A DNA stretch of 64,000 nucleotides from positions 194,209-258,208 of the forward strand of contig CAKOYD010000002.1 of the NCBI GenBank assembly GCA_934130545.1, in the 5' to 3' direction. A program made the position numbers and the translations under genes. Source of the stretch: an uncultured Bacilli bacterium (GTDB taxonomy: Bacteria > Bacillota_I > Bacilli_A > RF39 > UBA660). Within the stretch, counting starts at the first letter, position 1. Each line of letters starts with the position of its first letter. The notes under the pieces are model-generated. The model had not been told where the DNA came from and did no database searches. It saw only the letters and a list, made by a program, of their open reading frames with translations. This document shows positions 1-64,000 of this stretch, in pieces.

Positions 1-680
1 CCCTCTACTAAAGCAAAGTCTCTAACTCTTCTAAATAACCTATTACATATTCTAGGCGTTCCTCTACTTCTTCTAGCTAATTCATAAGCTGCTTCATCAG
101 TTATTTCTGTATTTAATATTCTCGATGTTCTTTTAACTATTTGAAATAATTCATCAACTGTATAATAATTTAATTTAGATATTATTCCAAATCTATCTCT
201 TAATGGTGCTGATAAATCACCAGCTCTTGTTGTTGCGCCTATTAAAGTAAATGGTGGTAGATCTATCTTTATATTTCTACTATTACCATCAGTACCTATT
301 ACGATATTTATGTAATAATCTTCCATAGCGGAATATAAAATTTCTTCAACAAACTTAGGCATTCTATGAATTTCATCAATAAATAATACATCGTGAGGTT
401 CTAATGAAGATAAGACTGCTGCTAAATCACCACTTTTTTCAATAGCTGGTCCACTAGCAGTTTTTATTTGACTACCCATTTCATTAGCAATAATATTAGC
501 TAGAGTTGTCTTACCAAGTCCAGGTGGACCATATAATAATATATGGTCTAGACTATCGTCTCTTAATAAAGCTGATTTTATAAATACATCAATATTTTGT
601 TTTACTTCTGTCTGTCCTATATATTCATCAAGTCGACTTGGTCTAATATCATTACTCTCTTCTTCAAATAAACTATTCAT
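1..680 (-). CDS. ruvB: Holliday junction branch migration helicase RuvB; the C-terminal part runs off the window edge
   Basis: Minus-strand translation gives [25 protein letters not shown]...[22 protein letters not shown]...FIDEIHRM (Walker A and B motifs, AAA+ RuvB). ATG at 680 with GGAGGTGG RBS. Lies directly upstream of ruvA. Confidence 0.9.
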
Positions 681-697
681 ATTCCACCTCCTTTAAT

Positions 698-1252
698 TTA
701 TTTTAATAATAATTTTAAAGCCTCTTTAATTTGATCTTCTAATGTTAAATTAGAGTTTACTGATACCACTACTTTCTTAATATCAGCTTGTTTATATCCC
801 AAAGCAAGTAAAGCATCAACTAATTCTTGATTATTAATAGTAAATAAATCTCTCTCTACTAAAGCAAGTTTTCCTTTTAAATCAAGTATTATTTGTCTTG
901 CTACTTTATCACCTATCTTAGGGAATTTCTTTAAATATAAAATATTTTCTCTTTCGACAGCATCCATAATACCATTGATACTACCTGTTGCTAGCATTGG
1001 TAAAGCCATTTTAGGTCCCAACCCTTTAACAGATATTAACTTTAAGAATAACTTTAACTCTTCTTTTTCTTTAAATCCATATAATGAATGTTCATCTTCT
1101 TTTATCTGTGTATAAGTATATACTTTATATTCATTATTTAATTTATAACTATAAGGATTAGGTACATAGATAATATAACCTATATTATTATTATCAATAA
1201 CTATATAACTAGATTCTATTTCTACCACTAACCCTTTAATATATGCATACAT
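698..1252 (-). CDS. ruvA: Holliday junction DNA helicase RuvA
   Basis: 184 aa with an N-terminal OB fold and helix-hairpin-helix motifs (ISVKGLGPKMALPML). Adjacent to ruvB. Confidence 0.9.
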   Translation of the reverse strand: MYAYIKGLVVEIESSYIVIDNNNIGYIIYVPNPYSYKLNNEYKVYTYTQIKEDEHSLYGFKEKEELKLFLKLISVKGLGPKMALPMLATGSINGIMDAVERENILYLKKFPKIGDKVARQIILDLKGKLALVERDLFTINNQELVDALLALGYKQADIKKVVVSVNSNLTLEDQIKEALKLLLK

Positions 1253-2412
1253 TATTTCATCTCCCTGATGTCTTTAGTCGTTAGATTCTTAAGTATATTA
1301 CTATCTATAGTTGTTATCTTCCCACTACTTTTATTAATATTCTTAATAGTATCTTCAATTAATATATTTAATAATTCTTTATATGAAATATTTACTTCTT
1401 CCCATAAATGATGTGAAAAACATAATGGAATATTCTCTACTTCATTAACATATAATTTCTTTTCTTTCTTATCATATAAGAAATCAACACGACATATTCC
1501 TGTATTATTAAATAAACTTACCGCATTTGTAGCCATCTTCTTAATATCTGCTTCCATCTTTTCATCTAATTTAGCTGGGCATATCTTCTTTACTTTATTA
1601 TCTTCTTCACTCTTTGTTAAATAGTTATCAGAAAATATCTTATACTCTCTATCAACGATACATTCTTCTATAGCAGATAGCATTAACTTATCATTAGTTT
1701 TTAATACTGAAATATTATATTCTAAGAAGTCTTTTATTTTTTCTTCAACAATTATCTTTCTATCATAACGAAGTACTTTCTCAATAGTAGAATCTAATTC
1801 TTCTTTACGATTAATTACTTCAATACCTACTGAACTACCTAATGTTGCAGGTTTAATAATTAATGGATACTCTAACTTATCAATCTTCTTAAATAAAGCT
1901 TCTTTGTCTTTATAATAGTCGTTATCAAAAAACCATACATACCTAGGAATAGGTAAATTATTAAACTCTAATATTTGCTTAGATAATATCTTATCTTGAC
2001 TTACTACTGCTGAATATATATTATTACCTACAAACGGAATACCTATCATTTGTAAATATCCTTGGATAACACCATCTTCAATGCCTGCCCCATGAACCAT
2101 CGGAAAAGCTAAATGAATCTCAGTTAATTCACGTTTAATAAGTCCTGTTGTTTGTAATACAAAACGTCCTTTCTTATTAACCAAATTAACTTTCGTAGCA
2201 TATCTATCTATTAAATTAAAATTATTAAAGCTGTCTATATATCTTAGCATTCCTGAAGCATACCACACTAAATCTTTAGTTATATAAATTGGTATAAACT
2301 CATATTTATCTGTATCTATTTGTTCCATAGCTTGTAAAGCCGTTAATATTGATAATTCATGCTCTACACTACATCCTCCAAATATAACTCCTATCTTTAA
2401 TTTCATACTCAT
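1252..2412 (-). CDS. ddl: D-alanine--D-alanine ligase (ATP-grasp)
   Basis: 386 aa. N-terminal IGVIFGGCSVEHELSI, ATP-grasp motifs (LIIKPATLGSSVGI, NEVENIP). Typical Ddl length. Confidence 0.85.
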   Translation of the reverse strand: MSMKLKIGVIFGGCSVEHELSILTALQAMEQIDTDKYEFIPIYITKDLVWYASGMLRYIDSFNNFNLIDRYATKVNLVNKKGRFVLQTTGLIKRELTEIHLAFPMVHGAGIEDGVIQGYLQMIGIPFVGNNIYSAVVSQDKILSKQILEFNNLPIPRYVWFFDNDYYKDKEALFKKIDKLEYPLIIKPATLGSSVGIEVINRKEELDSTIEKVLRYDRKIIVEEKIKDFLEYNISVLKTNDKLMLSAIEECIVDREYKIFSDNYLTKSEEDNKVKKICPAKLDEKMEADIKKMATNAVSLFNNTGICRVDFLYDKKEKKLYVNEVENIPLCFSHHLWEEVNISYKELLNILIEDTIKNINKSSGKITTIDSNILKNLTTKDIREMK

Positions 2413-2527
2413 ACCTTCCTTCTATAATTATTATAAACTATTTTTATTAAATAGCAAAGAAAAATGCTTATAGTTAACACTTTTTAATAACTTTATGTAG
2501 GCATATACATATAATAAAGTAAAGGAT

Positions 2528-2800
2528 GTGTTATATATGAATGATGATAGAGATATGTACTATAATACATATGGTTATTCTTCTGTCTTTCCAAACCCTA
2601 TGAATCCTATGATGAATAATCAAAATATGCCTATGCCTTATATGAATCAAAATAATGAATTAGAAAATAGACTTAGTCGTATGGAAAGACAAATAAAAAG
2701 ATTAGATCAAAGACTTAGTCGACTAGAAAACCCAACTGGTTATAATCAAACTAACTACAATCAATACACTGAACCAGATAACTCTATGTATATGATGTAA
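2528..2800 (+). CDS. small N/M/P/Y-rich protein with a C-terminal coiled-coil; possible spore coat or cortex-associated protein
   Basis: 90-aa ORF, low-complexity N-terminus (NPMNPMMNNQNMPMPYMNQNN), then heptad-like ENRLSRMERQIKRLDQRLSRLE. No recognised family. Composition resembles small spore-coat proteins. Confidence 0.35.
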   Translation: MLYMNDDRDMYYNTYGYSSVFPNPMNPMMNNQNMPMPYMNQNNELENRLSRMERQIKRLDQRLSRLENPTGYNQTNYNQYTEPDNSMYMM

Positions 2801-2846
2801 TTAATAAGCACATTTAGTAATAACTACTGAATGTCTTTTTCATATA

Positions 2847-2876
2847 AAAAACGTTAACTAATTTAGCTAACGTTTT
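2847..2876. terminator. bidirectional intrinsic terminator between convergent genes
   Basis: AAAACGTTA-ACTAATTTAGC-TAACGTTTT gives a 9-bp stem flanked by A- and T-runs. Lies between the convergent 2528..2800(+) and 2880..3518(-) genes. Confidence 0.6.
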
Positions 2877-2879
2877 AAT

Positions 2880-3518
2880 TTACTTTCTTCTTTTTACAGT
2901 AGGCATCGGTTTATCAAAAGATACTTCATTAAATCTTTCTATTCCCTGCTCTTCACAAAGTTCTAAATACTTGTCATCCCAAGATAATCTATAAGCATCA
3001 TTAATATCTAAACCAATTTTACTAACCCATTCTTTAACAATATCTTCCGGATTTCTAGTAGTACTTTTATTCTCTACTTCTATGCATACTCCAAATGGAT
3101 ATTCATTAACAGATATTTCAACATCATCATTTTCAAATACTGTCCTATATCTTTCATAACTTTCAACAACATTAAAATGCATAACATTACTTACTATATA
3201 CAAGAAATTATCTATATCAGCAGGGTTAATTCTTACTTCCTTCTCTTCTTCTTTATTTACTTCAGTTTCAGTAGTATTCTTTAATCTTCTCTTCCAACTA
3301 AGTTTACACTTTGATTCATTATCATTTGCTGATATTCTTACTCTAAATCTTCCATCGATTTCTTGACTATAAAAATCATACTTTTCATCACAATGATTGT
3401 ACTGAATAGTCTTTTCGTAAATTCTAGATTGTTCTTTCAAACCTACTTCTTTTCTTAAATCTTTTAAAATATTTGCTAAATCTTCCGTTGCATAATAAAA
3501 TCTTACTTCATATTCCAT
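2880..3518 (-). CDS. CYTH-domain protein (CyaB/thiamine-triphosphatase-like triphosphate tunnel metalloenzyme)
   Basis: 212 aa. Starts MEYEVRFYY, the hallmark N-terminal ExExK motif of CYTH domains. Acidic-residue pattern throughout. Confidence 0.6.
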   Translation of the reverse strand: MEYEVRFYYATEDLANILKDLRKEVGLKEQSRIYEKTIQYNHCDEKYDFYSQEIDGRFRVRISANDNESKCKLSWKRRLKNTTETEVNKEEEKEVRINPADIDNFLYIVSNVMHFNVVESYERYRTVFENDDVEISVNEYPFGVCIEVENKSTTRNPEDIVKEWVSKIGLDINDAYRLSWDDKYLELCEEQGIERFNEVSFDKPMPTVKRRK

Positions 3519-3647
3519 TTATTTTCATCTCCCTACAAAGTTATACTCTTACATGAATAATTATATCATAAATAATTTATTTCGCAAAAAAACATTATAA
3601 TAACTGCCTACTTCTTACTATACTAAATATATAAAGCTCTAAAGGAA

Positions 3648-4661
3648 TTAATTTTTACTGCTATTTAATACCTTTTCAACCTCATTAATTAACTGTTCTT
3701 TATTAGGAATATAGTAAGTATATGTTGACGCAAATATATTATTAGATAAACCACCTAAAGCATATTCTAATAATACTTTATCTTTATCAGTACATAATAT
3801 TATCCCAATAGGCTTACCATCATCTGCATTATTTATATCTCGCTCATAATAATTAAGATACATATTCATTTGGCCAAGATTTTCAGCTTTTAAACCATTC
3901 ATCTTCAAATCTATTAAAACATATGATTTTAAAAACTTGTTATAAAAAACCATATCTACATAATAATCTACGTTGTTAAGCATTATTCGTTGCTGACTTC
4001 CAACAAACATAAACCCTTTACCAAGTTCCAATATAAAATCTTCTATATGTCTTATTAACTTATATTCTAAATCTTTTTCTAGCAATGGTTTTTGTTCTTT
4101 TATTCCCAAAAACTCAAACACATAAGGCTCTTTTATTAAATCAATTGGCTTTGCCAGCACCTGCCCTTCTCTAGATAATTCTAAAATCTTTTTTCTATTT
4201 GATTTACCATCTGATAACAATAACCTTTCAAATAACGAAGTTTCCAATTGTCTCCTTAATTCTCTAACACTCCAATTTTCATTAATACATTCCTTTTCAT
4301 AAAAACTTCTTTTGTCTTTATTCTGAATTATCATTAGTTCTAAATAGTGAGACCATGTTAATTCTTCATTTAATTCTTCTAAATTAGGATAAGCCTTATA
4401 AAAAACTCTCATATATTTTAAGTTAGAAATTGAATACCCTTTTCCCAAATATTTTGTCAATCTTTTCGATAAGTCTTTCAAGACTTCTTGCCCGTATTCA
4501 AGCCTATTATTATATTTTGTTTCGCTCGAAACGATAATTCTGCCAATATTCCAATAAACATAAACAATAGATTTATTAATTTCCTGCGCTAAATTAGCTT
4601 TTGCCTGATTAACTAACTCTGTTATTTCATTTGTCATTTTATTGCTTACTTCTTCTAACAT
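3648..4661 (-). CDS. YhcG-like DUF1016 protein (PD-(D/E)XK nuclease-fold family)
   Basis: 337 aa. The C-terminal portion (…YVLIDLKMNGLKAENLGQMNMYLNYY…) resembles the PDDEXK core of the YhcG/DUF1016 family. Confidence 0.55.
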   Translation of the reverse strand: MLEEVSNKMTNEITELVNQAKANLAQEINKSIVYVYWNIGRIIVSSETKYNNRLEYGQEVLKDLSKRLTKYLGKGYSISNLKYMRVFYKAYPNLEELNEELTWSHYLELMIIQNKDKRSFYEKECINENWSVRELRRQLETSLFERLLLSDGKSNRKKILELSREGQVLAKPIDLIKEPYVFEFLGIKEQKPLLEKDLEYKLIRHIEDFILELGKGFMFVGSQQRIMLNNVDYYVDMVFYNKFLKSYVLIDLKMNGLKAENLGQMNMYLNYYERDINNADDGKPIGIILCTDKDKVLLEYALGGLSNNIFASTYTYYIPNKEQLINEVEKVLNSSKN

Positions 4662-4680
4662 ATTACCACCTTTGCTGAAT

Positions 4681-4702
4681 TGGCCAGACGCGTCTGGCCA
4701 AT
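4681..4702. promoter_or_regulatory. 22-bp perfect GC-rich palindrome in the 5'UTR of the yhcG-like gene (operator or mRNA hairpin)
   Basis: TTGGCCAGACGCGTCTGGCCAA is a perfect inverted repeat, about 70% GC in a <30% GC genome. It sits 8 nt upstream of the GGTGG RBS of the 3648..4661 gene on its own strand. Confidence 0.5.
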
Positions 4703-4938
4703 TTAAGATACAATAATATTTGTTTCTTAAATCAGTGAATTACGGCTAACTAATTCAAATAAATATTTAAAATCATAATTACCTCCCTCTAATATTAATA
4801 TTCCGGATTAAATAATCATTTTACTTCAAAAATATTTAACTTTTTTTATTTTTTGTTTATTCGCATTATCTAATGCCTACTACATACTAGCCCATACACT
4901 AATTAACTAACAGCATAATATATATCAGGTGATAAAAA

Positions 4939-5400
4939 ATGAATAGTTATGATTATAAATATGATGATTATATGAATTCGAATTATATGACTGGTATTAA
5001 TAATATGATGAAGGATAATAACTTTACTAATACTTTTATGACTCCTAGTTATGCACTTGCTAGTACTAAAGAAGGTTTTGTAAAAGGTAATATGTTTAAT
5101 AATCTATATCAAGGATATAAAAACTATACTCCGGTAATGCCTAAAGCAAATAGTCAAAGAGAAATGTTATTAAATAAGTTATTAGAATACAAATTTGCCA
5201 TGATTGATTTAGGACTTTATCTAGATGTTAATCCTAATGATACTAGTTTAATTAATTTATATAATGAATATTTACAAGAAGAAAAAAAATTATGTATGCA
5301 GTATGAAAAAAGTTATGGCCCATTAACTCTAGATAGTATGAATTTAGGTCAAAATAACTGGATATGGGATAATGGCCCTTGGCCTTGGGAGGTAAAATAA
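4939..5400 (+). CDS. cotJB: spore coat protein CotJA-CotJB fusion
   Basis: 153 aa. The C-terminal half (EYKFAMIDLGLYLDVNPNDTSLINLYNEYLQEEKKLCMQYEKSYGPLT) matches the CotJB family. The N-terminal half (ALASTKEGFVKGNMFNNLYQGY) resembles the CotJA motif (ALRKGTLWP.LY.PY). Immediately followed by cotJC with a 1-nt spacer. Confidence 0.7.
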   Translation: MNSYDYKYDDYMNSNYMTGINNMMKDNNFTNTFMTPSYALASTKEGFVKGNMFNNLYQGYKNYTPVMPKANSQREMLLNKLLEYKFAMIDLGLYLDVNPNDTSLINLYNEYLQEEKKLCMQYEKSYGPLTLDSMNLGQNNWIWDNGPWPWEVK

Positions 5401-5401
5401 A

Positions 5402-5968
5402 ATGTGGAAATATGTTAAAACTTTAGAGTACCCAATTAATATTAAAAGAAAAGATTTACGTATGGCTAAGTTTTTAATTACTCAATATGGAGGTGCCAAC
5501 GGTGAATTAGCTGCAGCATTTAGATATTTAAATCAAAGATATACAATGCCTGATGATAAAGGTAAAGCCTTACTTACGGATATTGGTACGGAAGAACTTG
5601 CTCATGTTGAAATGATTTCAGCTATGGTTTATCAACTTATGAAAGGTGCTACTTTGAAAGAATTAAAAGAAGCCGGTTTAGATACAAACTATGCTGAACA
5701 TGGAAGAAGTCTATATCCAACAGATGCTAATGGCGTACCATTCACTGTTGCTTACTTTGCTTCAACCGGTGATCCTGTTGCAGATTTATCAGAAGATATG
5801 GCAGCTGAACAAAAAGCTCGTGCTGTCTATGAAAACTTAATAGATCTTACTGATGACCCTGATGTTATCGGACCACTATTATTCTTAAGACAACGAGAAG
5901 TTATCCATTTTGATAGATTTAGGCAGTTATATGAAGAATATAAGAAAAATTACTCCAAAAAAATATAG
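5402..5968 (+). CDS. cotJC: spore coat protein CotJC (manganese-catalase-like ferritin fold)
   Basis: 188 aa. YGGANGELAAAFRYLNQRYTMPD and ELAHVEMI di-metal carboxylate motifs. Highly similar to B. subtilis CotJC. Confidence 0.9.
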   Translation: MWKYVKTLEYPINIKRKDLRMAKFLITQYGGANGELAAAFRYLNQRYTMPDDKGKALLTDIGTEELAHVEMISAMVYQLMKGATLKELKEAGLDTNYAEHGRSLYPTDANGVPFTVAYFASTGDPVADLSEDMAAEQKARAVYENLIDLTDDPDVIGPLLFLRQREVIHFDRFRQLYEEYKKNYSKKI

Positions 5969-5988
5969 TTAACCTTTAACTATATTTT

Positions 5989-6738
5989 TTAATTACTCCT
6001 AACCGTATTAGAATTCGTAGTAAATTCTCCTAAATAGTAATTAGGTACTACTCCCTGAATTACCTTTAATGATAAAGGTATCTTATTAGATATGGTGATT
6101 CTTTCAGTAATAAATGGTAAATTAACTATCATTGATACTTCTACATAAACATCTACTTCGATTAAAGCATTATTAATACCATAACTAGATACTGTTGTTG
6201 ATATATTACTACATACATCTCCTATCATCTTATATCTTACTGGTATTTTAGCACCCAAATTACTTAAAAAGATATTATTAGTTATTAAACCTACCGGTAT
6301 TTCATAAATTACTCCCTTTTTTAACTTATCTTTATCATAATATACTGGTAAATCCATACTATCTATTTTGCCTTCTTCAACTAATGATAACTTTTTCTGA
6401 ATATTATCTGTAATATTATGAAGAATCGTTAAAACATTATTAGAGTCATAAGTAATTAGTTGAATCTCATCATTATCATTTTTTGTAATATCCATTAAAT
6501 TATCAATATTAATCTTCTTTTTATCATCTTCATTTACCGCCGAATTAATTATCATAGTAATAAACTTTCTAACTTCTGCCTCACCATATACTAAAGCATT
6601 ATCTTTAATAGCATTTGAAAAATATTTAATAATATAATAAGTACTAATTAAAGATAAAATTATAATAATAAATATTAAAATTAGATAATTACTTAGTTTT
6701 CTTTTTTTATGATATTTTAAATATACTCTATCTCTCAT
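5989..6738 (-). CDS. yunB: sporulation protein YunB
   Basis: 249 aa. N-terminal TM helix followed by the YunB-family core (…GEAEVRKFITMIINSAVNE…IPVGLITNNIFLSNLGAKIPV…). Confidence 0.75.
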   Translation of the reverse strand: MRDRVYLKYHKKRKLSNYLILIFIIIILSLISTYYIIKYFSNAIKDNALVYGEAEVRKFITMIINSAVNEDDKKKINIDNLMDITKNDNDEIQLITYDSNNVLTILHNITDNIQKKLSLVEEGKIDSMDLPVYYDKDKLKKGVIYEIPVGLITNNIFLSNLGAKIPVRYKMIGDVCSNISTTVSSYGINNALIEVDVYVEVSMIVNLPFITERITISNKIPLSLKVIQGVVPNYYLGEFTTNSNTVRSN

Positions 6739-6770
6739 AGTAAAAAATATGAAATAAATTATTTCATATT

Positions 6771-7409
6771 CTAACTTAAGCCATAATAAGATATTTTATA
6801 TTCGTTCCCATAGTCTTGTAACGAGAAGTGAACATTACGATATTTAGTATTTAAAATATTACTACTTTCATAATACCCAGCACTAACTAAGTATTCAATA
6901 GTACTTCCTTCTCTATTAACTGATATAACATCATACTTATCAATATATGTTATATAATTACTCTTAGTACTAGAAGATAAGCAATATAATTTATTATCTT
7001 TATTAATAAAATTTACTCCTTTATCCATCAAGAAACTATCTACTAAATTATTAATAAATAATTCTTTTACATTAGCAATTAATTCTTCATTATCTTCAAA
7101 CTTTAATGATTTACTATAAATAACACTATTTGAATCGATACATTCTTGATAATTAGTATTAATTTGGCCATTCAATTGGCAAAAACTATCATTAATATCT
7201 ACGTCACAAAATTTAGCACTACTATTACTAGTATTATTTAAAAATGTATATAACTTTTCATAGTATTCTTTACCTAATTCAATATATCTTTTATCATCAG
7301 CTATTTTATCTTTATATGTTACATCATAAAGTAATTTACCAACTACTCCACATAAGACAAAGACTAATGCTAAAGTAAAGATTAATAACCATTGTTTTTT
7401 CTTACTCAT
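6771..7409 (-). CDS. membrane-anchored hypothetical protein (signal anchor plus Cys-containing extracytoplasmic domain)
   Basis: 212 aa. N-terminal hydrophobic helix (WLLIFTLALVFVLCGVVG). No recognisable family. Confidence 0.4.
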   Translation of the reverse strand: MSKKKQWLLIFTLALVFVLCGVVGKLLYDVTYKDKIADDKRYIELGKEYYEKLYTFLNNTSNSSAKFCDVDINDSFCQLNGQINTNYQECIDSNSVIYSKSLKFEDNEELIANVKELFINNLVDSFLMDKGVNFINKDNKLYCLSSSTKSNYITYIDKYDVISVNREGSTIEYLVSAGYYESSNILNTKYRNVHFSLQDYGNEYKISYYGLS

Positions 7410-7417
7410 TATTTCAC

Positions 7418-9238
7418 CTACCTAACTATAAAGTATTCGTTGTACCAAACTAAGAATGTATATACTGTCCATATTTTTCTACTGTTGTCTCTTTTACCTT
7501 TTTTATGTTCATCTAATAACTTAATAACATACTTAGTGTTAAAGAATTCTTCACCTCTAGATATTGTATCTTTTACTTTATTATAGATATCATCTTCTTT
7601 TAACCATTCACGTAATGGTACTGGAAAACCTAATTTCTTCTTATTGGCTACTTTATCTTCTAATGTTTCTTTAGCTACTTGTCTAAATAAGTACTTAGTC
7701 TCACCATTACATATTTTATATTTAGTTGGAATACTACTAGCATAATCTATTAATTTACGGTCTAGGAATGGTACTCTAACTTCTAGTGAATTAGCCATAC
7801 TCATCTTATCAGCCTTTAATAGTATATCTCCTATTAACCAAAAATTAAAATCTATATATTGCATCTTACTAACTTCATCTTTATTTTTTACTTTATCATA
7901 ATATGGTTTAGTAATATCTTTATATGTCATCTTACCTCTTTTATAGCTTAATACTTTATTTATCTCATCATTATCATAAATAAAAGCATTACCAACATAT
8001 CTATCTTCCAACTTTTTACCGCGTCTTACTATAAAATTGAATCCTCGGTGTCCACGTAATGGATAAGCTATAATTCCTAAAGTTTTTCTAATAAAGTAAG
8101 GTATTTTATAGTACCAACTAACTGTATATGGTTCAGCATATATATTATATCCACCAAATATTTCATCAGCACCTTCTCCTGATAAAGCAACTTTAACATG
8201 CTGACTAGCTAAATTAGCTACAAAATATAACATTATAGCGGAAGGATCAGCTAAAGGTTCATCCATATAATACTGTATTAAAGGAAACTTTTCAAAATAT
8301 TCTTCTTTAGTAATTTCTTTGCTCTCATTCTTAACATTAATCTTCTTCGATAAGTCTTTAGCATAATCTATTTCACTATACTTTTTATTGGCATATCCGA
8401 CAGTAAATGTCTTATCAACATTACTTAAAGTAGCTATTAATGAAGAATCTACCCCACTAGATAAGAATGATCCAACTTCTACATCACTAATCTTATGATG
8501 ACTAATAGAATCGTCTAACTCTTTCTTAATACCTTTCTCCCATTCTTCAAAACTTCTCTCATCATTACTTTCTAATTTTACTTCATAATATTTTACTATA
8601 TCTAATTCTCCATCTTTATAAGTAAAATAATGACCTGGTCTTAACTTATATACATCTTTAAAAAATGTATCTTCCCCAACACTATATTGAAAAGTTAAAT
8701 ACTTTTCTAGCATATCTCTATTTAATTCTTTCTTAAAATTAGGATGAGCTAAGAAACTCTTTATTTCTGAAGAAAACATAAACTCAGTATCTGTCTTATA
8801 ATAATATAATGGTTTTATTCCATAAAAGTCTCTTGCTCCTACTACGATATCTTTTTCTATATCATATATAATAAAGGCAAACATTCCTCTTAACTTATTT
8901 ACTAATTTATCAATACCATATTCTTCATATCCATGAATAAGTACTTCAGTATCAGTATTAGTAGAGAAGATATGTCCTTTTTTCTCTAAGTCTTTTCTTA
9001 TATCTTGATAATTATATATTTCTCCATTAAAAACTATTACTTTATCCTTATTCTCATTATATATAGGTTGATTACCAGTATTCAAATCTATTATTGAAAG
9101 TCTTCTAAAACCTAGTGATACTTTATCACTTATATAATACCCATCTGAATCCGGACCACGATGTTCTATTAACTTAGCCATTTTTTTTATTGTATCTTTA
9201 TTTTTCGTTTTTCCTACGAATCCTACAAATCCACACAT
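7418..9238 (-). CDS. asnB: asparagine synthase (glutamine-hydrolysing)
   Basis: 606 aa. Starts MCGFVGFVG (class-II amidotransferase N-terminal Cys). Contains the SGGVDSS PP-loop. Confidence 0.9.
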   Translation of the reverse strand: MCGFVGFVGKTKNKDTIKKMAKLIEHRGPDSDGYYISDKVSLGFRRLSIIDLNTGNQPIYNENKDKVIVFNGEIYNYQDIRKDLEKKGHIFSTNTDTEVLIHGYEEYGIDKLVNKLRGMFAFIIYDIEKDIVVGARDFYGIKPLYYYKTDTEFMFSSEIKSFLAHPNFKKELNRDMLEKYLTFQYSVGEDTFFKDVYKLRPGHYFTYKDGELDIVKYYEVKLESNDERSFEEWEKGIKKELDDSISHHKISDVEVGSFLSSGVDSSLIATLSNVDKTFTVGYANKKYSEIDYAKDLSKKINVKNESKEITKEEYFEKFPLIQYYMDEPLADPSAIMLYFVANLASQHVKVALSGEGADEIFGGYNIYAEPYTVSWYYKIPYFIRKTLGIIAYPLRGHRGFNFIVRRGKKLEDRYVGNAFIYDNDEINKVLSYKRGKMTYKDITKPYYDKVKNKDEVSKMQYIDFNFWLIGDILLKADKMSMANSLEVRVPFLDRKLIDYASSIPTKYKICNGETKYLFRQVAKETLEDKVANKKKLGFPVPLREWLKEDDIYNKVKDTISRGEEFFNTKYVIKLLDEHKKGKRDNSRKIWTVYTFLVWYNEYFIVR

Positions 9239-9299
9239 TATAATTTCACCATACTTTCTATATAAAATTATATCATGTATATATTATTTAGTAAATTAA

Positions 9300-9357
9300 A
9301 AATACTCTTAGTTTACACATAAAAAAGCATCACTCTTTTAAAAGTGACACTCTTTAA
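9300..9357 (-). terminator. probable intrinsic terminator after the rubrerythrin gene
   Basis: On the minus strand an imperfect inverted repeat (AGTGTCACTTTTAAAAGAGTGATGC) is followed by TTTTTTAT just after the rbr stop codon. Confidence 0.4.
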
Positions 9358-9897
9358 TTAATAATTAGTACTTCTCATTTCAAAGTATGCTTGTGGATGA
9401 TTACATGCTGGACATACTTTAGGAGCTGTCTTACCTACATGGACATAACCACAGTTTCTACATACCCATACTGTTGTATCTTCTTTATCAAATACTCTTT
9501 CACTAGCTATATTATTTAATAACTTTAAGTATCTTTCTTCATGTTCTTTTTCAATAGCTGCTACTAATCTAAACTTATTAGCAATTTCTTTAAATCCTTC
9601 TTCTTCAGCTTCTTTAGCAAAACTATCATACATATCTGTCCATTCATAGTTTTCTCCTTCAGCTGCTGCTTTTAAGTTTTCTTTAGTACTTGGAACAGCA
9701 CCACCATTTAATAGCTTAAACCACATTTTAGCATGTTCTTTTTCGTTATTAGCAGTTTCTTCAAATATAGCTGCTATTTGTTCATAACCTTCTTTTTTAG
9801 CAGCACTAGCGAAATATGTATATTTATTTCTTGCCTGGCTTTCTCCAGCAAATGCTGTCATTAAGTTTTGATATGTTTTTGAATCTTTTAATTCCAT
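9358..9897 (-). CDS. rbr: rubrerythrin
   Basis: 179 aa. Ferritin-like di-iron domain (EKEHAKMW…EKEHEERY) plus a C-terminal rubredoxin-like CxxC…CxxC (CRNCGYVH…CPACNHP). Confidence 0.9.
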
Positions 9898-9935
9898 TAT
9901 TTACTACCTCCATCTAAATTATACTTGATTAAAGT

Positions 9936-11063
9936 CTATTTGTCATTATCTTTTAAGAATTTTTTATATTTCTTTATAACTGTCGAATTATCTAGTTCAG
10001 TATTTGCTAATGACTCAAATAAACTCTTTTGTTCTTTAGTAAGCTTTTCAGGCATTATTACTTTAACAACAGCATACATATCGCCTTTTCTCTTTGTATT
10101 TACATTTTCAATACCTTTACCACGTAATCTTAATTTATCTAATGATTGTGTTCCACTTGGAATAGTTAATTCAACATTACCATATATTGTTGGTACTTCT
10201 TTAGTACATCCTAATACAGCTTCCGTTATTGTAAGTGGTAAATCTATATAAATATCATCTTCATTTCTCTTATAAAAATCATGATCTTTAACAGTAAACT
10301 CTAAATATAAGTCCCCATTTCTACCACCATTCTCACCAGCTTCACCTTTACCAGTTAATCTTAATCTATTACCATTATCAATGCCAGCAGGTACGGTTAC
10401 TGTAATAGTCTTACTCTTTCTAATCTTTCCTTTACCATTACAGTCAGGACATTTCTTTTCAAATATATTACCTGTCCCGTGACATTCCGGACAAGTTGTC
10501 TTACTAAGAAAACTACCAAACATAGTTCTTTGTTCACTAGAAATCGTTCCACTACCACGACATTCCGGACAAGTTTTAGAATTAAATCCACCTTCACCAT
10601 GACAATTAGGACAATTATCTACTGTATCTAAATTAATATCTTTTTCACAACCATGAACTGCTTCATCAAAGCTAATTGTCATTCGATATAGGACATCATT
10701 ACCTTTTCTCGGACCATTAGCACTTCTTCTAGAATTAGATGAGAATCCAAAACCACCTAGAATATCATCAAAGATGTCCCCCATATCTCCAAAGTCAAAT
10801 CCATCAAATCCTTGGAATCCTCCGGCACCGCCACCATTATTTTGGAAGGCGCTATGACCAAATTGATCATATTTTTTTCTCTTTTCTGGGTCAGACAATA
10901 CGGCATACGCTTCTTGAACTTCTTTAAACTTCTCCGCAGCATTTTCTTCTTTTGAAACATCCGGATGATATTTCTTAGCAAGTTTTCTAAAAGCCGATTT
11001 TATTTCTGCATCAGTAGCTGTCTTTGATACTCCTAAAACCTCATAATAATCTCTTTTATTCAT
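9936..11063 (-). CDS. dnaJ: molecular chaperone DnaJ
   Basis: 375 aa. J-domain ([31 protein letters not shown]), G/F-rich region, and four CxxCxGxG zinc-finger repeats. Confidence 0.95.
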
Positions 11064-11114
11064 CTTTACACCTTTCTAATAAAGTAGTAGTTCTAGTTTC
11101 CTAGAACTACATTT

Positions 11115-12941
<1,827 letters not shown>

Positions 12942-13154
12942 TTATTCACCTTTCTCTTTATATTTAACATCTATTACTCTTTCATCATTATCTTTGCTGT
13001 TCTTTTTATTTTTTATTAATTTAGTATATATGTAATAAGCAAGTACTGCTACTAAGATAATAGGAAGAAGCCATATTGCTACTCTAACTATTATCACAGA
13101 TACAAGTATTGCTATAAAGATATATAATATTTCCTTAACGGTATCTTTATTCAT
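12942..13154 (-). CDS. small two-TM membrane protein encoded between grpE and dnaK
   Basis: 70-aa ORF with two hydrophobic helices. Overlaps the grpE stop by 8 nt and ends 4 nt before dnaK. Coding is supported only by ORF integrity and tight packing within the operon. Confidence 0.4.
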   Translation of the reverse strand: MNKDTVKEILYIFIAILVSVIIVRVAIWLLPIILVAVLAYYIYTKLIKNKKNSKDNDERVIDVKYKEKGE

Positions 13155-13689
13155 CTATCTTATTCACCTTAACCATCGCAGGACGTATTACTTTATCCTT
13201 ATACATATAACCTTTCTGAAGTACCTCTAAAACGATACCATTTGGTTTATTCTGATCACAATCAGTCATAATTGCTTGGTGATAACTAGCATCAAATTCC
13301 ATATCTTGAGCAAGTATCTCTTTTACTTCATACTTCTCTAATAAACTCTTAGTTTGGTTATAAACCATTTTAATACCCTCTAAAAACTTATTAGCATCTT
13401 CACTTATTGTATCTTTAACAACAAGTGCTCTTTCAAAGTTATCAAGAATTGGTAAAAAGCCTGTAACAATATCTTCATTAGCATACTTTAACATTCTTGA
13501 TACTTCTTCATCCCTTCTTCTTTTATAATTTTGCAATTCTGCTTGATTTCTTAATAAAGATTCCTCTAAAGTTTTAATTCTATTACCAAGTAAATCAATC
13601 TCTTGATTATTATTCTCTACTGCTTCTTCAATAGAAGTTTCTTTATTAATATTTTCTTTTTTCTCTTTCTTCTTATTTTCCATATTCAT
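13147..13689 (-). CDS. grpE: nucleotide exchange factor GrpE
   Basis: 180 aa with N-terminal coiled-coil and GrpE C-terminal core (…RRRDEE…GFLPILDNFERAL…). Positioned within the hrcA-grpE-dnaK-dnaJ operon. Confidence 0.9.
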   Translation of the reverse strand: MNMENKKKEKKENINKETSIEEAVENNNQEIDLLGNRIKTLEESLLRNQAELQNYKRRRDEEVSRMLKYANEDIVTGFLPILDNFERALVVKDTISEDANKFLEGIKMVYNQTKSLLEKYEVKEILAQDMEFDASYHQAIMTDCDQNKPNGIVLEVLQKGYMYKDKVIRPAMVKVNKIDE

Positions 13690-13693
13690 TCCT

Positions 13694-14686
13694 TTAACTA
13701 TTATTTAAATTATCATTAATATAATTAAGTAAAGTAATTACTCTATCATATTCCATTCTTTTAGGACCTACAATAGCAATAGTACCTTCTTCACCATTAT
13801 AATTATATTTTGTTTTAATTACTGATACATCATCACTTAATTCATTCTCTGTTCCAATATAAATATTAATACCATTCTTATCTTCGCTCATTTCATTAAT
13901 TAATGAAGCATCATCAAACTTACTTAGTAATTGTTTAACTTTATCAATATTATTAAACTCTGGTTGCTTTAACATATTAGCCCTACCAACAAAGTGTACA
14001 TCACTAGTTTTAGAAGTAAACTCTGAAAAAGCATCATAGAAGGCATTATATAAAGTAGCATATTGTTTAACATATCTACTAATTACTGGTTTTACATCAT
14101 ATTCTAGCTTTTCATTAATCTCATCAATAGGAGTATCTACTAATAACTTATTAATAAGCTCCACTGTCTTTGTTAATTCTTCACTAGATGCATCACCAAT
14201 ATTCATGTTCTTATATTCCACATGACCTTTATCAGTTATCAGCATCATTACTACTTTACCTTGTTCTAATGGAATAACTTCTACTTTCTTTAAACGATTA
14301 TCTTTAGAACTATTACCTAACACTACTGCTGTATAGTTAGTTAATTCTGATATTAATTCAATGCTTTTCTTTATTGCATCACTTAGTTCTAACGAATTAT
14401 TAGAAAATATTGTTTGTAATTTAAGCATATCTTCACCAGTTAAATCTTTTGGTTTCATTAAGTTTTCAACATAGTACCTATATCCAAGTTCACTAGGAGT
14501 TCGACCTGAAGCAAAATGATTTTTCTCCAAGTATCCTAAATCTTCCAAGATAACCATTTCATTTCTTATTGTTGCTGATGAACAATTAAGAAAATTACAA
14601 ATACTATTTGAACTTACTGGTCTAGCTGATTTAATATACTCTTCCACAATAAATTTTAATATTTCTTTCTGTCTATTTGATATCAA
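13694..14686 (-). CDS. hrcA: heat-inducible transcriptional repressor HrcA
   Basis: 330 aa, winged-helix N-terminus (RQKEILKFIVEEYIKSARPVSS). First gene of the dnaK operon. CIRCE operators lie upstream. Confidence 0.9.
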   Translation of the reverse strand: MISNRQKEILKFIVEEYIKSARPVSSNSICNFLNCSSATIRNEMVILEDLGYLEKNHFASGRTPSELGYRYYVENLMKPKDLTGEDMLKLQTIFSNNSLELSDAIKKSIELISELTNYTAVVLGNSSKDNRLKKVEVIPLEQGKVVMMLITDKGHVEYKNMNIGDASSEELTKTVELINKLLVDTPIDEINEKLEYDVKPVISRYVKQYATLYNAFYDAFSEFTSKTSDVHFVGRANMLKQPEFNNIDKVKQLLSKFDDASLINEMSEDKNGINIYIGTENELSDDVSVIKTKYNYNGEEGTIAIVGPKRMEYDRVITLLNYINDNLNNS

Positions 14687-14699
14687 TATATCACTTCCC

Positions 14700-14726
14700 T
14701 TAGCAATACTATTTTACGATTGCTAA
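14700..14726. promoter_or_regulatory. CIRCE operator copy 1 (HrcA binding site) in the hrcA leader
   Basis: TTAGCAATA-N9-GATTGCTAA matches the CIRCE inverted repeat TTAGCACTC-N9-GAGTGCTAA. Located just downstream of the -10 element. Confidence 0.8.
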
Positions 14727-14730
14727 ATAA

Positions 14731-14759
14731 ATTATATGACAATCTTTTAGCAATGTCAA
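14731..14759 (-). promoter_or_regulatory. sigma-A promoter of the hrcA-grpE-dnaK-dnaJ operon
   Basis: On the minus strand TTGACA-17 nt-TATAAT is a perfect consensus. The -35 element is embedded in the second CIRCE copy. Confidence 0.75.
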
Positions 14760-14773
14760 CACTTTTCTGCTAA
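14747..14773. promoter_or_regulatory. CIRCE-like operator copy 2 overlapping the -35 element
   Basis: TTAGCAATG-N9-TTCTGCTAA is a degenerate CIRCE inverted repeat. Confidence 0.55.
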
Positions 14774-14813
14774 ATATTTAAAAAAATAAAAAATAGCTTA
14801 ACTTTTCGTTAAA

Positions 14814-15698
14814 CTATCTTATCTTACCCTGTCCTAATGTTACAGTTTTATGTCTTTCTCTATCACTTAAAAATACTTTATACCAAGGATTATCTTTACT
14901 TACACCTAACTTATTAAGCATATCTATAAAATCTTTTTCATTTAAAAGTAATAATTCTGATCTTAAAATAATACTAGCTCTTAATAAATCTTGACCATAA
15001 AAACTATTATAAGCAACATCTTCTGGATTTGTTGATAAAACTATTTTACATAACAAGAATTGATTACCCTCTAATATCTTATGAGCAAACTCTCTTTTAC
15101 TACTATCAATAAATTCTACTGGAATATGTTTTATATTTGCTTCTAAATATGATGTTAAATAAATAGAAGGTTCTGTCTTATAATAACGTTCAATCAAAGA
15201 GTCTTCAATACCAACACCCATAACATATATATAAAAGTATTTAAATGTACATAGCATCTTTCTTAAACCAAAATCATTTATTTTTGATAAGTATTCATCA
15301 ATAAAAGATAAATGTATACTAGTAGATTCTCCCGTAACAATATACTTTGCTTGTAACTCTCCTCTATTCAAAACAACATACTCATTTTCAATACCATTAG
15401 ATACTAATTGTTTAGTACACAAAATATTCACCCTAGACATAACATCATCAACATCTATTTGACTATTATATTGCTTTACATATTCTTTATAACTATCATT
15501 AGTAGCACTAAGTAATTCACCCATATTTAACGTTTTTAATATTTCATTTTGTCTTTCAATAGCCATCTTTATCATTCCAACAAGACTAGTAAAACTAGAA
15601 TTATATCGTTTCATTACTTCTCTTTCACATAATTCATTATAATATCTACAAATATCTGCTTCAAGTTTTAATAATTCAATTATATTTGCACTTTCCAT
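14814..15698 (-). CDS. hypothetical cytoplasmic protein
   Basis: 294-aa intact ORF between hrcA and tsf. No recognised motifs. Confidence 0.4.
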   Translation of the reverse strand: MESANIIELLKLEADICRYYNELCEREVMKRYNSSFTSLVGMIKMAIERQNEILKTLNMGELLSATNDSYKEYVKQYNSQIDVDDVMSRVNILCTKQLVSNGIENEYVVLNRGELQAKYIVTGESTSIHLSFIDEYLSKINDFGLRKMLCTFKYFYIYVMGVGIEDSLIERYYKTEPSIYLTSYLEANIKHIPVEFIDSSKREFAHKILEGNQFLLCKIVLSTNPEDVAYNSFYGQDLLRASIILRSELLLLNEKDFIDMLNKLGVSKDNPWYKVFLSDRERHKTVTLGQGKIR

Positions 15699-15794
15699 AG
15701 TAATCCCCCTTAACGATGATGTATTATAGCATAAACAGTTGTATGTGTCAACTACAAAAGAAAAAGAGCTATATTCACTATAACTCTTAATATA

Positions 15795-16664
15795 TTATCC
15801 ATTAATTTGTTTCATAACTTCATCAGCAAAGTTTTCTTCTCTTTTTTCCATTCCTTCGCCAACTTCATATCTAACAAACTTAAGAATTTCACTTTTATTA
15901 TTTTCAACATACTTAGATACTTTTGTCTTATTTTCTTTAATAAATCCTTGATCTACTAAACATACTTCTTCAAAGTATTTATTAAGTCTACCATTAACAA
16001 TCATATCTATCTTGTTTTCTGCTAGTCCTTCATTAACTGCAGTTTCTTTTAAAATAGTTCTTTCTTTTTCTACTACTTCACTAGGTACTACTTCTCTATT
16101 TAAATATAATGGATGCATAGCAGCTACTTGCATAGCAACATCTTTAGCAACTTCTTCATTACTTGTTAATAATGTTAAAGCAACTATTTTACCACCCATG
16201 TGTGAATATGTACCAAATACTTCACTATCTTTCTTTTCAATTACTTCAAATCTTCTAAAAGATAATTTTTCTCCAATAGTAGATATTTTCTCAACTATTA
16301 ATTCTTCAATAGTCTTACCATCTACTGTTAATTTAGAAGCTTCTTCTACAGTTGTAGCATCACTATCTAAAACAGTATCAGCAATTATATTAATAAGATT
16401 CTTAAACTCTTCATTTTTAGCAACAAAGTCAGTTTCAGAATTTAATTCAAGAATTATAGCTTTATTACCTTTTACTTTAGCCAAAGCAAGACCTTCAGCA
16501 GCTATTCTACTAGATTTCTTAGCAGCTTTAGATATACCTTTTTCTCTTAACCAAGTAATTGCTTCTTCCATATTACCATTTGATTCTTCTAATGCTTTCT
16601 TGCAATCTAACATTCCAGCACCAGTTGTCTCTCTTAGTTCTTTTACCATACTTGCACTAATCAT
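15795..16664 (-). CDS. tsf: translation elongation factor Ts
   Basis: 289 aa. N-terminal UBA-like VKELRETTGAGMLDCKKAL. Immediately downstream of rpsB. Confidence 0.93.
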   Translation of the reverse strand: MISASMVKELRETTGAGMLDCKKALEESNGNMEEAITWLREKGISKAAKKSSRIAAEGLALAKVKGNKAIILELNSETDFVAKNEEFKNLINIIADTVLDSDATTVEEASKLTVDGKTIEELIVEKISTIGEKLSFRRFEVIEKKDSEVFGTYSHMGGKIVALTLLTSNEEVAKDVAMQVAAMHPLYLNREVVPSEVVEKERTILKETAVNEGLAENKIDMIVNGRLNKYFEEVCLVDQGFIKENKTKVSKYVENNKSEILKFVRYEVGEGMEKREENFADEVMKQING

Positions 16665-16683
16665 AAAACGCTCCTCTCTTCTT

Positions 16684-17652
16684 TTATTTTAAAGCATCAA
16701 TTAGTTCTTCTTTTTTTAATTTTGAATAACCTTTAATTTCTTTCTTCTTAGCAAGTTCACGAAGTTCGCTTACTGTTAGAATAGTTAAGTCAATCTTTGT
16801 TTCATTATTAACTGCTACTTCTGGCTTTTCAACAACAGTTTCTGTTTTAACTTCTTTTCTTACTTTTTTGTCAAATTTCTTTTCGTTATTCTTTTCACTT
16901 TTGTCATTATTTCTTTCAAAGTTTCTTACTTGTTTTTTAGATTCATCTTCAGTTACATAGTCAACTACTTCTTTTCCAGTAGCTTCGGCGATAGCATTTG
17001 TTAAAGCTCCTAATACTACTTTAATTGATTTAACAGCATCATCATTTCCTGGTATTACATAATCAATATTATCAGGATCACAGTTAGTATCAATTAATCC
17101 AAATACTGGAATACCTAACTTATTAGCTTCTCTAATAGCATTATATTCCTTAGTTGAATCTACAATAATAACTGCTTGTGGTAATTTATCCATATCTCTA
17201 ATACCACATAAGTTCTTATTTAACTTATCATACTCTTTCTTTAAATCAATTACTTCTTTTTTAGGTAATTTTTCAAAAGTTCCGTCTTCTTCCATCTTTT
17301 CGATTTCTGCTAAACGATAAACTCTCTTTCTTATTGTTCTGAAATTAGTTAATGTTCCACCTAACCATCTTTCAGTCATATAATACATACCTGTTCTAGT
17401 TGCTTCTTCAATACAAACATCAGATGCTTGTTTCTTAGTACCTACATATAGTACCTTTCCACCATCTTCTACGATTTTTTTTAAAGCATTGTATGCTCTT
17501 TCAAGTGAATCTTGTGTTTTTTGTAAGTCCATGATATAAATATCATCTCTTGTAGAGTAAATATACTCTTTCATTTTTGGATTCCATCTTTTAGTCTGAT
17601 GACCAAATTGAACTCCACCTTCTAGTAAATAACTCATTGCTACTACTGACAT
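16684..17652 (-). CDS. rpsB: 30S ribosomal protein S2 with a C-terminal extension ending in a Rho_N/SAP-like helix-hairpin-helix
   Basis: S2 core ([22 protein letters not shown]…). Likely start ATG at 17652 with AAGGAGG RBS; the ORF track extends to 17682. About 80 extra C-terminal residues end in [34 protein letters not shown], which resembles the Rho N-terminal domain signature. Confidence 0.9.
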
Positions 17653-17848
17653 ATTTTTTCCTCCTTTTGTTTTTTCTTCCAAATATCTCTTCTCTATATA
17701 CCACTTATTTATAAATAAGCACTAGATATATAAATCAATATTTGTGCTAATTTAAGAAAAGCCATTAATAATATATCATAAAATAGTCAATAATACAAAT
17801 GTTTTTTATTATAAATTAAAAATATTTGTATCTCCTTACCAAAATAGA

Positions 17849-17878
17849 TTGACAATCATTTTTTTAGTATATTATAAT
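17849..17878 (+). promoter_or_regulatory. sigma-A-type promoter for the 17904 gene
   Basis: TTGACA-18 nt-TATAAT located about 25 nt upstream of the GGAGAG RBS. Confidence 0.5.
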
Positions 17879-17903
17879 TAATACATACTAAAAGGAGAGA
17901 AAA

Positions 17904-18389
17904 ATGACAGAAACATTAGCTAGTACTCTAGCAGAATTATTTAAAGGTGGCGGTAAAGAAGTAGCCATATTCATTATTTCTTTATTACCTATTCTAGAAC
18001 TAAGAGGAGGCTTAATTGCCGCCAGAATACTTGGCGTAAAGTTTATAAAAGCCTTTATTATATGTTATATTGCTAATATTCTACCAGTACCATTTATTCT
18101 ACTATTTATCAACTATTTATTTAATAAAATGAGTAAATGGAAACCAACTAAAAAAATAGTAGATTGGCTTAGTAATAAAACATTAAAAAAGAAAGATCAA
18201 ATTGATAAATATGGTTACTTTGGTCTATTCTTATTTGTAGGTATACCACTACCTGGAACAGGTGCTTGGACAGGATCATTACTTGCTATCCTACTTAACC
18301 TAGATAAAAAGAAATCATTTGTAACTATAGCCATAGGTGTCCTAGCCGCAGGTATTATCATGAGCCTACTATCTTATGGAATATTTTAA
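17904..18389 (+). CDS. small integral membrane protein (COG2426 / small multidrug-export-like family)
   Basis: 161 aa with 4 predicted TM helices. LPILELRGG motif typical of the PF06695-like family. Confidence 0.5.
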   Translation: MTETLASTLAELFKGGGKEVAIFIISLLPILELRGGLIAARILGVKFIKAFIICYIANILPVPFILLFINYLFNKMSKWKPTKKIVDWLSNKTLKKKDQIDKYGYFGLFLFVGIPLPGTGAWTGSLLAILLNLDKKKSFVTIAIGVLAAGIIMSLLSYGIF

Positions 18390-18422
18390 AACTCAAGAAA
18401 CTAAAATCTCTTGAGTTTATTT

Positions 18423-20195
18423 TTATTTAACTATATATGGTTCTGTAGCAGTACCTAATCCTCCCCCTGTCACCGTTATCCCTTGTTTAAGTGAAACTAC
18501 AGGGCGCCCACCGAGCGAACCCGTAACGCTGTTTTCGGCGACAATCCCAGAGGAACGCAAATCGATCTCGCCAGCACCCCAGTCGTAGAAGAGAGACGGA
18601 GAAAAGGACCAATTATAAAAACCATTATACAAGTAATATGATGTATTTGTTTGCCATACCACTCCACCTGCAAAAGCCATTTCTTCCGCTGTAATCATTC
18701 CTACTGGATATGTTAACTCGCCATTACCATTATCCGTACTAACTGTAAACTTATCTATTTGTCTTGGACATACTAAACTTAACTTTCTATTTAATAGCCT
18801 TTGAACACTGCCAAAATATAACCACTTATTATAGTTACTGTAATCTTTATTCCAACCACTAGTACTTAAATTATAATATGTTCTATCATTACAAAATCCA
18901 GTATCTTCTAATTGTAATGTATAACTAGTCATATTAGTTTTATACCAAGTATCTATCTTTACTTTAGCATTTGATTCTTTAACATTAATGTCACCTTCAA
19001 ACATTTCATTTAGTAAATCAACTGGTTTCTTACCATTCGTTAGAGTGAAATAGTAAGTATATTTGTCTTCACTATAAATAATGTGTATATAGTATACACT
19101 TTGACAACTAGTACCTGAACTAAAGCAAGTATAATGATATTTGTCAGTATAGTTACTATATTCAGTACCCCAGCTACTTGGATCAGTTAATGTTTTAGTA
19201 TCTTTTAGTGTATATTTCCCTGTACTTGCATCGTACGTAGCATCATTTCCAAACACTATTGAACCTGTTAATGTTGTTATATCTTTGCTTGATGCAGTAT
19301 ATACCGTATTATACATGTATCCAACATATGCCGGAGAATTATAATTTGTATTAAATTGAATATTACCTATCGTAGTAGCACTACCTGTATTATTACATTG
19401 TCCATTAGAAGGTACACCATTATATATTAACTTAACCCCACCTGTTTCTGTTGTTCTTATTATTTTCCAGCAGAAGTTGGCAAATAATACATTATTATCT
19501 ACTGCTCCACGATAGTAATATACTGGTATATTACCTTCGGTATTAGTTGTCATATAGATGCCATTAGTACTACTAGCATCAGATGTTTTACTAAAATCAA
19601 TAGTTGTAGTAGTATCGGCATTATTTTTTATATAATCATATAATGGCTCTCCACCAATTAATACAGTACCATCACTATCTTCTACATCTTTAACTGCTAT
19701 ACCACTAGAAGTTAAATTAGCATTAAACTTCTTACCTAATATATCAGAAGAAGATACAGTATCAGGTATCCATAATTTAATAGTAAATGTTCTAGAAGAA
19801 CCTGGATTTAATATAACATCTCTAATTATTATATTACTATCACTAGACAATATAGCAGGGTTTTCCCCATCCATAGATACTTTAATGAAACTACTATCTA
19901 AAGTACTATTACTCATAGGTTCTAATATAACATTAAACTTATATGCTAAAGTACCTACATTGGTAATAGTAATAGTAGTTTCATTAGAATTCATACCATC
20001 AGTATCACTCATAGGATAAACATTATTTAAGTTTATACTTACATTACTATAACTTAATTTTAATGTACCAGTACTATAATTTTGTACAATAGAACTTACT
20101 TCACTAGTAAATAATGCATAAGTTTCTTTACCAATAGATACAAATAACATTAAAACAATTAATATTAACAATAATTTTTTATTTCTACTATTCAT
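18423..20195 (-). CDS. large secreted protein with a SipW-cognate (TasA/camelysin-type) signal peptide; 3' end compositionally atypical
   Basis: 590 aa. N-terminus MNSRNKKLLLILIVLMLFVSIGKETYALFTSEVSS matches the SipW-cognate signal class (…GTYAYFSDTE…). S/T/N/Y-rich body. The last ~60 codons are GC-rich with atypical codons. Confidence 0.7.
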   Translation of the reverse strand: MNSRNKKLLLILIVLMLFVSIGKETYALFTSEVSSIVQNYSTGTLKLSYSNVSINLNNVYPMSDTDGMNSNETTITITNVGTLAYKFNVILEPMSNSTLDSSFIKVSMDGENPAILSSDSNIIIRDVILNPGSSRTFTIKLWIPDTVSSSDILGKKFNANLTSSGIAVKDVEDSDGTVLIGGEPLYDYIKNNADTTTTIDFSKTSDASSTNGIYMTTNTEGNIPVYYYRGAVDNNVLFANFCWKIIRTTETGGVKLIYNGVPSNGQCNNTGSATTIGNIQFNTNYNSPAYVGYMYNTVYTASSKDITTLTGSIVFGNDATYDASTGKYTLKDTKTLTDPSSWGTEYSNYTDKYHYTCFSSGTSCQSVYYIHIIYSEDKYTYYFTLTNGKKPVDLLNEMFEGDINVKESNAKVKIDTWYKTNMTSYTLQLEDTGFCNDRTYYNLSTSGWNKDYSNYNKWLYFGSVQRLLNRKLSLVCPRQIDKFTVSTDNGNGELTYPVGMITAEEMAFAGGVVWQTNTSYYLYNGFYNWSFSPSLFYDWGAGEIDLRSSGIVAENSVTGSLGGRPVVSLKQGITVTGGGLGTATEPYIVK

Positions 20196-20223
20196 AAACG
20201 TACAATCCTTTCCACAATAAAAA

Positions 20224-20270
20224 TACTATGACAAAAAGAGTCTAATTACTTAAACTCTACTGTCATAGTA
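20224..20270 (-). terminator. terminator-like or attenuator hairpin ~25 nt upstream of the 590-aa gene start
   Basis: On the minus strand an inner hairpin GAGUUUAAG-UAA-UUAGACUC is nested in a perfect 10-bp outer stem (UACUAUGACA…UGUCAUAGUA) and followed by UUUUUAUUG. The inner hairpin plus U-run is conserved upstream of the 36611..40201 gene. Confidence 0.55.
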
Positions 20271-20295
20271 TTTATTATTTAAACAAACAACTGTA

Positions 20296-20355
20296 TTATT
20301 TAGCCCCACCCCCAAGTAAACTTGGAGTTAACTTATATATTACCATTTTATTCAT
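20296..20355 (-). CDS. putative leader uORF (MNKMVIYKLTPSLLGGGAK) spanning the G tract
   Basis: ATG lies 9 nt after an AAAGGAGUU Shine-Dalgarno-like element. The RBS-to-ATG spacing is conserved in the paralogous leader at 40244..40348. It may be non-coding because the RBS is predicted to pair in a conserved stem. Confidence 0.3.
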   Translation of the reverse strand: MNKMVIYKLTPSLLGGGAK

Positions 20356-20441
20356 AATTTTTAACTCCTTTCTAGCAAACATTTGTTTACTGTACTATTT
20401 ACTTGAGAAGAATTCTTGTTTGCTCTTCTTATTTTAAATTA

Positions 20442-20470
20442 ATTATAAACTAAATTATCTCTATATGCAA
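20442..20470 (-). promoter_or_regulatory. sigma-A promoter driving leader A and the 590-aa gene
   Basis: Minus strand TTGCAT-17 nt-TATAAT, about 80 nt upstream of the uORF. Immediately downstream of the XRE regulator gene. Confidence 0.6.
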
Positions 20471-20498
20471 GATATTTTAATAATAAAATTATATTAAA

Positions 20499-20771
20499 TT
20501 ATTCTTCATCATTAAAAAACTCTTTAATATCTATATCTAGTGCCTCAGCAATTCTACCTAATACTGAAATAGTAAAATGTTTATTTCTCTTATCATTTTC
20601 TATATCACTAATATATTCTCTTGATAAATCAGTCATATCTGCTAAATCTTGTTGCGTTAAATTATTACTAGCGCGATACTTTTTAATATTCTTTCTAATA
20701 ATATTATAATAGTAATTATCATTATTAATATATTTCTTAGGCTTAATAGTTTTATACAACATATACTTCAC
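20499..20771 (-). CDS. XRE-family helix-turn-helix transcriptional regulator
   Basis: 90 aa. LTQQDLADMTDLSREYISDIENDKRNKHFTISVLGRIAEALDI is a Cro/C1-type HTH. The true start may be internal. Confidence 0.7.
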   Translation of the reverse strand: MKYMLYKTIKPKKYINNDNYYYNIIRKNIKKYRASNNLTQQDLADMTDLSREYISDIENDKRNKHFTISVLGRIAEALDIDIKEFFNDEE

Positions 20772-20840
20772 TTCCCTATAAATATTTTGTTATATTATAA
20801 GAAAAAAATATATAGTCTAGTAGCCACATCAATATATAAT

Positions 20841-20873
20841 AATAAAAAATAAAAAAGTATATTTCTATACTTT
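20841..20873 (-). terminator. intrinsic terminator after efp
   Basis: Minus strand AAGTATA-GAAA-TATACTT followed by TTTTTATTTTTT. Confidence 0.55.
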
Positions 20874-20875
20874 AA

Positions 20876-21433
20876 TTATTTTCTAGATACGTATTTACCA
20901 TCTTTAGTAGATACAATTATTTCTTCATCTTGTTCAATAAATAATGGAACTTTTACTAACATACCTGTTTCAATAGTAGCATCTTTAGTAGCACCTGTAG
21001 TTGTATTTCCTTTAACAGCAGGTTCAGTAGCAATAATCTTATAATCAACTTTTTCAGGAAGTTCTATACCAATTAATTCATTTTCATAGAATGAAAGCAT
21101 TACTTCTAAACCTTCTTTTAGAAATTTAACTTGATCCTCAATTTGACTCTTATTTACTTCAACTTGTTCGTAAGTATCCATATTCATAAAACTGTAAACA
21201 TCTCCTGTAGCATATAAAAATTGCATTTTACTCTTATCTACATGAGCAGCAGGAATTTTAATACCAGCATTAAATGTTTGTTCAAATATTGAACCTGTAC
21301 GTAAATTTTTAAGTTTTGCTTTAACTATAGCAGCGCCTTTACCAGGTTTAACATGTTGGAACTCTAATACTTGATAAATATTTCCTTCATAGCTAACAGT
21401 CATGCCTGTTTTAAAATCATTAACATTTATCAT
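20876..21433 (-). CDS. efp: translation elongation factor P
   Basis: 185 aa. VKPGKGAAIVKAKLKNLRTG with the conserved Lys-34 loop (KPGKG). Confidence 0.95.
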   Translation of the reverse strand: MINVNDFKTGMTVSYEGNIYQVLEFQHVKPGKGAAIVKAKLKNLRTGSIFEQTFNAGIKIPAAHVDKSKMQFLYATGDVYSFMNMDTYEQVEVNKSQIEDQVKFLKEGLEVMLSFYENELIGIELPEKVDYKIIATEPAVKGNTTTGATKDATIETGMLVKVPLFIEQDEEIIVSTKDGKYVSRK

Positions 21434-21450
21434 TTTATACCATCCTTATA

Positions 21451-21618
21451 CTATTTTTTCTCTTTATGATTAGTAGTCTTACGACATTTATTACAGAATT
21501 TATTTAATTCTAAACGTTCTGTAGTATTCTTTTTATTTTTACTAACAGTGTAGTTAGGAGTTTTGCATTCTTCACAAACTAAAGATACTAATACTCTATT
21601 TTCATTTTTCTTGGCCAT
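21451..21618 (-). CDS. rpmG: 50S ribosomal protein L33 (below the ORF-track length cutoff)
   Basis: Manual translation gives MAKKNENRVLVSLVCEECKTPNYTVSKNKKNTTERLELNKFCNKCRKTTNHKEKK, the L33 zinc-ribbon CxxC…CxxC. AGGAGGG RBS upstream of ATG at 21618. Confidence 0.85.
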   Translation of the reverse strand: MAKKNENRVLVSLVCEECKTPNYTVSKNKKNTTERLELNKFCNKCRKTTNHKEKK

Positions 21619-21660
21619 AACTATCCCTCCTTACAAAAATATCATTGATATTATATCATA

Positions 21661-23799
21661 CTATTTATAAATTTCAAAGTATTTATTAACAATTTTTGCA
21701 GATATTCTTTTAGTAACTGGTGAAGTATAAGAAACATCCCCATATGAATTACTAATATCTGGGCTTACTACTACTATACTCATCTTAGGATTATCTGCTG
21801 GACTATATCCAACAAAAGATGTCGTTATAGTTTCTGTATCTACTACATTATCGCCATCAGTATCAATAAAACTTTGACTAGTTCCTGTCTTACCACCTGA
21901 ATTAGTATAATATCCCATATAACCATTACCAAGTCCATCAACAACTGTTCTGTTAAATCCATATTTAACTCGATCAATATATTTACTATCTACATCTACT
22001 TTACCTAGTGCTTTAACATCCGTCTTATAAATTAATTCTCCAAATATATCTTCATCATTAGAAGACTGACTATATACTTCTTTAAGTAAATAAGGTTTTA
22101 ACCTTGTCCCTCCATTAGCTAAAGTATTTATATATTGAGATAACTGTATAGGTGTATAAGTATCATACTGTCCAATAGCAAAATCTAGTAAATGGCCAGG
22201 TAATGTCGACTTACCTGTATATCCTAAACTCTCTACCGGTAAATCAATACCTGTCTTCACTCCAAGACCAAATGAAGAATACATATCACGATACTTCTTA
22301 AAAGCATCTGTATCTATCTTTAAAGCTTCATTATAATTATATGTGCCATTACCTATCTTTATCGCAATTAAATATTGATAATAGTTAGAAGACATTCTTA
22401 ACGCATCAACATCATCAATTAATCCTAACTTCTTCCATGAGCACTTTTCTGGCGTGTCTTTTATCTTAATACAATCATCTTGTACTGTATCGCCAATATT
22501 AATGGCTCCATATTTATATCCTACTAACATAGAAGCACCTTTAACAATCGAACCTGGTGTTACTGGAAGTGTTACAATACCAGGTGTATAATCAACAATA
22601 TATCTACTGCCATCTTCTCTTTCTCTAATTTGTTTACCACCCATCGCTAATATCTCTCCAGTATTAGGATCCGAAACAACCGCAAACGATCTATTATAAT
22701 ATTCTGTATTAACTTCACCCTTCGCACTCATAACTTCACTAGTCAATACTTCTTCTAAATACTTCTGTAAATTAATATCAATAGTTAAAACTATATCATT
22801 ACCACGTTTACCTTCACTAACTAATTCATAAGTATTATCTGAAAGTACTTTATATATTGCTTTTGTTCCTTTTAAATAATTCTCATACTGATACTCTAAA
22901 TAACTAATACCTACTCTATCTGCTAAAGAATAACCATTATCTAAATAATACTCTGCTAACTCGCTAGGAATACCTTGTGTATCTGAAGAAACACTACCTA
23001 AAATACTCTTAAAAGTATCTCCATATAAATATACTCTCTCCCAATCTAACTTAGTATTAAAGCCATGAAGAACATCAATATTCTCAGATATTACCGCATA
23101 CTCTTTCTCAGTAATATCTTTACTCTTAATAACTTTCTCTGCATAACTATATCCTTTATTCATCAAGTAATATATATATGCTGCCTCTTTATCTCTATCT
23201 TCAAATTTACTAAGTTCTTCCTCACTAATTCTTTCAAATATTAAATCAACAATATCATCATCACTTAATTTTCTCTCTTTATTAAGTTTCCACTCTTTAT
23301 CTGTAATCTTCTTCTTAGCATCTTCTTTATTCTGAACATACCAAAAATTCTTTAATCGATAATCAGTTAAACTAGAATAATCTACCTCGATTAAATCTGC
23401 TACTTTATAAGCTAGTTCTACTTCTTCTTTAGTAGTAATATCATTCTCTTTCTTATAATAAATAGTCTTAACTGCCACATTATCTACTAATAAATTATAA
23501 TTACGATCATATATCCTTCCACGAGGTGCTGAAGTACTCTCTACTCTCTTCTCTACGGCTCTTTCTAAACTAACGGTATATTCATCTCTAGATAATATCT
23601 GTAAACTAAATAAACGTACTCCAATAATACCAAAACATAAAAATATTATCACAATAATAAATATATATCTCTTTAAAATAACATCCTCTAATACTTTAGG
23701 ACTATCATGTTTAACCTTATTTAAACCTTGTGATTTATCATTAACTTTAACTACCTTTTTCTTACTTATCTTATTTATAGGTCTATTTCTCTTAAACAT
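21661..23799 (-). CDS. class-B penicillin-binding protein (transpeptidase, PBP2/FtsI family)
   Basis: 712 aa. N-terminal TM, PBP dimerisation domain, then transpeptidase motifs (STFK-like SxxK, SxN, KTGT). Confidence 0.85.
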   Translation of the reverse strand: MFKRNRPINKISKKKVVKVNDKSQGLNKVKHDSPKVLEDVILKRYIFIIVIIFLCFGIIGVRLFSLQILSRDEYTVSLERAVEKRVESTSAPRGRIYDRNYNLLVDNVAVKTIYYKKENDITTKEEVELAYKVADLIEVDYSSLTDYRLKNFWYVQNKEDAKKKITDKEWKLNKERKLSDDDIVDLIFERISEEELSKFEDRDKEAAYIYYLMNKGYSYAEKVIKSKDITEKEYAVISENIDVLHGFNTKLDWERVYLYGDTFKSILGSVSSDTQGIPSELAEYYLDNGYSLADRVGISYLEYQYENYLKGTKAIYKVLSDNTYELVSEGKRGNDIVLTIDINLQKYLEEVLTSEVMSAKGEVNTEYYNRSFAVVSDPNTGEILAMGGKQIREREDGSRYIVDYTPGIVTLPVTPGSIVKGASMLVGYKYGAINIGDTVQDDCIKIKDTPEKCSWKKLGLIDDVDALRMSSNYYQYLIAIKIGNGTYNYNEALKIDTDAFKKYRDMYSSFGLGVKTGIDLPVESLGYTGKSTLPGHLLDFAIGQYDTYTPIQLSQYINTLANGGTRLKPYLLKEVYSQSSNDEDIFGELIYKTDVKALGKVDVDSKYIDRVKYGFNRTVVDGLGNGYMGYYTNSGGKTGTSQSFIDTDGDNVVDTETITTSFVGYSPADNPKMSIVVVSPDISNSYGDVSYTSPVTKRISAKIVNKYFEIYK

Positions 23800-23816
23800 T
23801 ACATCACCCTATTTCA

Positions 23817-24710
23817 CTACACTTTAATCTTATTAATTCTATCCAAAGAAACTTTAACAGAATGATAATCCGCACTAATAGTAGCTAACATCTCAAAATT
23901 AGTAAGCATCTTAGCATAATATGAATATATAAGTAATAAACCACCTATCTCCATATTACCTATACTAACCAAATAAATAGCATATATAATTATAATATAC
24001 CTAAATAACTCTACTAATCCTAAAACAAAACATATCATTCCATAAGCAAATACATTATATTTAGCATTATCATATAAATATACATTAGTACTATCCATTA
24101 ATGAATTATCTCTCTTTGTACTTACTCGATTAGTAATTATCTCAAATAATCCATGAATATTAATTGTCTTTCTATCTAAAGATTCTTTTCTTCTCTTATT
24201 ATATAACTGTAATTTATCTCCAAACATAAATATAATATATATAATTATAACACTAACTCCTATAGTAGCCCAAAAAATATATATATTTAAATTTAAAAAA
24301 TATATATAAATAACTAAAAACTCTAATATTTGAATAATTCTTGTAACACCATTACATATAAAAGTAGCCACTATATCTATATCATTGTTAATTATATTAG
24401 TATATTCCCCTAAAGAAATATTCTTATCTTTAACACTCGTAATATTATTCATAAAATTAATAGTAATCTTACTATATAAATCATACCAACTCTTTTGATT
24501 TATATAATACCATAAATAATATAATAACGATAATATTAGAGTAAGTATTACCATAATTACAGCCTTCTTATATAAAGCATCACTAATATAGGTAATTGAC
24601 TTACTCCAAAAAATAGGCACAACCAACAAAGTTCCTTGTAAAAAAATTGACGTTATAACTTTAACTACCAATGCATTTTTAGACCTTCCTAACACCCCAT
24701 TAAATTTCAT
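23817..24710 (-). CDS. ABC exporter transmembrane-domain protein lacking an ATPase domain (orphan or truncated)
   Basis: 297 aa with six predicted TM helices. Ends …SLDRINKIKV, resembling the TMD-NBD junction of type-I ABC exporters. No Walker motifs and no adjacent NBD gene. Confidence 0.45.
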   Translation of the reverse strand: MKFNGVLGRSKNALVVKVITSIFLQGTLLVVPIFWSKSITYISDALYKKAVIMVILTLILSLLYYLWYYINQKSWYDLYSKITINFMNNITSVKDKNISLGEYTNIINNDIDIVATFICNGVTRIIQILEFLVIYIYFLNLNIYIFWATIGVSVIIIYIIFMFGDKLQLYNKRRKESLDRKTINIHGLFEIITNRVSTKRDNSLMDSTNVYLYDNAKYNVFAYGMICFVLGLVELFRYIIIIYAIYLVSIGNMEIGGLLLIYSYYAKMLTNFEMLATISADYHSVKVSLDRINKIKV

Positions 24711-24719
24711 ATTATCTCC

Positions 24720-25265
24720 TTATAATACTACTATATCTCCTGTATTCAAATCAAGATTAGATGCATCATCTTTATTAATATGAAACTCTAGTTTATAACT
24801 ATCATCCATCTTAATATGTACATCACTAAGTATCATATCTTTATACTTAACCTTGACTATATCACCATTATTATAACCAATATTATCTAGTTTATTACAA
24901 TGAATATGTCTATTAGCAATAATACAACAATTACTCTTATCAATACTACCAACAGGTCCTATTATCTTAATTGATTCACTATTATCTAATTCACCTGAAT
25001 TTCTCACTGGTGGTTCTAACTTAAATAACTCCTTATCACTATCTAATAACTCTACTTGCGTATATTTTCTAATCGGTCCAATAATTCTTACATAATCTTT
25101 TCGATATCCATTAGCCTCCAAAGAAACAGTTTCATTACAAGCAAATTGCCCCGGTTGAACTAAATAATTCTTAACTGTAAGTTCATACCCTTCTCCAAAT
25201 AATGTATCTAAATCTTCTCTTGTTAAATGAACATGACGATTAGATACTCCAGCTAATATATCCAT
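24720..25265 (-). CDS. pduL: phosphate propanoyltransferase PduL/EutD-like
   Basis: Two repeated PduL half-domains (GVSNRHVHL and IIANRHIHC). Probable start at the internal ATG 25265 with AAGAGG RBS; the ORF track extends to 25331. Confidence 0.75.
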   Translation of the reverse strand: MDILAGVSNRHVHLTREDLDTLFGEGYELTVKNYLVQPGQFACNETVSLEANGYRKDYVRIIGPIRKYTQVELLDSDKELFKLEPPVRNSGELDNSESIKIIGPVGSIDKSNCCIIANRHIHCNKLDNIGYNNGDIVKVKYKDMILSDVHIKMDDSYKLEFHINKDDASNLDLNTGDIVVL

Positions 25266-25364
25266 ATCTCTTACCTCTTTTCTATATTTATTATACCAAA
25301 AGAATAATTTTTTTAAAATAAAATTAACCACCTTTACATATATATTACTGAAAGGACTGATTAA

Positions 25365-25718
25365 ATGAACGGAAATTATTATCCCAATCCAACATTTCCC
25401 GGTACAGGCTTAAATAATAACACTATCCCTAATCAACAAAGTGTACCTAGTTATGAACAAAATATTGCTAATTTAAGTAGTGAACAATCATATATTGAAA
25501 ATATATTAAGACTAAATAAAGGAAAGAAAGCTAAATTCCATGTCACAGTACCAGGCAGTGAAAAATGGCAAGATCGTGTCTTTGATGGTATTATCGAACA
25601 AGCTGGAAGAGATCATCTAATTGTTTCTAATCCTTCAACTGGTGAATGGTACTTAATATTAATGATTTACTTAGACTTTGTCACTTTTGAAGAAACTGTT
25701 AATTACCTTAATTTCTAA
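25365..25718 (+). CDS. gerQ: spore coat protein GerQ family
   Basis: 117 aa. Q/N-rich N-terminus, conserved C-terminus ENILRLNKGKKAKFHVTVPGSEKWQDRVFDGIIEQAGRDHLIVSNPSTGEWYLI typical of GerQ/YwdL. Confidence 0.7.
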   Translation: MNGNYYPNPTFPGTGLNNNTIPNQQSVPSYEQNIANLSSEQSYIENILRLNKGKKAKFHVTVPGSEKWQDRVFDGIIEQAGRDHLIVSNPSTGEWYLILMIYLDFVTFEETVNYLNF

Positions 25719-25770
25719 TTATTGAAAAAATATCTAATATTTGTTATAATATACTAGGAAGTGATAACTA

Positions 25771-26301
25771 ATGGATATATTATTAATAATACTAGCAATC
25801 TTAATTATACTAGGAGGCATTATATACGTAACATATATTTATACAAGTAATAAATATCAAGATATAACCTTACGTATTGAAGAAGTAGAAGAATTAATTG
25901 ATGATACTATTAAGGCTAAGTATAATACTATTAATCAAGTAATATCGCAAATTCATAAAATAGATGAAGATATTAAAGGTAATATCTTTGATGAAATAAT
26001 TAAATTACGTTCAAGAAAAATATCTAACTATGAATTAGATAAAAAAATAAAAGATGCTTACACTGAACTAGAATCTATCAAAGATAATAACAATAAATTA
26101 AAAGATGATAAAGACATCAAGAAGTCTATTAAAGAATTAAAAGAATATGATAAGAAACTAACTACTCTTCATAAATATCATGATACTAACGTGGAAATAT
26201 ATAATAATATGTTAGAAAAATTTCCTACTAATATTATAGCCAATATCAATAAATATAAACCAAAAGATTTATATAATAAAGAAGAAACCATTAACGAATA
26301 G
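25771..26301 (+). CDS. lemA: LemA family membrane protein
   Basis: 176 aa. N-terminal TM then coiled region. Ends …YNNMLEKFPTNIIANI, the LemA C-terminal motif. Confidence 0.65.
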   Translation: MDILLIILAILIILGGIIYVTYIYTSNKYQDITLRIEEVEELIDDTIKAKYNTINQVISQIHKIDEDIKGNIFDEIIKLRSRKISNYELDKKIKDAYTELESIKDNNNKLKDDKDIKKSIKELKEYDKKLTTLHKYHDTNVEIYNNMLEKFPTNIIANINKYKPKDLYNKEETINE

Positions 26302-26310
26302 TTTCTTCTT

Positions 26311-27354
26311 TTATTTACTCTTATGATTCCATATAATATTTGTTTTTATTACAAATATTAAAGTAAGTACAAACAATATTATATATAAAACAATACCATA
26401 CATATTAGTACCTAACATCGTATTACCAATAGCATATATAATAGAGGCTACGGCAAACAAGATATCTACTAAATATATAATTAATACTGTCTTACCTTGC
26501 CCTAAATTAAGTTTTAATAATTGATGATGAAAATGATTCTTATCAGGAGCACTTATTGGTTTATGATTAACTAATCTTCTTAAAATAGCAAATAATGTAT
26601 CTAATATAGGAATAGCTAATATTAAACAAGGTACAGCAAAAGAAGTAAGTGTTACATTCTTAAAACCAAGTAAAGCAATAACTGCAATAATATATCCTAA
26701 AAACATACTACCAGAGTCGCCCATAAATATTTTAGCGGGATAAAAATTATGATACAAGAATCCTAACGTACTACCTAACATAACAAATGTTAAAGTTAAC
26801 TCTAATCCTACTGTATGATTAAGAAGTAAAGCAATAATACCAATCGTTAAAAAGTATATTGAAGCAATACCACCTGCCAAACCATCCAAGCCATCAATTA
26901 AATTAATACAATTAATAATGCCTACAATAAATATCATTGTCACAAGTGGTGCAAAAATACCAAAATCTAAATATATTCCAAATGCTGATACATCTTGTAA
27001 GATAATCTTCCCATAGAAAGGTATAACTGCCGCTCCCGCTAACTGTCCTAACAACTTATATTTAGCAGGCACTGGTCTAATATCATCAATAATACCCGTA
27101 ATAATAATAATAAAACTCCCAATTAATATCGCATTCATCTGAATAGATTGTTGACCAAATATCATATATCCAATCAAAAATCCCCCATATATTCCCAATC
27201 CCCCTAATCTCGCAATCGGTACTTTGTGAACCTTTCTCTCATTAGGTAAGTCCATTGCCCCTATAAACTCTGCTATCTTCTTAACACAAGGTATAAACAA
27301 CAACGTAAATAAAAATGGAATAATAATCATTAACATTTCTCTTTTTAAATTCAT
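26311..27354 (-). CDS. tagO: undecaprenyl-phosphate N-acetylhexosamine-1-phosphate transferase (GT4 MraY/WecA/TagO family)
   Basis: 347 aa polytopic membrane protein with DDxxD-like GIIDDIRP and NLIDGLDGLA motifs. Confidence 0.8.
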   Translation of the reverse strand: MNLKREMLMIIIPFLFTLLFIPCVKKIAEFIGAMDLPNERKVHKVPIARLGGLGIYGGFLIGYMIFGQQSIQMNAILIGSFIIIITGIIDDIRPVPAKYKLLGQLAGAAVIPFYGKIILQDVSAFGIYLDFGIFAPLVTMIFIVGIINCINLIDGLDGLAGGIASIYFLTIGIIALLLNHTVGLELTLTFVMLGSTLGFLYHNFYPAKIFMGDSGSMFLGYIIAVIALLGFKNVTLTSFAVPCLILAIPILDTLFAILRRLVNHKPISAPDKNHFHHQLLKLNLGQGKTVLIIYLVDILFAVASIIYAIGNTMLGTNMYGIVLYIILFVLTLIFVIKTNIIWNHKSK

Positions 27355-27413
27355 AACAAAACTCCTTTAATTACATTAATTTTACTACAATAATTAATAT
27401 AAATCTAGTATCT

Positions 27414-28526
27414 TTAACACTTTTCTAATTCCATTTTTACCATATCTAACGCTGCACTAATAACTTTATCCATATCATAATACTTATATTCTGCTAAACG
27501 ACCACCAAATATAACATTATCTTCTTTATCTAATAACTCTTTATATTTCTGATATAATTCACTATTCTTACTATCATTAACGGGATAATACGCTTCTAAT
27601 CCTGGTTGCCAATCAATTGGATATTCTTTGGTAATAACAGTATCTGGTTGATTGCCAAACTCAAAATGTTTATGTTCAATTATTCGTGTATAAGGCACTT
27701 CGTGAGAAGTATAATTAACAACAGCATTCCCTTGATAATTATCTATTCCCTCTAGTACCTCATTCTCAAACTTTAAAGAACGATATTCAAGTTTTCCAAA
27801 TGAATAGTCAAAATATTCATCAATCATTCCTGTATATAAAACTTTATCTGCTACATCTTTATACTTATTTCTTTCCTTTAAATAATCTACATTTAATTCA
27901 ACATCACAATTCTCTAACATCTTATCAATAATTACATTATAGCCCCCTATTGGTATGCCTTGATAACGATCATTAAAATAATTATTATTATAAGTAAATC
28001 TTACCGGAAGTCTCTTAATAATAAAGGCCGGAAGTTCTTTACATGAACGATTCCACTGTTTCTCAGTATATTCTTTTATTAACTTCTCATATATATCTTT
28101 GCCTACTAAAGAAATAGCTTGTTCTTCTAAGTTAGCAGGTTCTTTGCCATCTAAAACACTTCTTTGTTCAGCTATTATCTTCTTAGCTTCCTCTGGAGTA
28201 AAAATACCCCATAACCTACTAAATGTATTCATATTAAATGGCAAATTATATACTTCATTTTTATAGCGTGCTATTGGTGAATTTACATAATTATTAAATT
28301 CACAAAATTGATTAACATAATCCCATATTTCTTTATCTGAAGTATGAAAAATATGTGCTCCATATTTATGAACATTAATCCCTAAAATATTCTCACAATA
28401 AATATTTCCCCCAACATGACCTCTTCTTTCAATTACTAAACACTTTTTACCCCTTTTAGTCATTTCATAAGCAAATGTTGCTGCATATAAACCTGACCCT
28501 ACAATTAAATAATCATACTTTTTCAT
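27414..28526 (-). CDS. glf: UDP-galactopyranose mutase
   Basis: 370 aa. N-terminal FAD Rossmann YDYLIVGSGLYAATFAYE. Overall Glf-like throughout. Confidence 0.9.
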   Translation of the reverse strand: MKKYDYLIVGSGLYAATFAYEMTKRGKKCLVIERRGHVGGNIYCENILGINVHKYGAHIFHTSDKEIWDYVNQFCEFNNYVNSPIARYKNEVYNLPFNMNTFSRLWGIFTPEEAKKIIAEQRSVLDGKEPANLEEQAISLVGKDIYEKLIKEYTEKQWNRSCKELPAFIIKRLPVRFTYNNNYFNDRYQGIPIGGYNVIIDKMLENCDVELNVDYLKERNKYKDVADKVLYTGMIDEYFDYSFGKLEYRSLKFENEVLEGIDNYQGNAVVNYTSHEVPYTRIIEHKHFEFGNQPDTVITKEYPIDWQPGLEAYYPVNDSKNSELYQKYKELLDKEDNVIFGGRLAEYKYYDMDKVISAALDMVKMELEKC

Positions 28527-28604
28527 GATTCCTCCTATACTTAATAAAAGTATATCATTACCATTTAAGTATAGTCAAATAAAAAATCTCAAGTAATTGA
28601 GATT

Positions 28605-28817
28605 TTAACGTAAAGATATAAACAAGCATAGTACAAAGAATACTATTCCCAAAAATAAAGTAAGTCTACTAATAAATAATTCTAATCCTCTTTCTTTTCT
28701 ATTAGCAAACAAATCAGAATTACCACCTTGAATAATATCGGCAGATTCTGCTTTACCACTTTGTAATAATACTAATACTATTAATAAAATTGATACAATA
28801 ATCACTGCAGTTTCCAT
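28605..28817 (-). CDS. secG: preprotein translocase subunit SecG
   Basis: 70 aa, two TM helices with the conserved LLQSGK motif. Confidence 0.8.
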   Translation of the reverse strand: METAVIIVSILLIVLVLLQSGKAESADIIQGGNSDLFANRKERGLELFISRLTLFLGIVFFVLCLFISLR

Positions 28818-28859
28818 AATTCCCTCCTAAAAACATTTATATTATAACACATATTTATC

Positions 28860-30536
28860 TTAATTAAAATAATTTAATATATCATTAACTAATATTTCTT
28901 TAATTTCTTTAGTTTTTCTATCCTTAACTTCTACTATTCCCTCGTTTACTTTCTTACCAACTACTATACGATAAGGAATACCAATTAAGTCCATATCTTT
29001 AAACTTAATGCCTGCTCTCTCATCACGATCATCTAATAAACAAGAAACATTATTCTTATTAAAATAATCATATAAACTATTAGCAACATTTACTTGTTCT
29101 TCATCTTTATTATTTATAATAACGATACTAACTTTATAAGGAGCTATATTAATAGGCCATATAATACCATCTTCATCATTATTTTGTTCTACTATTGCTG
29201 ACATACATCTAGCTACTCCAATACCATAAGAACCCATAACAACAGGCTTTAAAGTATTATCTTTATCAACATATCTAAGATTTAATGCTTCAGAATACTT
29301 CGTACCTAACTTAAATGTATTACCTACTTCAATACCTTTCTTAAAGTATAAAATACCACCACATTTAGGACAATGATCTCCTTCCATAACATTAACTATA
29401 TCACTAGCCATATCATACTTAAAATCAGATAAATTAACATTAATATAATGATAACCATTACTATTTGCACCCACTACAAAGTTAGTCATCTTAAGTACTT
29501 CATTATCTACTATAACCTTACAATTAATACCAACAGGTCCTAAAGAACCAAACTTAGCGTCTACTATCTTTGCAACTTCTTCTTCGGTAGCAAACTCTAC
29601 ATCCATACCATGAAGTAGTTTACCAACCTTAACTAAGTTTAACTCTCTCTTACCACTAATAACACACGCTACTAGTTCTCCATCAACATTAACTATCATT
29701 GTCTTAGCCATCTTATCAAGTGATATATTTAAATAATTAGCTACATCTATTACACTTTCATATCCTGGTGTACTAACTTTCTCCATAGCCTTCTTTTCTT
29801 CTCTAACCATGTCATGTCCAACTACTTCAGATACTTCTATATTAGAAGCATAATCACACTTATCACAAAGAACTACCACATCTTCACCAATATCTGTAAT
29901 AGCCTGAAACTCCTCTGACAACAAACCACCCATAACACCAGTATCTGCTCTAACAATACGATAATCCATTCCCATCTCATCAAATATCTTCTTATAAGCA
30001 TCAAACATCTTCTTATAAGACTTATCCAATCCCTCTAAATCAGCATCAAATGAATAAGCATCTTTCATACAAAACTCTCTTGTCCTAATTAAACCATATC
30101 TAGGCCTTGCTTCATCTCTAAACTTATTTTGAAATTGATATAAATTAAATGGCATATCTTTATATGATTTAATCTTACTACCTGCTGCATTTAAGAATAG
30201 TTCTTCATGAGTAGGCCCTAAAACATAGTTCTTATTAGCCCTGTCAACTAATGAAAACATACTACTACCAAATGCTTTTCTTCTTCCAGAACTAACATAA
30301 ACTTCTTCTGGAATTAAACTAGGCATAACTAATTCTTGAGCCCCTGCTTCATCCATATATTTCTTAACAATACTTCTAATATTACTAAATACCAAATATC
30401 CCATTGGCATAAACATATACACTCCCGCACTACTCTTCTTAATCATTCCACTTCTAACAAGCAAATTACCACTTACTGTCTCTTCATCTTTAACATCTTC
30501 TCTAATTGTATAAAAAAACGAATTACTTAATCTCAT
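28860..30536 (-). CDS. proS: proline--tRNA ligase (bacterial type, with INS editing domain)
   Basis: 558 aa. Class-II aaRS motifs plus a YbaK-like insertion. N-terminus MRLSNSFFYTIRED is typical. Confidence 0.92.
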   Translation of the reverse strand: MRLSNSFFYTIREDVKDEETVSGNLLVRSGMIKKSSAGVYMFMPMGYLVFSNIRSIVKKYMDEAGAQELVMPSLIPEEVYVSSGRRKAFGSSMFSLVDRANKNYVLGPTHEELFLNAAGSKIKSYKDMPFNLYQFQNKFRDEARPRYGLIRTREFCMKDAYSFDADLEGLDKSYKKMFDAYKKIFDEMGMDYRIVRADTGVMGGLLSEEFQAITDIGEDVVVLCDKCDYASNIEVSEVVGHDMVREEKKAMEKVSTPGYESVIDVANYLNISLDKMAKTMIVNVDGELVACVISGKRELNLVKVGKLLHGMDVEFATEEEVAKIVDAKFGSLGPVGINCKVIVDNEVLKMTNFVVGANSNGYHYINVNLSDFKYDMASDIVNVMEGDHCPKCGGILYFKKGIEVGNTFKLGTKYSEALNLRYVDKDNTLKPVVMGSYGIGVARCMSAIVEQNNDEDGIIWPINIAPYKVSIVIINNKDEEQVNVANSLYDYFNKNNVSCLLDDRDERAGIKFKDMDLIGIPYRIVVGKKVNEGIVEVKDRKTKEIKEILVNDILNYFN

Positions 30537-31090
30537 ACTATCCTCTTCCTTACTTTAACATTATCTTTATCTAAACTATTCATATAATTATTTAGCTCTC
30601 TAAATGACATACCATACGGAACATCAAAGAACTCTGTAACCGTACTCCAACGCCCATCACTAACCATAATAAAGAACTTACTAATACTACTAATAGCTTC
30701 TTCATAACTATCAAACTCATGTATACCTAATTTTTTCAAATTACAATTCTCTATATGATAAACTTTACCATTTAAAAAATAAAGTATAAAACAATGCATA
30801 TAAACATTATATCTTGTTACATTACTATCAGCTTCATACTCTCTTATACAAAACATTCTACTAGGTATATCAAGTCTATCTAATAAATACTTCATTAAAT
30901 ATGTTTGTTCAATGCAACAACCCATCTTATGTTCTAAAACTTCTTCCAAACTAGAAGTGCGATAACATGCTCTAAAGCCAATCATATCACCAACATGTTC
31001 CTTATCCATATAATCAAGCCATCCATACTTTATATTTGTTCTTATAAATTCTAAAACATCTTTAGGTGTCTTAATTGCTGAAAAATCCAT
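30533..31090 (-). CDS. hypothetical protein with Cys/His residues suggestive of a papain/transglutaminase-like fold
   Basis: 185 aa. GCCIEQTYLMKYLLD and a downstream His. Family assignment is uncertain. Confidence 0.35.
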   Translation of the reverse strand: MDFSAIKTPKDVLEFIRTNIKYGWLDYMDKEHVGDMIGFRACYRTSSLEEVLEHKMGCCIEQTYLMKYLLDRLDIPSRMFCIREYEADSNVTRYNVYMHCFILYFLNGKVYHIENCNLKKLGIHEFDSYEEAISSISKFFIMVSDGRWSTVTEFFDVPYGMSFRELNNYMNSLDKDNVKVRKRIV

Positions 31091-31171
31091 ACAAAACCAC
31101 CATCACGCTACTAATTATAACATACTTTAAAAATATTTTACACAAATTATTAAAATTTTAATTATTTTTTA

Positions 31172-31200
31172 TTGACAATGAAAAAATAACTTGCTATAAT
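31172..31200 (+). promoter_or_regulatory. consensus sigma-A promoter for the tRNA operon
   Basis: TTGACA-17 nt-TATAAT is a perfect match. The -10 ends 13 nt before tRNA-Ala. Confidence 0.85.
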
Positions 31201-31213
31201 TAATACTGTCCTT

Positions 31214-31290
31214 GGGGAATTAGCTCAGTTGGCTAGAGCATCTGCCTTGCACGCAGAGGGTCAAGGGTTCGAGTCCCTCATTCTCCACCA
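31214..31290 (+). tRNA. tRNA-Ala (anticodon TGC)
   Basis: Cloverleaf with G3:U70 Ala identity pair, anticodon loop CTTGCAC, GTTCGAGTC T-arm, 3' CCA encoded. Confidence 0.95.
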
Positions 31291-31292
31291 TT

Positions 31293-31369
31293 CGGAAAGT
31301 GGCTCAACTTGGTAGAGCACTTGGTTTGGGACCAAGGGGTTGCAGGTTCAAATCCTGTCTTTCCGACCA
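31293..31369 (+). tRNA. tRNA-Pro (anticodon TGG)
   Basis: Acceptor CGGAAAG/CTTTCCG, anticodon loop TTTGGGA, GTTCAAATC T-loop, CCA encoded. Lies 2 nt after tRNA-Ala. Confidence 0.9.
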
Positions 31370-31443
31370 TTTAGATTACAAAGCCTTGCTAAACAAGACT
31401 TTTTTTCATACCTAAAAAAGATATTACTATTACCGTAATATCT

Positions 31444-32592
31444 TTATTTTTTTATATATAAATAAATTATTGTTCCTATACTAATTATTAAACCAAGTAA
31501 ATATATTGATAAATATCCTCTACTTTTACCATTAACTAATTCTCTATTACTTTCAAAAGAATTAAGTCTTCTTTTTATATATTTATATTCTGCAAAATAA
31601 GTCTTTAAATAGGACCATAAACTAATCACTGTATGTACTTTACTTTTTGACTCATTAAGGCTTACCATTTGTCTTCTACATAATTCACTAGTATAATCTA
31701 TAGCTTCATTAACAATACTAATTTCATCAGGAGTTAAATTATTCATATGCTCTAAATCTTTAAGAAATGTCAAGCTAGAAAACATTGCATACACTATTCT
31801 TTTATCTAATTCTTGATACTTATCATTACTCATGACTTCACTGGGTCGTTTAAAACTACCATCCCCATTAAGAAAGATACCAAGTACCGGTGAGGTATCT
31901 TTTATAAAATCGTGTTTAATTATCTCATTATCTCCAAATGCACTAGCAACTTTGATTATAGGCAATACTCTATCTATCGTATAAGAAGCATTATACATCT
32001 TATAATCTTCTTGATAAAAATGTTCTACTCTATCAATCTTATCTTTAAGCTTCTCATACACTTCCAAATTATATTTTTTTAAATATTCCCTGGCCATTCT
32101 AATTCCATATAAATTAGCACCTATTTCGAAAGAATAACTATCATGGTGTTTCTTATAATCTCTATTACCACCTACTTTTCTATAAAATTGTTCAATATCT
32201 CTTAAAAAACTCTCATAACTATATCTATCAAATGTCTTTTGCGCACTATGTCTTGCCTCATGATAACAAACATTAGCTAGCATAAAAATGCTACTTATAC
32301 GTTTAGCCACAAAACTTCTTAATAGTTTATCAACAAAAACAACCATCGTTCCTTTAAAATTATTATAACCTTCACAAGGCAAATAACTATATTGATAAAA
32401 ATCTTTCATTCTTTTATCAATAGTGTAACTACAATTAGTAAAAAAGTCAGGCTTAACTATATCCGCAAAAGCCACTGGTCTAACATTTATATCAATGCCA
32501 TACTTCTTTGATTCACTTTCAGTTATCTCCCTAGCTATTTTCTTCATTTCTTCAATGCTTATTTTTTCTTCCATAAATCCCTCACATACCAC
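31444..32592 (-). CDS. membrane-anchored hypothetical protein with an HExxH motif (putative zinc metallopeptidase-like)
   Basis: 382 aa. CYHEARHSAQ contains HExxH. C-terminal TM helix LSIYLLGLIISIGTIIYLYI. Confidence 0.45.
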   Translation of the reverse strand: MVCEGFMEEKISIEEMKKIAREITESESKKYGIDINVRPVAFADIVKPDFFTNCSYTIDKRMKDFYQYSYLPCEGYNNFKGTMVVFVDKLLRSFVAKRISSIFMLANVCYHEARHSAQKTFDRYSYESFLRDIEQFYRKVGGNRDYKKHHDSYSFEIGANLYGIRMAREYLKKYNLEVYEKLKDKIDRVEHFYQEDYKMYNASYTIDRVLPIIKVASAFGDNEIIKHDFIKDTSPVLGIFLNGDGSFKRPSEVMSNDKYQELDKRIVYAMFSSLTFLKDLEHMNNLTPDEISIVNEAIDYTSELCRRQMVSLNESKSKVHTVISLWSYLKTYFAEYKYIKRRLNSFESNRELVNGKSRGYLSIYLLGLIISIGTIIYLYIKK

Positions 32593-32615
32593 TAAAAGAA
32601 TAATTACTAAACTAA

Positions 32616-34763
32616 TTAATAATTATTCTTAAACTTAATTATTACTTTATCTTCTACTACACTATCCGGTAATACACTTTGCTCATATGCATATCCAATA
32701 CCCTCAGTCTCATAATTGATACCTAACATCTTTAATATATTAGTAGCATCTTTATAAGACATCCCACTAACATCAATCATTTCTTTATTATAATTATTAG
32801 TAAGTAAATATACTTTATCATTTAATAATACTGTATTACTACCAGGATACTGATTAACTACTTTATCTCCATTACCAATAACTACCGTACTAATACCTTT
32901 ACTATTTAATTTACTAACTACATCATTAACATTCTTATTAATATAACTGGATAAATAAATATTCTCTTTTACTTCTTCCCCAGTATTAATATTTAAATAT
33001 TTATTAATATTAGTAAGTACTTCTTTAACAGCAGGGGCAACATAATTAACTGAATCTTTTGGTTTTTGTAAAGCCATATATATAATTATTTCCGGGTCAT
33101 CTTTTGGATACATTCCTGCAAAAGAATATGTATAATCATTAGCACCACTATAATACTTTCCTGACTTATTATCAAATATTTGTGCAGTACCAGTCTTACC
33201 AATAACATCAAACCCATCTATATAGTAAGCATAACCTGTTGCCTCACTAGGCTCACCATTAACAACACTCTCCATTAAATCTTTAATCTTATTAATTGTA
33301 CTTTCACTAGCTATCTTTCCAACCTCTGTCTTACCATATTCTTTCTTAACAACACCTGTATTACTATCAACTATCTTAGACACAATATATGGATTTAGCA
33401 TAGTACCATTATTTGCAATACTACTTAATGCTTGTAGCATTTGTATTGGCGTTATCGTAATACCTTGCCCATAACCTGCTACCACCGCCTCGATATCATA
33501 TTTAAAGGAAACATCTCCCGTAAGTTCTCTCGATAAACTAATACCCGTCTTCTTACCAAAACCATACTTATCATAACAACTAGCTAACTCTTTCTTCGTC
33601 ATAACACCATCTAGTAGATTAGCTACTGCTATATTAGAAGAAAGTGCAAACCCTTTATCATAAGTAATTTCTCCCCAACCAGTCTTCTTCCAGTCATATA
33701 TTGTCGTTGTATCATTAGGATCAAGTACTGAAGTATATGTTTTTGATCCTGACATATAAGTATCGCTACCATTATATCTTCCACTATCAATAGCACACAT
33801 AAAACTAAATATTTTCATTGTTGAACCAGGCTCAAATACATAGTTAACAAATGGATCTAAGTAAGAAGACATATTTCTAATATTCGGATCAAAAGATGGC
33901 GTTGAAGAATAACCTAAAATAGCACCAGTTTTAGCATCCATAACTCCCATAACTACCCATGAAGCTTCTGACTGAGTACTAGTATCTTTAACAGCATTCT
34001 CAATAAATAGTTGAATATTATTATCAATAGTTAAATAAATATCATCCCCATTTACTGCATTCTTAACATACTCACGCCCATTAGCTATCTTATAACCATA
34101 TCTATCTCTCTCATAAGTTATATATCCGTTCGTTCCCGTTAAATTATCATTAAAATATTCCTCTATACCAAGTTCTCCAACCTTAACCACATTACCATCA
34201 ACATCTTTATTTTTTGTATACCCCAGTAAATAAGAAGCAAAATCCCCATTAGGATAATATCTCTTTGTACTCTTAATAAAATCTATCCCCGGTAAATTAA
34301 GGGATGCAATCTTCTCCATCTCTAACTGGCTTAAGTTTCTTCCACCACTACCAAGTTCAACCTGATAAGCATCTTTACTAAGTAATTCTATTAACTTCTC
34401 TTTACTAGTATTTAAATAAGGTTCTAGTGCAGCAGCAGTTTCTTCTATATTCTTAACATGCCTTAAAGTATCACTACCCTCACTACGTTTTTCATCTAAA
34501 TAAGCAATAACCGTATAACTAGACACATCCTCTGCTAAAGCATTACCATTACTATCATATATTGTCCCTCTTTCAGGTAGTATTGTATCTTCTTTAATAT
34601 TTCTATTCTCAATAAACTGACTAATAGTTATATTACTAACCTTATAATTATAAGTACATAAATATACTAATCTTCCCCCTAAAACAAAAAATAAAAGAAA
34701 GATAAAAACATAAATATACTTATTAAGCTTAATCTTATTGTTATTTATCTTTCTATCTCTCAT
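32616..34763 (-). CDS. spoVD: class-B PBP with two C-terminal PASTA domains (SpoVD/PBP2B of the dcw cluster)
   Basis: 715 aa. Transpeptidase motifs plus two PASTA repeats at the C-terminus. Follows ftsL. Confidence 0.85.
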   Translation of the reverse strand: MRDRKINNNKIKLNKYIYVFIFLLFFVLGGRLVYLCTYNYKVSNITISQFIENRNIKEDTILPERGTIYDSNGNALAEDVSSYTVIAYLDEKRSEGSDTLRHVKNIEETAAALEPYLNTSKEKLIELLSKDAYQVELGSGGRNLSQLEMEKIASLNLPGIDFIKSTKRYYPNGDFASYLLGYTKNKDVDGNVVKVGELGIEEYFNDNLTGTNGYITYERDRYGYKIANGREYVKNAVNGDDIYLTIDNNIQLFIENAVKDTSTQSEASWVVMGVMDAKTGAILGYSSTPSFDPNIRNMSSYLDPFVNYVFEPGSTMKIFSFMCAIDSGRYNGSDTYMSGSKTYTSVLDPNDTTTIYDWKKTGWGEITYDKGFALSSNIAVANLLDGVMTKKELASCYDKYGFGKKTGISLSRELTGDVSFKYDIEAVVAGYGQGITITPIQMLQALSSIANNGTMLNPYIVSKIVDSNTGVVKKEYGKTEVGKIASESTINKIKDLMESVVNGEPSEATGYAYYIDGFDVIGKTGTAQIFDNKSGKYYSGANDYTYSFAGMYPKDDPEIIIYMALQKPKDSVNYVAPAVKEVLTNINKYLNINTGEEVKENIYLSSYINKNVNDVVSKLNSKGISTVVIGNGDKVVNQYPGSNTVLLNDKVYLLTNNYNKEMIDVSGMSYKDATNILKMLGINYETEGIGYAYEQSVLPDSVVEDKVIIKFKNNY

Positions 34764-34798
34764 ATTAAGTCATTCCCTTCACTAATTATAATAATAAA

Positions 34799-35092
34799 TT
34801 ACTCTAGTACTGTTTTAATATTTTCATTATTATAAGTTAAACCTTGCTCATTACTAATATGTTTTATCTTTTCTAATGATACCATCTCATTAATCTTCAT
34901 TACTAAACTTTGATTCTCATCACTCTTATTAGCTGCCTGATTCTCTAACTTTTGTAATTCTACATTTATCTGTGATAAAGAAGATTTACTTAGTATTATC
35001 CCTATTACTAAAAATATTACCATAAAAGTAGAAAATTTATATAGCATCTTTTCTCCTCTTGTTATACCCCTTTTTTTCTTTTTCTTATTCAT
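34799..35092 (-). CDS. ftsL: cell division protein FtsL
   Basis: 97 aa, single TM plus coiled-coil. Position between rsmH and the PBP gene. Confidence 0.7.
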   Translation of the reverse strand: MNKKKKKRGITRGEKMLYKFSTFMVIFLVIGIILSKSSLSQINVELQKLENQAANKSDENQSLVMKINEMVSLEKIKHISNEQGLTYNNENIKTVLE

Positions 35093-35096
35093 AATA

Positions 35097-36023
35097 TCAT
35101 TCCTTTATTCTTTCTATTACTCTAAGTTTAGCACTTCTTGCACGGTTATTATTAGCAAGTTCTTCTTCACTAGGTGTTATACCTTTTTCTATTACTTTAT
35201 AAGATGGTAAATATTCATCCGGTATAAATGGTAAACTCTTTAACTTATCATCTACTTCACTATACTTTTTAAATATATTCTTAACTACCTTATCCTCTAA
35301 TGAATGAAAAGTAATAACTGATATTCTTCCACCTACATTAAGTAATTCTAATGAACTAACTAATGCCTTTTCTAAAACTTCTAATTCCTTATTTACTTCT
35401 ATTCTAATAGCTTGAAAAGTACGACGTGCCGGATGCGTATTTCTCATTGCTTTCATTGGCATCCCACTCTTAATAATATCCACTAATTCTAAAGTAGTTT
35501 CTATCTTTTTATTATTACGATATTCCACTATCTTCTTAGCAATACTATAAGCATACTTTTCTTCACCATAATCTCTTATTATTCTAGTTAAATCACTAAG
35601 TGAATATTCATTAACTACATTATAAGCAGAAATTGGATTACTCCTATCCATTCTCATATCTAATTTAGCATCATTATGAAAACTAAATCCACGATCTGCT
35701 TCATCTAATTGTACACTAGAAACTCCTAAGTCAAATAATATTCCATCTACTCTCTCTACACCACGTTTATGTAATTCTTCTTTTATATTAGCAAAATTAC
35801 TTTTAATAACACAATAGTTATTACTTATTTGACTTAATTTTACATTACTATACTCAATAGCCGTATCATCTTGATCAATACCATATAAGAACCCAGTATC
35901 TAATTTACTCAAAATAACACTACTATGTCCAGCATAACCCAAGGTAGCATCAACATAAATTCCATCTTTTTTAACGTTTAAACAATTAATTGATTCATTA
36001 AGTAATACACTTACATGTTTCAT
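35097..36023 (-). CDS. rsmH: 16S rRNA (cytosine1402-N4)-methyltransferase RsmH (MraW)
   Basis: 308 aa. SAM-binding motifs (DATLGYAGHS, FDLGVSS). Confidence 0.93.
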   Translation of the reverse strand: MKHVSVLLNESINCLNVKKDGIYVDATLGYAGHSSVILSKLDTGFLYGIDQDDTAIEYSNVKLSQISNNYCVIKSNFANIKEELHKRGVERVDGILFDLGVSSVQLDEADRGFSFHNDAKLDMRMDRSNPISAYNVVNEYSLSDLTRIIRDYGEEKYAYSIAKKIVEYRNNKKIETTLELVDIIKSGMPMKAMRNTHPARRTFQAIRIEVNKELEVLEKALVSSLELLNVGGRISVITFHSLEDKVVKNIFKKYSEVDDKLKSLPFIPDEYLPSYKVIEKGITPSEEELANNNRARSAKLRVIERIKE

Positions 36024-36463
36024 AACCCAAAATCATCCCCATTATCAAATAAATTTTCTGCAATTTCATCTAGTTTATCAAAGTTATCCTGCATTAAATT
36101 ATCATAATAATCTAATGCCCAAATTTCTAGACGATCATTAACCCCAATGATAACGCATTCTTTTTTAATTTTAGCATATTCAAATAAAGATGTAGGTATG
36201 TTGATTCTACCCTGCTTATCTAATTCACATACAGTTGCACTACTTAAGAAGAATCTAGTGAATGTTCTAGCATCTTTCTTAGTAAATGGAAGCATCTTTA
36301 ACTTAGAAATAATCTTATTCCATTCATTCATTGGATAAACAAATAAACATCCATCTAATCCTTTAGTAAGAATAAAAGTATCTCCAATATCCTCTCTAAA
36401 CTTGGAAGGTATAATTAATCTTTTCTTCTCATCAATATTATGACGATATTCTCCAATTAACAT
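36020..36463 (-). CDS. mraZ: transcriptional regulator MraZ
   Basis: 147 aa with duplicated DxxxR MraZ motifs. First gene of the dcw cluster. Confidence 0.9.
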   Translation of the reverse strand: MLIGEYRHNIDEKKRLIIPSKFREDIGDTFILTKGLDGCLFVYPMNEWNKIISKLKMLPFTKKDARTFTRFFLSSATVCELDKQGRINIPTSLFEYAKIKKECVIIGVNDRLEIWALDYYDNLMQDNFDKLDEIAENLFDNGDDFGL

Positions 36464-36610
36464 AACTTATCCCCCACTTTCTTCCACTTCGTGCCACTCT
36501 ACAATATTATAATATACTCTTTTTTATCTTTTGTAAACAATATTACTAAAACTTTACATTAATTTTACCAAATAAATAACTCATCTCTATTTTAGAAATG
36601 AGTTATTTAT

Positions 36611-39600
36611 CTATTGCCAACAATAACTATCGTTTAATTTAGTATATCCACTAGCACATGAATATGTTGTTACTGTTGTTCCTGATGTATATATTTTACA
36701 TGACTTATTTACAAGGTATCCACTTGAGCAAGAATAAGCATATGAACAATTATTACTACTAAGAGTATATCCAGATGGGCAATTTGCACCACCAGAATTA
36801 GCACAACTATATTGTGTTACCCTTCCAGTACTAGTTCGCTTACAATAAAAACTTCCTGTAAGATGACTATTAGCACTAGTATAATAATAACATCCGCCAC
36901 TATCTTGTAGATTACTACCACAATCTTCATAAGAACTTGCTGTTGTATTCGCTACTGTACCACTACATGTATTAGTATTACCAGCTCCATCTTTTACATA
37001 GAAAGTATATGTCTTTGCTCCTGTTATTGTACCAGTACTACTATTACTGCCACTATATGATGAACTCCAACCATAGTATGCTAGACCACTTCCTCCTTCA
37101 TCAGAATATGTGGCAGTTATTGTTGTACCACTAGCACTTAATGTACATTTTGGTCTAATTGTATCGATAATAATCCAGTGAGCATATAACGTTGTATCTG
37201 ATGTTTTATCCCAATCTCTTACACTTTGACCACTACTATTATAATATTGTGTTCCACCACTTGCTGAGTCATAATAACCGGCAAATGTATATCCAGTCAT
37301 AGTAGGTAAAGTTATATCAGGATAACTACCTTGTTTAGTACCATGAACAATAGTAGTTGAGTCAGTACCTCCTGTACCACCATTCTTATTGAATGTTATA
37401 GTATATACTTTAGCTGTCCAATAAGCATATAGTGTATGATCACTAGCATTGGATACTATAGTATCACTTGTTACTCTAGTACCTGTACCATTTTCTCCCG
37501 TATACCAACCGCCAAATGAATAACCTGCTTTTATTGGTGTTGGCATATCACCATATTTTTGACTTTGTTGAACAGTTCTGTTTATACTAGTCAGAATTAT
37601 TCTAGCTGCTCCATTACCAGTCTTAACATAATTACTAACAGAATTCCCGGAAATATTAGTTGTAGAATATGTTTTAGTACTTGTTGCATCAGAAGTTGCG
37701 CAATTATAACAATACATATATTTATCAGTAAGCAGTGAATTGCCAATATAACCAGAACCACCTCCGCCAGGAGCAATGTGTCCACTTCGTGATCCACCAT
37801 AAAAACCACCGCCTCCGCCAGTAGTAGCCCAATCACTTCCACCGCCTTGGCCGAATGACCCAGTAATAACACCACTATTTACTTCGCTTGCTCTATTACA
37901 ATCACTTGTTATTTTACCTCCGGCGGTCTGAGTTCCGCCAAGGCCTACACACCATTGATTATCTTCAACACTGGATTCATCTCCAGAATTACCTATGTAT
38001 CCACCACCGGAACCACCACGTAATCCATATGTTCCAACATTTTCACCATAGTAAGATCCACCGCCTCCGCCAGAAACAATTAATATATTTGATAGGCTAG
38101 ATGATAATGATGATAGTAATCCAGACTTTGTAGCAATATGAGTCGCTCCACCGCCGGAACCAAATGATCTATTGCAGCATGCCTGGCCTCCTGTTGAACC
38201 ACCACCATTATATCCACCCACAATATTCTCTAACGTTCCAGACGAGGTTCTGCTTCCCTGGCCTCCAACATTAACATATAAAATATCACCTGAGTTTAAT
38301 GTAGTCGTTCCTTGTGAATATCCCCCATAACCACCAACAGTACCATCTATTGTTGTTCCTCCTTGAGCACCCCATGTTTCAAGTTTATATGTTCCAGTAT
38401 ATGGGACTGTGTAAATATTTTCTTTGGCCTCTGTAAATGTTGAAATAACATTATAACTTCCACCGGCAACATCAAAAGTTACATTTACAGTTTTATTCCA
38501 TTTAGCATACAAAGTATGATTATTGGCAATAGTTATTACTGTATTCTCATCTACTTTAGTACCTGCCCCATTCTCACCAGTATACCAACCACCGAAAGTA
38601 TATCCTTCTCTAGTTGGGGTTGGTAATTCACCATATTTGTCTTTATAAGTTACATTATAGTTGGTGTCACTTATTAATGTAACTCTAGCTGCTCCATCAC
38701 CGCTTTTAGCGTAATCAGTAGTTGGTGTCGCTGAAGCATTGGTAGTTGTATATGTCTTAGTATCGGTAGCATCAGATGTTGTACAATTATAGCAATACAT
38801 ATATTTATTAGCAAGTAATGAATTGCCTATGTAACTGGATCCACCGCCACCGCCACCATTCCTAGCAGAACCGCCAGCTCCACCGTATAGACCACCGCCT
38901 CCACCGCCAGCTCCGTGCTCAAAGCTTGCTTCGTATCCACCTTGGCCTCCTAATCCAAATTGTCCAACTGTACCAGTAACACTTCCAGAGCCAAGGGTTC
39001 CTCCGGAGGTTTGTGTACCGCCACCGCCACCGCCTTGGAATGAACTACTATTGTGTCCACCGGTGTTACCCTGTATCCCACCGCCTGAACCACCTATCTC
39101 ATTTGCATTAAATACTCCAGTACCACCGCCGCCGCCTGAAACTATCAGGATACTTGATAGAGAGGATGATAAAGACGACAATAAACCTGTCTTTGTTGCA
39201 ATATGGGTAGCACCACCCCCAGTTCCTGCACTGTAATTTGCATTTCCACCACCATTATATCCACCAGTAGTAAATGTACTTTCAGCATTAGAACTTACGC
39301 CTTGACCTCCGACATTAAGATATAAAATATCTCCTTTTTTTAATGAAACAACTCCAGTAGAGTAACTACCATAACCAATTTGAGTTGTAGAATATTGGCC
39401 GCCTTGGGCTCCCCAAGTTTCTAATTTATAATCACCAGTATATGTTACTTTGTAAGTATACTCTTGCGGTTGGGTGTATGTAACAGCAAAATTACCTCCT
39501 GCTAAGTCTAAACTAACTGTTATATTTTTAGGTTCAAACACTACTTCACAATTAACATTACTTGTTATATTAGATATAGTTAAGATATTATTAGATACTG

Positions 39601-40201
39601 TTCCTTCACATGTTGTTGATTTATATTGATAACCATCATTAGGTGCTAAAGTATATTTAACTGTACCATTCTTAGTAGATAATTTAATATTAGGTTTTAC
39701 TTTACCGTAAGTATTATTATTAGATTTAACTATTGCTTTATAGTATACATCTTTATTTATGCCAGTACTATTGCTAGGTAATTCTAATATTTCTTTTTCA
39801 AAACCTACTATATCTTTAATACTTACTGTTGTATCAGTACTACTATTATTTTGAATAAATACTTTAACTAGATTAGTATTCTTACTATTAAGTACTCCAC
39901 TAGTATCTGTATCACTTATATTAATTATACTAATATTAGAGTTTACTCCTTCTAAATAAAGTAGATATGACATATTAAATTCATTAGGATTACTTATTTT
40001 AATATCTACTATTTTACTATCATAACTAGGTATTAATATATCTCTATTAGTTCTATCACCTAAAACTATATTAAATAGATAATCTGCTTTACTACTATTA
40101 CCTTCGGTAATGGTAGTATCTATTGCAAATGTTCCTATTAGAGAAATAACTCCTATTATAAATATCAAAAATAATCCTATATATATTGTCCTTTTTTTCA
40201 T
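36611..40201 (-). CDS. giant secreted glycine-rich surface protein: signal peptide, duplicated Gly-rich module with Flg_new (Listeria-Bacteroides) repeats, and a Cys-rich C-terminal module shared with the pilin-like protein
   Basis: ~1196 aa from ATG 40201 (AGGTGG RBS; the ORF track uses GTG at 40213). N-terminal signal MKKRTIYIGLFLIFIIGVISLIG. Two ~345-aa tandem copies (YKLETWGAQGG…GGATHIATK.GLLSSLSSSLS.ILIVSGGGGG…YMYCYNC…GY.FGGWYTGENG.GT.V…HTLYA.W). A third Flg_new repeat. C-terminal ~200 aa Cys-rich tail. Confidence 0.8.
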   Translation of the reverse strand: MKKRTIYIGLFLIFIIGVISLIGTFAIDTTITEGNSSKADYLFNIVLGDRTNRDILIPSYDSKIVDIKISNPNEFNMSYLLYLEGVNSNISIINISDTDTSGVLNSKNTNLVKVFIQNNSSTDTTVSIKDIVGFEKEILELPSNSTGINKDVYYKAIVKSNNNTYGKVKPNIKLSTKNGTVKYTLAPNDGYQYKSTTCEGTVSNNILTISNITSNVNCEVVFEPKNITVSLDLAGGNFAVTYTQPQEYTYKVTYTGDYKLETWGAQGGQYSTTQIGYGSYSTGVVSLKKGDILYLNVGGQGVSSNAESTFTTGGYNGGGNANYSAGTGGGATHIATKTGLLSSLSSSLSSILIVSGGGGGTGVFNANEIGGSGGGIQGNTGGHNSSSFQGGGGGGTQTSGGTLGSGSVTGTVGQFGLGGQGGYEASFEHGAGGGGGGLYGGAGGSARNGGGGGGSSYIGNSLLANKYMYCYNCTTSDATDTKTYTTTNASATPTTDYAKSGDGAARVTLISDTNYNVTYKDKYGELPTPTREGYTFGGWYTGENGAGTKVDENTVITIANNHTLYAKWNKTVNVTFDVAGGSYNVISTFTEAKENIYTVPYTGTYKLETWGAQGGTTIDGTVGGYGGYSQGTTTLNSGDILYVNVGGQGSRTSSGTLENIVGGYNGGGSTGGQACCNRSFGSGGGATHIATKSGLLSSLSSSLSNILIVSGGGGGSYYGENVGTYGLRGGSGGGYIGNSGDESSVEDNQWCVGLGGTQTAGGKITSDCNRASEVNSGVITGSFGQGGGSDWATTGGGGGFYGGSRSGHIAPGGGGSGYIGNSLLTDKYMYCYNCATSDATSTKTYSTTNISGNSVSNYVKTGNGAARIILTSINRTVQQSQKYGDMPTPIKAGYSFGGWYTGENGTGTRVTSDTIVSNASDHTLYAYWTAKVYTITFNKNGGTGGTDSTTIVHGTKQGSYPDITLPTMTGYTFAGYYDSASGGTQYYNSSGQSVRDWDKTSDTTLYAHWIIIDTIRPKCTLSASGTTITATYSDEGGSGLAYYGWSSSYSGSNSSTGTITGAKTYTFYVKDGAGNTNTCSGTVANTTASSYEDCGSNLQDSGGCYYYTSANSHLTGSFYCKRTSTGRVTQYSCANSGGANCPSGYTLSSNNCSYAYSCSSGYLVNKSCKIYTSGTTVTTYSCASGYTKLNDSYCWQ
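37430..39500 (-). repeat. internal tandem duplication (~1.05-1.08 kb unit, two copies) inside the giant gene
   Basis: Nucleotide-level similarity at ~1082-bp offset (for example 37688-37770 versus 38770-38850). The protein shows two co-linear ~345-aa modules. Boundaries are approximate. Confidence 0.7.
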
Positions 40202-40225
40202 AATTAACACCACCTATAGACATGA

Positions 40226-40252
40226 CAAAAAGAGTCTAACTTCTTAAACTCC
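40226..40252 (-). terminator. terminator-like or attenuator hairpin ~25 nt upstream of the giant gene start
   Basis: Minus strand GGAGUUUAAG-AAG-UUAGACUC followed by UUUUUG. Conserved with the hairpin at 20238..20257. The uORF stop codon UAA lies inside the 5' arm. Confidence 0.5.
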
Positions 40253-40348
40253 TTCTTTATGCTTATAATAAAAACAAACAAATGTATTACTTATACCCCC
40301 CCCCCATGTAAACATAGAGTTAACGCTTTTTCTTAATATTTTATACAT
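40244..40348 (-). CDS. putative leader uORF (MYKILRKSVNSMFTWGGGISNTFVCFYYKHKEGV) spanning a G10 tract
   Basis: ATG lies 9 nt after AAAGGAGUU, the same geometry as the uORF at 20296..20355. The stop codon sits inside the terminator-like hairpin. May be non-coding. Confidence 0.3.
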   Translation of the reverse strand: MYKILRKSVNSMFTWGGGISNTFVCFYYKHKEGV

Positions 40349-40422
40349 AATCATTAACTCCTTTCTACATAGGAAGAAATACCTTGTTTGTTTATCTCCT
40401 ATCTTCTACTAAATTATAGCAC

Positions 40423-40451
40423 ACATCATTTTATTTGTCTATTAGTTAAAA
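40423..40451 (-). promoter_or_regulatory. sigma-A promoter with extended -10 driving leader B and the giant gene
   Basis: Minus strand TAGACA-17 nt-TGcTATAAT. Confidence 0.55.
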
Positions 40452-40483
40452 ATAAAAAACTAAGAAAACGTATTCTCTTAGCC

Positions 40484-42130
40484 TTATATTTCTTGCATAA
40501 CTGTAATAATCATTGGTTTATTACCAGTAGCATTAAATAAATAATTAGATAATTGTTCTCTAATAGTATTCTTTATCTTAGTATAATCTATATAATTAGG
40601 ATAAGTATTTTCTATAATAATTTTACTACATATCTCTTTTATCTTATCAATTATCTCTGTAGAATCTTTAACATAGATAAAACCTCTAGTTAATATTTCC
40701 GGTCCTACTAAAATCTTCTTAGTCTTCTTATTCATTGTAGCGGTAATAATTATAATACCATTTTGACTAAGTAATTCTCTATCTTTTAAAACTACTTCTC
40801 CAATATCATCACTACTATCTCCATCAATTGAAATAGATCCTGTTGGTATCTTTAAATAATCTTCTACTAATTCACCATTTTCAAATGTTGCTACATAACC
40901 ATTTTCTTTTAATATAATATTTTCTGTTGGAATACCAACCATCTCTGCTAAATTAGCATTAGCTACCTGATTACGATATTCACCTTTAATTGGAAAATAA
41001 TACTTTGGTTGCATAAGTTCTAACATCATCATTAAGTCTTCACTTGAAGCATGATATGATAAATATTTCTTAGGAGATAATATTACACTATCTGCTCCTA
41101 TTTTTGCAATATCATCAAGCATCTTATAAAATGTCTTTTCTCTTCCTTCATATATTGGAGTAGCTAAAAATACTGTATCAGTAGGTTCTATCTTAATAAA
41201 CTTATCATACCCATTAATAATTCTAATCATATTAGCATAAGGTTTTTCTCTTTCATTAGTATTTAATATAATAGCATTCTTATCGTTAAGATTAGATAAA
41301 TCTCCAATAAACTTTCTATCGATATGTAAATAACCATTATCTAGTGAATAATTAACTATGTTTTGAAGTCTCTTTCCCATAATAACTATCTTTTTATCAG
41401 TCTTCATAACTTCATTAAATAATTCTTGTATTCTATATAAATGGGAATTCAAAACATTAAATATTATTCTACCTGGTGCTTTATTTAAAGTCTTAGCAAT
41501 TAATCCTTCAATACGATGATTAGGAGTTGTATAACCTGTTCTATCAGCATATATCGATTCACTAAGTAAACATAATACTCCTTGTTTACCAATATATGCT
41601 AACTTACCAATATCTGTCTGATAAGGTCCTCTCATAACTGCATCAAAAACAAAATCACTACCATAAAATATTACTCCATCATTAGTATACACTGCATATC
41701 CAAAATTATCTGGAATAGAATGTGATAAACTAACTGGAAACACTTTAACATTTCCAATAATAATTGCTTTATTAACCTTTATCTCCACTAAATTAGTAGT
41801 ATCTACTTTATAACTCTCAAATTCTTTTTTAACAATATCCATAGTAAATTTAGAACCATATACTTTAACATTATCTAAATACTTATAAATATCTACTAAA
41901 GCCCCCACATTCTCATCATGACCATGTGTTAAAAACACACCCTTTATTCTTTTTACATTTTGTTTTAAATAATCAATATTAGGAATACTATAATCAATTC
42001 CTAATGTATATTCATCACTATATTTTAGCCCAGCCTCAAACACAAGAATATCATCATCTATTTCCATAACAAACATATTCTTACCATTTTCATTAAGACC
42101 ACCTAGACTAAATAACTTTATCTTACTCAT
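40484..42130 (-). CDS. rnj: ribonuclease J (metallo-beta-lactamase / beta-CASP family)
   Basis: 548 aa. HGHDENVG (HxHxDH) motif and beta-CASP region. Length and architecture typical of RNase J1/J2. Confidence 0.85.
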   Translation of the reverse strand: MSKIKLFSLGGLNENGKNMFVMEIDDDILVFEAGLKYSDEYTLGIDYSIPNIDYLKQNVKRIKGVFLTHGHDENVGALVDIYKYLDNVKVYGSKFTMDIVKKEFESYKVDTTNLVEIKVNKAIIIGNVKVFPVSLSHSIPDNFGYAVYTNDGVIFYGSDFVFDAVMRGPYQTDIGKLAYIGKQGVLCLLSESIYADRTGYTTPNHRIEGLIAKTLNKAPGRIIFNVLNSHLYRIQELFNEVMKTDKKIVIMGKRLQNIVNYSLDNGYLHIDRKFIGDLSNLNDKNAIILNTNEREKPYANMIRIINGYDKFIKIEPTDTVFLATPIYEGREKTFYKMLDDIAKIGADSVILSPKKYLSYHASSEDLMMMLELMQPKYYFPIKGEYRNQVANANLAEMVGIPTENIILKENGYVATFENGELVEDYLKIPTGSISIDGDSSDDIGEVVLKDRELLSQNGIIIITATMNKKTKKILVGPEILTRGFIYVKDSTEIIDKIKEICSKIIIENTYPNYIDYTKIKNTIREQLSNYLFNATGNKPMIITVMQEI

Positions 42131-42208
42131 TATTCTCCTTTCTTAATAAAGTTCTAAAGACTTATAAATTGTATCAAAAAAAAATATATTTGTCAAACGA
42201 GCATCACT

Positions 42209-42748
42209 CTACTTAACATCTATTATTCTCTTAAACTTATTATCACTTTCTCTAATAAAATTATCTATTAATTTACTTTGTGCTTTTGTTTCAGCATATG
42301 CTGTAATAGCAATAGTCTTCTTCCAATCTTTCGTATAAGCATCTGTTGTTAAATTAGTTATTTTATTATCTTTTAAAAAGTCTCTAAGTAAAATCATTTC
42401 TTCTTTATTATCAGACAAAATAACATTTACATATGTTTTCTCTTTAGAAAATTTATTACTTATAACAAGTGCTAATAAAGTTCCAACACCACTTGCGAAA
42501 GCAATTACATAAATCATATACTCTTGATCTCCACCTACAACATTAATTAGTTTATAAAATATAACTTGACTAACAATCACTGTAAGTGAAGCCAATATTG
42601 ATCTATTTTTTTGAATCAAAATAGTCTTACTAGTACCTAACATATTATCAAATACTTTAATAAAAAAAACAATAATAATATTTATAATAATAACTTTCAT
42701 TTCTAGCTCCTTCCTAAATGCAATATAAAATATTACCAAATTAATCAT
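42209..42748 (-). CDS. UPF0316/DUF2179-family small membrane protein
   Basis: 179 aa. N-terminal TM helices plus a C-terminal DUF2179-like domain. Assignment is tentative. Confidence 0.4.
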   Translation of the reverse strand: MINLVIFYIAFRKELEMKVIIINIIIVFFIKVFDNMLGTSKTILIQKNRSILASLTVIVSQVIFYKLINVVGGDQEYMIYVIAFASGVGTLLALVISNKFSKEKTYVNVILSDNKEEMILLRDFLKDNKITNLTTDAYTKDWKKTIAITAYAETKAQSKLIDNFIRESDNKFKRIIDVK

Positions 42749-42950
42749 AATTTTTCAACCTTAAAATTAATATTTTCTTGACTTTACATACTATTTAATT
42801 ATATAATATTAATGCATTTGGCAGCAGACTAATCATATTTTGTAATGTGTAATGTATAAGTAACTTATTTTGCTGCATAAGCGAAAGTCAAGATAATACA
42901 CCCTATAAAATATCTTAGTTATCTCCAAAATAGCAGAAGGAGGAAAAATT

Positions 42951-43556
42951 ATGGCAAGATATACAGGCCCAAATAACAAACAAGCTAGAAGAGTTTCTTT
43001 CTCAATTCTTGAAAATGGTAAAGATATCGCAAAAAGACCTTATGGTCCAGGACAACATGGTAAAGATAGAAAAAGAAAACCTTCAAACTATTCAATTCAG
43101 TTAACTGAAAAACAAAAAGTAAGATTCATGTATGGAATTAGTGAAAAACAATTCGAAAAATTAGTAAATGAATCTGGTAAAATGAAAGGTGTTCATGGTG
43201 AAAACTTACTTATATTACTAGAAAGTAGATTAGATAACCTAGTTTATAGAGCAGGTTTTGCTACTACTAGAAGAGGTGCTAGACAATTAGTTAACCACGG
43301 ACATATCACTGTAAATGGTAAGAAAGTTAATATTCCATCTTACAGAGTTAAAATTGGCGATGTAATATCATTAAAAGAATCTTCAATGAATCATACAGGA
43401 GTAGAAATTGCTTTAGCTAACAAGCCAAAAAGAGTTGATTTCATTAATTATGATGAATCTAAAAAACAAGCTACTTATGTAAGATATCCTGAAAGAAGCG
43501 AATTAAACGCTGACATTAATGAATCATTAATCGTTGAATTCTACAGCAGAGTTTAG
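42951..43556 (+). CDS. rpsD: 30S ribosomal protein S4
   Basis: 201 aa. MARYTGPNNKQARR…, S4 RNA-binding domain LESRLDNLVYRAGFATTRRGARQLVNHGH. Confidence 0.95.
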   Translation: MARYTGPNNKQARRVSFSILENGKDIAKRPYGPGQHGKDRKRKPSNYSIQLTEKQKVRFMYGISEKQFEKLVNESGKMKGVHGENLLILLESRLDNLVYRAGFATTRRGARQLVNHGHITVNGKKVNIPSYRVKIGDVISLKESSMNHTGVEIALANKPKRVDFINYDESKKQATYVRYPERSELNADINESLIVEFYSRV

Positions 43557-43571
43557 TATTTAAATTTAAAA

Positions 43572-43600
43572 AGTTAGGCCAACAAAAGCCTAACTTTTTT
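43572..43600. terminator. bidirectional terminator between rpsD and the convergent polysaccharide locus
   Basis: GTTAGGC-CAACAAAA-GCCTAAC stem-loop followed by TTTTTTCT. Flanked by A-run and T-run. Confidence 0.7.
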
Positions 43601-44084
43601 CTATTTCTCTATCAATTAAATCAATCATATTATCAGTATTACTCTTAAACTTCTTGGGTTTAAATTTAGAAGATTCTTTTATTAACTTATCAATATCATC
43701 AAAGTTATCTAACTTTAATATATATCCTTCTTTAGAAAAATTATCTATTATTTGTAATTGATGATCATTCACATGCTCATTATATTTACTTAAACGAGCT
43801 GCCGCAATTACCTTTTTATTATTTTTTAAACCAGTTATAATCGAACCTACACCACCATGTGTTATCAATAAATCACATTTCTTTATCATCTCATCAAACT
43901 CATCCATGGGTATTAAATCAAATATTTTCATATACTTTGACTTAAAATCTGCTGAACAACCTGCTTGAACAACTACTTCATCATCAATCAAATGTTTATC
44001 TAACTTATCTTCAAGAGCCTCTAGTATTCGATAAAATTGTTTATCTTGTGTACCTAACGTAACTAATATCATTAATAAATCCAC
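43590..44084 (-). CDS. Alg13-like glycosyltransferase C-terminal subunit (Cps14G/EpsF-type UDP-sugar transferase partner)
   Basis: 164 aa GT28 C-terminal-like domain (…THGGVGSIITGL…). Paired with the upstream Alg14-like gene. Confidence 0.65.
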   Translation of the reverse strand: MDLLMILVTLGTQDKQFYRILEALEDKLDKHLIDDEVVVQAGCSADFKSKYMKIFDLIPMDEFDEMIKKCDLLITHGGVGSIITGLKNNKKVIAAARLSKYNEHVNDHQLQIIDNFSKEGYILKLDNFDDIDKLIKESSKFKPKKFKSNTDNMIDLIDREIEKS

Positions 44085-44881
44085 CCCCCATATATTGCTT
44101 TAGGATATAACTCTAACATACTTTCCCATTGTACTACAAAAGTATTAGCAATCGGGTATACTAACTTACCAGCTACGGTCTTAGTAGTACTATTAGCAAA
44201 CGTCTCAATAAATATAACCTTACTACCAAGAATGCGTCCTATATAACACATTGGCACGGCCGTATGCGTACCAGTAGTTACTATAGCATCTGGTCTTATC
44301 TTTAAATACAATATAAAAGATTTAATAATATTAAAGGAAAATATAAAGAAATAAGTAAATAAATTCTTTTTAGTACCATATACTAAATAACTAACATTAT
44401 TATATTTATCTTTTAAATTCTTATTAGACTTCGTCTTTTCAGTAATTAAATAACTATCATACTTTGTAATCAATGGCTTTAACTGTAATAATTCATTCAA
44501 ATGTCCACCTGTACTAGATATAAATATAACTTTCTTTTTATCATTCTTTTTAAATAATAAAGTAAATATATAACATAATACCAAATCTATAATTATAACT
44601 ATTGATTTTAATAATACACTATTCTCTATTCCAAACAAAGTTATTAATATATTCATAAGTATTATATCTACTAAAAATACTACTATTCCACTAAATATAA
44701 ACTTATTTATTGAACTCATAACCTTATATTTTTTATTAATAAAATAACATATTATTACTCCACTAATAAATGATATAACACTAGCTAATCCCCAACTCAT
44801 ACTATCTATACATAGATAATATACACCAAAGCATAAAACTCCTACGCCAACATAGCACATTAATTTACTTAATTTCTTCAT
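44072..44881 (-). CDS. GtrA-like 4-TM domain fused to an Alg14-like glycosyltransferase membrane-anchor subunit
   Basis: 269 aa. N-terminal 4 TM helices (GtrA-like) followed by an Alg14/Cps14F-like domain (VIFISSTGGHLNELLQL). Confidence 0.6.
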   Translation of the reverse strand: MKKLSKLMCYVGVGVLCFGVYYLCIDSMSWGLASVISFISGVIICYFINKKYKVMSSINKFIFSGIVVFLVDIILMNILITLFGIENSVLLKSIVIIIDLVLCYIFTLLFKKNDKKKVIFISSTGGHLNELLQLKPLITKYDSYLITEKTKSNKNLKDKYNNVSYLVYGTKKNLFTYFFIFSFNIIKSFILYLKIRPDAIVTTGTHTAVPMCYIGRILGSKVIFIETFANSTTKTVAGKLVYPIANTFVVQWESMLELYPKAIYGGWIY

Positions 44882-44893
44882 AATAATTTCTCC

Positions 44894-47380
44894 TTACCTA
44901 TTTAATATTTTATAAACAATATTAGCCATCTTTTTATTAAACATAATCAAATATATTCCTTTAGCATTAGTATAAAAATACTTATTTAATCTATATTTAG
45001 GAAAATTACTTTTGACATTTAAAATTGCCGTATCAACAGCAGCATCAAATTCATCTTTATTAAAATGAGCAGCTTGTTTAATAAAAGTAGCATATAAATA
45101 CCTTACATAACAATACTCAAGTTCCTTTTTGTAATTATTATATATACCTCTATCTTTATAAAATACTATTAAGTCATTAAAATTATCAACATAATTATAT
45201 AATCTTTTATCAAAAGTTTTAGTAATCGAACCACTTCTTTGTACATACTGATTAAGGGGTTCTTTTACCACACCAATATTATTAATATAAGGAAATATTT
45301 TATATAAAAAGTCAACATCTTCAAACCATACACCTTTTTTAAACTCAATCTTCTTACTAAATAATTCTTTCTTATATATCTTATTCCAAACACAAGGATA
45401 CATATTTACATAAGTCTTTTTAATATTTGTAGTATCCATTTCAATTTTAGAACTAACTCTTTTTATGCTTCCATCTTCATAAACATAATTTAAATCACAT
45501 ACAACAACATCAAAATTACCTGATATAGCTTTATTATACATTTTTTCATACATATCTATAGAAACGAAATCATCACCATCAACAAATGCAATATAATCTC
45601 CTTTGGCTTCCTTAATTCCAAAATTTCTAGCATCACTAACACCACCATTTTTCTTTATGTAGCTATGGATAGTACTATATTTTTTAGCATACTTATCTAT
45701 AATACTTTGACTATTATCTGGGCTTCCATCATTAACTACTATTATTTCTATATCTTTAAGAGTTTGATTAACTAAACTATCTAAACACTTATCAATATAC
45801 TTTTCTACATTATATACCGGTACGATAACACTTACCTTAGGATTTTTTGATTTCTTTACCATATTTACCTCACTAACATTTTCTTTACCTATTACATATT
45901 TTAATTTATCATGTCTTACAAAAGAAAGCAAGTACCCGCTTATAAAAGCAAGTGGTATTGTAACTATTAATTCATCTAAAACATGTCCACTAAAATAAGA
46001 TATTCCTAAACAAACATATACTGATATGACAAGCATAGTTGTCTTTAATCTTAATCTTCTCTTTAGTAGCATATATATTCCTGAATAAGTTGCAATTACA
46101 ATATAAGGCCCAAATAGTAATAATATACCAATTATTCCGATAGTATAATAATGTACTGTAAAATCACTTTCTATATATATTTCTGCTATTCTATATCTAG
46201 AATAACCTTCCCCAAAATACTTATCATACTTATTATTATTTAATGAATATATTCTATTAGTAATAAGTTTTTCTAACTTACGATTTCCCCCTCTTTCACT
46301 ATAAGGAAGTTTCATAACATCTATCCAAAAATCTATATCTTGTTCATAAGGATATAAATCATAAATATATGTCTTAGGAATAGAATAATATTCAAAATAC
46401 TCTTTAATAAATTCTTCTTTTTCTTCTACAGTACGCAAATTATGTAATGATTCATTAACAGTATCTTTATTTTCCATACCATTTTCTATTTCTTCATAAT
46501 CAGTAACTGTATATCTTAAAATTAATGGTGAATTAAGAGTTATAAATCCTAATACCATAAAACATGATATATATAATAATATCTTTTTTAAAGTTATTTC
46601 GACTTTATTTTTATCAATAAGTGCAAAAAATATCCATGCTATAAACATAACTACACTAACAATAGCCCATCCATATACTGCTACTCTCGTTCCTATCATT
46701 ATCATAGCCAAACATAAAGTAAGTGAAGATATAAAAGCTTTCTTATTAGAAAATCTAATAGCATAATATATGTTTATTGGTAATATTAATATTGTTAAAG
46801 CACTTATCTGATTAGCCATATAAAAGTACCCTTTTGAAGCTAGTTGTTCAAATGTAAAATCTTTATTTAAAAACCAGTCAAATATATTACCCGCTATAAA
46901 ATGAGGCTCTCCATAAGAAACTAAAGATATCTTAAATATATTAGTAATTATTATCTCTAAAGAAATAATTAATGATAATACCACAATACTCTCTCTAAAT
47001 GCCTCTTCTGTTATCTTAGCTTTATAAACTATATATATAAGCATTAAAGGTAATAACAATCTTATATAATAAAAAGCTTCTGTTATATATGAAAAATTCA
47101 TAACGGAATTTATTCCAATATTAAAATTAAGACTATTAATAACATGGCCTATCAAATAGACAAATAATATAGCCAAATACCCCGCTATAAACCAGTGCTT
47201 CTTATCATTCTTCGTATTTATTAATGTTATTATAAAAAATACAAATATAAATATAATTCTAATTATTGTTGAAGGAGAAAATTTAAATATCCTAGTAACT
47301 TTTTCACTATATAATAAATAGAAATCTAAAAATGGTTGTATTATTAAAAATATAAATAGTGCTTTATCTATTTTCTTCAT
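44894..47380 (-). CDS. fusion of a polytopic Wzy/O-antigen-ligase-like membrane domain (~480 aa) with a C-terminal GT2 glycosyltransferase
   Basis: 828 aa with about 10-12 TM helices. The C-terminal part has KVSVIVPVYNVEKYIDKCLDSLVNQT…VVNDGSPDNS…DGDDFV GT-A motifs paralogous to the two other GT2 genes in the locus. Confidence 0.65.
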   Translation of the reverse strand: MKKIDKALFIFLIIQPFLDFYLLYSEKVTRIFKFSPSTIIRIIFIFVFFIITLINTKNDKKHWFIAGYLAILFVYLIGHVINSLNFNIGINSVMNFSYITEAFYYIRLLLPLMLIYIVYKAKITEEAFRESIVVLSLIISLEIIITNIFKISLVSYGEPHFIAGNIFDWFLNKDFTFEQLASKGYFYMANQISALTILILPINIYYAIRFSNKKAFISSLTLCLAMIMIGTRVAVYGWAIVSVVMFIAWIFFALIDKNKVEITLKKILLYISCFMVLGFITLNSPLILRYTVTDYEEIENGMENKDTVNESLHNLRTVEEKEEFIKEYFEYYSIPKTYIYDLYPYEQDIDFWIDVMKLPYSERGGNRKLEKLITNRIYSLNNNKYDKYFGEGYSRYRIAEIYIESDFTVHYYTIGIIGILLLFGPYIVIATYSGIYMLLKRRLRLKTTMLVISVYVCLGISYFSGHVLDELIVTIPLAFISGYLLSFVRHDKLKYVIGKENVSEVNMVKKSKNPKVSVIVPVYNVEKYIDKCLDSLVNQTLKDIEIIVVNDGSPDNSQSIIDKYAKKYSTIHSYIKKNGGVSDARNFGIKEAKGDYIAFVDGDDFVSIDMYEKMYNKAISGNFDVVVCDLNYVYEDGSIKRVSSKIEMDTTNIKKTYVNMYPCVWNKIYKKELFSKKIEFKKGVWFEDVDFLYKIFPYINNIGVVKEPLNQYVQRSGSITKTFDKRLYNYVDNFNDLIVFYKDRGIYNNYKKELEYCYVRYLYATFIKQAAHFNKDEFDAAVDTAILNVKSNFPKYRLNKYFYTNAKGIYLIMFNKKMANIVYKILNR

Positions 47381-47388
47381 ATATCCTC

Positions 47389-48585
47389 CTATCTAAATAA
47401 TTTATATAATTGTTTTAATATCTTATCATTTTCTTTATCATAATCATATTTTATTAAATTATCTTTAAACTTATCAATAAGACTTCTATCAGTAATAACT
47501 TTCTTTAATCCTTCATATAATCCTTCATTACTATTATCTACTACTAGGCCATTATAACCACTCTTAATAAGTTCTCCTGTTGCTGAATTACTAGTAGCTA
47601 ATACTGGTACACCAAGAGTCATCGCTTCTACTATTACAATACCAAATGGCTCAAATATTGAAGGTAATATAAACATATCATTTCCATTAATGCATTCATA
47701 AGGATTATCAGTGTATCCCATAAGTTCAAAATAGTTTTCCATCTTATTATCCATAATCTTTTTCATTAATGTATCCATTAATGGACCATCACCATATATT
47801 TTAAAACTAACATCCTTAAGTAAGTTATCATTTCTAAGACATATTACAGCATCTAGTAATCGATCGTATCCTTTCATCGGATGTAATCTTCCTACTGAAA
47901 CAAAATTTAGTTTCTTACTATTTTTCTTCTTACCTCTAGCCATCTTTTTAATCTTATTAATATCAACATAATTACCAATAACCATTGTAGTATCTTCTAA
48001 ATGATATATCTTATTAAAGTCATCCATTACACCTTTAGATACTGCTACTATCTTATTAAACTTAGGTAATACCTCTTTAAATAACCTATCATATTTAGCA
48101 TTAGGATTAGCAATAGTATAATTATAATGAAGCCAATGAATCTTATTCTTGCAATTACCGAAACCTACAAATAAAGCCGTAAATCCATCTTTAAAAGCAA
48201 CTTCTGTATCATACTCTTTTTTTAATATTTTCTTTCTTTCTTTTATAATTCTATTTTTAATTAAACCAGTCTTCATCTCTAAAACTAATCGAACTTTCTT
48301 AAATATTAAAGAAAGATTCTTACTTCTTAATACTTCTCCTATTGTTAAATCAACTGCATCAAAATACTTTGTACCATATATAATATTAACATTCTTAGGT
48401 AAATTATTAAGTCTTGTTCCATTATTATGTAGAACCAAAACATCAATATTAAACTTACTATAATCAAATTTATTTAACATATCTTCAAGAAGAATAGATA
48501 CTCCTCCCATTCTTCTCTCATCTACTACAAATAATATATCTTTCATTATTACTTCGACTCCTTTAAAACTATCTTTAATAACCAA
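47389..48585 (-). CDS. GT4-family glycosyltransferase
   Basis: 398 aa. C-terminal GT4 signature (…EPFGIVIVEAMTLGVPVLAT…). Confidence 0.75.
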   Translation of the reverse strand: MVIKDSFKGVEVIMKDILFVVDERRMGGVSILLEDMLNKFDYSKFNIDVLVLHNNGTRLNNLPKNVNIIYGTKYFDAVDLTIGEVLRSKNLSLIFKKVRLVLEMKTGLIKNRIIKERKKILKKEYDTEVAFKDGFTALFVGFGNCKNKIHWLHYNYTIANPNAKYDRLFKEVLPKFNKIVAVSKGVMDDFNKIYHLEDTTMVIGNYVDINKIKKMARGKKKNSKKLNFVSVGRLHPMKGYDRLLDAVICLRNDNLLKDVSFKIYGDGPLMDTLMKKIMDNKMENYFELMGYTDNPYECINGNDMFILPSIFEPFGIVIVEAMTLGVPVLATSNSATGELIKSGYNGLVVDNSNEGLYEGLKKVITDRSLIDKFKDNLIKYDYDKENDKILKQLYKLFR

Positions 48586-49505
48586 TAATATTTCTTATAA
48601 AATAAAATACACACCACTCTATACTTAATATTAGTATTTTTAAAGTATCTATTCTTCTTCCAATTAGGGAACTCTTCTTTAATAATCTTAACAATTCTTT
48701 CTAACTCATTATACTTCTTAAACTTAAAAAATCTAAGTGAAGCCGCATGCAGTAAATGTTCAATATATATATACTCAATCTCATCTTTATATAAATCATA
48801 CTTATTATTACTAATAAATCTATTTCTTAATGTATCTAATGAATCAAATATATCTTCAAAAGACTTCTTATACTTTACTTGGTTCATAATAGAGCCACTT
48901 CTAATAACATAATAATATAAATAGTCATCAATATAATCTATCTTTTTAGCATATATTCCAAGTGCCGGAATAACAGCAATATCTTCATAAAAATGCTTCT
49001 CTAAAAAACGTAAATTATATTTTATAAATAATTCTTTCTTTATTAATTGCCAACAAGGACCACAACAATTTAATACATAATTTTTATATATATTATCACT
49101 TATAATATTAAATGTTTTAACTTCGGTAGTTTTATCATCTACTACTCTATAATAATTGGAAACAACAATATCACTACGTTTTTTACTAACGGTATTAACT
49201 AATTTTTCTACCATTTTCATATCAACATAATCATCACTATCAACAAACATTATATATTCTCCGGTAGCTTTATCAATGCCATAATTACGAGCAATAGCTG
49301 AACCACCATTCTCTTTTACATAACTCTTAATAATCTTAGAATACTTCTTCTTATATTCATCTATAATACTTTGACTATTATCTTTTGTTCCATCATTAAC
49401 TACTATAATCTCTATATTTTGATAAGTTTGATTAACTAAACTATCTAAACATTTTCTTAAATATTCTTCAACGTTATAAACAGGCACTATTATACTAACT
49501 TTCAT
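48549..49505 (-). CDS. GT2-family glycosyltransferase
   Basis: 318 aa. KVSIIVPVYNVEEYLRKCLDSLVNQTYQNIEIIVVNDGTKDNS…DSDDYV. Confidence 0.8.
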   Translation of the reverse strand: MKVSIIVPVYNVEEYLRKCLDSLVNQTYQNIEIIVVNDGTKDNSQSIIDEYKKKYSKIIKSYVKENGGSAIARNYGIDKATGEYIMFVDSDDYVDMKMVEKLVNTVSKKRSDIVVSNYYRVVDDKTTEVKTFNIISDNIYKNYVLNCCGPCWQLIKKELFIKYNLRFLEKHFYEDIAVIPALGIYAKKIDYIDDYLYYYVIRSGSIMNQVKYKKSFEDIFDSLDTLRNRFISNNKYDLYKDEIEYIYIEHLLHAASLRFFKFKKYNELERIVKIIKEEFPNWKKNRYFKNTNIKYRVVCILFYKKYYWLLKIVLKESK

Positions 49506-49515
49506 ATATCCTCCA

Positions 49516-50964
49516 CTACTTCTTTAATCTAAATGTAACTAAAAACTTATCTATCAAAAAATGTTCTATATCATCATGCATAATAAATAATATTCCCAAA
49601 TATATAAGCATACCAACTAATACTTGAACTATATTAGTAAGAATACCCGGGCCCATTACTAATCCAACACCAAGCGCACCAGCTCCCATTAATATTCCAA
49701 CACCCAAGTACGTAAATATTTTCTTAATAATACCATCAAAATTAAATGTCTTCTTAACAAAATGATATTGAATAAGTAAAATAACTAACTCAGTAATTGA
49801 AGATGCAATAGCCGCTCCATATGCTCCAAAATGTCCAATAAGTAAAGCATTTAAAACTATATTAACAACACAACCGCTTGTTACTGATATTGTGTATTTC
49901 TTCGATTCATCATTAACAATTAAATATTGCATTCCAAAGACATTAGTTAAAGATATAAATACTATCGTCGGTGTTAAACAACAAATAATATAAGCAACCT
50001 TCCCAAAATCTTTTGGTAAAAACCATGGAATAAAGAATGGTGATACTACAGAGAATCCTATGGCAATAGGAATAGATAAAAATAATGCAATCTTAAAAGT
50101 ATTATTAGTTATTAATTTAACTGTATCATCATTTTTTTCACTTTTCTTTCTCACAATGTTTGGTAGCATAACTGTTCCTATTGTTGTAATAATAAACATT
50201 AGCATATTTACAAGTTTATGAGCTTGCGTATAAAAACCAACTTCACTTATATCATCATATAATAAACCAATCATTGTCTGATCAAAAACACTATAAATAC
50301 TAGAAGATATCTGTGGAATAAAAAGAACAAAATTCTCTTTAAAATGTGGAACAATATCTTTAAATTTAGAAATCTTAAAATCTATTATTTTATTAATACC
50401 AACCCATATCATAAGTGAACCTATAACATTCATAATAATTATAAATGTCATATATAAATATAAATCATTCTCATTATGTACTAAAAGTAATATTCCACTT
50501 ACCATTAATAGTTTAACAATAAAACCTCTTATTGTTGTCTTTTTAAAATTCTCTAATCCTATATAAAACCAAGTTATTTCAAACATCGATGATAAAAGCA
50601 TTCCTCCCTGTAAAAGAAATACCATATGATATTTAAAATCAAAAGTTAAGAATACAAAATAATATATTATCAAAGATATTAATGTACATAAAAATTGTAA
50701 TGAAAATATCTCCGAAAACTTCTTTGATAGTTTCTCTCTATCATTTGAAACCTTAGCTATTTCTTTACTACCATACAAACTTATTCCCATTGTTCCAAAT
50801 AATATAAACCAATATACTATTGAATAAGTATAATTAAACTTTCCTAAATTATCCGCCCCTAAAGTACGTGAAAGATAAGGAGCCGTTATAATAGGAGTTA
50901 AAAAAGTTAATATTTGATATGCTACATTATATATATAATTAGCAGCTACACTACTTTTTTTCAT
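49516..50964 (-). CDS. wzx: Wzx-type oligosaccharide flippase (MOP superfamily polysaccharide biosynthesis protein)
   Basis: 482 aa with about 12-14 TM helices. Located within the polysaccharide locus. Confidence 0.7.
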   Translation of the reverse strand: MKKSSVAANYIYNVAYQILTFLTPIITAPYLSRTLGADNLGKFNYTYSIVYWFILFGTMGISLYGSKEIAKVSNDREKLSKKFSEIFSLQFLCTLISLIIYYFVFLTFDFKYHMVFLLQGGMLLSSMFEITWFYIGLENFKKTTIRGFIVKLLMVSGILLLVHNENDLYLYMTFIIIMNVIGSLMIWVGINKIIDFKISKFKDIVPHFKENFVLFIPQISSSIYSVFDQTMIGLLYDDISEVGFYTQAHKLVNMLMFIITTIGTVMLPNIVRKKSEKNDDTVKLITNNTFKIALFLSIPIAIGFSVVSPFFIPWFLPKDFGKVAYIICCLTPTIVFISLTNVFGMQYLIVNDESKKYTISVTSGCVVNIVLNALLIGHFGAYGAAIASSITELVILLIQYHFVKKTFNFDGIIKKIFTYLGVGILMGAGALGVGLVMGPGILTNIVQVLVGMLIYLGILFIMHDDIEHFLIDKFLVTFRLKK

Positions 50965-52085
50965 AATTCACCTTCTATTACTTGATATAATTTATTCATT
51001 GATTCTTCGTTATATTTTTTAGGATTAAACTTCTTTTCTATCTTAAAACCATTATCTAAAAACTCTTTCATTCCATCATATATAGCTTCATCATTATTAA
51101 CAACAACAATCCCATATTTATTATCAATAAGTTCCTTAGCATCTGATACATCAGTAGTAATAAGAGGTACTCCTAATGTCATAGCCTCCCCAAAAGTTGT
51201 GGGAAATCCCTCAAAAGCACTACTCATTACAAAAGCATTAGCATTCTTTATATATGGAAAAGGATTAGCTTTCTTACCATAAAAAACAATATAATCATCT
51301 AACTTCTTTTCTTTAACCATATCTAAAAATAGTTTATGATCAGCACCATCACCAATCATTACCATCTTAAACTTATATCCATCATTTTTTAACTTCTCAC
51401 AAGCATTAATTATCCTTGATAATTTCTTATCAAACTCTGTATGTCTACTAACATTAATAAAAGTAATATCCTTAGTATCATACATATCATCTACTTTAAT
51501 CTTACTATTATTAATTATCCTATCATAATCTATAAAATTATGACATAATACTACTTTATCTTTATCTTCCGGATACAGACCCAAATAAGCTTCCATTGCT
51601 TTAGTAGAAATAAATATATTTCTCTTAAACTTTCTAAACTTACAACGCTTCAAGAAAATATCTACTTTCTCTTCGGCACTCATGTTTCCTTTAACTTGAT
51701 CGCTATTCTCCATAAATTTAATGATATTAGTATGCATATATGCCACGCTATTTTTCGAAGCCAAAAGAGCCACCTTTGAACTAACTACATATCCCGTTCC
51801 ATAACTAATTGCACAATCAAACTTTCGATAATACTTTAACTTAGTATAGATAATCTTAAACATATTAATAGCTTTTCTAAGTAAAGTAAACTTCATTCTA
51901 GATAAACCATAATCTTCAATATGAACTTCTTTATTAACATTAGAAAGTAGTTCCCCCTTCTTATCTTGTAATAAAATAGTAACATCATATTTACTATAAT
52001 CAAAATTATTAACAAGATTTACTAAACAACTCTCTACTCCCCCAATACTTAGATCATATGTTGTAAATAATATCTTTTTCTTCAT
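50961..52085 (-). CDS. GT4-family glycosyltransferase
   Basis: 374 aa. EGFPTTFGEAMTLGVPLITTD is the GT4 E-x7-E region. Confidence 0.75.
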   Translation of the reverse strand: MKKKILFTTYDLSIGGVESCLVNLVNNFDYSKYDVTILLQDKKGELLSNVNKEVHIEDYGLSRMKFTLLRKAINMFKIIYTKLKYYRKFDCAISYGTGYVVSSKVALLASKNSVAYMHTNIIKFMENSDQVKGNMSAEEKVDIFLKRCKFRKFKRNIFISTKAMEAYLGLYPEDKDKVVLCHNFIDYDRIINNSKIKVDDMYDTKDITFINVSRHTEFDKKLSRIINACEKLKNDGYKFKMVMIGDGADHKLFLDMVKEKKLDDYIVFYGKKANPFPYIKNANAFVMSSAFEGFPTTFGEAMTLGVPLITTDVSDAKELIDNKYGIVVVNNDEAIYDGMKEFLDNGFKIEKKFNPKKYNEESMNKLYQVIEGEL

Positions 52086-52088
52086 ATA

Positions 52089-53084
52089 TTACTGCCTCTC
52101 TACTCTTACTATTCTATAAAATAACTTCTTCTTACCCATATTACTAAGTAATAAATTAAAATATAATCTATTCTTTAAAGTTAACTCAGGATAATATTTT
52201 AATATATATTTCTTATATGGTATTAATGAATCAATAAGTTCTAAATATTTAGGTGCATACTTAATCTTTGTCTCTTTTGAACCTGTTTGATTTAAAAACA
52301 ATAAAACATTTCGATACTGAAAGAATACTCTAGCATATATTAATTTGTTATAATCTGGTTTAATTTGACTTAAAACACTCTCTAAAACAATTTTATGATC
52401 TTCAAATACCTTTTCTTTAGTATCAGTCATACTATTTCCCGGCCTATCTACTAAATAATAAGATAAAGCATCTTCAATATACATAACTCTCTTGGCATTG
52501 CATAATGCTAATAAGTATAATAAATAATCTGTGAAACTAACTTTCTTAGGAAACTTTATATTCTTACATATCTCAGTTCTATATAATTTAGAATGTGGAC
52601 TAGGTTGTAAAAAGTAAAACTCATCAGTTATTTCATAAACCGTATTAGGTATACACTTACATCCATCAAACTTAGAATTATCATATACTTCTTCACTATT
52701 ATCATTATAAACTAAATACTTAGAACCCACTACCATATCTAAATTATTAGTAGTAGCCTTCTTATATAATACTTCAATAGCATCTTCTTTTAACCAATCA
52801 TCTGGATCACATATTAAAAAGTATGGTGTAGTTATATTCTTAATAGCATACTCTAGCACCGATCCATAACCACCATTTTCTTTTTTAATACATTTAACTC
52901 TAGAATCCTTTTTAGCATACTCTTTCATAATACTAACACTATTATCTGGACTACCATCACTAATTGTCCATATTTCAATATTTTTAAATGTTTGACTAAC
53001 TAGACTATCTAAACACTTTCTTAAATATTCTTCAACATTATAAATAGGTACAATAATACTTACCTTTGCATTGCTTTTACTCAT
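52089..53084 (-). CDS. GT2-family glycosyltransferase
   Basis: 331 aa. KVSIIVPIYNVEEYLRKCLDSLVSQT…SDGSPDNS…DPDDWL. Confidence 0.8.
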   Translation of the reverse strand: MSKSNAKVSIIVPIYNVEEYLRKCLDSLVSQTFKNIEIWTISDGSPDNSVSIMKEYAKKDSRVKCIKKENGGYGSVLEYAIKNITTPYFLICDPDDWLKEDAIEVLYKKATTNNLDMVVGSKYLVYNDNSEEVYDNSKFDGCKCIPNTVYEITDEFYFLQPSPHSKLYRTEICKNIKFPKKVSFTDYLLYLLALCNAKRVMYIEDALSYYLVDRPGNSMTDTKEKVFEDHKIVLESVLSQIKPDYNKLIYARVFFQYRNVLLFLNQTGSKETKIKYAPKYLELIDSLIPYKKYILKYYPELTLKNRLYFNLLLSNMGKKKLFYRIVRVERQ

Positions 53085-53121
53085 TAAATCTTCCTTCCAA
53101 CTTATAGTATTTCTATAAATA

Positions 53122-53149
53122 ATTATAACATATAAACACTCTTTTACAA
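53122..53149 (-). promoter_or_regulatory. candidate sigma-A promoter for the polysaccharide gene block
   Basis: Minus strand TTGTAA-16 nt-TATAAT. Lies between the uvrC terminator and the first GT2 gene. Confidence 0.4.
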
Positions 53150-53158
53150 GTATTTACC

Positions 53159-53188
53159 AAAAAACTTCTAGAAAATTCTAGAAGTTTT
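53159..53188 (-). terminator. intrinsic terminator after uvrC
   Basis: Perfect palindrome AAAACTTCTAGAA-AA-TTCTAGAAGTTTT overlapping the uvrC stop codon. Confidence 0.7.
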
Positions 53189-54953
53189 ACTCAATACTAT
53201 TTATATATTCTAAAAAAGATTCCGCTACATTCTTAGGCAATATTTCTTCTAATTCTTGGATAGTAGCTTTCTTCATATTGGTTAAAGTCTTATATTTCTT
53301 TAATAATTCTTTTTTTCTCTTCTCTCCAATACCATCAATATTATCTAAAATACTTGTCAAAGCCCCTTTACTTCTAATACTACGATGATAACTAATAACA
53401 TAATTATGTACTTCATCTTGCATTCTTGTAAGAAGTAAAAATAATGGACTTTTCTTATCTATATTAATAGCCTCTATTGGATAATTACCAAGTAAAACAT
53501 TAGTATTATGATTATCATCTTTCTTTAAACCTGCTACTGGAATAAAAAAGTTAAGTTCTTCTAAAACACTTCTTGCTACATTAATTTGCCCTAATCCACC
53601 ATCAACTATTATTAAATCAGGTTTAGGAAGTTTATCTTTCATTACTCTAAAATATCTTCTATAAATAACCTCTCTCATTGTACCATAATCATCATTTTTA
53701 TCATTAGTTATCTTAAACTTACGATATTCATTCTTACAAGGTTTACCATCAATAAATACTACCATACCTGATACATTAAAACTACCAAATAAATTAGAAT
53801 TATCAAATAACTCTATTCTACTTAAATTATCTAAATGTAATAACTCTTTAAGTTCACTAATAGCTTTATTCCTCATCTCATCATCTTGTTTAACTAAAGT
53901 CATCTGTTCATCAAAATACATCTTAGCATTCTCAAAAGCTAAATCTAATATTTTTTTCTTCTTACCCTTAACCGGAATATTTACTCTTAAATCAAAAGCT
54001 TCCTCTAATAACTCTTTATCTAAAATATCCGGTATCAGTACCTCATTAGGTTTAATCTTATGTTTATCATAGAAATTAGATACATAGCTAGTTAACTCTT
54101 CTTCTAAAGTATCAACCATCGGAAAAATGTCTCTCTTTCTATCTAATAATTTTCCCCCTCTAATAAATAATATTTGTACAGATAAATAATTACCATCAGT
54201 ATAATATCCAATAACATCTCTATCTATATTATCATCTAATTCTACTTTCTGTTTCTCTAAAGTAATATTAATATAATCTAACATATTCTTATACTCAATA
54301 GCCTTCTCAAACATTAACTTATCAGCATAATTATCCATACACTTCTTTATCTTAGCAGTTACTATCTCATGATTACCATTTAAAAAAGATATAATTTCAT
54401 TCCTCATATTATTAATTACTTTTTTATCAATATTATGAGTACAATAACCAAGACACTCCCCTATATGATAATATAAGCATTCTTTCTTTGAATAAGTTTT
54501 ACACTTTCTAAGAGGATATATTCTATTTATAATATCTACTGTCTCTCTAGCTGCTGTCACATTAGGATAAGGTCCAAATAATTTATGACTTCTATTCTTC
54601 TTAATATTAGCATTTCTTACTACTACTAATCTAGGTACACTCTCATTAGTAAGTTCAATATATGGATATGATTTATCATCTCTAAGTAAAATATTATATT
54701 TAGGATTATATTTCTTTATTAAATTAATCTCTAATAATAAAGCCTCTAAATTAGAAGAAGTTAATATATATTCAAACTTAGCTATATCTCTTACTAACAT
54801 AGCTGTCTTTCCTGTATGACTAGATCTAAAATAAGAAGATAATCTATTCTTTAAGTTCTTCGATTTACCAACATAAATAACATTCCCATCACTATTCTTC
54901 ATTAAATAGCATCCTGGATGATGTGGTACTAAAGCTAATTCTTCTTTAAACAT
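53187..54953 (-). CDS. uvrC: excinuclease ABC subunit C
   Basis: 588 aa. N-terminal GIY-YIG (HPGCYLMKNSDGNVIYVGKSKNLKNRLSSYF), UvrBC interaction region, C-terminal RNase H-like and HhH. Confidence 0.95.
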   Translation of the reverse strand: MFKEELALVPHHPGCYLMKNSDGNVIYVGKSKNLKNRLSSYFRSSHTGKTAMLVRDIAKFEYILTSSNLEALLLEINLIKKYNPKYNILLRDDKSYPYIELTNESVPRLVVVRNANIKKNRSHKLFGPYPNVTAARETVDIINRIYPLRKCKTYSKKECLYYHIGECLGYCTHNIDKKVINNMRNEIISFLNGNHEIVTAKIKKCMDNYADKLMFEKAIEYKNMLDYINITLEKQKVELDDNIDRDVIGYYTDGNYLSVQILFIRGGKLLDRKRDIFPMVDTLEEELTSYVSNFYDKHKIKPNEVLIPDILDKELLEEAFDLRVNIPVKGKKKKILDLAFENAKMYFDEQMTLVKQDDEMRNKAISELKELLHLDNLSRIELFDNSNLFGSFNVSGMVVFIDGKPCKNEYRKFKITNDKNDDYGTMREVIYRRYFRVMKDKLPKPDLIIVDGGLGQINVARSVLEELNFFIPVAGLKKDDNHNTNVLLGNYPIEAINIDKKSPLFLLLTRMQDEVHNYVISYHRSIRSKGALTSILDNIDGIGEKRKKELLKKYKTLTNMKKATIQELEEILPKNVAESFLEYINSIE

Positions 54954-55039
54954 AATACCCCTCCCTTAAATTACTATACATATTATATAAGATAATTGCC
55001 ATAAAGTAAATATCATGGTACAATTACTTTGGTGAGTTT

Positions 55040-55621
55040 ATGAATACTATAAAAGAAACTATTGAAAACACTTTAATTATTAAAAATTCTAGATTTATAA
55101 CTATTATCTATAACATTAACGATATCAATGATATTGATAAATATTTAAAACAAGTTAAAGATAAATATAAAGATGCTACCCATTATTGTTATGCCTATAT
55201 ATTACCCAATAATATTAAATGTAGTGATGATGGTGAACCAGGTGGTACTGCCGGTAAACCAATATTAGATGTCTTAACTAAACATAATCTAAACTTTGTT
55301 CTAGCAATTGTTGTTAGATATTTTGGTGGTATAAAATTAGGAGCTGGTGGTCTTATTCGTGCTTATTCTAAATGTATATCTACTTGTTTAAATAATACTA
55401 AGTTAACTAAACTAATTCTTGGTAAAAACATCGATATCTATTTTACTTATAAAGATATTAATGATATTGACTTATTACTAACTAACTGTCATATCAATAA
55501 TAAAAATTATCAAGATATGATTAGTTATAATGTAAATATTCCTAATGATTTATTACCAATTCTTGAAAATAAATACCAAGTTAAAGTAAATAATGATATC
55601 TATATAAAAAGTGATATGTAA
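55040..55621 (+). CDS. yigZ: IMPACT/YigZ family protein
   Basis: 193 aa, UPF0029 N-terminal domain (…SRFITIIYNI…DDGEPGGTAGKPIL…). Confidence 0.75.
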   Translation: MNTIKETIENTLIIKNSRFITIIYNINDINDIDKYLKQVKDKYKDATHYCYAYILPNNIKCSDDGEPGGTAGKPILDVLTKHNLNFVLAIVVRYFGGIKLGAGGLIRAYSKCISTCLNNTKLTKLILGKNIDIYFTYKDINDIDLLLTNCHINNKNYQDMISYNVNIPNDLLPILENKYQVKVNNDIYIKSDM

Positions 55622-55633
55622 TTACACATACCA

Positions 55634-57289
55634 CTATTTTTTATAACAATAACTATCATTTAATTTAGTATAATCACTTGGACAAGTATAAGTATTAACT
55701 GTTGTACCAGATGTATATATTTTACACGACTTATTTACTAATGACCCACTTGTACAATAATAATCAGTAATCGTTGTACAATTATTACTATAAAATGTAT
55801 AACCACTTGAACAAGAAAGTGTAGAATTTTCTTTACCTGCACAATTATTTTCTTCCACAGCATTAGAAGTTTTACTCTTACAAACATAAGTCCCAGTATA
55901 ATGCTTCTTTGTATTAGCACTAGAATAATAATAACAACCACCGGAATCACTGCTATAGTTTCCACAATCTTCATAACTACCCTTTGTAGTTTCAATTATT
56001 GTTGCACTACAACTATTAGTATTACCAGCAGTATCCTTAACATAATATGTATGAGTACCAATACCTATATTTCTACTAGTACTACTATCACCACTATAAG
56101 ATGAATTCCAACCATTATACATTATTTGACTCATATTATCACTAGATATTGCTGTAATCGTACTAGTATTAACATTTAATGTACAACTAGGAACAGTTCG
56201 ATCAATATAAATATTAACTTCTATCTTACTACTATTACCAGCTTCATCTATTGCTTCAATAATAGCCTTTCGATTACCATTTCCGGATAATGTCTTAGAA
56301 CAAGCATTATTACAATTAGCCCCACTATTACTAGGAGTATCCCCATTAACACTACCTTCACTATTATAAGTCCATTTAATCACTGCATTTTTATCCGTAC
56401 TAATATCAAACCAATACCCATAATTTTTCCATTCATTAACTACATAATTACTACTAGTATTAGTAATAAACTCTCCCTTACTCTTAGGAGTATTTCCTTC
56501 ATAACTACCTATCTTATAAATACTAAGACTAATTACAGGTGGATTACTGTCAAATATTGCATCAATGTTTTTAGTTGCTTCTGCTACATTCGCTCCACTA
56601 TAATTAATAAAAGCTGATACTACACCATTAGATTTAACACTTAATCTAACTACTTCACTATTTGCTAAATACCAATGACCTGACTCCAAATTATTAACAG
56701 TATTGTTACTACAACTACCTATACTATCACAAGCATATACTATATCATTAGTAGTAACAGTATTTTCACTAAATCCAGATATATAAAAGTATCTATAATA
56801 ATCACTACCTAAAGTATTATATAATATCTTAGCATTCGTCATATTAACATTTTTACCCTTATTATCTGTAGAAATTGATATACTAGATTGATATCCACAA
56901 TCAACATCAGGTAAAATACTATCTTCAAAAGAAAAACTAGTCTCTTTAATAACTTTACTATCTTTATCTCTAATTACTTTTATCATTGTACCCTTAGAAA
57001 ACTTATCATTCTCATCAATAACTTTTTCATCAAAATACCCAATCTCTATCATATTACCTAATGATATACAACTATATTCATAATTATCTTTAACATTCCA
57101 ATAACTAGATACTTCATCATTATATACTATAGCGGCACTCTTAATATTATTATAAGTAATTAACTTAGCATTATCTTTTGCCTTATTAATGTTTTTCATT
57201 ACTATATATACTGTAACACTTAAAACTACTCCAAGTATAACTACTGTACTTAATAATTCAACTAAAGTAAATCCATTCTTCTTTTTCAT
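55634..57289 (-). CDS. type-IV-pilin-like (prepilin N-methylation signal) protein with a ~500-aa C-terminal extension ending in the shared Cys-rich module
   Basis: 551 aa. N-terminus MKKKNGFTLVELLSTVVILGVVLSV is a class-III (prepilin peptidase) signal with Glu+5. The C-terminal ~200 aa are co-linear with the giant protein's C-terminus (…YYVKDTAGNTNSC…GSYEDCG…DSGGCYYY…SGSLVNKSCKIYTSGTTVNTYTCPSDYTKLNDSYC). Confidence 0.75.
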   Translation of the reverse strand: MKKKNGFTLVELLSTVVILGVVLSVTVYIVMKNINKAKDNAKLITYNNIKSAAIVYNDEVSSYWNVKDNYEYSCISLGNMIEIGYFDEKVIDENDKFSKGTMIKVIRDKDSKVIKETSFSFEDSILPDVDCGYQSSISISTDNKGKNVNMTNAKILYNTLGSDYYRYFYISGFSENTVTTNDIVYACDSIGSCSNNTVNNLESGHWYLANSEVVRLSVKSNGVVSAFINYSGANVAEATKNIDAIFDSNPPVISLSIYKIGSYEGNTPKSKGEFITNTSSNYVVNEWKNYGYWFDISTDKNAVIKWTYNSEGSVNGDTPSNSGANCNNACSKTLSGNGNRKAIIEAIDEAGNSSKIEVNIYIDRTVPSCTLNVNTSTITAISSDNMSQIMYNGWNSSYSGDSSTSRNIGIGTHTYYVKDTAGNTNSCSATIIETTKGSYEDCGNYSSDSGGCYYYSSANTKKHYTGTYVCKSKTSNAVEENNCAGKENSTLSCSSGYTFYSNNCTTITDYYCTSGSLVNKSCKIYTSGTTVNTYTCPSDYTKLNDSYCYKK

Positions 57290-57347
57290 ACTAAACCTAC
57301 TTTCTATCTAACATAATTATAAAATAAAAACTAAGTATTATCATGTA

Positions 57348-58028
57348 TTAATTAATCTTTCCATCTTCATAAAAACTATAATAACTATTGTTCCCAATTA
57401 TTAAGTGATCTACCAATTTAATAGAATGTATTACCCCTATCTCATAAATATTTCTAGTAATCATTATATCTTCTTTACTAGGAGTAGGATCTCCTGAAGG
57501 ATGATTATGAATACATATAATTGCGGACGCTGATAACAAATAAGCTTCTTTAAATATCTCTCTTGGATGAGCAATAGACTTATTAATACTACCTACAAAT
57601 AATTTCTTTTTACCTAAGCACTTCTTCTTATTATCTAAATAAAGACAATAAAACTCTTCTTGATAAGAATCTCTAAATAGATAATTAAAATACTTAATAA
57701 TCTTATCTGGACTATTACATACTAATAAATCTTTATCTAACACTTCTTGATATATTCTTCTTCCAAGTTCAATAATTGCCTTTAATTCAATAGCTTTAAC
57801 TTTACCAATTCCCTCTACTTGTTCTAAAGTATTTATCCCAATATCTTTTAAATTACTAACATCTCCTATAACACTAAGTAAATTATAAGATACTTCCTTA
57901 ACATTATATTTCTTCGTACCAGTCTTTAATATTATTGATAATAATTCTTCATTAGATAAACTCTTCTCTCCATACATAAGTAATCTCTCCCTAGGTAATT
58001 CTATCTTAGGAATATTCTTTAACTTCAT
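57348..58028 (-). CDS. radC: RadC-like JAMM-family protein
   Basis: C-terminal HNHPSGDPTPSKED JAMM motif and N-terminal HhH. Probable start at 58028 with a GGGGGTG RBS; the ORF track extends to 58076. Confidence 0.85.
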   Translation of the reverse strand: MKLKNIPKIELPRERLLMYGEKSLSNEELLSIILKTGTKKYNVKEVSYNLLSVIGDVSNLKDIGINTLEQVEGIGKVKAIELKAIIELGRRIYQEVLDKDLLVCNSPDKIIKYFNYLFRDSYQEEFYCLYLDNKKKCLGKKKLFVGSINKSIAHPREIFKEAYLLSASAIICIHNHPSGDPTPSKEDIMITRNIYEIGVIHSIKLVDHLIIGNNSYYSFYEDGKIN

Positions 58029-58126
58029 ATAACACCCCCTATTAATAGTAATATATAAAATATCCTTTTTCAACAAAATTAACTAAAAAAAGATATAGAC
58101 TTTTAAATCTATATCTCACACTTACA

Positions 58127-58561
58127 TTATCCTTCAATTTGAATATATTTCTTTTCAGGTAACTCTTTCTTTTCTTCTTTCTTAGGAATAACTAATTTCA
58201 AAGTACCATTCTTATATGTTGCTTTAATTTCTTCATCAGTAATATTATTACCTACATAGAAACTTCTAGAACATTCACCATAGTATCTTTCTTTTCTAAC
58301 AAACTTACCTTCCTCTTTATCTTCTTTTTCAGTATTAGTTTTAGCATGTATATTTAAATATCCATCCTCAACACTAATTTTTATATCATTTTTATCATAA
58401 CCAGGTAAATCAACCGCTAATAAATATTCATTATTCTTCTCTTTAATATCAGTTTTCATTACCTTACTTCCTTCTTCAGAAAAGAATGGGTCAATTCTAA
58501 ACATATCCTCTAATAAATCAAATTCATTTCTTCTTCTAGGTATCATCATCATATTAATCAT
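58127..58561 (-). CDS. hsp20: Hsp20/alpha-crystallin family small heat-shock protein
   Basis: 144 aa alpha-crystallin domain (…YLLAVDLPGYDKNDIKISVEDGYLNIHAK…GTLKLVIPK). CIRCE element upstream. Confidence 0.9.
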   Translation of the reverse strand: MINMMMIPRRRNEFDLLEDMFRIDPFFSEEGSKVMKTDIKEKNNEYLLAVDLPGYDKNDIKISVEDGYLNIHAKTNTEKEDKEEGKFVRKERYYGECSRSFYVGNNITDEEIKATYKNGTLKLVIPKKEEKKELPEKKYIQIEG

Positions 58562-58639
58562 CTTCCTTTCATTTTATGTGTTGACACCACATGTAAGAGA
58601 CTTTTCTATCTCATTACAATTATAATTATATCACTTATT

Positions 58640-58666
58640 TTAGCAATGTCAATAGTTAATTGCTAA
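58640..58666. promoter_or_regulatory. CIRCE operator overlapping a sigma-A promoter upstream of hsp20
   Basis: TTAGCAATG-N9-AATTGCTAA on the plus strand. On the minus strand TTGACA (within CIRCE)-16 nt-TATAAT. Same IR half-sites as the hrcA CIRCE copies. Confidence 0.75.
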
Positions 58667-58689
58667 ATTATTTAAAATATTTTAAAATC

Positions 58690-58711
58690 GTGAGTAGAAT
58701 TATCTACTCAC
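58690..58711 (-). terminator. intrinsic terminator after the ytr-like ABC operon
   Basis: Perfect 9-bp hairpin GTGAGTAGA-ATTA-TCTACTCAC followed on the minus strand by GAUUUUAAAAUAUUUU. Confidence 0.65.
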
Positions 58712-58720
58712 AATTAAATG

Positions 58721-59509
58721 CTAGTCTATATTAATACCCTTCTCTAACTGCCATTTACCTATAAAATAATAAATAATATTATATATAATATACATAACTA
58801 TACCACCAACTAATATATTTTTAATACCTTTAATACTAACTATATTAGTAGTTATAATATTCATAATATCTTTATTAAATAATCCTATAATATATATTAG
58901 CCCTATAGTAATTAATTGAGTAAATATATACATACCAAATGCCCATATAATAGATTTAACTATTTTATTATTATTAGAACTATGTCCTATAATAATACCA
59001 GTGTATCCTACTAGAAGAATAAATGTTAACTCTAAGAAGAATATCATACCAATAGTTAATATTAATTTTATAACACTAATATTATAACTATTAGCAGTCA
59101 TTTCTAATACTTTTTTTAATATATCTATATTTTCTTTAGAATAATAACATATAAATAAACAAGTAATAATTACTATTGTTGTTGTTAACATTATTATAAT
59201 AGAAGACAATACTTTAGATAAATAAATATCTCTTTTAGATACCGGTAAAGTATTAGTTAAATAACCTTCATCTTTATATATATTTCTAACAAATCTTACC
59301 CAAGAACGCATTAAAGTATTAATAATTGAACTAACTAACATACTAACAGCTATTCCACTACTAATCTTAGATAAAATACTCCATAATAAAGAATCTCCTA
59401 TACTAAGAAACATTCTTGAAAATAAAGAAAATATAAATGCTAAAGCATAAAAAACAATAACTAATTTATATATCCATTTTAAATCATATTTTAATAACTT
59501 CCCTAACAT
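58721..59509 (-). CDS. ABC-2-type transporter permease (YtrC/D-like)
   Basis: 262 aa with 6 predicted TM helices. Overlaps the upstream ATPase gene by 7 nt. Confidence 0.6.
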   Translation of the reverse strand: MLGKLLKYDLKWIYKLVIVFYALAFIFSLFSRMFLSIGDSLLWSILSKISSGIAVSMLVSSIINTLMRSWVRFVRNIYKDEGYLTNTLPVSKRDIYLSKVLSSIIIMLTTTIVIITCLFICYYSKENIDILKKVLEMTANSYNISVIKLILTIGMIFFLELTFILLVGYTGIIIGHSSNNNKIVKSIIWAFGMYIFTQLITIGLIYIIGLFNKDIMNIITTNIVSIKGIKNILVGGIVMYIIYNIIYYFIGKWQLEKGINID

Positions 59510-60198
59510 TTAAAAGACCTCCTAAAAATATCATCTATACTAGCTTTCTCTTTCTTACGAATAGTATCAGCATCCCCTGTTAAAATAATTTTACCTTTAT
59601 CTATAAATATTACTTCATCTAATATTCTTTCTATATCTGCTATTAAATGTGTAGAAATGATAACACTAGCTCCATCTTTAAAATTAGAAAGTATTGTATC
59701 TAAAATATAATCTCTTGTTGCGGGATCTACTCCTCCTAAAGGCTCATCTAAAATATATAAATCTGCTTCTCTAGACATAACTAATATTAATTCTACTTTC
59801 TCTTGCATACCTTTAGACATCTTAGCTAAACATAAGTTCTTATCTAATTCTAAATCATCAAGCAATTTCAAAGCCTTCTCTTCATTAAAATTATCATAGA
59901 ACTCTTTAAAATATCTAATAATATCACTAACTTTCATACTCTTATCAAAATAAGTTCTTTCAGGTAAATAAGATATTATCTTCTTACTTTCTATCGAAGG
60001 CTTCTTTCCATTAATTAATACTTCTCCACTAGTAGGAGTCAATAAATCATTTATAAGTTTAATAAGTGTTGTCTTGCCTTGTCCATTCTTACCTAATAAA
60101 CCAACTATCTTTCCACGTTCTATCATAATATTAACATTATCAAGTATTACTCTATTATCAAAACTCTTACATAAATCTTTACACTCTAATAATTCCAT
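59503..60198 (-). CDS. ABC transporter ATP-binding protein
   Basis: 231 aa. Walker A GKNGQGKTT, signature MSKGMQEKV (LSGGQ-like), Walker B LYILDEP. Confidence 0.9.
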   Translation of the reverse strand: MELLECKDLCKSFDNRVILDNVNIMIERGKIVGLLGKNGQGKTTLIKLINDLLTPTSGEVLINGKKPSIESKKIISYLPERTYFDKSMKVSDIIRYFKEFYDNFNEEKALKLLDDLELDKNLCLAKMSKGMQEKVELILVMSREADLYILDEPLGGVDPATRDYILDTILSNFKDGASVIISTHLIADIERILDEVIFIDKGKIILTGDADTIRKKEKASIDDIFRRSFKC

Positions 60199-60199
60199 T

Positions 60200-60559
60200 C
60201 TATCTCTCCTTCTCTAAATATTTAATTATCTCTTCTGAACTTATTCCTATATTATTCATATCTACCATAAAATCATTAACTAATTCTAAAGCTAAATTAT
60301 CTTTAACTTTCTTAATTAATTCTGTATCTTCTGTTATATATTTACCATTAGTTCTCTCCGTATATATTAACCCATCTTTTTCTAACTCCATTAAAGCCTT
60401 TTGCATTGTATTAGGATTTACTTTAAAACTATTAGCATACTCTCTAACTGAGGGTATTCTCTCCCCACTCTTTAATCTACCCGACACTATTTCTCTTTCA
60501 ATAAGTTTAATTAATTGGATATAAATAGGTCTTTCATTATCAAAATAATATTCCATCAC
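60200..60559 (-). CDS. GntR/YtrA-family transcriptional regulator
   Basis: 119 aa. winged-HTH ERIPSVREYANSFKVNPNTMQKALMELEKDGLIYTERTNGKYI. First gene of the GntR-ABC operon, a YtrA-like arrangement. Confidence 0.8.
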   Translation of the reverse strand: MMEYYFDNERPIYIQLIKLIEREIVSGRLKSGERIPSVREYANSFKVNPNTMQKALMELEKDGLIYTERTNGKYITEDTELIKKVKDNLALELVNDFMVDMNNIGISSEEIIKYLEKER

Positions 60560-60654
60560 ATCACCACTGTATTACTTATCTAATACAATAATACTATTAT
60601 TCAAAAATAAAGTCAATAAAAAAAGACTACTTCATCTCGAAATAGTCTAAATAT

Positions 60655-61944
60655 TTATTTTTTAGGTATTAATCTATCTTTACCACCCATATAAGGTCTT
60701 AAAACTTCCGGAATAACTACACTACCATCTTCTTGTAAATTATTTTCTAAAAAAGCTATTAACATTCTAGGAGGTGCTATAACAGTATTATTTAAAGTAT
60801 GAGCAAACTCTTTATCCCCATTCTCTTTCTTATATCTAATACCAAGTCTTCTAGCTTGAGCATCAGTTAAATTAGAACAAGAACATACTTCAAAATATTT
60901 CTTTTGTCTAGGACTCCAAGCTTCAATATCACAAGAACGATATTTTAAATCAGCTAAATCTCCTGAACAACAAACTAACTTACGAACAGGTATATCTAAA
61001 CTTCTAAATAATTCTACTGAATAATTCCACATCTTATTATACCATTCTTCACTATCTTCCGGCTTACATATAACAACCATCTCTTGTTTTTCAAATTGGT
61101 GAATACGATATACTCCTCTTTCTTCTATACCATGAGCACCAACTTCTTTTCTAAAACAAGGTGAATAAGAAGTCATTGTAATAGGTAATTCACTCTCTTT
61201 TAATATTTGATCTTTAAACTTAGCAATCATCGAATGTTCACTAGTACCTATCAAATATAAATCTTCCCCTTCTATTTTATACATCATATTTTCTTTTTCT
61301 TCAAAAGACATAACACCATTAACAGCATCTCCATGAATCATAAAAGGTGGAATACAATAAGTAAATCCTTTATCTATCATAAAATCTCTCGCATAAGCAA
61401 GTACTGCTGAATGAAGTCTTGCAATATCTCCCATTAAATAGTAAAAACCATTACCACTAACTCTTCCTGCTGCTTCTTTATCTAATCCATTAAAACTAGC
61501 CATAATATCAGAATGATATGGTATCTCATAATTAGGTACTACCGGTTCTCCAAATCTAGCTTCTTCAACATTCTTACTATCATCTTCCCCAATAGGAACA
61601 TCATCAGCAATCATATTAGGAATAGTCATCATTTTCTCTTTAAGTAAACCAGATAATTCTTCTTCATCTTTCTCTATACTAACTAATTCATTATTAATAT
61701 CTTTAACTCTATCTTTCTTTAGATTAGCTTCTTCTATCTTCTTATCACGCATAAGCGCACCAATAGTATTACTAATCTCATTTCTCTCTTGTCTTAAATT
61801 ATCACCATTAGTCTTTAACTCACGAATTCTTTGATCCAAATCAATAACTTCATCTACAAGTGGTAATTTCTTATCCTGAAACTTCTTCTTAATATTTTCT
61901 TTTACCTTATCAGGATTCTCTCTTACAAACTTAATATCTAACAT
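60655..61944 (-). CDS. serS: serine--tRNA ligase
   Basis: 429 aa. N-terminal coiled-coil arm (MLDIKFVRENPDKV…), class-II motifs. Confidence 0.95.
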   Translation of the reverse strand: MLDIKFVRENPDKVKENIKKKFQDKKLPLVDEVIDLDQRIRELKTNGDNLRQERNEISNTIGALMRDKKIEEANLKKDRVKDINNELVSIEKDEEELSGLLKEKMMTIPNMIADDVPIGEDDSKNVEEARFGEPVVPNYEIPYHSDIMASFNGLDKEAAGRVSGNGFYYLMGDIARLHSAVLAYARDFMIDKGFTYCIPPFMIHGDAVNGVMSFEEKENMMYKIEGEDLYLIGTSEHSMIAKFKDQILKESELPITMTSYSPCFRKEVGAHGIEERGVYRIHQFEKQEMVVICKPEDSEEWYNKMWNYSVELFRSLDIPVRKLVCCSGDLADLKYRSCDIEAWSPRQKKYFEVCSCSNLTDAQARRLGIRYKKENGDKEFAHTLNNTVIAPPRMLIAFLENNLQEDGSVVIPEVLRPYMGGKDRLIPKK

Positions 61945-62033
61945 TTCTATCTTCCTTTCATATGAACTAATTATATAATAACATTAATAAAAATGCAACA
62001 AAACAATATCTATATATAACAAAAAAAGAAACA

Positions 62034-62216
62034 TTAAGCTGTTTCCTTTGACATTTTATTAACTCCCTTATAAAAACCGCATTTATCACATACTCTATGA
62101 GGTCTAATCATTTCACCACAGTTTGGGCATTTAACTAAACCATTGGCTCTTAATTTATAATGAGTTCTTCTCATATCTCTTCTTGTCTTACTAACTTTTC
62201 TAAATGGAACTGCCAT
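62034..62216 (-). CDS. rpmF: 50S ribosomal protein L32
   Basis: 60 aa. [17 protein letters not shown]…CPNCGE…CDKCGFY zinc ribbon. Confidence 0.9.
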
Positions 62217-62218
62217 GC

Positions 62219-62695
62219 TTATCTATCCTCACTTTCTTCAATCATTTGCTTTAATTCTGTAAAAGGATTATTACTAGATTGTTCTTTCAAAAACTCATCT
62301 TCTGTAATAACTCTCCATCCATCACCTTTTATCGTTACATTTTCATTTTTTGGAGAATGCACCTTTGAAGGAATTTCCACTAATATATTTTGCCACAAAA
62401 TATCAGTAATATCAAGTGAATTTGTGAAATTTTCTAATTTTTCTTCAATTTTAATATTAAAAGAATAAGAAACATCCTCTAAAGTAGTATCATCAGGTAA
62501 TATCATAACACCTGTTATTACCCCATCTAATTCTAATCTATCATCAACTAACTTAACAATAGTACCATCAAATTTAACAGACTCTAACTTTCTTATATTA
62601 CAATTATCTAAGTACTCTATTGGTATATTTACATTCTCTTTTATTTCTAATTCATCTTCCATATTAAGAAGTAATTTACTAACATCAATAATCAT
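62219..62695 (-). CDS. yceD: YceD/DUF177 family protein (large-subunit rRNA accumulation protein)
   Basis: 158 aa, acidic. Conserved position immediately upstream of rpmF. Confidence 0.7.
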
Positions 62696-62751
62696 ATTTC
62701 ACCTGCCAATTAATTATACAATAAATACTATAAAATAGCAATAGTAGTAGT

Positions 62752-63666
62752 TTAGAATCTATCAAAAGTTATTTTACCCAAATACCCGTCTCTTAAATCT
62801 CTAAGTACTTTAATATAAACTCTATCATAATCAACTTCCCCATTTCTAACTGCTCCTATCTTCTTACCAATACCATCTAATATATTAACAATATCTTCAT
62901 CATCATTAACTCCATATCTACTAATAATATTATCAGGATATAACTTAAACATAGTCTTAATTATGTATATAGAAATATCTTCTACATCTAATATTTCTTC
63001 TTTAATAGCTGTCATAGAAGCTAAATTATAAGCAATAGTTGAATCATTAAACTTAGGCCATAATATCCCTGGAGTATCTAATAGTTCTAACTTATCATTA
63101 ATTCTTATCCACTCTAAATTCTTAGTAATACCAGGTTTATTTCCAACATTTACTGCCTTCTTACCAACTAATCTATTAATTAAAGTAGATTTTCCAACAT
63201 TAGGAATACCTAATACTAAACTTCTAACCCTTCTAGGTTTTAAACCTTTACTAATTCTCTTACTATTAATAGATTCCATAAGTTCATTAACTACACTAAA
63301 TATTTCATTAACATTATCATGTAGTAAATCTAATAAAACTACTCTATAACCTTTACTCTCATAATACTTCTTCCACTCTAAAGTAATACTCTTATCACAT
63401 AAATCACTCTTTGTCATAATAAGTATTCTGGGTTTATTCTTAATAATATCTTCTATATCATTATTCTTAGAAGACTTCGGTATTCTAGCATCTATTACCT
63501 CAAATACGATGTCAATTAAATCTATTTTTTCTTTTATTTCTCTTTTGGCTTTGGCCATGTGACCAGGGAACCAATTGAGTTGAATTTTTTCAACCCCATT
63601 ATTTTTTGAACTATTTTTCTTTTCTGCTCTGATTTTTCTTTTTTGGTACATATCCATTTTAATCAC
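62752..63666 (-). CDS. rbgA: ribosome biogenesis GTPase A (RbgA/YlqF) with a basic N-terminal extension
   Basis: 304 aa. IQLNWFPGHMAKAKREI start motif, circularly permuted GTPase motifs (MTKSD, GIPNVGKST, DTPGI). About 28 extra basic residues before the usual start. Confidence 0.88.
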   Translation of the reverse strand: MIKMDMYQKRKIRAEKKNSSKNNGVEKIQLNWFPGHMAKAKREIKEKIDLIDIVFEVIDARIPKSSKNNDIEDIIKNKPRILIMTKSDLCDKSITLEWKKYYESKGYRVVLLDLLHDNVNEIFSVVNELMESINSKRISKGLKPRRVRSLVLGIPNVGKSTLINRLVGKKAVNVGNKPGITKNLEWIRINDKLELLDTPGILWPKFNDSTIAYNLASMTAIKEEILDVEDISIYIIKTMFKLYPDNIISRYGVNDDEDIVNILDGIGKKIGAVRNGEVDYDRVYIKVLRDLRDGYLGKITFDRF

Positions 63667-63719
63667 TTCTTTCTATTCTATCATTTAAAAAAATACTTAA
63701 AAGTATTTGTTTTTCGTTT

Positions 63720-64000
63720 TTAACTTGAAAGTATTATATCATATTTTTGTTTATTTATAAAGTCAAGAGCCTCAAAATATTTATCTTCATATTTGAATAT
63801 TACTTTTATATTACCATCTTCACTAACAACAATATCTTCAATTAACTCATCTATCAATAATCTATTTAGTTCATTTATTTTTTCTTTCTTTTTAAATATA
63901 TTCATCCAATCAGTATCGTTATTTTTTATTGTTTCTTTTTCTTCTTCATTTTTTGAATACAAATTAGAAATTATGCACAAAATAATTAAAACAATAATAA
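63720..64000 (-). CDS. hypothetical protein, 5' end beyond the window edge; probable N-terminal TM helix
   Basis: The ORF continues in-frame past 64000 (…IIVLIIMCIISNLYSKNEEEK…). No recognisable domain. Confidence 0.3.
   Translation of the reverse strand, partial: IIVLIILCIISNLYSKNEEEKETIKNNDTDWMNIFKKKEKINELNRLLIDELIEDIVVSEDGNIKVIFKYEDKYFEALDFINKQKYDIILSS

What the first reader, a model, noticed from the sequence alone, without database searches (positions are those of the whole stretch)
18423..18640. Compositionally foreign GC-rich 3' segment at the end of the 590-aa secreted-protein gene
The last ~200 bp (approximately 18440-18610) are about 50-55% GC in a <30% GC context. They use codons that are otherwise rare here (CGC, CCG, GCG, TCG, CTG) to encode …DWGAGEIDLRSSGIVAENSVTGSLGGRPVVSLKQGITVTGGGLGTATEPYIVK. 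Elsewhere Arg is AGA and Ser is TCA or AGT. Such a sharp switch suggests a recently acquired C-terminal domain (mosaic gene, HGT or recombination), or a nucleotide-level constraint such as an RNA structure or recombination site.
Basis: seen in the sequence. Interest (0 to 1): 0.6.

Follow-up and report, generated by a model that had tools for sequence, protein, structure and literature searches.

The report
DGR variable region in gene tail
The GC-rich end of this secreted-protein gene is the 'variable region' that a diversity-generating retroelement (a reverse-transcriptase system that rewrites a short stretch of a gene) once wrote into it; it is a well-known kind of element, here apparently frozen and without its retroelement nearby.

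Summary
Window 18490-18612 (minus strand, last ~41 structured codons of the 590-aa gene 18423..20195) is 56% GC against 27.7% for the window, GC3 jumps from 0.15 to 0.56, and coding-strand A falls from 38% to 11%. It is not a piece of foreign high-GC DNA. It is the variable region (VR) of a diversity-generating retroelement (DGR) target gene. In a homologous locus from an equally AT-rich gut Bacilli MAG (L009) the same segment is followed by a template repeat (TR), an Avd-like ORF and a reverse transcriptase; there VR and TR differ at 15/28 TR adenines and 0/90 other positions. The window segment aligns to that TR with 17/28 changes at adenines versus 8/90 elsewhere (Fisher p=7e-8) and shares the GC-rich 3' IMH-like end. 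Bona fide VRs of four such cassettes are 55-59% GC, their TRs 44-46%, in 25-27% GC loci: the GC island is the footprint of an A-poor template plus A-to-N mutagenesis. No TR, Avd, RT or TR-linked RNA element lies in the 64-kb window, the cognate TR was not found, and the VR is identical on ~30 contigs from several samples, so this copy looks quiescent (remote or recently orphaned target). Known kind, new member.

The parts
18423..20195 (-). Target gene, 590 aa: N-terminal hydrophobic signal-like segment, central region, C-terminal ~160-aa domain that carries the VR
   Evidence: ORF; exact protein on 26 contigs; >3800 relatives; no Pfam/NCBIfam hit for this protein itself but 21 of 58 relatives of the C-terminal domain hit PF19789 DUF6273
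18490..18612 (-). Variable region (VR): the stretch homologous to DGR template repeats, TTGGTCC...GTAGTTTCACT, 123 nt, 56% GC, 11% A
   Evidence: Aligns without gaps to the TR of L009 (11482-11599): 17/28 mismatches at TR adenines, 8/90 at other bases; composition
18596..18612 (-). 5' constant flank of the VR (TTGGTCCTTTTCTCCGT), identical in window VR, L009 VR and L009 TR
   Evidence: Alignment A2
18520..18595 (-). Zone of adenine-directed substitutions (first to last TR-adenine site that differs); encodes the hypervariable residues SL.YD.G.G..D.R...I.AENS.TG
   Evidence: alignment; same columns are hypervariable (mean 5.2 residues per column) in 13 near-identical proteins of the P0084 cluster and across the family
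18490..18519 (-). 3' constant GC-rich end, IMH-like (TTCGCTCGGTGGGCGCCCTGTAGTTTCACT); 29/30 identical to the VR end of the intact cassette L009; homology with the TR stops at GTAGTTT(C/T)ACT
   Evidence: definition of IMH and GC-rich flanks from PMC5758913

Best explanation
The GC-rich segment is the variable region (VR) of a diversity-generating retroelement (DGR) target gene. In a DGR, an RNA that contains a template repeat (TR) is reverse-transcribed by a dedicated RT (with Avd); adenines of the TR are copied unfaithfully, and the cDNA replaces the VR at the 3' end of the target gene, starting from a GC-rich IMH sequence. Because the template keeps adenines almost only in the codons meant to vary (AAC, AAT) and avoids them elsewhere, the TR is already ~45% GC in a ~26% GC genome, and A-to-N substitution raises the VR to 55-59% GC and strips A from the coding strand. 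That is the compositional 'foreignness' seen at 18490-18612. Shown: the homology of the window segment to TRs/VRs of intact cassettes in related genomes, the adenine-specific mismatch pattern, the shared constant flanks, the matching composition, and active diversification of the same columns in a sister cluster. Inferred: that this very copy was written by such a retroelement in its own lineage. In this species the VR appears quiescent: it is identical on about 30 contigs from several samples, and no TR, Avd, RT or TR-linked RNA element lies within the 64-kb window, so it is either a remote target of a DGR elsewhere in the genome that is rarely active, or a recently orphaned VR.
For: L009 (78% aa identity, AT-rich Bacilli MAG) has target-VR-TR-Avd-RT; VR/TR differ at 15/28 TR adenines and 0/90 other sites; RT = RVT_1 E 1.9e-18, Avd-like NF033474 E 6.8e-5. 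Same layout and A-only differences in L095 (17/30 vs 1/88), L096 (23/32 vs 1/86), L087, L101. Window VR vs L009 TR: 17/28 at A, 8/90 elsewhere, Fisher p=6.8e-8; A->G 11, A->C 3, A->T 3. Composition: window VR 56% GC/11% A; true VRs 55-59% GC/8-11% A; TRs 44-46% GC. P0084 cluster: 13 near-identical proteins, 17 hypervariable VR columns at the same positions. Decay series: VR-equivalents that have drifted further from the TR are progressively less GC-rich, down to 28-37%, so a 56% GC VR is recent. Relatives hit DUF6273, a published CLec-like DGR target domain with the VR at its C-terminus (PMC10743442, PMC11792537). GC-rich constant flanks, IMH and remote targets are described for DGRs (PMC5758913).
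Against: No cognate TR was found: none in the window, none in two metagenome scans and one viral scan; the nearest TR differs at 8 non-adenine positions. No RT, Avd or paralogue in the window and no TR-spacer RNA element. The VR is invariant on ~30 contigs while two single substitutions occur elsewhere in the protein, so there is no sign of ongoing diversification. The window protein itself has no Pfam hit and the fold of its C-terminal domain could not be assigned (pLDDT 74.5; Foldseek best E 1.4-2.7).
Confidence: 0.87

Rival explanations
1. The VR is still an active remote target: a cognate DGR (own TR, slightly different from that of L009) sits elsewhere in the genome, more than 18 kb away on one side and 45 kb on the other, and rewrites this VR at a frequency too low to show in consensus assemblies.
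For: VR composition and IMH-like end are indistinguishable from VRs next to intact cassettes; remote targets >100 kb away are documented (PMC5758913); in MAG CAKPNA01 at least 12 paralogues exist but only two loci carry a TR; the 8 non-A differences could be differences of a private TR.
Against: Identical VR on ~30 contigs from several samples and cohorts, whereas an active sister cluster shows a different VR in each of 13 members; the non-A change EF->EI is private to this protein among 97 family members, which fits point mutation after the last homing.
Confidence: 0.3
2. Horizontal transfer or recombination brought in a C-terminal segment from a GC-richer donor lineage.
For: Sharp composition boundary and rare codons.
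Against: Protein homology runs uninterrupted through the segment in relatives from 25-29% GC genomes, all with the same local GC rise; nearest nucleotide relatives are TRs/VRs of AT-rich Bacilli; mismatches are adenine-specific; no match in viral or metagenome scans to a higher-GC source (the two 19-mer hits are unrelated).
Confidence: 0.03
3. The GC richness reflects an embedded functional RNA or DNA structure (riboswitch-like, sRNA, antisense) unrelated to retroelements.
For: DNA fold of 18395-18520 is slightly more stable than shuffles (z = -2.2).
Against: No Rfam match in 18200-18900 apart from a chance 18-bit hit outside the segment; the weak stem CCCTGT/ACAGGG is not conserved in L009; composition is fully explained by the TR template.
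Confidence: 0.02
4. Amino-acid composition (Gly, Ala, Arg, Pro) alone causes the GC rise.
For: Gly-rich repeats in gene 36611..40213 reach 63% GC through codon positions 1 and 2; the last 67 nt of the target gene (39% GC) are of this kind.
Against: In the VR GC3 is 0.56 versus 0.15 baseline, and codons never used elsewhere (CGC, CTC) appear.
Confidence: 0.02

Closest known systems
Treponema denticola DGR (TvpA and seven scattered targets) and other non-phage DGRs with remote targets (Wu et al. 2018, PMC5758913)
   Same: Chromosomal DGR family with several target genes per genome, VR at the C-terminus of a secreted/surface protein, targets far from the RT; GC-rich constant sequences on both sides of the mutagenised zone.
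   Different: Here the target domain is not FGE-sulfatase/CLec1 by sequence; the accessory protein in related cassettes is Avd-like, not HRDC; for the window copy no RT/TR is known at all.
Bordetella phage BPP-1 DGR (mtd-VR, avd, TR, brt)
   Same: Adenine-specific TR-to-VR differences, AAC-rich template, GC-rich IMH at the 3' end of the VR, VR in the last ~40 codons.
   Different: Gene order in the relatives is target-VR-TR-structured spacer-avd-RT rather than target-avd-TR-RT; no GC-rich inverted repeat right after the IMH; not phage-borne as far as seen (neighbours are housekeeping genes).
DUF6273 DGR targets of Faecalibacterium prophages and 'tentaclins' (PMC11792537, PMC10743442)
   Same: Relatives of the window's C-terminal domain match the C-terminal part of DUF6273, the part where those papers place the VR; low-GC Firmicutes gut setting.
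   Different: Those are phage tail/receptor-binding proteins; this is a chromosomal multi-paralogue family flanked by ribosomal-protein and chaperone genes, and the window protein itself falls below Pfam detection.

Membership tests
DGR variable region (VR of a target gene) | Segment homologous to a template repeat, with differences concentrated at template adenines | tested here: met
   Versus the closest TR found (L009, another species): 17/28 at A, 8/90 at non-A, p=6.8e-8. Caveat: heterologous TR, not the cognate one.
DGR variable region (VR of a target gene) | Located at the 3' end of an ORF, with constant GC-rich flanks and an IMH-like 3' end shared with the TR up to a divergence point | tested here: met
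   VR 18490-18612 ends 67 nt before the stop; 5' flank 17/17 and 3' end 29/30 identical to the VR of the intact L009 cassette; TR homology ends at GTAGTTT(C/T)ACT.
DGR variable region (VR of a target gene) | Amino-acid hypervariability confined to the codons that carry adenines in the template | tested here: met
   Family alignment and P0084 cluster: 17 VR columns with mean 5.2 residues versus 2.0 elsewhere.
Complete, active DGR system at this locus | Cognate TR in the same genome differing from the VR only at adenines | tested here: inconclusive
   None in the 64-kb window; not found in metagenome or viral scans; rest of the genome not available.
Complete, active DGR system at this locus | DGR-type reverse transcriptase (and Avd) encoded nearby | tested here: not met
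   tblastn with three RTs and Avd finds nothing in the window; CM of the TR-adjacent RNA element finds nothing. Present in related loci L009, L087, L095, L096, L101.
Complete, active DGR system at this locus | Ongoing diversification: different VRs among otherwise identical gene copies | tested here: not met
   26+3+1 contigs carry the same VR; the only variants are G388A and I480L outside it; six loci 100% identical over 218 nt.
C-type-lectin-fold / DUF6273 DGR target domain | Sequence or structural match to DUF6273 or a CLec fold | tested here: inconclusive

The most novel reading that the evidence does not exclude
The window copy is one member of a very large paralogous family (at least 12 copies in one MAG) of secreted proteins in uncultured AT-rich gut Bacilli whose C-terminal VRs pass through a life cycle: actively rewritten, then frozen, then eroded towards genomic AT-richness. 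On this reading the local GC content and the count of non-adenine mismatches act as a clock for time since the last retrohoming, and the window VR is a freshly frozen variant that swept through the species, perhaps because it binds a useful ligand.
Probability: 0.3. Interest if true: 0.5.

Novelty: new member of a known kind. Interest (0 to 1): 0.33.

Why it matters
It turns an apparent case of foreign DNA into a recognisable signature: in very AT-rich genomes a ~120-nt island of high GC3 and low A at the 3' end of a surface-protein gene marks a DGR variable region even when the retroelement is not nearby. That is useful for annotating remote or orphaned DGR targets, which RT-centred pipelines miss. 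It also points to a large, unannotated family of DGR-diversified secreted proteins in uncultured human-gut Bacilli, and to a possible way of ordering VRs by time since their last rewriting. For DGR biology itself nothing here is outside the known mechanism.

Tried and rejected
Search for a TR in the window by repeat finding and sensitive blastn: none. TR-specific 29-mer in metagenome contigs: 0 hits; 19-mer of the IMH-like end in viral contigs: 0, in metagenome contigs: 2 hits, both an unrelated conserved element in 41-43% GC contigs. Looked up eight RT homologues to find a TR matching the window VR better than L009's: L087, L095, L096, L101 have quite different TRs (28-55 non-A mismatches); L090, L091, L092, L100 contigs break before the TR. 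No synteny between those RT loci and the window. A weak blastn match of the L009 TR-spacer to window 17830-17873 was tested with a covariance model and rejected (it overlaps a perfect sigma-70-like promoter). Full-length AF2 model unusable (pLDDT 49.7). PDB sequence searches with protein and two profiles: nothing. Rfam: nothing. Downstream GC-rich inverted repeat as in Bordetella: only a weak non-conserved 6-bp stem.

Full report
OBSERVATION. The gene on the minus strand at 18423..20195 encodes a 590-aa protein with a hydrophobic N-terminal segment. Sliding 100-nt windows give GC 0.54-0.61 at 18450-18599 against a window mean of 0.277 (sd 0.062). The switch is at synonymous sites. GC3 is 0.56 for the 41 codons between 18611 and 18489, but 0.15 for the 528 upstream codons and 0.15 for 3544 codons of nine other genes. 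Codons CGC and CTC are absent from those 3544 codons yet are used here. Adenine on the coding strand falls from 38% to 11%. The other GC islands of the window are two tRNAs and the Gly-rich repeats of gene 36611..40213. In those repeats GC rises through codon positions 1 and 2 and GC3 stays at 0.17-0.33. The segment is 100% identical in six independently assembled contigs, so it is not a chimera. The deviant stretch is about 123 nt, not the full 218 nt.

WHAT IT IS. The protein belongs to a large family (3861 hits at E<=0.001) with no Pfam or NCBIfam match for the window protein.

- In an alignment of 18 members, the stretch SPxxFxxWxAxEFxLxSSGxFxxxxVxxS is hypervariable between proteins that are otherwise about 78% identical. 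It is followed by the invariant GxRPVVSLK.
- A scan of species-representative genomes returned 80 loci, at least 12 of them from one AT-rich gut Bacilli MAG (CAKPNA01).
- In locus L009 the homologous gene (9398..11221) is followed by a second copy of the GC-rich segment at 11482-11599. Next come a 127-aa ORF with weak Avd similarity (NF033474 E 6.8e-5; bAvd E 0.009) and a 490-aa reverse transcriptase (RVT_1 E 1.9e-18).
- The two copies in L009 differ at 15 of the 28 adenines of the downstream copy and at none of the 90 other positions. The adenines sit mostly in AAC/AAT codons. This is the defining signature of a DGR template repeat (TR) and variable region (VR) (PMC5758913).
- The same layout, target-VR-TR-avd-RT with adenine-only differences, recurs in L095 (17/30 vs 1/88) and L096 (23/32 vs 1/86). 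It also recurs in L087 and L101.

THE WINDOW SEGMENT AS A VR. Window 18612..18495 aligns without gaps to the L009 TR. It differs at 17 of 28 TR adenines (A>G 11, A>C 3, A>T 3) and at 8 of 90 other sites (Fisher p = 6.8e-8). The 5' constant flank (18596-18612) is identical to the L009 VR. The 3' GC-rich IMH-like end (18490-18519) is identical at 29 of 30 positions, and homology with the TR ends at GTAGTTT(C/T)ACT, as in L009. The substituted zone (18520-18595) encodes exactly the columns that vary in the family.

A sister cluster shows the system at work. In the P0084 cluster, 13 proteins are nearly identical elsewhere (26 variable columns, 2 residues each) but have 17 VR columns with a mean of 5.2 residues, and every member has a different VR.

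WHY IT IS GC-RICH. In loci of 25-27% GC, the TRs are 44-46% GC and 24-27% A, and their VRs are 55-59% GC and 8-11% A. The window VR is 56% GC and 11% A. The template keeps adenines mainly where variation is wanted, and mutagenesis then replaces most of them. Wu et al. also describe GC-rich constant sequences on both sides of the mutagenised zone. So the 'foreign' composition is imposed by a non-coding template, not by a donor genome.

A decay series supports this and suggests recency. As non-adenine mismatches to the L009 TR rise from 0 to 6-8, then 13-21, then 36-43, GC of the VR-equivalent falls from 0.55-0.57 to 0.46-0.54 and then 0.28-0.37. L097 holds P0028, the closest full-length relative. 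That gene lies in the neighbourhood where L095, L091 and L100 carry avd-RT, but here without them, and its VR-equivalent is only 35% GC.

STATE OF THIS COPY.

- The window contains no TR and no RT, Avd or paralogue.
- It contains no copy of the conserved structured element that follows the TR in seven cassettes. Covariance model R1 gives a best window hit of E 1.9, against E 1e-27 to 1e-38 in the cassettes.
- The cognate TR was not found in metagenome or viral scans or through eight RT look-ups.
- The exact protein is on 26 contigs. Its two cluster mates (3 and 1 contigs) differ only at residues 388 and 480, outside the VR.
- One non-adenine change (TTC to ATC, EF to EI) is private to this protein among 97 family members.

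I therefore read this VR as quiescent: either a rarely rewritten remote target or a recently orphaned one. Remote targets more than 100 kb from the RT are known for non-phage DGRs.

RIVALS.

- HGT from a GC-rich donor is contradicted by uninterrupted homology in AT-rich relatives that carry the same tail, and by the adenine-specific pattern.
- Amino-acid composition is contradicted by GC3.
- An embedded RNA has no support.
- An assembly artefact is excluded by replication across assemblies.

VERDICT. A real and striking compositional island with an ordinary explanation for a specialist: a DGR variable region, a new member of a known kind. The retroelement itself is not in view, and there is evidence that this copy is currently frozen.

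Noticed in passing
L009:11623-11794, L072:11380-11545, L030:2916-3077, L095:2790-2955, L096:3481-3638, L101:2490-2648, L087:5437-5600, L091:1-65: A conserved ~160-nt element lies between the TR and avd in all seven cassettes: 42 predicted base pairs in two long hairpins, 16 with compensatory changes. A covariance model built from it also finds a truncated copy at the start of L091 (E 7e-14) and nothing in 68 other loci or the window. It may be the structured part of the DGR RNA, comparable to the Bordetella spacer region.
   Followed up: partly
L009:12156-13628 (RT residues 359-402): The RTs of this clade carry a C-terminal extension with weak MutS domain I similarity (E 5.7e-4, just below the Pfam cut-off). 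PF01624 is precomputed for many homologues. Wu et al. 2018 noted this in only three RTs.
   Followed up: partly
L097:1079-4417 compared with L095:366-6379, L091, L100: P0028, the closest full-length relative of the window protein, sits directly beside the 521-aa(-)/182-aa/RecX/SpoIIIAH neighbourhood. In L095, L091 and L100 that neighbourhood is preceded by avd-RT. This looks like loss of the cassette, and the VR-equivalent there has dropped to 35% GC.
   Followed up: partly
L072:11240-11545: The same MAG as L009 holds a second TR plus spacer element with no RT after it (a 299-aa ORF without Pfam hit, then D-Ala-D-Ala ligase). Its adjacent VR has 8/86 non-adenine mismatches, so the cassette is possibly degenerate.
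   Followed up: partly
L007-L019, L072 (contigs of MAG CAKPNA01): At least 12 paralogues of the target family occur in one small AT-rich genome. Most have VRs that match neither of the two TRs found there at non-adenine sites.
   Followed up: partly
L090, L091, L092, L100 (contig starts): Metagenome contigs carrying these RTs break just upstream of the RT, inside or next to avd. This is presumably because the TR/VR repeats and many paralogues fragment the assemblies, which hides TRs from context searches.
   Followed up: no
window 36611-40213 (-): A 1200-aa secreted protein has two ~360-aa tandem repeats rich in glycine. A relative matches the ALK/LTK glycine-rich domain and the Listeria-Bacteroides repeat (P0041). 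Its GC islands (up to 63%) come from Gly codons, not from GC3.
   Followed up: partly
window 18390-18417: A 9-bp inverted repeat (AACTCAAGA / TCTTGAGTT, 10-nt loop) lies between the convergent target gene and the 161-aa membrane-protein gene 17904..18389. It may be a bidirectional terminator, but the terminator scan did not call it.
   Followed up: no
window 20104-20195 (N-terminus of the target protein): The N-terminus (KKLLLILIVLMLFVSIGKETYALFTSE; paralogues IGGTFAYLTTS) resembles, from memory, SipW-dependent signal peptides of TasA/camelysin-type proteins. NCBIfam gave no hit, so this is an untested resemblance.
   Followed up: no
L093:964-982, L094:1772-1790: The 19-mer GGTGGGCGCCCTGTAGTTT also occurs in an unrelated conserved element (…GTGCCGTGTTGG…GGTGGGCGCCCTGTAGTTTCTTTAGGCTTTTCTG…) in two 41-43% GC metagenome contigs. 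It may be a structured RNA and was not identified.
   Followed up: no

Follow-up and report, generated by a model that had tools for sequence, protein, structure and literature searches.

Modular surface proteins of an uncultured human-gut Bacilli lineage share a poly-G leader, a candidate phase-variable device

The window analyzed here is a 64-kb stretch of DNA (64,000 nt) from an uncultured human-gut Bacilli lineage with a GC content of ~27%; the genes and leader features given below with coordinates lie on its minus strand. The first gene of interest (18423-20195) is a 590-aa ORF starting MNSRNKKLLLILIVLMLFVSIGKETYALFTSE, and comparison of its product, p590, with 120 homologs by BLASTP placed the module borders at a signal peptide (aa 1-~26), a TasA-like N-domain (aa ~27-180) and a C module of 410 aa (aa 181-590). 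An intact, identical copy of the gene is present in each of 22 contigs. An XRE-type HTH gene (20499-20771) lies between efp and the leader of p590 and is kept at the syntenic locus in three other genomes. It was considered as a general regulator of the family and rejected, being present at this one syntenic locus only.

The second gene, here called the giant, occupies an ORF at 36611-40213, in which comparison with relatives points to the ATG at 40201 (MKKRTIY) as the likely start of a 1196-aa protein. Pfam and sequence inspection gave a signal peptide with a GTFA/ID motif, an N-domain, two ALK/LTK glycine-rich domains, three Flg_new repeats and a Cys-rich C module (36611-37174). The exact 1196-aa sequence had no database record, and orthologs of the giant were reached via the neighbouring RNase J. 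The third gene (55634-57289) encodes a 551-aa pilin-like protein with a prepilin N-terminus, a globular part and a Cys-rich C module (aa 366-551, nt 55634-56194).

The AF2 model of p590 has a pLDDT of 89, and in Foldseek searches with the N-domain the top PDB match was the TasA fibre 8aur_A (E 4.2e-4, probability 1.0), with a further match to the archaeal bundling pilin 7ueg. Profile comparison, suggested earlier as a check on N-domain homology, aligned the domain with TasA in hhalign over 77 collinear columns covering the N-terminal 80 residues of TasA (E 2e-4, probability 46%). The p590 N-domain is thus modeled as a TasA-like beta-sandwich, and the similarity is remote because TM-scores are low (0.31). 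In the monomer model aa 24-42, covering the first ~15 mature residues, are of low confidence, as would be expected of a donor strand (PMC9674648, PMC11580942). In Pfam/NCBIfam, p590 matched no Pfam family at E ≤ 0.01 and its N-domain none at E ≤ 10; the NCBIfam TasA model gave E 0.11, its cut-off not being reached, and BsaA (TIGR04090) scored 18.6 bits against a cut-off of 60, in a B-type paralog only. A PDB sequence-profile search with a 50-sequence family alignment returned nothing at E ≤ 1.

Sequence comparison suggests that the C-terminal sub-domain of p590 (aa ~403-590, 18426-18989) is a divergent, C-type-lectin-like relative of DUF6273 and not a scored Pfam member. Its last ~190 aa aligned with the Pfam-called DUF6273 stretch of the protein P0121 (hhalign probability 100%, E 1e-46), and Foldseek against BFVD matched phage DUF6273 proteins at E 8e-5; the Pfam HMM itself (PF19789) left aa 401-590 unmatched even at E ≤ 10. 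Together, the homology to P0121 and the structural match to phage proteins point to a putative ligand-binding role.

A TasA/camelysin-like N-domain had been proposed for both p590 and the giant, and is confirmed for p590 alone, because the giant has no BLASTP similarity to p590 at E ≤ 1 and hhalign of the p590-type against the giant N-domain aligned just the signal peptide and cleavage motif (29 columns, probability 54%). Nor did the giant N-domain match TasA in hhalign, and its AF2 model, built with 11 close homologs, had a pLDDT of 45.5 and was unusable for a fold search. The proposed C-terminal module in common between the giant and the pilin-like protein was borne out: aa 1014-1200 of the giant (ORF numbering) aligned with aa 366-556 of the pilin-like ORF at 55% identity over 193 aa (BLASTP, E 5.6e-48), with 68.6% identity over 481 nt at the DNA level. 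The pilin-like N-terminus (KNG/FTLVELL) matches PF07963 N_methyl (E 1.4e-6, 28 bits against a cut-off of 21.2). Outside the giant the Cys-rich module is known on type IV pilin-like proteins; sequences were read for 8 of its 19 homologs, and the four full-length ones (~315-325 aa) all have type IV pilin-like N-termini. The neighbours of the pilin-like gene are radC, UPF0029, uvrC, hsp20 and ABC transporter genes, and no pilus assembly gene (pilB/C/D/M/N/O) was found near it among the ORFs scanned.

As anticipated, the 64-kb window has no ORF with signal peptidase I motifs (S-x-S-M-x-P / GDN), and Pfam detected no S26 peptidase among the scanned window ORFs, which included several in the SipW size range. 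A SipW motif search over 428 kb (the window plus the family loci) found no SipW gene near any family member. The SipW-cognate signal model (TIGR04088) scored 12.8 bits against a cut-off of 19 in a B-type paralog and left p590 and the giant unmatched. The SipW-cognate motif proposed in the original prediction was therefore not upheld, and the curated thresholds for TasA, BsaA and the SipW signal were reached by none of the family members.

We regard it as very probable that p590 and the giant are two members of an extensive family of paralogs, secreted surface or matrix proteins of modular build whose genes share a leader. At the N-terminus, a TasA-type signal peptide precedes one of three kinds of N-domain: type A as in p590, type B as in the ~608-aa paralogs, or type C as in the giant. 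The other interchangeable parts are glycine-rich and Flg_new cassettes, a DUF6273-like lectin-type C module and the Cys-rich module. In hhalign the A- and B-type N-domains proved to be homologs (probability 99.3%, E 1.5e-20), and they may polymerise or anchor in the fashion of TasA/BsaA, with the lectin-like and Cys-rich modules possibly binding ligands. The suggested search for further leader and module copies was productive, giving 26 leaders in reference genomes and a C module common to >5,700 clusters at 50% identity, a very large domain family for which no Pfam model reaches p590. Some family relatives carry VWA domains, as does BsaC (PMC11580942).

Modules are exchanged between paralogs and between strains, which agrees with the proposed diversification of these surface proteins by module exchange. 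The relative P0041 fuses aa 5-574 of the giant (63%) to aa 185-590 of p590 (79%), and ~800-aa relatives contain the C module twice. Next to the syntenic efp (100% aa) and HTH (96-99%) genes, an A-type N-domain is present in the window and in L032, and a B-type N-domain in L009 and L052; the C module of L009 at this locus has 78% identity to that of p590. Beside a 100% identical RNase J, the giant of L063 is 98% identical over aa 1-236 and 86% over its last 246 aa; its glycine-rich cassette has just 39% identity, with one cassette compared to two in the window giant. At another locus (L006), a p590-type and a giant-type gene stand side by side, each with its own leader.

The regions upstream of p590 and the giant align over about 190 nt, and the leader common to both is ~200 nt long. 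A 30-nt leader core occurs exactly twice in the window against zero occurrences expected, and an nhmmer profile of 26 leaders matched there only at 20219-20440 (E 1e-46) and 40217-40405 (E 7e-38), in keeping with the 5' leader reported to be common to the two genes. The broader suggestion of a common cis-regulatory element holds for the TasA-signal-type members, p590 and the giant included, each with its own promoter and leader; it fails for the pilin-like gene, which showed no leader by upstream alignment or nhmmer and is tied to p590 and the giant solely via the C-terminal module. In total, 18 of the 26 true copies in reference genomes are in one MAG of an uncultured Bacilli (CAKPNA01). Metagenomes added 12 copies (17 pattern matches, 5 of them by chance), an earlier and narrower pattern having been too specific and given 0 matches. 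Two candidates (L021, L031) fitted the 25-nt pattern by chance, with none of the remaining leader sequence around it, and were discarded. Each leader copy with a readable downstream ORF precedes a family gene.

The leader has a constant order: a strong SD, a short ORF (...L-T-x-S-L-L-G-G-G...) containing a G7-G13 tract, a long AU-rich hairpin with U-runs, and the SD of the structural gene. For p590, the promoter-like region and leader span 20196-20470, with a TTGCA...TATAAT element that is aligned across copies and unflagged by the consensus scan. The leader ORF (20296-20355) reads MNKMVIYKLTPSLLGGGAK-stop behind the SD AGAAAGGAG, its peptide is kept among paralogous leaders, and its G tract is interrupted (GGGGGTGGGG, 20304-20313). 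The terminator-like hairpin (20225-20269) consists of an outer stem ACTATGACA/TGTCATAGT, in which compensatory changes were seen, and an inner stem AGAGTTTAA/TTAGACTCT; U-runs lie within and behind the hairpin, whose predicted dG is -23.6 kcal/mol. A weak complementarity of TTAACTCY to AGAGTTTAA, spotted by eye, was the one sign of a competing antiterminator pairing.

The promoter and leader of the giant occupy 40202-40441, the promoter being TAGACA-17-TG-TATAAT (11/12 matches in the promoter scan). Here the leader ORF (40244-40348) has 34 codons (MYKILRKSVNSMFTWGGGISNTFVCFYYKHKEGV-stop), is annotated in other assemblies as a gene of 34 aa and ends inside the 5' arm of the terminator-like hairpin, which together with a U5 run covers 40222-40256 (dG -12.4 kcal/mol). 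Its G10 tract (40296-40305) is the sole G or C run of at least 7 in the 64-kb window. Rfam 15 gave no leader match at the gathering score, two tRNAs being the only matches in the window, and nothing at E ≤ 10 in 20150-20520; a c-di-GMP riboswitch was considered and dropped. A simple terminator scan requiring at least three G-C pairs flagged neither the p590 nor the giant hairpin, owing to their AU-rich stems.

The feature that best explains the leader is the poly-G tract in the leader ORF just upstream of the terminator-like hairpin, which did not figure in the original prediction. Tract lengths range from 7 to 13 across 42 leaders (mode 10-11), and the G10 of the giant is long enough (at least 8) to count as a hypermutable homopolymer. 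Between near-identical leaders, both tract length and frame can change: L043 has G11 and an early stop vs. G10 in L052, which reads into the hairpin, and L011 has G13 vs. G11 in L013. A third pair, L004 (G10) and L005 (G11), differs in length with an early stop in both. The orthologous leader of the giant in 10 other assemblies has G10 in eight and G9 in two, and the frame shifts accordingly.

In 39 of 42 unique leaders, representing both spacer-length classes, exactly one frame is open from the tract into the hairpin, and a change in length moves the stop of the leader ORF, counted from the hairpin, from -42 to +5 or +13. Of these 39 leaders, 13 are at present set to read into the hairpin. 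The same setting is found in all lineages with interrupted, stabilised tracts, p590 excepted. The position of the tract is constant in about 40 leaders with a variable flanking spacer, indels are almost absent from the variable 5' part of the ORF, and the differences in its last codons are synonymous.

These sequence patterns suggest that the family genes probably undergo phase variation by slipped-strand mispairing. Changes in G tract length would put the leader ORF into another frame. Two of the three frames would make the ribosome stop 24-54 nt ahead of the hairpin, which would form and terminate transcription (OFF/low); in the third frame it would enter the hairpin (stop at +5 or +13) and block its folding, so that transcription would reach the gene (ON). 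With paralogs switching independently, the surface repertoire could vary. In this genome the giant (G10) would be ON and p590 in an early-stop frame. We are more tentative about a ribosome running into the terminator as the specific readout, which may well prove wrong.

Several observations sit uneasily with such a switch. The interrupted tract of p590 is fixed in the early-stop frame, yet its gene has stayed intact, which is awkward if an early stop means OFF. The inner stem of the hairpin has 2 G-C pairs only and escaped the terminator scan, and consensus tract lengths are fairly stable, as G10 is found in all 8 assemblies of one lineage. Ribosome-dependent attenuation is also uncommon in Bacillota, where transcription often outruns translation. 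Scores below the TasA, BsaA and SipW-signal thresholds and the failure to find a SipW gene in the 428 kb searched count against this interpretation as well. Finally, the G tract is predicted to pair with a conserved pyrimidine tract in a nested stem that would hide the leader SD, and for this reason it may act as RNA structure.

On this last basis, the leader could be a structured regulatory RNA, i.e., an attenuator responsive to a ligand, protein, sRNA or temperature, with the G tract as a helix strand paired with UUUCUUCC. The short ORF would then be incidental or a landing pad for ribosomes, and tract length would tune helix stability instead of frame. MFE folds of nearly all copies share a nested stem composed of AAACAAACA:UGUUUGUUU, the pyrimidine:G tract pairing and GGAGUUAA:UUAACUCC, the last hiding the SD; 91% of cells are paired compared to about 50% when the partners are slid, and pairing with the G's remains feasible where the pyrimidine tract is the variant ACCUC. 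However, covariation in the helices is almost nil (RNAalifold, pair counts), so that an RNA structure cannot be called proven; among copies that are such close paralogs, covariation lends it little support. An alternative antiterminator pairing did not appear in MFE or consensus folds, the Rfam match is lacking, and the near-absence of indels in the 5' ORF, the synonymous last codons and the single open frame would be left unexplained. We consider a purely structural leader rather unlikely.

Ordinary paralogy would mean that promoter and 5' UTR were copied along with each surface-protein gene, that common descent accounts for the shared domains and that the G tract drifts neutrally. It would fit the close relationship of the leader copies and the steady consensus G10 in those 8 assemblies, but seems improbable: a G10-13 run at 27% GC is far from the neutral expectation (about 0.003 C10 runs on the plus strand per window), the tract keeps its site despite the varying spacer, the ORF and frame architecture is conserved, and mosaic exchange between strains with identical flanks exceeds duplication. 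Long homopolymers promote polymerase slippage and frameshifting, and the tract could thus act at the RNA level, through slippage of RNA polymerase or ribosomal frameshifting on GGG codons, giving a fixed mixture of frames and a set expression level with no heritable ON/OFF states; this would fit the use of GGG codons that should be rare at 27% GC and would square the early-stop frame of p590 with an intact gene, but is similarly improbable, as the interrupted p590 tract should lower slippage and DNA-level length differences between near-identical copies do alter the frame.

Slipped-strand switching of a modular protein family through its poly-G leader, taken as a whole, is therefore the explanation towards which we lean, by a modest degree. 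If correct, a common uncultured gut commensal, present in Hadza and other human metagenomes, varies a repertoire of adhesin-bearing TasA-like proteins by the logic of contingency loci, TasA-type domains serve not just as single matrix proteins but also to carry exchangeable binding modules, and the coupling of a leader ORF frame to a terminator is a new readout of a simple-sequence repeat. A bolder extension, which we hold to be speculative and on balance unlikely, is that ~20 paralogous TasA-like fibre genes per genome, with lectin-like, glycine-rich and pilin-derived modules, are each switched independently by this previously undescribed leader-ORF/terminator device, producing a combinatorial, antigenically variable fibre coat.

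Among known systems, close relatives in kind of the proteins are TasA, BsaA and camelysin (the B. subtilis tapA-sipW-tasA operon, the C. perfringens bsa operon and archaeal bundling pili). Signal peptides of the family end in G-x-T-[FYW]-A followed by F/T-rich residues, and the fold predicted for the p590 N-domain best matches both TasA and the archaeal bundling pilin. In contrast to TasA/BsaA, the family of p590 and the giant passes no curated family HMM, and neither sipW nor tapA was found next to its genes. Here the TasA-like domain makes up just the first quarter of far bigger proteins that also bear lectin-like or glycine-rich modules, and in place of a single operon there are dozens of paralogs, each behind its own leader of phase-variable appearance.

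Another parallel is with the DUF6273/C-type-lectin-fold variable proteins, which include phage 'tentaclins' and DGR targets (PMC10743442); p590 shares with them the DUF6273-like stretch at its C-terminus. Unlike these, p590 lies below Pfam detection, and its family owes its diversity to paralogs and exchanged cassettes; among the window ORFs scanned against Pfam there was no gene for a DGR reverse transcriptase. Modular type IV pilins such as Streptococcus sanguinis PilB/PilC are pilins with grafted adhesive modules. The 551-aa protein is similar in joining a prepilin N-terminus to extra C-terminal modules, as are the ~315-aa pilin-like proteins bearing the Cys-rich module, but this module also occurs on the giant, a non-pilin with a TasA-type signal, and the scanned ORFs nearby include no pilus-assembly genes.

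The leader itself resembles in layout the leader-peptide attenuators trpL/hisL and ermC/cat, with a short putative ORF with its own SD, then a terminator-like hairpin and U-run (dG -12 to -24 kcal/mol) before the gene, and in both cases the position of the ribosome would decide the fate of the hairpin. In contrast to those systems, an antiterminator alternative was not found and, in the proposed mechanism, the ribosome itself would melt the terminator, in response to a heritable frame change and not to amino-acid supply or an antibiotic. Another parallel is cwpV of Clostridioides difficile, a phase-variable surface protein whose 5' leader terminator formation is set by recombinase DNA inversion (PMC2784873). 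Both concern a gut Firmicute in which a leader terminator decides, once transcription has begun, whether a surface protein is made, in our case as a proposal; they differ in that cwpV uses site-specific inversion, whereas here a translating ribosome would read a slipped-strand change in the G tract.

A close parallel for the tract is with SSR contingency loci, such as the poly-A promoters of vlp in Mycoplasma hyorhinis, opa/pilC of Neisseria and the poly-G genes of Campylobacter, in which a long homopolymer likewise occupies a fixed site in many paralogous surface-protein genes. Tract length again differs between near-identical copies, and a minority of leaders are in the putative ON frame. 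Unlike in those loci, the tract is found outside promoter spacer and structural gene, within a distinct leader ORF that precedes a terminator-like hairpin; text searches of the literature returned no described case of this combination of a poly-G leader ORF and terminator-like hairpin. Contingency loci are best known in pathogens and mycoplasmas, whereas the host here is an uncultured gut Bacilli commensal.

The window has a G+C content of ~27%, and nearly all of its genes lie on the minus strand, including the three surface-protein genes considered here: p590 (18423..20195, an ORF of 590 aa with the N-terminus MNSRNKKLLLILIVLMLFVSIGKETYALFTSE), the giant gene (36611..40213) and the pilin-like gene (55634..57289). 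All three have housekeeping surroundings (efp, rpsB, RNase J, the mraZ/rsmH cell-division cluster, radC and uvrC). Pfam assigns two ALK/LTK glycine-rich domains and three Flg_new repeats to the giant protein, and the start used by its relatives and by the gene calls of other assemblies is the ATG at 40201 (MKKRTIY; 1196 aa). The pilin-like protein (551 aa) has the prepilin N-terminus KNG/FTLVELL and matches Pfam N_methyl at 28 bits (cut-off 21.2). Between the giant and pilin-like genes is a polysaccharide-synthesis cluster (43590-53084, minus strand) comprising Alg13/Alg14-like genes, an O-antigen-ligase-like protein fused to GT2, GT4, GT2 and a flippase. Elsewhere in the window, a 185-aa ORF (30533-31090, minus strand) has no Pfam family at E<=1e-3, two tRNA genes on the plus strand (31214-31366) are oriented opposite to almost all other genes, and GC skew is strongly negative throughout.

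The original prediction of a modular family diversified by exchange and sharing a cis element was borne out by a protein fusion, by swaps at syntenic loci and by a leader shared among family genes. Exchange of modules is directly visible. The 995-aa relative P0041 consists of giant aa 5-574 (63% identity) followed by p590 aa 185-590 (79% identity). The order efp, HTH gene, family gene, small-exporter gene is syntenic across other genomes, with flanks of 99-100% (efp) and 96-99% (HTH) amino acid identity, and the family gene at this position has a type A N-domain (that of p590) in the window and in locus L032 and a type B N-domain in loci L009 and L052; the C module in L009 is 78% identical to that of p590. 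At the RNase J locus, a giant ortholog from another sample has 992 aa, with the flanking RNase J 100% identical and the same leader; aa 1-236 and the last 246 aa are 98% and 86% identical to the giant protein, and its glycine-rich cassette is 39% identical and single rather than double. In one locus (L006) a p590-type gene adjoins a giant-type gene, each with its own leader.

Several further observations concern the loci themselves. The gene between efp and the p590 leader (20499-20771, minus strand) encodes a 90-aa XRE-type HTH protein that keeps this position at 96-99% amino acid identity in L009, L032 and L052 despite the different N-domain types downstream; possibly it is a local regulator, or it may merely mark the stable edge of a recombination hot spot. 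In a strain with the 992-aa giant protein, the next gene (L063, 10014-11630) encodes a 538-aa protein with a weak DnaJ match where the window has mraZ, and the region downstream of the giant gene is therefore also rearranged between strains. Contig ends often fall inside the giant gene or its leader, or shortly beyond (L065, L066, L068-L070), presumably because assembly at family genes is disturbed by repeats or mixed strains. The pilin-like ortholog in the MAG CAKPNA01 (L023, 6089-7909) was recovered as several tblastn pieces with gaps between them, which could mean a pseudogene or a mosaic gene that has diverged.

The predicted C-terminal module common to the giant (aa 1014-1200) and pilin-like (aa 366-556) proteins was confirmed by BLASTP, with 55% identity over 193 aa (E 5.6e-48). 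This Cys-rich module has 19 homologs; among the eight that we read, the four full-length proteins are ~315-325 aa long and have a type IV pilin-like N-terminus (KGYMLVEI). The module on the giant protein is then a pilin-associated part grafted onto a TasA-signal protein.

Searches with p590 revealed a very large family, with >3,800 matches in a word-indexed search and, at the level of 50%-identity clusters, 5,732 relatives with E<=1e-3 (1,206 with E<=1e-30). No Pfam or NCBIfam family was found for p590, including when its sub-domains were scanned separately at E<=10. BLASTP against the 120 best matches divided the protein into an N module (aa 1-180) and a C module (aa 181-590), the latter with sub-parts at ~179-298 and 404-589. 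The AF2 model of p590 (50 family members as input; pLDDT 89) had as its best solved-structure match the cryo-EM TasA fibre 8aur_A (E 4.2e-4, probability 1.0), and the TasA-like archaeal bundling pilin 7ueg was also near the top. Because TM-scores were low, the modelled relationship is remote. The p590 N-domain profile aligned with the TasA sequence identical to 8aur_A over 77 collinear columns (31% identity, E 2e-4, probability 46%), spanning the signal peptide, GGTWA/AF against KETYA/LF, the GTLxLS motif and the strands after it. Given this structure match and profile alignment, TasA-like is the right term for p590 at the level of predicted fold and weak profile similarity.

The type B N-domain, found on ~608-aa paralogs with the signal ...GGTFAY[YL]TTS, is homologous to type A (hhalign probability 99.3%, E 1.5e-20). 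The giant protein's type C N-domain, also predicted to be TasA-like, has just 10 close homologs and an AF2 pLDDT of 45, and gave no profile match. Its proposed likeness to p590 holds for the signal peptides and the G-T-[FY]-A cleavage-site motif, which align, but BLASTP found no similarity and profile-profile comparison nothing further. A SipW-cognate motif had been noted as well; p590 passed no curated threshold and no sipW neighbor was found, the signal peptidase I motif being absent from all window ORFs, as had been noted. The earlier interpretation (modular family, common cis element, TasA-like p590) was largely right, while TasA-likeness of the giant N-domain and any SipW link are unproven.

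The 410-aa C module (18426-19655, minus strand; relatives P0121-P0268) has >5,700 relatives, counted as 50%-identity clusters, whose proteins are 200-4,900 aa long, and occurs twice in ~800-aa relatives. No Pfam model reaches it in p590, and neither structure search of the model nor sequence-profile search found a PDB match. In larger relatives Pfam recognizes DUF6273, VWA, Flg_new and ALK glycine-rich domains; the DUF6273 stretch called in P0121 aligns to the last ~190 aa of p590 (probability 100%, E 1e-46), and the p590 model matches DUF6273 phage proteins in BFVD (E 8e-5). The C module is a large under-annotated domain family that overlaps DUF6273 in part. The fold of DUF6273 is C-type-lectin-like, and in phage receptor-binding proteins diversity-generating retroelements frequently target this domain (PMC10743442); this homology and these known roles point to a putative ligand-binding role for the C module.

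The shared 5' leader of p590 and giant was upheld, as the upstream regions align over ~190 nt and a 30-nt core is present at exactly two places in the window (0 expected). A 26-leader nhmmer profile found only 20219-20440 (E 1e-46) and 40217-40405 (E 7e-38) in the window; neither this search nor upstream alignment found a family leader at the pilin-like gene. An exact 25-nt hairpin pattern, run against one-genome-per-species references, occurred at 28 places, two of them chance matches; 18 were in CAKPNA01 (uncultured Bacilli bacterium, Hadza stool), six in Bacillales bacterium UBA6414 and two in related MAGs. These 26 true copies are joined by 12 more from metagenome contigs. Each true copy with a readable ORF has a type A, B or C gene with a TasA-type signal 16-55 nt downstream, and the leader marks a multigene family.

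The leader begins with a sigma-70-like promoter (in the giant leader 11/12 matches with a TG extension), followed by a pyrimidine tract UUUCUUCC, the strong SD AGAAAGGAG and the ATG of a short ORF that ends ...L-T-[PL]-S-L-L-G-G-G... and contains a G tract. After the tract come UAAAUAAUAC, with stops in two frames, then UGUUUGUUU, a spacer, a long hairpin with U-runs (outer stem ACUACGAUA/UAUCGUAGU, inner stem AGAGUUUAA/UUAGACUCU; predicted -12 to -24 kcal/mol) and the gene's own SD. A few compensatory changes occur in the outer stem. A simple terminator scan did not flag the hairpins because their stems are AU-rich, and no Rfam family matches the leader. Where the leader ORF is in the long frame that reads into the hairpin, gene callers in public assemblies report it as a gene of 34 or 39 aa (L006 5864-5983; L053-L064, e.g., L063 6783-6887). 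One copy (L022, ~5053-5327), with its start ATG mutated to ATA and the outer stem mostly gone, may be decayed or differently regulated.

The poly-G leader ORF, overlooked by the original prediction, is the most interesting feature of the system. Tracts range from G7 to G13 (mode 10-11). Apart from the G10 of the giant leader (40296-40305, minus strand), the 64-kb window contains no G or C run of at least 7, and ~0.003 C10 runs are expected in it on the plus strand as given; the p590 tract is interrupted (GGGGGTGGGG). Near-identical leaders have unequal tracts (L004 G10 and L005 G11; L043 G11 and L052 G10; L011 G13 and L013 G11), and the giant leader, compared across 10 assemblies that share an identical RNase J, has G10 in eight and G9 in two, the latter from a distinct strain lineage. 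Indels are almost absent from the variable 5' part of the ORF, and last-codon differences among the p590, L004 and L005 leaders are synonymous. In 39 of 42 unique leaders exactly one frame is open from the tract into the hairpin, and its stop is either a TAG in the 3' arm (+13), as in 29 copies, or a TAA in the 5' arm (+5), as in 10; stops in the remaining two frames lie 24-54 nt ahead of the hairpin. Both of these classes, which have spacers of different length, keep one frame open, and 13 of the 39 leaders are now in it. A change from G10 to G9 or G11 shifts the stop from +5/+13 to ~-42.

We propose that slipped-strand mispairing would alter tract length and hence the frame of the leader ORF. 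The ribosome would invade the hairpin in the read-in frame only, preventing termination so that the gene is transcribed, and each paralog would switch independently. Translation-coupled attenuation is unusual in Bacillota. In this genome giant would be ON and p590 in the early-stop state. Leaders with stabilized, interrupted tracts are in the read-in frame (L006a/b and L038, L008, L048, L041 and L049), p590 being the sole exception, and its intact, widely identical gene fits poorly with a permanent OFF state. The distinction between the states could be softened by slippage during transcription, or by frameshifting, at the G run. The predicted folds also pair the G tract with the pyrimidine tract, giving a nested stem that conceals the leader SD (91% of cells paired against ~50% in slid controls; little covariation).

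Literature text searches found no paper joining these features. In signal and fold the proteins are similar to TasA/BsaA matrix proteins (PMC9674648, PMC11580942), but they fall below the curated family models, have no sipW neighbor in the window or examined loci, and form large modular fusions. The proposed use of a leader terminator recalls the C. difficile cwpV switch (PMC2784873), whereas the DNA inversion of cwpV has no part in the switch proposed here. Leader-peptide attenuators are also similar, but no antiterminator is seen in the predicted folds of this leader. Regulation resembles that of simple-sequence-repeat contingency loci and variable surface-protein families; they differ in that the poly-G repeat here is placed inside a leader ORF, upstream of a terminator-like hairpin.

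Follow-up and report, generated by a model that had tools for sequence, protein, structure and literature searches.

Two paralogous leaders of secreted-protein genes in an uncultured gut Bacilli genome are candidate frame-dependent, phase-variable transcription attenuators

Two genes for secreted proteins, one of 590 and the other of 1196 amino acids, are encoded on the minus strand of the window (the whole stretch of 64,000 nucleotides analyzed here; 27.7% GC), and each is preceded by its own promoter and leader, which we refer to as copy A and copy B. An earlier note on this DNA had described an ordered set of blocks shared by the two leaders, and all four blocks are present on the minus strand where it had placed them. 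The homology reaches further 5′ than had been described, taking in a pyrimidine-rich strand (20397-20412 in copy A and 40364-40380 in copy B) and a strand with the sequence AAACAAAC. The parts of the two leaders are as follows.

20216-20437, minus strand: copy A leader, ∼220 nt, with promoter, Shine-Dalgarno (SD) sequence and upstream ORF (uORF), G tract, UGUUUGUUU block, terminator hairpin and main ribosome-binding site (RBS)
20442-20470, minus strand: copy A promoter TTGCAT-17-TATAAT (−35 TTGCAT, 20465-20470; −10 TATAAT, 20442-20447), read in the sequence
20397-20423, minus strand: copy A 5′ hairpin strands, from minimum free energy (MFE) and centroid folds and the 25-copy consensus structure
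20416-20423, minus strand: copy A strand GCAAACAA, which pairs with UUGUUUG
20397-20412, minus strand: copy A pyrimidine-rich strand UUCUUCUCAAGUAAAU, which pairs with UUUACUUGGGGG
20375-20390, minus strand: copy A optional small hairpin GUAAACAAAUGUUUGC, from alignments
20361-20374, minus strand: copy A ribosome-binding block of the uORF, UAGAAAGGAGUUAA, from the sequence and the 25-copy alignment
20296-20355, minus strand: copy A uORF, 19 codons, translated as MNKMVIYKLTPSLLGGGAK and a stop
20304-20313, minus strand: copy A G tract GGGGGTGGGG, broken by a T
20281-20298, minus strand: copy A block UAAUACAGUUGUUUGUUU, the 3′ strand of the basal helix, containing the stop codons of the non-invading frames
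20216-20273, minus strand: copy A putative intrinsic terminator, with outer stem UACUAUGACA/UGUCAUAGUA and inner stem GAGUUUAA/UUAGACUC, then UUUUUAUU
18423-20213, minus strand: copy A main RBS GGAAAGGA (20206-20213) and regulated gene, 590-aa secreted protein
40218-40404, minus strand: copy B leader, homologous to the copy A leader and with the same set of parts
40413-40441, minus strand: copy B promoter TAGACA-17-(TG)TATAAT, a scanner match of 11/12 with an extended −10
40364-40393, minus strand: copy B 5′ strands, AAACAAACAA (40384-40393) and AUUUCUUCCUAUGUAGA (40364-40380), from folds
40354-40367, minus strand: copy B SD block, upstream of the uORF
40244-40348, minus strand: copy B uORF, 34 codons, from translation
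40296-40305, minus strand: copy B G10 tract, uninterrupted, the sole G/C run of at least 7 in the window
40272-40289, minus strand: copy B block UAAUACAUUUGUUUGUUU, counterpart of the copy A block at 20281-20298
40222-40258, minus strand: copy B terminator-like hairpin AAGAAGGAGUUUAAG-AAG-UUAGACUCUUUUU, then GUCAU, from pattern match, with a local fold of −16.7 kcal/mol
36611-40215, minus strand: copy B main RBS AGGUGG (40210-40215) and regulated gene, 1196-aa secreted protein

Promoter A lies where the earlier note had placed it. It was not called by a simple promoter scanner, TTGCAT matching at just 3 of 6 positions; a CTTGCA-17-TATAAT layout is also kept in ∼25 related copies, and we infer a transcription start near 20435. 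The block TAGAAAGGAGTTAA lies at 20361-20374 and 40354-40367, with a gap of 9 nt from GGAG to ATG in both copies, as had been reported, and in copy A GGAGUUAA is able to pair with UUAACUCC at 20324-20331. The G-run hairpins CUCCAAG-UUUA-CUUGGGGG (copy A) and CUCUAUG-UUUA-CAUGGGGG (copy B) are likewise present, and the A:U to U:A exchange in copy B, described as compensatory, does not stand alone: the upstream strand carries a third change that matches it, AAG having become AUG in step with CUU to CAU in the G-tract strand. The block TAATACA(G/T)TTGTTTGTTT was found at 20281-20298 and 40272-40289; it had been taken to be single-stranded but pairs with the 5′ AAACAAAC strand.

Downstream of these blocks, the hairpin GAGTTTAAG-N3-TTAGACTCTTTTTGTCAT occurs at 20228-20257 and 40222-40251, where chance would give zero matches; it ends 30-44 nt before the start codon and not ∼25 nt as proposed. 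In copy A it is enclosed by the perfect 10-bp outer stem that had been noted, and the local fold of the whole has an energy of −25.4 kcal/mol. The copy B hairpin is weaker than that of copy A, having no outer stem and no clean U tract after the full stem. Neither hairpin was called by a simple terminator scanner, and both were recognized from folding and conservation instead. Across the family, the typical hairpin has 22 bp and −27.5 kcal/mol and is followed by U6; two changes in its outer stem are compensatory and many others are wobble-compatible, and the outer stem of copy A covaries with the ACUACGAU/AUCGUAGU type in the family alignment.

The earlier note had raised the question of homologous copies in related genomes, and these were found. 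Among genome contigs, a scan identified 25 true copies, spread over four metagenome-assembled genomes (MAGs) of uncultured gut 'Bacilli', 17 of the copies in CAKPNA01 and 6 in UBA6414; a metagenome scan with the G-tract block returned just 6 further copies, and with ENA contigs added there are ∼40 distinct copies in all. A profile built from 25 related copies has exactly two matches in the window, copies A and B (E values of 2e-45 and 1e-39), and a search of the window for further leader fragments or for the insert TTGTACATTTTAATTCGCAA found none besides these. The order of parts is the same in every collected copy. Sequence similarity is high (78-89% mean column identity), AGAAAGG.G is invariant in the 25-copy alignment, and the SD AGAAAGGAG and the ATG are kept in nearly all of ∼37 copies, one (L025) having ATA. 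Nearly all copies sit before paralogous secreted proteins of ∼500-610 amino acids that belong to one uncharacterized family. At one locus (P0089), the promoter and 5′ leader are joined straight to the main RBS and the uORF, tract and terminator are precisely gone, a natural deletion that is as expected for a detachable regulatory module. Three homologues with 60-77% identity over half of the 590-aa protein (P0002, P0018 and P0012) have a different short upstream region and no cassette; thus, the leader is not tied to the whole protein family.

The 590-aa protein had been called SipW-type, which found no support in profile hidden Markov models: neither this protein nor six homologues matched any Pfam or NCBIfam model, including those for TasA/camelysin and SipW-cognate signal peptides. 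By eye only, its N-terminal GGTFAYLTTS...SGNLTM is TasA-like. A profile search found no relative in the PDB, and an AlphaFold (AF2) model from 24 sequences was poor (pLDDT 52); with this model, Foldseek returned no match at E≤0.001 and just generic Ig/pilin-like sandwiches at E>0.001. The 1196-aa secreted protein of copy B has ALK_LTK_GRD glycine-rich domains and Flg_new repeats.

The G tract lies in codons 14-17 of uORFs that are 19-40 codons long, and the position of the uORF stop relative to the terminator hairpin falls into three classes: short (−41 to −54), medium (−24 to −28) and long (+5 to +13, inside the hairpin). Copy A, whose uORF stops 41 nt before the inner hairpin, is of the short class, and copy B, whose UAA stop (40244-40246) lies within the 5′ arm of the hairpin, is of the long, hairpin-invading class; a 1-nt indel puts the conserved nucleotides of the two uORFs into different reading frames. 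Of the 33 distinct spacers ahead of the hairpin (36-59 nt, 4-7 stop triplets per spacer), every one leaves one frame or more free to run on into it, compared with 38% of shuffles. Which frame is open with respect to the hairpin varies between copies, so the invading frame has been maintained across indels, and this pattern of sequences suggests that it is under selection. When a 30-nt ribosome footprint was placed at the stop codon in constrained folds, the terminator remained for uORFs of the short and medium classes and was disrupted for those of the long class.

In these AT-rich genomes (28% GC), the G tract is the sole long G/C run: each of the 24 G/C runs of at least 8 that 180 kb of related loci contain is a leader tract. 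The tracts of paralogues range from 7 to 13 G, although these lengths are assembly consensus values from Illumina metagenomes, in which long poly-G is error-prone and homopolymers may be miscalled. At three loci the tract is the only difference over 2.5-3 kb between contigs from different samples: 8 G (L085, L086) versus 9 G (L087) with 0 mismatches in 3076 nt; 10, 9 and 12 G (L096, L097 and L098) with 0 mismatches over 2.6-3.0 kb; and 10 G (L102) versus 11 G (L103) with 0 mismatches in 2450 nt. In oriented extracts, L009 has 13 G and L011 has 11 G. The change from 8 to 9 G at one locus converts the short class into the long class. The slipped-strand switch in the G tract that the earlier note had listed among its readings is thus supported by loci that differ in tract length and in nothing else. 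Pure tracts vary and interrupted ones are stable; the interrupted tract of copy A, the same in the window as in 4 contigs among the matches listed, is predicted from its sequence to be non-slippery, that is, locked. Such locked tracts occur in the short frame (copy A) and in the long frame (L006) alike, so the assignment of ON and OFF cannot be read from them.

The 5′ domain of the leader folds as one long irregular hairpin, with no multi-helix junction and with the N-terminal part of the uORF as its variable apical loop. The two leaders fold more stably than shuffles (z-scores of −6.9 and −5.1), and 98.6% of cells are paired in the consensus structure of 25 copies. The G tract always lies inside a helix with UUUCUUCC, and its strand (c) has two alternative partners, an upstream strand (a) and an internal strand (b). 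One position covaries across all three strands in copy B (winB) and in L100, and the nucleotides of strands b and c are conserved though the frame in which they are read differs between two uORF subfamilies. Covariation is otherwise thin, with 3 double changes in 48 pairs among closely related sequences; stem substitutions are mostly wobble-compatible (71 compatible versus 17 breaking cells). About half of the family copies have a small hairpin such as GUAAACAAAUGUUUGC, which copy B lacks, and its variants AAGC/GCUU and GAAC/GUUC preserve pairing. In addition, many copies accommodate insertions of 27 nt and ∼70 nt in the 5′ domain.

From these observations, we consider it probable that the leader attenuates transcription in cis as a stochastic (phase-variable) switch and is not a riboswitch. 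A sigma-A-type promoter would produce a ∼220-nt leader that begins with a small, well-initiated ORF (SD AGAAAGGAG, with AUG 9 nt past GGAG), carries the homopolymeric G tract within the 3′ part of this ORF, and then forms a strong intrinsic terminator immediately before the RBS of the real gene. Replication slippage would alter the number of G residues and with it the reading frame in which ribosomes on the uORF emerge from the tract. For two of the frames, translation would end 24-54 nt ahead of the hairpin, the terminator would form and the gene would be OFF or low. In the third, stop-free frame, a ribosome close behind RNA polymerase would enter the hairpin and stop at +5 to +13, where its cover of the hairpin arms would prevent termination and allow read-through into the gene (ON). 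By this scheme, we expect the interrupted GGGGGTGGGG and the short uORF to lock copy A in termination, whereas copy B, with G10 and a uORF that ends in the hairpin, is predicted to be ON and switchable. The best explanation is thus a combination of two of the earlier readings, leader-peptide attenuation and a slipped-strand G-tract switch. It is slightly awkward for this model that an intact, highly conserved gene lies behind the predicted locked-OFF leader of copy A. The frame switch also leaves unexplained the conservation of the 5′ hairpin and of the exact inner hairpin sequence; speculatively, the 5′ hairpin probably limits or times translation of the uORF or pauses RNA polymerase. Ribosomes in Bacillus subtilis are mostly left behind by RNA polymerase, and attenuation that depends on them is less efficient as a result; the case of Streptococcus gallolyticus discussed below shows that such attenuation can work in a Firmicute.

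Other explanations place the signal in the RNA itself. The length of the tract might tune the stability or register of the 5′ hairpin, or pairing with a trans-acting factor, rather than the reading frame, and thereby act on access to the uORF or main SD, on mRNA stability or on polymerase pausing, as a cis version of Helicobacter pylori RepG/tlpB. The constant helix between tract and UUUCUUCC, the two alternative partners of the tract strand, the position that covaries in all three strands and the conservation of strands b and c despite different uORF frames would all fit such a rheostat. However, one G more or less in a run of 8-13 nt that forms mostly G·U wobbles barely shifts the energy (MFE of −66.0 to −66.2 for 9-11 G), and neither the stop-free frame into the terminator in 33 of 33 spacers nor the conserved strong SD and AUG would be explained, so we regard this reading as unlikely. 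The lead reading of the earlier note, a ligand-sensing riboswitch (for c-di-GMP or of an unknown class) governing the terminator, fits a conserved and highly structured leader with mutually exclusive pairings around the SD and a terminator downstream, and adhesin genes of clostridia are often preceded by c-di-GMP riboswitches. Yet no Rfam 15 family, including RF01051 and RF01786, reached the gathering score in either leader with cmscan, which at that score reported two tRNAs only in the whole window; at E≤10 nothing credible emerged, copy A having no match and copy B sub-threshold chance matches only. The leader does not show the invariant unpaired nucleotides of an insertion-intolerant aptamer: it is a single long hairpin whose loop is a variable part of the uORF and which tolerates the 27-nt and ∼70-nt insertions, and we know of no precedent for a hypermutable homopolymer within an aptamer. 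Moreover, constrained folds with a ribosome on or after the tract contained no antiterminator, the terminator staying intact with no competing helix. We consider a riboswitch very improbable.

That last result bears equally on the suggestion that ribosomes stalled at Gly-Gly-Gly(-Gly) codons report the supply of Gly-tRNA for Gly-rich products, because a ribosome stalled at the tract releases no strand able to compete with the terminator. An array of 3-4 consecutive GGG/GGU codons in a leader ORF directly ahead of a terminator does resemble a classical attenuator, and this much of the earlier proposal stands; what does not is the sensing, since the Gly codons are the G tract itself and their number and frame vary by copy and, at one locus, by sample. 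The products had been described as extremely Gly-rich, which holds for the copy B protein (17.2% Gly) but not for that of copy A (8.1%), and most regulated proteins are not Gly-rich. Read-through on starvation would also have the wrong sign, turning a Gly-costly gene ON. Amino-acid sensing of this kind is thus as hard to credit as a riboswitch. Nor do the regulated genes belong to the metabolism of the sensed amino acid, as in a trp/his-type attenuator; they encode secreted proteins of an uncharacterized family. Slippage need not occur in DNA, and since long homopolymers promote reiterative transcription or slippage, RNA polymerase might slip on a run of 10-13 G, instead of or besides replication slippage, and give mixed frames in each cell with graded, leaky expression. 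This would account for expression of a gene behind a pure tract in the short frame, but polymerase slippage is best documented on A/T runs, and the differences in DNA length between samples are seen directly, so that there is heritable variation regardless; we give it only a small chance. It is smaller still for the view that the leader has no regulatory function and is a 5′ cassette hitchhiking by duplication and gene conversion, with neutral or artefactual tract variability. With copies 78-89% identical by column, much of the conservation may come from recent shared ancestry, covariation is sparse, and Illumina errors at long poly-G could mimic variation. On the other hand, these AT-rich genomes have no other long G runs, pure tracts vary while interrupted ones are stable, indels have left the invading frame open, compatible stem substitutions outnumber breaking ones, and at P0089 the module is cleanly lost while promoter and gene stay.

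The closest known counterpart of a frame-dependent attenuator is found at the pil1 and pil3 pilus loci of S. gallolyticus, where repeats lie inside a leader-peptide ORF (Danne 2014, PMC3894217). There, a short peptide ending 39 bp before the terminator gives low expression, and expression is high with peptides that end in the hairpin or past it, through ribosome-induced destabilization of the terminator, as shown experimentally (PMC3894217). At the level of sequence, the cassette described here has the same elements: a repeat of variable number in an SD- and AUG-led uORF, a terminator, and a stop that shifts with the frame. The likeness extends to the arrangement of promoter, repeat-bearing leader ORF, stem-loop terminator (about −28 kcal/mol) and surface-structure gene; to short peptides that end ∼30-40 nt ahead of the hairpin and out-of-frame changes that yield peptides ending within or after it; and to more than one locus per genome, with about one third of the states 'long'. 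The two systems differ in the repeat (a run of 7-13 G here, 13-23 GCAGA pentamers there), in the number of loci per genome (at least 17 versus 2) and in the products (uncharacterized secreted proteins of ∼600 amino acids versus sortase pili). They share no sequence homology, the tract here is built into a long 5′ hairpin that provides its C/U-rich partner and sequesters the SD, a feature for which no pil1 counterpart has been described, and pil1 has been tested experimentally whereas the cassette is known from sequence.

Single elements of the proposed switch recall other systems. The leader ORF of Escherichia coli pyrBI runs through its terminator, and a closely following ribosome blocks the hairpin without need of an antiterminator hairpin. 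The leader ORF reaching into the terminator and the ribosome proposed to hinder the hairpin are similar here, but coupling in pyrBI depends on UTP-dependent polymerase pausing, a form of metabolic sensing, and here on a heritable change of frame. Phase variation of the surface protein CwpV in Clostridioides difficile reportedly also acts through a terminator in the 5′ leader, and not through promoter or coding sequence, but by recombinase-driven DNA inversion, with no uORF or repeat tract. In H. pylori, the length of a G repeat in the tlpB 5′ UTR, the target of the sRNA RepG, is said to determine expression. A variable G repeat in an mRNA leader pairs with C/U-rich RNA in both cases; the partner is a trans-acting sRNA in H. 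pylori and lies in cis here, and the effect there is on translation or stability with no uORF or terminator. The frame model accounts for more of the data than a G-repeat pairing model does. Finally, the vlp surface-protein family of Mycoplasma hyorhinis has poly-A tracts between the −35 and −10 elements of its promoters. Like such Mycoplasma families, the cassettes occur in an AT-rich, small-genome, Bacilli-related host as near-identical 5′ units with a hypermutable homopolymer that would allow combinatorial surface variation; unlike in vlp, where the tract acts on initiation, the tract here lies in a uORF before a terminator.

We also considered a two-layer switch, in which the heritable frame switch is combined with a 5′ domain whose strands a, b and c act as a conformational RNA switch gating uORF translation. 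The signal may be a small molecule, temperature, a protein or a C/U-rich trans RNA, and tract length may set both the frame and the helix register. We rate this elaboration as improbable; if true, it would represent an undescribed class of cis-regulatory RNA that places the whole surface-protein repertoire of an uncultured human-gut lineage under stochastic and responsive control.

Phase variation of a leader peptide coupled to a terminator has one precedent in the literature searched, the two S. gallolyticus pilus loci, and the leaders described here would, if our reading is true, extend the mechanism to a homopolymer version. They also advise caution in riboswitch discovery, as a structured, conserved leader with alternative pairings need not sense a ligand. 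Because tract length sets the position of the uORF stop, a sequence rule for ON and OFF states could be applied to metagenomes. The host lineage is common, though uncultured, in the human gut (in Hadza and other cohorts), and the protein family is likely to be under selection by host or phage. Since one AT-rich gut MAG has at least 17 such loci, the switch would, if the mechanism holds, provide combinatorial stochastic variation of a large, uncharacterized family of secreted proteins.

The leaders of the 590-aa ORF (18423-20195, minus strand; copy A) and the 1196-aa ORF (36611-40201, minus strand; copy B) contain a common, ordered set of sequence blocks, as the earlier note had proposed.

Sequence blocks shared by the two leaders
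Block 1, minus strand, both leaders: TAGAAAGGAGTTAA-N5-ATG
Block 2, minus strand, both leaders: GTTAACTC(C/T)A(A/T)GTTTAC(T/A)TGGGGG
Block 3, minus strand, both leaders: TAATACA(G/T)TTGTTTGTTT
Block 4, minus strand, both leaders: GAGTTTAAG-N3-TTAGACTCTTTTTGTCAT

The number of chance matches to the long blocks expected in the window was zero, and a profile built from related copies found exactly two sites there, at 20216-20437 (E 2e-45) and 40218-40404 (E 1e-39). Both leaders folded far better than shuffled sequences (z = -6.9 for copy A and -5.1 for copy B), and the folds revealed two big hairpins, a 5′ domain (∼-35 kcal/mol) enclosing the start of the uORF and then a terminator. The blocks are thus present where they had been placed, and in the folds both homology and structure extend further 5′ than had been claimed. 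The genes flanking both copies are housekeeping genes (efp, a PBP and rpsB-tsf for copy A; RNase J and mraZ-mraW for copy B), indicating two isolated insertions of one regulatory cassette before secreted-protein genes. Directly upstream of the copy A promoter is a gene for a 90-aa XRE/HTH_3 regulator (20499-20771, minus strand) with weak SlrR-like similarity, and the same gene also precedes the orthologous cassette in CAKPNA01 (L007); the 90-aa protein could be a trans regulator of the family.

When one genome per GTDB species was searched for the inner-hairpin pattern, 54 stretches matched; 25 of them held full-length leader copies and the remainder were unrelated terminators. All 25 copies were confined to four uncultured gut 'Bacilli' MAGs (17 in CAKPNA01 (Hadza), 6 in UBA6414 and 1 each in CAKPJO01 and CAKPDJ01). 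Six more copies came from scanning metagenomes with the G-tract block, and contigs encoding homologues of the 590-aa protein yielded still others. The order of parts was identical in every copy.

Parts of the family cassette, 5′ to 3′
Part 1: promoter, CTTGCA-17-TATAAT
Part 2: AAGGUAAGAAAAUAAACAAACAAAGUAUUUCUUCCUAAGUAGAAAGGAG
Part 3: AUG and ∼13 codons, then the G tract
Part 4, after the G tract: AAAUAAUACAnnUGUUUGUUU
Part 5: 22-bp hairpin AACUACGGUAAAGAGAGUUUAAG-nnn-UUAGACUCUUUUUAUCGUAGUU, then UUUUUU
Part 6: AAGAAAGGG, then the gene start codon

The regulated genes are paralogues encoding ∼500-610 aa, whose products have a hydrophobic segment at the N terminus and share the conserved motif GGTFAYLTTS...SGNLTMTIDGGG, together with a minority of the copy B type. 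No Pfam, NCBIfam or PDB relative of the 590-aa protein family was found, and the quality of an AlphaFold model of a family protein was too poor for use. Some homologues lack the cassette entirely. At one locus (P0089; contigs L067-L076), ∼130 nt upstream of the gene start, the promoter and the leader's first ∼55 nt, up to UAGAAAGGA, are retained and joined directly to the RBS spacer of the main gene, AUUUGUACGUUUAUG. A clean deletion between two AGAAAGG ribosome-binding repeats has taken out the uORF, G tract and terminator; it is identical in 10 contigs from different samples and apparently arose by recombination between the repeats. The cassette is therefore a detachable module. Two other leaders look degenerate: one at L025:5055-5277, in which the uORF ATG is replaced by ATA and the outer terminator stem is missing, and one at L064:1196-1451, with only 7 G, an uncompensated AUG in the upstream strand of the 5′ hairpin and no recognisable family gene downstream. 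In a subset of leaders (L052:1748-1792, L058:6935-6954, L066, L085-L087, L096-L097 and L102), a 20-nt motif, TTGTACATTTTAATT(C/T)GCAA, is inserted once or twice after the pyrimidine strand and ahead of the uORF SD, adding ∼70 nt. This motif was not found in the window and, in the related loci examined, occurred in leaders only; a regulator may use it as an operator, or it may be a small mobile insert.

In a window of 27.7% GC, the sole G/C run of at least 7 is the G10 tract of copy B. Related loci totalling 180 kb contain 24 G/C runs of at least 8, every one of them a leader tract. Tract length ranges from 7 to 13 G among paralogues, and at three loci it was the sole difference between otherwise identical contigs from different samples.

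G-tract length in otherwise identical contigs
P0066 locus: 8 G in L085 and L086, 9 G in L087; 0 mismatches elsewhere in 3076 nt
P0073 locus: 10 G in L096, 9 G in L097, 12 G in L098; 0 mismatches elsewhere in 2.6-3.0 kb
P0084 locus: 10 G in L102, 11 G in L103; 0 mismatches elsewhere in 2450 nt

At two further loci compared, tract length was constant (11/11/11 G and 9/9 G), and the interrupted tract of copy A (GGGGGTGGGG) was identical in the window and the 4 contigs compared, among at least 22 similar contigs. Several contigs begin inside or ∼20 nt before a G tract (L095:1, L098:1-30 and L103:1-30), as expected if the population is heterogeneous in tract length and assemblies break at the homopolymer. 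This pattern, seen in consensus assemblies rather than in reads, is very likely the signature of slipped-strand hypermutability, which had been one of the three original readings of the leader. A second homopolymer length polymorphism lies in the RBS spacer of the ribosomal protein S2 gene (∼17683-17700, upstream of rpsB; L001:4036), where A7 or A8 separates the SD (GGAGG) from the ATG; apart from this single A, the contigs concerned are identical over 3.6 kb.

The uORF has an invariant strong SD, with the ATG 9 nt after GGAG; codons 1 to ∼8 are free to vary, and no copy has a stop before the tract. Beyond the tract, the ∼35 classifiable copies fall into three classes. The short class (∼19 copies) stops immediately (AAA UAA or GC UAA), 41-54 nt before the inner hairpin; the medium class (∼7 copies) stops at GUU UAA, 24-28 nt before the hairpin, although in some copies this frame stops at once; and the long class (∼10 copies) continues for 17-20 codons past the tract and stops within the hairpin at +5 (GUU UAA G), +9 (loop UGA) or +13 (GAU UAG). 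At P0066, a tract of 9 G instead of 8 G lengthens the uORF from 18 codons, with its end at -41, to 35 codons, with its end at +9. In each of the 33 distinct spacers (36-59 nt, 4-7 stop triplets each), one or more frames run into the hairpin without a stop; the figure for composition-matched shuffles was only 38%. Since the open frame relative to the hairpin is not the same in all copies, it has been preserved across indels, and the hairpin-invading frame looks to be under selection. When a ribosome was modelled by keeping 30 nt around the uORF stop codon unpaired during folding, the terminator remained intact in the short and medium classes, and in the long class all that was left of it was six outer pairs and a 36-nt loop; these folds showed no alternative antiterminator.

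An experimentally established precedent exists in the Streptococcus gallolyticus pil1 and pil3 pilus loci, where GCAGA repeats within a leader-peptide gene alter its frame (PMC3894217). There, the reading frame of the short peptide closes 39 bp ahead of a stem-loop terminator, and expression is low. Longer peptides have their ends inside the hairpin or beyond it, and the ribosome, which covers ∼30 nt, then prevents hairpin formation, so that expression is high; start-codon, stop-codon and terminator mutants agreed with the mechanism (PMC3894217). Both systems place a repeat in a leader-peptide ORF whose frame sets the stop before or inside the terminator hairpin; the repeat is a homopolymer G tract here rather than GCAGA. 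By this analogy and on the sequence evidence, the leaders are probably a homopolymer version of the pil1/pil3 attenuator, in which G-tract length would set the uORF frame. In the short and medium frames the ribosome would stop before the hairpin, allowing the terminator to form and keeping expression low, whereas in the long frame it would translate into the hairpin, prevent termination and turn the gene ON. For copy A, whose tract is interrupted and whose 19-codon uORF ends 41 nt before the hairpin, the prediction is a fixed, terminating (low) state. Copy B, with a 34-codon uORF (G10 and an early 1-nt insertion) whose stop at 40244-40246 lies within the hairpin 5′ arm, is predicted to be ON and switchable.

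The 5′ domain is also conserved as RNA. In the folds, a C/U-rich strand (UUCUUCUCAAGUAAAU in copy A, AUUUCUUCCUAUGUAGA in copy B) pairs with UUUAC(U/A)UGGGGG, AAACAAAC with UUGUUUGUUU, and GGAGUUAA with UUAACUC(C/U). In a consensus structure of 25 copies, 98.6% of cells are paired and 17 are pair-breaking; 71 cells carry one-sided pair-keeping changes, mostly A-U/G-U and G-C/G-U, and these numerous G.U pairs mean that only the RNA of this strand can form the structure. Only three pairs changed on both sides, two of them in the outer terminator stem (ACUACGAU/AUCGUAGU versus ACUAUGAC/GUCAUAGU), and because the copies are close relatives the covariation is statistically weakly supported. The compensatory change claimed at the G-tract hairpin is real and goes beyond that hairpin: in copy B and the unrelated locus L100/L101, AAG became AUG in the upstream strand (a) and again in the internal strand (b), and CUU became CAU in the tract strand (c), so that neither the long-range a:c helix nor the local b:c hairpin is lost. 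In L064 and L085 the AUG change is in strand a alone. The b and c nucleotides are kept although two uORF subfamilies read them in different frames (...LTPSLLGGGG versus ...VNSMFTWGGG), which places the constraint on the RNA and not the peptide. Candidate roles for the domain are to time or limit uORF initiation, with the SD sequestered in the closed form (6 of 14 copies have a C.A mismatch in the sequestering helix); to pause RNA polymerase and let the ribosome catch up, UUGUUUGUUU fitting TTNTTT, the NusG-dependent pause motif of B. subtilis; or to stabilise the mRNA.

A riboswitch, the lead reading of the earlier note, is unlikely to control the leader. The suggested cmscan, run on the whole window at gathering score, returned two tRNAs only, with no family match at the leaders, and permissive Rfam scans gave nothing in copy A and sub-threshold chance matches only in copy B; moreover, the 5′ domain has no junction, its apical loop is variable, large insertions are tolerated and a hypermutable tract lies amid it. 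Leader-peptide attenuation survives when corrected and combined with the phase switch, but its proposed sensing of Gly-tRNA is unlikely, because Gly codons are not constant in number, the search for an antiterminator was negative, Gly makes up only 8.1% of the copy A product and the sign of regulation would be wrong.

Tract length may alternatively act purely as a rheostat through helix length rather than frame, but this would leave the preserved invading frame unexplained, and one G shifts the fold energy by only ∼0.1 kcal/mol. Neutral hitch-hiking or an assembly artefact would not easily explain why long G runs are exclusive to these leaders, why pure tracts vary while interrupted tracts are stable, why an invading frame stays open and why the module can be lost cleanly. 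RNA-polymerase slippage on the tract may add leakiness.

A 551-aa protein encoded elsewhere in the window (55634-57289, minus strand) has a prepilin-type N-terminal methylation motif (PF07963, TIGR02532); the C-terminal part of its gene and the 3′ end of the copy B gene (36611-37010, minus strand) share DNA repeats that are 73-81% identical (families D3, D4 and D18), and the gene has no leader cassette and only ∼58 nt to an upstream radC-like gene. Between the region of the two cassettes and this pilin-like gene is a polysaccharide-synthesis cluster (44894-53084, minus strand) encoding an O-antigen-ligase-like/GT2 fusion, GT1/GT4 and GT2 transferases and a flippase, in which three GT2 paralogues contain 162-nt segments that are 77-78% identical (D1). 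Separately, rpsB (ribosomal protein S2; 16684-17682, minus strand) has a C-terminal extension matching Rho_N (PF07498, E 2.4e-8), an unusual fusion.

A full-text literature search found no further example of the frame-dependent attenuator beyond pil1/pil3. Judged from sequence, the leaders would represent a known but rare kind of switch, and what appears new is the homopolymer repeat and the amplification of the cassette across an entire family of secreted proteins, so far uncharacterised, in an uncultured lineage of the human gut.

What the first reader, a model, noticed from the sequence alone, without database searches (positions are those of the whole stretch)
36611..37215. Cys-rich ~200-aa C-terminal module shared at ~80% nucleotide identity between the giant protein and the pilin-like protein
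The 3' ~600 bp of gene 36611-40201 and of gene 55634-57289 align at the DNA level. One example is caataactatcgtttaatttagtata…ccagatgtatatattttacatgacttatttac versus …caataactatcatttaatttagtata…ccagatgtatatattttacacgacttatttac. Both encode co-linear tails. Giant tail: D.I.P.CTL…TITA…Y.GW.SSYSG…YVKD.AGNTN.CS…SYEDCG…DSGGCYYY…C…SGYLVNKSCKIYTSGTTVTTYSCASGYTKLNDSYCWQ. Pilin-like tail: same motifs, ending …SGSLVNKSCKIYTSGTTVNTYTCPSDYTKLNDSYCYKK. Each has ≥10 conserved Cys. The rest of the two proteins is unrelated: a Gly-rich SipW-type protein versus a type-IV-pilin-like protein. This is a hallmark of a mobile cassette or recombination-prone shared module. It may be a common anchoring or receptor-binding domain, or a substrate for gene conversion between surface proteins 19 kb apart.
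Basis: seen in the sequence. Interest (0 to 1): 0.75.

Follow-up and report, generated by a model that had tools for sequence, protein, structure and literature searches.

The report
Swappable cysteine-rich tip on surface proteins
Two otherwise unrelated surface proteins of a low-GC, spore-forming gut bacterium end in the same unannotated module, an Ig-like domain followed by a cysteine-rich beta-hairpin tail; related strains swap this module for other endings by recombination, so it is most likely a variable binding tip.

Summary
The shared module is real. About 187 aa align at 55% identity (BLASTP E 9e-50), with all 12 Cys co-linear. Nucleotide identity is 68.6%, not ~80%. The two window copies are old paralogues. 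dS is about 0.8, codon identity matches what codon usage alone predicts, and the longest exact shared run is 17 nt. There is therefore no sign of recent gene conversion between them.

Strains with 97-98% identical flanks carry mosaic alleles. One pilin allele is 100% identical over 193 aa and then has a different tail. Giant alleles are about 90% identical up to the module junction and then carry a third glycine-rich domain instead.

I read the module as an exchangeable display or binding cassette on a modular pilin and on a large surface protein. The function is inferred, not shown.

The parts
36611..40201 (-). Giant surface protein gene (1196 aa from the ATG at 40201). It has an N-terminal hydrophobic signal/anchor, 2x ALK_LTK_GRD, 3x Flg_new repeats and the C-terminal module.
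   Evidence: ORF list. Pfam PF12810 at 1.3e-60 and PF09479 at 6.9e-33. The 1196-aa product is on record as P0194.
36947..37174 (-). Ig/PKD-like first half of the module in the giant. It holds a conserved Cys pair (P.C.LS ... N..CS).
36614..36946 (-). Cys-rich beta-hairpin tail in the giant. It has 10 Cys and three C-x-S-G-Y-x(5-7)-C units, and ends ...YSCASGYTKLNDSYCWQ.
55634..57289 (-). Pilin-like protein gene (551 aa). It has a class III (prepilin) signal MKKKNG|FTLVE, an unannotated middle region and the C-terminal module.
   Evidence: PF07963 at 28 bits (cut-off 21.2). TIGR02532 at 24 bits (cut-off 16.3). The protein is identical to P0155.
56006..56212 (-). Ig/PKD-like half of the module in the pilin-like protein.
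   Evidence: Alignment A2. The P0157 mosaic breakpoint lies right after ...AGNTNSCS.
55637..56005 (-). Cys-rich tail in the pilin-like protein, replaced in alleles P0157 and P0020.
   Evidence: 24.5% identity to P0157 in this segment against 100% just upstream. No DNA alignment to L013 across this segment.
55610..55635 (-). Terminator-like hairpin at the stop codon of the pilin-like gene, overlapping the 3' end of the convergent UPF0029 gene.
   Evidence: 11-pair stem followed by a T run.
40222..40441 (-). Promoter-like site and conserved structured 5' leader of the giant gene. It contains a G10 tract at 40296-40305 and a terminator-like hairpin at 40222-40251.
   Evidence: No Rfam family at E<=1.
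18423..20195 (-). Second example of cassette sharing: a 590-aa protein with a SipW-like signal. Its C-terminal ~400 aa are homologous to the C-terminus of pilin orthologues P0169/P0171 from other strains.
   Evidence: BLASTP gives 60% identity over 158 aa (E 9e-55) and 42% over 200 aa (E 8e-34). The sequence is shown.

Best explanation
The shared stretch is one allele of a lineage-restricted, unannotated C-terminal module with two parts. The first part is a PKD/Ig-like beta-sandwich that acts as a stalk or adapter. The second is a ~110-aa cysteine-rich stack of beta-hairpins that always ends the protein with ...TTYSCxSGYTK(I/L)N(N/D)SYCYK.

The module is grafted onto carriers that leave the cell by different N-terminal routes. 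These are type IV pilin-like proteins with a class III signal peptide, making the 551-aa protein a 'modular pilin', and signal-peptide surface proteins such as the giant GRD/Flg_new protein.

Shown here:
- Homology of the two copies.
- The two-part predicted fold.
- The strictly C-terminal position.
- The range of carriers.
- The mosaic alleles.
- The absence of recent conversion in this genome; the two copies are anciently diverged paralogues.

In the population the Ig part and the tail behave as separate cassettes. Homologous recombination exchanges them at conserved junctions: the end of the last Flg_new repeat (...TLYAxW), the ...AGNTNSCS end of the Ig domain, and the last ~45 nt of the gene plus the downstream flank.

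Inferred, not shown: the Cys pairs form disulfides; the tail is the distal, exposed ligand-binding (adhesin) tip; and its turnover among strains reflects diversifying selection from host ligands, antibodies or phages.

The confidence of 0.6 is a blend: about 0.85-0.9 for the structural and evolutionary account, and about 0.5 for the adhesin-tip function.
For: Homology: E 9e-50 with 12 co-linear Cys.

Fold:
- Whole-module model has pLDDT 92.9 and the tail-only model 86.8; both are all-beta.
- The first half matches PKD/Ig folds.

Family:
- 237 representative clusters at E<=1e-3 and 124 at E<=1e-10.
- 75 of 80 complete instances lie within 8 residues of the C-terminus.
- Cys counts are even in 68 of 80 (binomial p 1.2e-10).
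- In all 80 the last Cys is within 10 residues of the end, with a strong terminal consensus.

Carriers: 24 'NNKGYMLVEIILA' pilin-like, 14 GFTL[IV]E pilin-like, 7 giant-type and 5 SipW-like.

Cassette exchange:
- P0157 and P0184 mosaics.
- L013: 96.7% flanks, 83% N-part, no DNA alignment in the tail.
- Giant alleles with a different C-terminal domain, and the L014 alignment ending at 37175 with 97.7% flanks.
- The tail of giant-type P0074 is 84% identical to that of pilin-type P0075. The window giant's tail is 72% identical to that of the minor-pilin-type P0010.
- Tandem pilin-like genes in L008 share an N-terminus but have different tails.
- An independent second cassette is shared between window gene 18423-20195 and pilin alleles P0169/P0171.

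Old paralogy: dS 0.82, 69 identical codons against 61.8 expected, 17-nt longest run.

Precedent: modular pilins graft binding modules onto a pilin for display, and modules are shared between pilins and non-pilin carriers (PMC8179133).
Against: - No binding data, no ligand, and no recognisable lectin or adhesin signature.
- No type IV pilus assembly genes (ATPase, platform, prepilin peptidase) in the window or next to any related locus examined. Assembly into a filament is therefore unproven.
- Disulfide formation in a strict anaerobe (rubrerythrin, spore genes) is assumed.
- The most conserved element is the extreme C-terminal hairpin, not what one expects of a purely hypervariable binding surface. 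It could instead serve a common partner or a folding role.
- Both structure models rest on shallow alignments (11 and 8 sequences).
- Allele comparisons use metagenome contigs, so which alleles co-occur in one genome is mostly unknown.
Confidence: 0.6

Rival explanations
1. Recent or ongoing intragenomic gene conversion keeps the two window copies alike.
For: The two copies lie 19 kb apart on the same strand. Each is the other's closest or near-closest relative among the carriers compared: 55% identity against 38-54% to orthologous giants and 45-47% to orthologous pilins. The 3' ends reach ~80-85% nt identity.
Against: dS is 0.82 overall with no dip at the 3' end; pS is 0.58 where amino-acid identity is 83%. 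Identical codons number 69 against 61.8 expected from codon usage, and the longest exact run is 17 nt. The giant's tail is closer to tails on other carriers from other samples: P0001 81%, P0010 72%.
Confidence: 0.05
2. The module is a C-terminal attachment domain that binds the cell's own wall polysaccharide. Tail classes would then co-vary with the strain's glycan.
For: The position is strictly C-terminal on very different secreted proteins. The tail is rich in aromatic residues. The two genes flank a polysaccharide-synthesis cluster at 43.6-53.1 kb. Both carriers in this genome bear the same tail class.
Against: Giants 88-98% identical up to the junction lack the module and end in a glycine-rich domain. 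Pilin orthologues at the syntenic locus carry unrelated C-termini. A pilin-like N-terminus already provides membrane or filament anchoring. There is no similarity to SLH, CWB2, LysM, GW or LPXTG signals.
Confidence: 0.15
3. The variable C-terminus is a polymorphic toxin or bacteriocin-like effector delivered by the carrier.
For: A conserved N-terminal body with swapped C-terminal cassettes is the hallmark of polymorphic toxin loci. Small disulfide-rich domains can be toxins.
Against: There is no room for an immunity gene: 147 nt to mraZ after the giant, and 12 nt to the convergent UPF0029 gene after the pilin. No toxin or defence family matched in Pfam or NCBIfam. Alternative cassettes are Ig-like, Gly-rich or repeat domains rather than enzymes.
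Confidence: 0.04
4. The resemblance is only compositional (S/T/Y/C-rich low complexity).
For: The sequence is rich in S, T, Y, G and N.
Against: E 9e-50; 12 of 12 Cys are co-linear; the profile retrieves 124 clusters at E<=1e-10; the predicted fold is confident.
Confidence: 0.01

Closest known systems
Modular type IV pilins (Streptococcus sanguinis PilB with a vWA module and PilC with a lectin module; ETEC CofB) - PMC8179133
   Same: An N-terminal class III signal peptide and pilin-type hydrophobic helix with E5 is followed by one or more extra C-terminal modules unrelated to pilus biology. The same modules also occur on non-pilin carriers, as reported for PilC/PilY1. The proposed role is display of a binding module.
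   Different: The module here (Ig-like domain plus Cys-rich hairpin tail) has no database signature and no solved analogue. No pilus machinery is seen nearby. The second carrier class is signal-peptide proteins (GRD/Flg_new giants, SipW-like proteins), not PilY1. Strain-level cassette replacement is documented here.
PKD / HYR / bacterial Ig-like domains
   Different: No Pfam PKD or Big model is matched. HYR is matched only below threshold, in 6 of 19 members with best E 0.0076. The conserved Cys pair and the YYGW...YYVKD.AGN motifs are specific to this family.
EGF-like / cEGF / Sushi (CCP) disulfide hairpins
   Same: The short motif aromatic-x-C-x-x-G-Y-x(4-9)-C recurs 1-4 times per tail. The terminal TTYSCssGYtkInnsYC aligns with Sushi hairpins of vaccinia complement control protein 1e5g (E 1.3e-3). 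There are weak cEGF, CC and Antistasin hits.
Cassette-type variation of surface proteins (Neisseria pilE/pilS, Mycoplasma MgPa/MgPar; own knowledge)
   Same: A conserved N-terminal body carries a C-terminal region replaced by homologous recombination at conserved junctions. The result is mosaic alleles among close strains.
   Different: No silent donor cassettes are seen in the window. The only second copy is an expressed-looking gene that diverged long ago. Exchange is seen between strains and carriers, not within one genome.
ALK/LTK glycine-rich domain (PF12810) and Listeria-Bacteroides repeat (PF09479) proteins
   Same: The body of the giant carrier matches both families strongly. Flg_new repeats directly precede the module in many carriers.
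   Different: These domains are not part of the shared module. They describe the carrier only.

Membership tests
Type IV pilin / class III signal peptide protein (PF07963, TIGR02532) | N-terminal prepilin cleavage/methylation motif: short basic leader, Gly at -1, hydrophobic helix, Glu at +5 | tested here: met
   The sequence reads MKKKNG|FTLVELLSTVVILGVV. PF07963 scores 28.0 bits (cut-off 21.2) and TIGR02532 scores 24 bits (cut-off 16.3).
Type IV pilin / class III signal peptide protein (PF07963, TIGR02532) | Globular pilin fold (alpha1-C packed on a beta-sheet) after the helix | not tested
GspG, ComGC and ComGE models match only residues 2-65, below their cut-offs.
Type IV pilin / class III signal peptide protein (PF07963, TIGR02532) | Cognate machinery (prepilin peptidase, assembly ATPase, platform protein) in the genome | tested here: inconclusive
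   None is found among the window's ORFs. None is found by motif scan near related loci. The rest of the genome could not be read.
Modular pilin (sensu PMC8179133) | A pilin N-terminus plus at least one extra domain not specific to pilus biology | tested here: met
   The module also occurs on non-pilin carriers, namely giant-type and SipW-like proteins.
PKD/Ig-like fold (first half of the module) | Seven-stranded beta-sandwich superposable on PKD/Ig domains | tested here: met
Pfam PKD / HYR / Big families | Score above the gathering threshold | tested here: not met
   Only HYR matches, at 15.4 bits against a 21.7-bit cut-off. It matches 6 of 19 members at E>=0.0076.
EGF-like / Sushi domains (tail) | Family signature or fold match | tested here: not met
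SipW-dependent signal peptide (TIGR04088), claimed for the giant | Match to the signal-peptide model | tested here: not met
   The giant's N-terminus gives no hit at E<=5. Relative P0007 reaches 17.1 bits against a 19-bit cut-off. The ...LIGTFAIDTT stretch only resembles the motif.
Gene-conversion pair (the two window copies) | Depressed synonymous divergence or long identical tracts | tested here: not met
   dS is 0.82. Identical codons number 69 against 61.8 expected, and the longest run is 17 nt.
Polymorphic toxin locus | Variable C-terminal toxin followed by a cognate immunity gene | tested here: not met
   The downstream intergenic spaces are 147 nt and 12 nt, followed by mraZ and a convergent UPF0029 gene.
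Gram-positive C-terminal anchors (LPXTG and similar sorting signals) | Sorting motif, hydrophobic stretch and basic tail at the C-terminus | tested here: not met
   The proteins end ...SYCWQ and ...SYCYKK with no hydrophobic segment.

The most novel reading that the evidence does not exclude
The Cys-rich tails form a combinatorial recognition code. Within one genome, carriers exported by different routes (pilin-like, and signal-peptide giants or SipW-like proteins) would be kept on the same tail class. Classes would be exchanged between strains. The tails would then recognise a strain-specific partner: either each other (homotypic, kin or aggregation recognition) or a strain-matched glycan. 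This would be a new, fold-level undescribed recognition domain family in gut Firmicutes.
Probability: 0.12. Interest if true: 0.8.

Novelty: new variant of a known kind. Interest (0 to 1): 0.55.

Why it matters
Modular pilins are thought to explain how simple filaments gain many functions, but most of their modules are unannotated. This finding defines one such module family at sequence level and as a confident predicted fold. Its cysteine-rich half has no solved counterpart.

The same module moves between pilin-like and non-pilin surface proteins and is replaced between strains that are 97-98% identical in the flanking genes. That points to a hotspot of surface diversification in an uncultured, spore-forming gut lineage found in human (Hadza) and pig samples.

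It also yields concrete targets: a ~190-aa domain for structure and ligand screening, and defined recombination junctions for population analysis.

Tried and rejected
- Low-complexity artefact: rejected.
- Recent gene conversion between the two window copies: rejected.
- Third copy in the window: none by tblastn.
- Pfam and NCBIfam assignment of the module: none above threshold.
- PDB sequence-profile search: only a motif-level Sushi hit at E 1.3e-3.
- AFDB search: the library was unavailable.
- Phage origin: no relative in the viral contigs.
- GTDB representative genomes: one locus only, an 'uncultured Clostridium sp.' MAG (L010). The window's taxon therefore could not be named. A first attempt with a broad alignment had no searchable block.
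- Exact-sequence contig look-ups of the window pilin, P0155 and P0157: not on record. P0157's breakpoints could be seen only at protein level.
- Search with the giant's N-terminus: returned only fragments.
- Pilus machinery near related loci: none found by motif scan.
- Pairing tail classes of the two carriers within other genomes: not possible. The 10-kb flank limit is shorter than the 18-kb distance between the genes. Only matching contig lengths (99,523 and 258,665 nt) hint that window-type alleles co-occur in two assemblies.
- Literature searches for this architecture: nothing found.
Full report
CONTEXT

The window has 27.7% GC and is ordinary chromosome from a spore-forming anaerobic Firmicute. 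Genes found include:
- ruvA, ddl, cotJB/cotJC, yunB, asnB and rubrerythrin;
- dnaJ-dnaK-grpE-hrcA, tsf, rpsB and efp;
- two PBPs and the mraZ-mraW-ftsL-PBP2x group;
- RNase J, rpsD and a polysaccharide-synthesis cluster at 43.6-53.1 kb;
- uvrC, a UPF0029 gene, radC, hsp20 and serS.

The giant gene (36611-40201, minus strand) lies between RNase J and mraZ. The pilin-like gene (55634-57289, minus strand) lies between radC and a convergent UPF0029 gene next to uvrC.

THE OBSERVATION

- The two C-termini are homologous: BLASTP aligns 193 columns at 55.4% identity, E 8.7e-50.
- All 12 Cys are in invariant columns.
- Nothing else in the two proteins aligns, and tblastn finds only these two copies in the window.
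- Nucleotide identity is 68.6% over 481 nt, lower than the ~80% reported.
- Nei-Gojobori analysis of the codon alignment gives dS 0.82 and dN 0.38. There is no dip in synonymous divergence in the best-conserved 3' segment, where pS is 0.58 at 83% amino-acid identity.
- Identical codons at identical residues number 69, against 61.8 expected from the window's codon usage. The longest exact shared run is 17 nt.
- The DNA likeness is therefore what protein conservation gives in an AT-rich genome. The two copies are old paralogues.

ANATOMY OF THE TWO CARRIERS

- The giant has two ALK_LTK_GRD domains and three Listeria-Bacteroides (Flg_new) repeats.
- Its N-terminus is a hydrophobic signal or anchor ending ...LIGTFAIDTT. 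This resembles the SipW-type signal model but does not match it.
- The 551-aa protein has a bona fide prepilin-type N-terminus, MKKKNG|FTLVE. PF07963 and TIGR02532 both score above their cut-offs.

ANATOMY OF THE MODULE

- No Pfam or NCBIfam model covers the module.
- AlphaFold2 with an 11-sequence alignment gives a confident all-beta model, pLDDT 92.9.
- The remaining 110 residues are a run of short hairpins.
- At motif level the tail repeats C-x-S-G-Y-x(5-7)-C, three times in the giant.
- The terminal TTYSCxSGYTKxNxSYC resembles the central hairpin of Sushi and cEGF modules. The PDB profile hit is to 1e5g at E 1.3e-3, and the Pfam hits are sub-threshold. I treat this as a shared hairpin motif, not as family membership.

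FAMILY

- A profile search of 1.84 billion representatives finds 237 clusters at E<=1e-3 and 124 at E<=1e-10.
- Of 80 complete module instances, 75 end within 8 residues of the protein's C-terminus.
- Cys counts are even in 68 of 80, p 1.2e-10. This fits paired disulfides, which is an inference.
- In all 80 the last Cys is within 10 residues of the end. The consensus is T-T-Y-S-C-S-S-G-Y-T-K-I-N-N-S-Y-C-Y-K.
- Carriers are mostly pilin-like. Twenty-four start ...NNKGYMLVEIILA and 14 start ...GFTL(I/V)E. Seven are giant-type and 5 are SipW-like; the rest are fragments.
- The family is rare in reference genomes. One GTDB representative has it, an 'uncultured Clostridium sp.' MAG with a 502-aa pilin-Flg_new-module protein among housekeeping genes.
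- It is absent from the viral contigs.
- Source samples are gut metagenomes, including pig gut and Hadza human gut.

CASSETTE BEHAVIOUR

This is the main result.

(a) The pilin locus.
- L013 carries the syntenic orthologue P0020 (970 aa), next to UPF0029 and uvrC.
- Its flanks are 96.7% identical to the window. The pilin N-part is 83% identical and the Ig part 72%.
- The Cys-rich part does not align at the DNA level. Identity resumes 45 nt before the stop codon.
- Allele P0157 is 71% identical over residues 1-152, 100% over 153-345, 98.8% over the Ig part, and 24.5% in the tail.
- Allele P0184 has P0157's N-terminal block with the window's tail at 100%.
- Other orthologues carry quite different ends. 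Some have a second kind of Ig domain with C-x-N-S-A-C-G repeats ending CWHY. P0169/P0171 carry a ~300-aa non-Cys domain.

(b) The giant.
- Members of its 90% identity cluster (P0195, P0197, P0200, P0205) are 88-98% identical up to ...TLYAHW. They then carry a third glycine-rich domain instead of the module.
- The DNA alignment with L014 runs from window 40435 to 37175, the module junction, at 91.4%. The neighbouring rpsB-to-asnB block is 97.7% identical.
- In that strain the giant sits at a different locus, between a 590-aa gene and rpsB.

(c) Across carriers.
- The window giant's tail is 72% identical to that of a minor-pilin-type protein (P0010). The tail of giant-type P0074 is 84% identical to that of pilin-type P0075.
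- L008 has tandem pilin-like genes with the same N-terminus and different tails.
- Giant orthologues are 70-90% identical in the first 230 aa but only 38-54% in the module. The window giant's module is as close to the window pilin's (55%) as to any orthologue's.

(d) A second, unrelated cassette behaves the same way.
- The C-terminal ~400 aa of window gene 18423-20195 (SipW-like signal) are homologous to the C-terminus of pilin alleles P0169/P0171: 60% over 158 aa and 42% over 200 aa.

INTERPRETATION

- The carriers' N-termini determine export and attachment. The C-terminus is dispensable for that, because sister alleles lack the module.
- The module is exchanged and fast-evolving, predicted to be a stable beta-rich extracellular domain, and sits at the free end of pilin-like proteins.
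- This matches the 'modular pilin' design, in which a binding module is grafted onto a pilin for display and modules are shared with non-pilin carriers (PMC8179133).
- I therefore read the module as a variable display or ligand-binding tip: an Ig-like stalk plus a Cys-rich head.
- The binding function, the disulfides and the selective agent are inferences.
- No pilus machinery was seen in the window or near related loci, so filament assembly is untested.

RIVALS

- Recent gene conversion between the two copies is contradicted by the synonymous-site data.
- A wall-anchor role fits the C-terminal position and the neighbouring glycan cluster. It fits poorly with alleles that lack the module.
- A polymorphic-toxin reading lacks any immunity gene.

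VERDICT

The 'recombination-prone shared module' idea is supported by population data. 'Gene conversion between the two copies' is not supported. The module is an undescribed domain family used in a known way, on modular pilins and shuffled surface-protein ends, so I rate it a new variant of a known kind with moderate interest.

Noticed in passing
window 40222-40441 (minus strand) and 20228-~20400 (minus strand); L014 6079-6293; L015 776-805: A conserved, structured ~180-nt 5' leader precedes the giant gene and the 590-aa SipW-like gene. It follows a near-consensus extended -10 promoter (40441-40413). It has a long AAACAAACAA/TTGTTTGTTT stem, an inner GGAGTTAA/TTAACTC hairpin, and a terminator-like hairpin with a T run just before the RBS. 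No Rfam family matches at E<=1. It is a candidate attenuator or riboswitch-like element for these surface-protein genes.
   Followed up: partly
window 40296-40305 (minus strand): A G10 homopolymer lies inside that leader. It is the only run of 9 or more G in a 27.7% GC window (0.01 expected). It is G9 in the same-species locus L014 and G5TG4 in the 590-aa gene's leader. The length polymorphism suggests slipped-strand phase variation.
   Followed up: partly
window 18423-20195 (minus strand): A 590-aa protein with a SipW-like signal (...GKETYALFTSE) and no Pfam or NCBIfam family. Its C-terminal ~400 aa are homologous to the C-terminus carried by pilin orthologues P0169/P0171 in other strains. 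This is a second cassette shared between a signal-peptide protein and the pilin locus.
   Followed up: partly
L014 857-10248 versus window 17822-17841: In a Hadza-gut strain with 97.7% identical flanks, ~9.4 kb lie between the small multidrug-export gene and rpsB. They hold a GH31 gene, a 188-aa ORF, a 590-aa ORF, a 122-aa ORF and the 1300-aa giant. The giant gene therefore occupies different chromosomal sites in close strains.
   Followed up: partly
L013 5656-6810: An IS605-family OrfB/TnpB (Cas12f-like) gene follows uvrC in the strain whose pilin allele differs. The window has the polysaccharide cluster at that position.
   Followed up: no
L008 1082-3591 and L025 2291-3787: Pilin-like genes sit next to one another. 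L008 has two 'NNKGYLIVEVILA' module-bearing genes with the same N-terminus and different Cys-rich tails; the second is frameshifted in that contig. L025 has one such gene. In both loci a 162-165-aa module-less pilin-like gene follows, a LolA-like lipoprotein gene lies upstream and a convergent FtsW/RodA-like gene downstream.
   Followed up: partly
window 43590-53084: A cell-envelope polysaccharide cluster lies between the two module-bearing genes. It includes Alg13/Alg14-like, an O-antigen-ligase-like/GT2 fusion, GT4, GT2 and a flippase. Whether its type co-varies with tail class is untested.
   Followed up: no
window 55610-55635: The pilin-like gene and the convergent UPF0029 gene are separated by only 12 nt. 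An 11-bp-stem terminator-like hairpin spans both gene ends.
   Followed up: no
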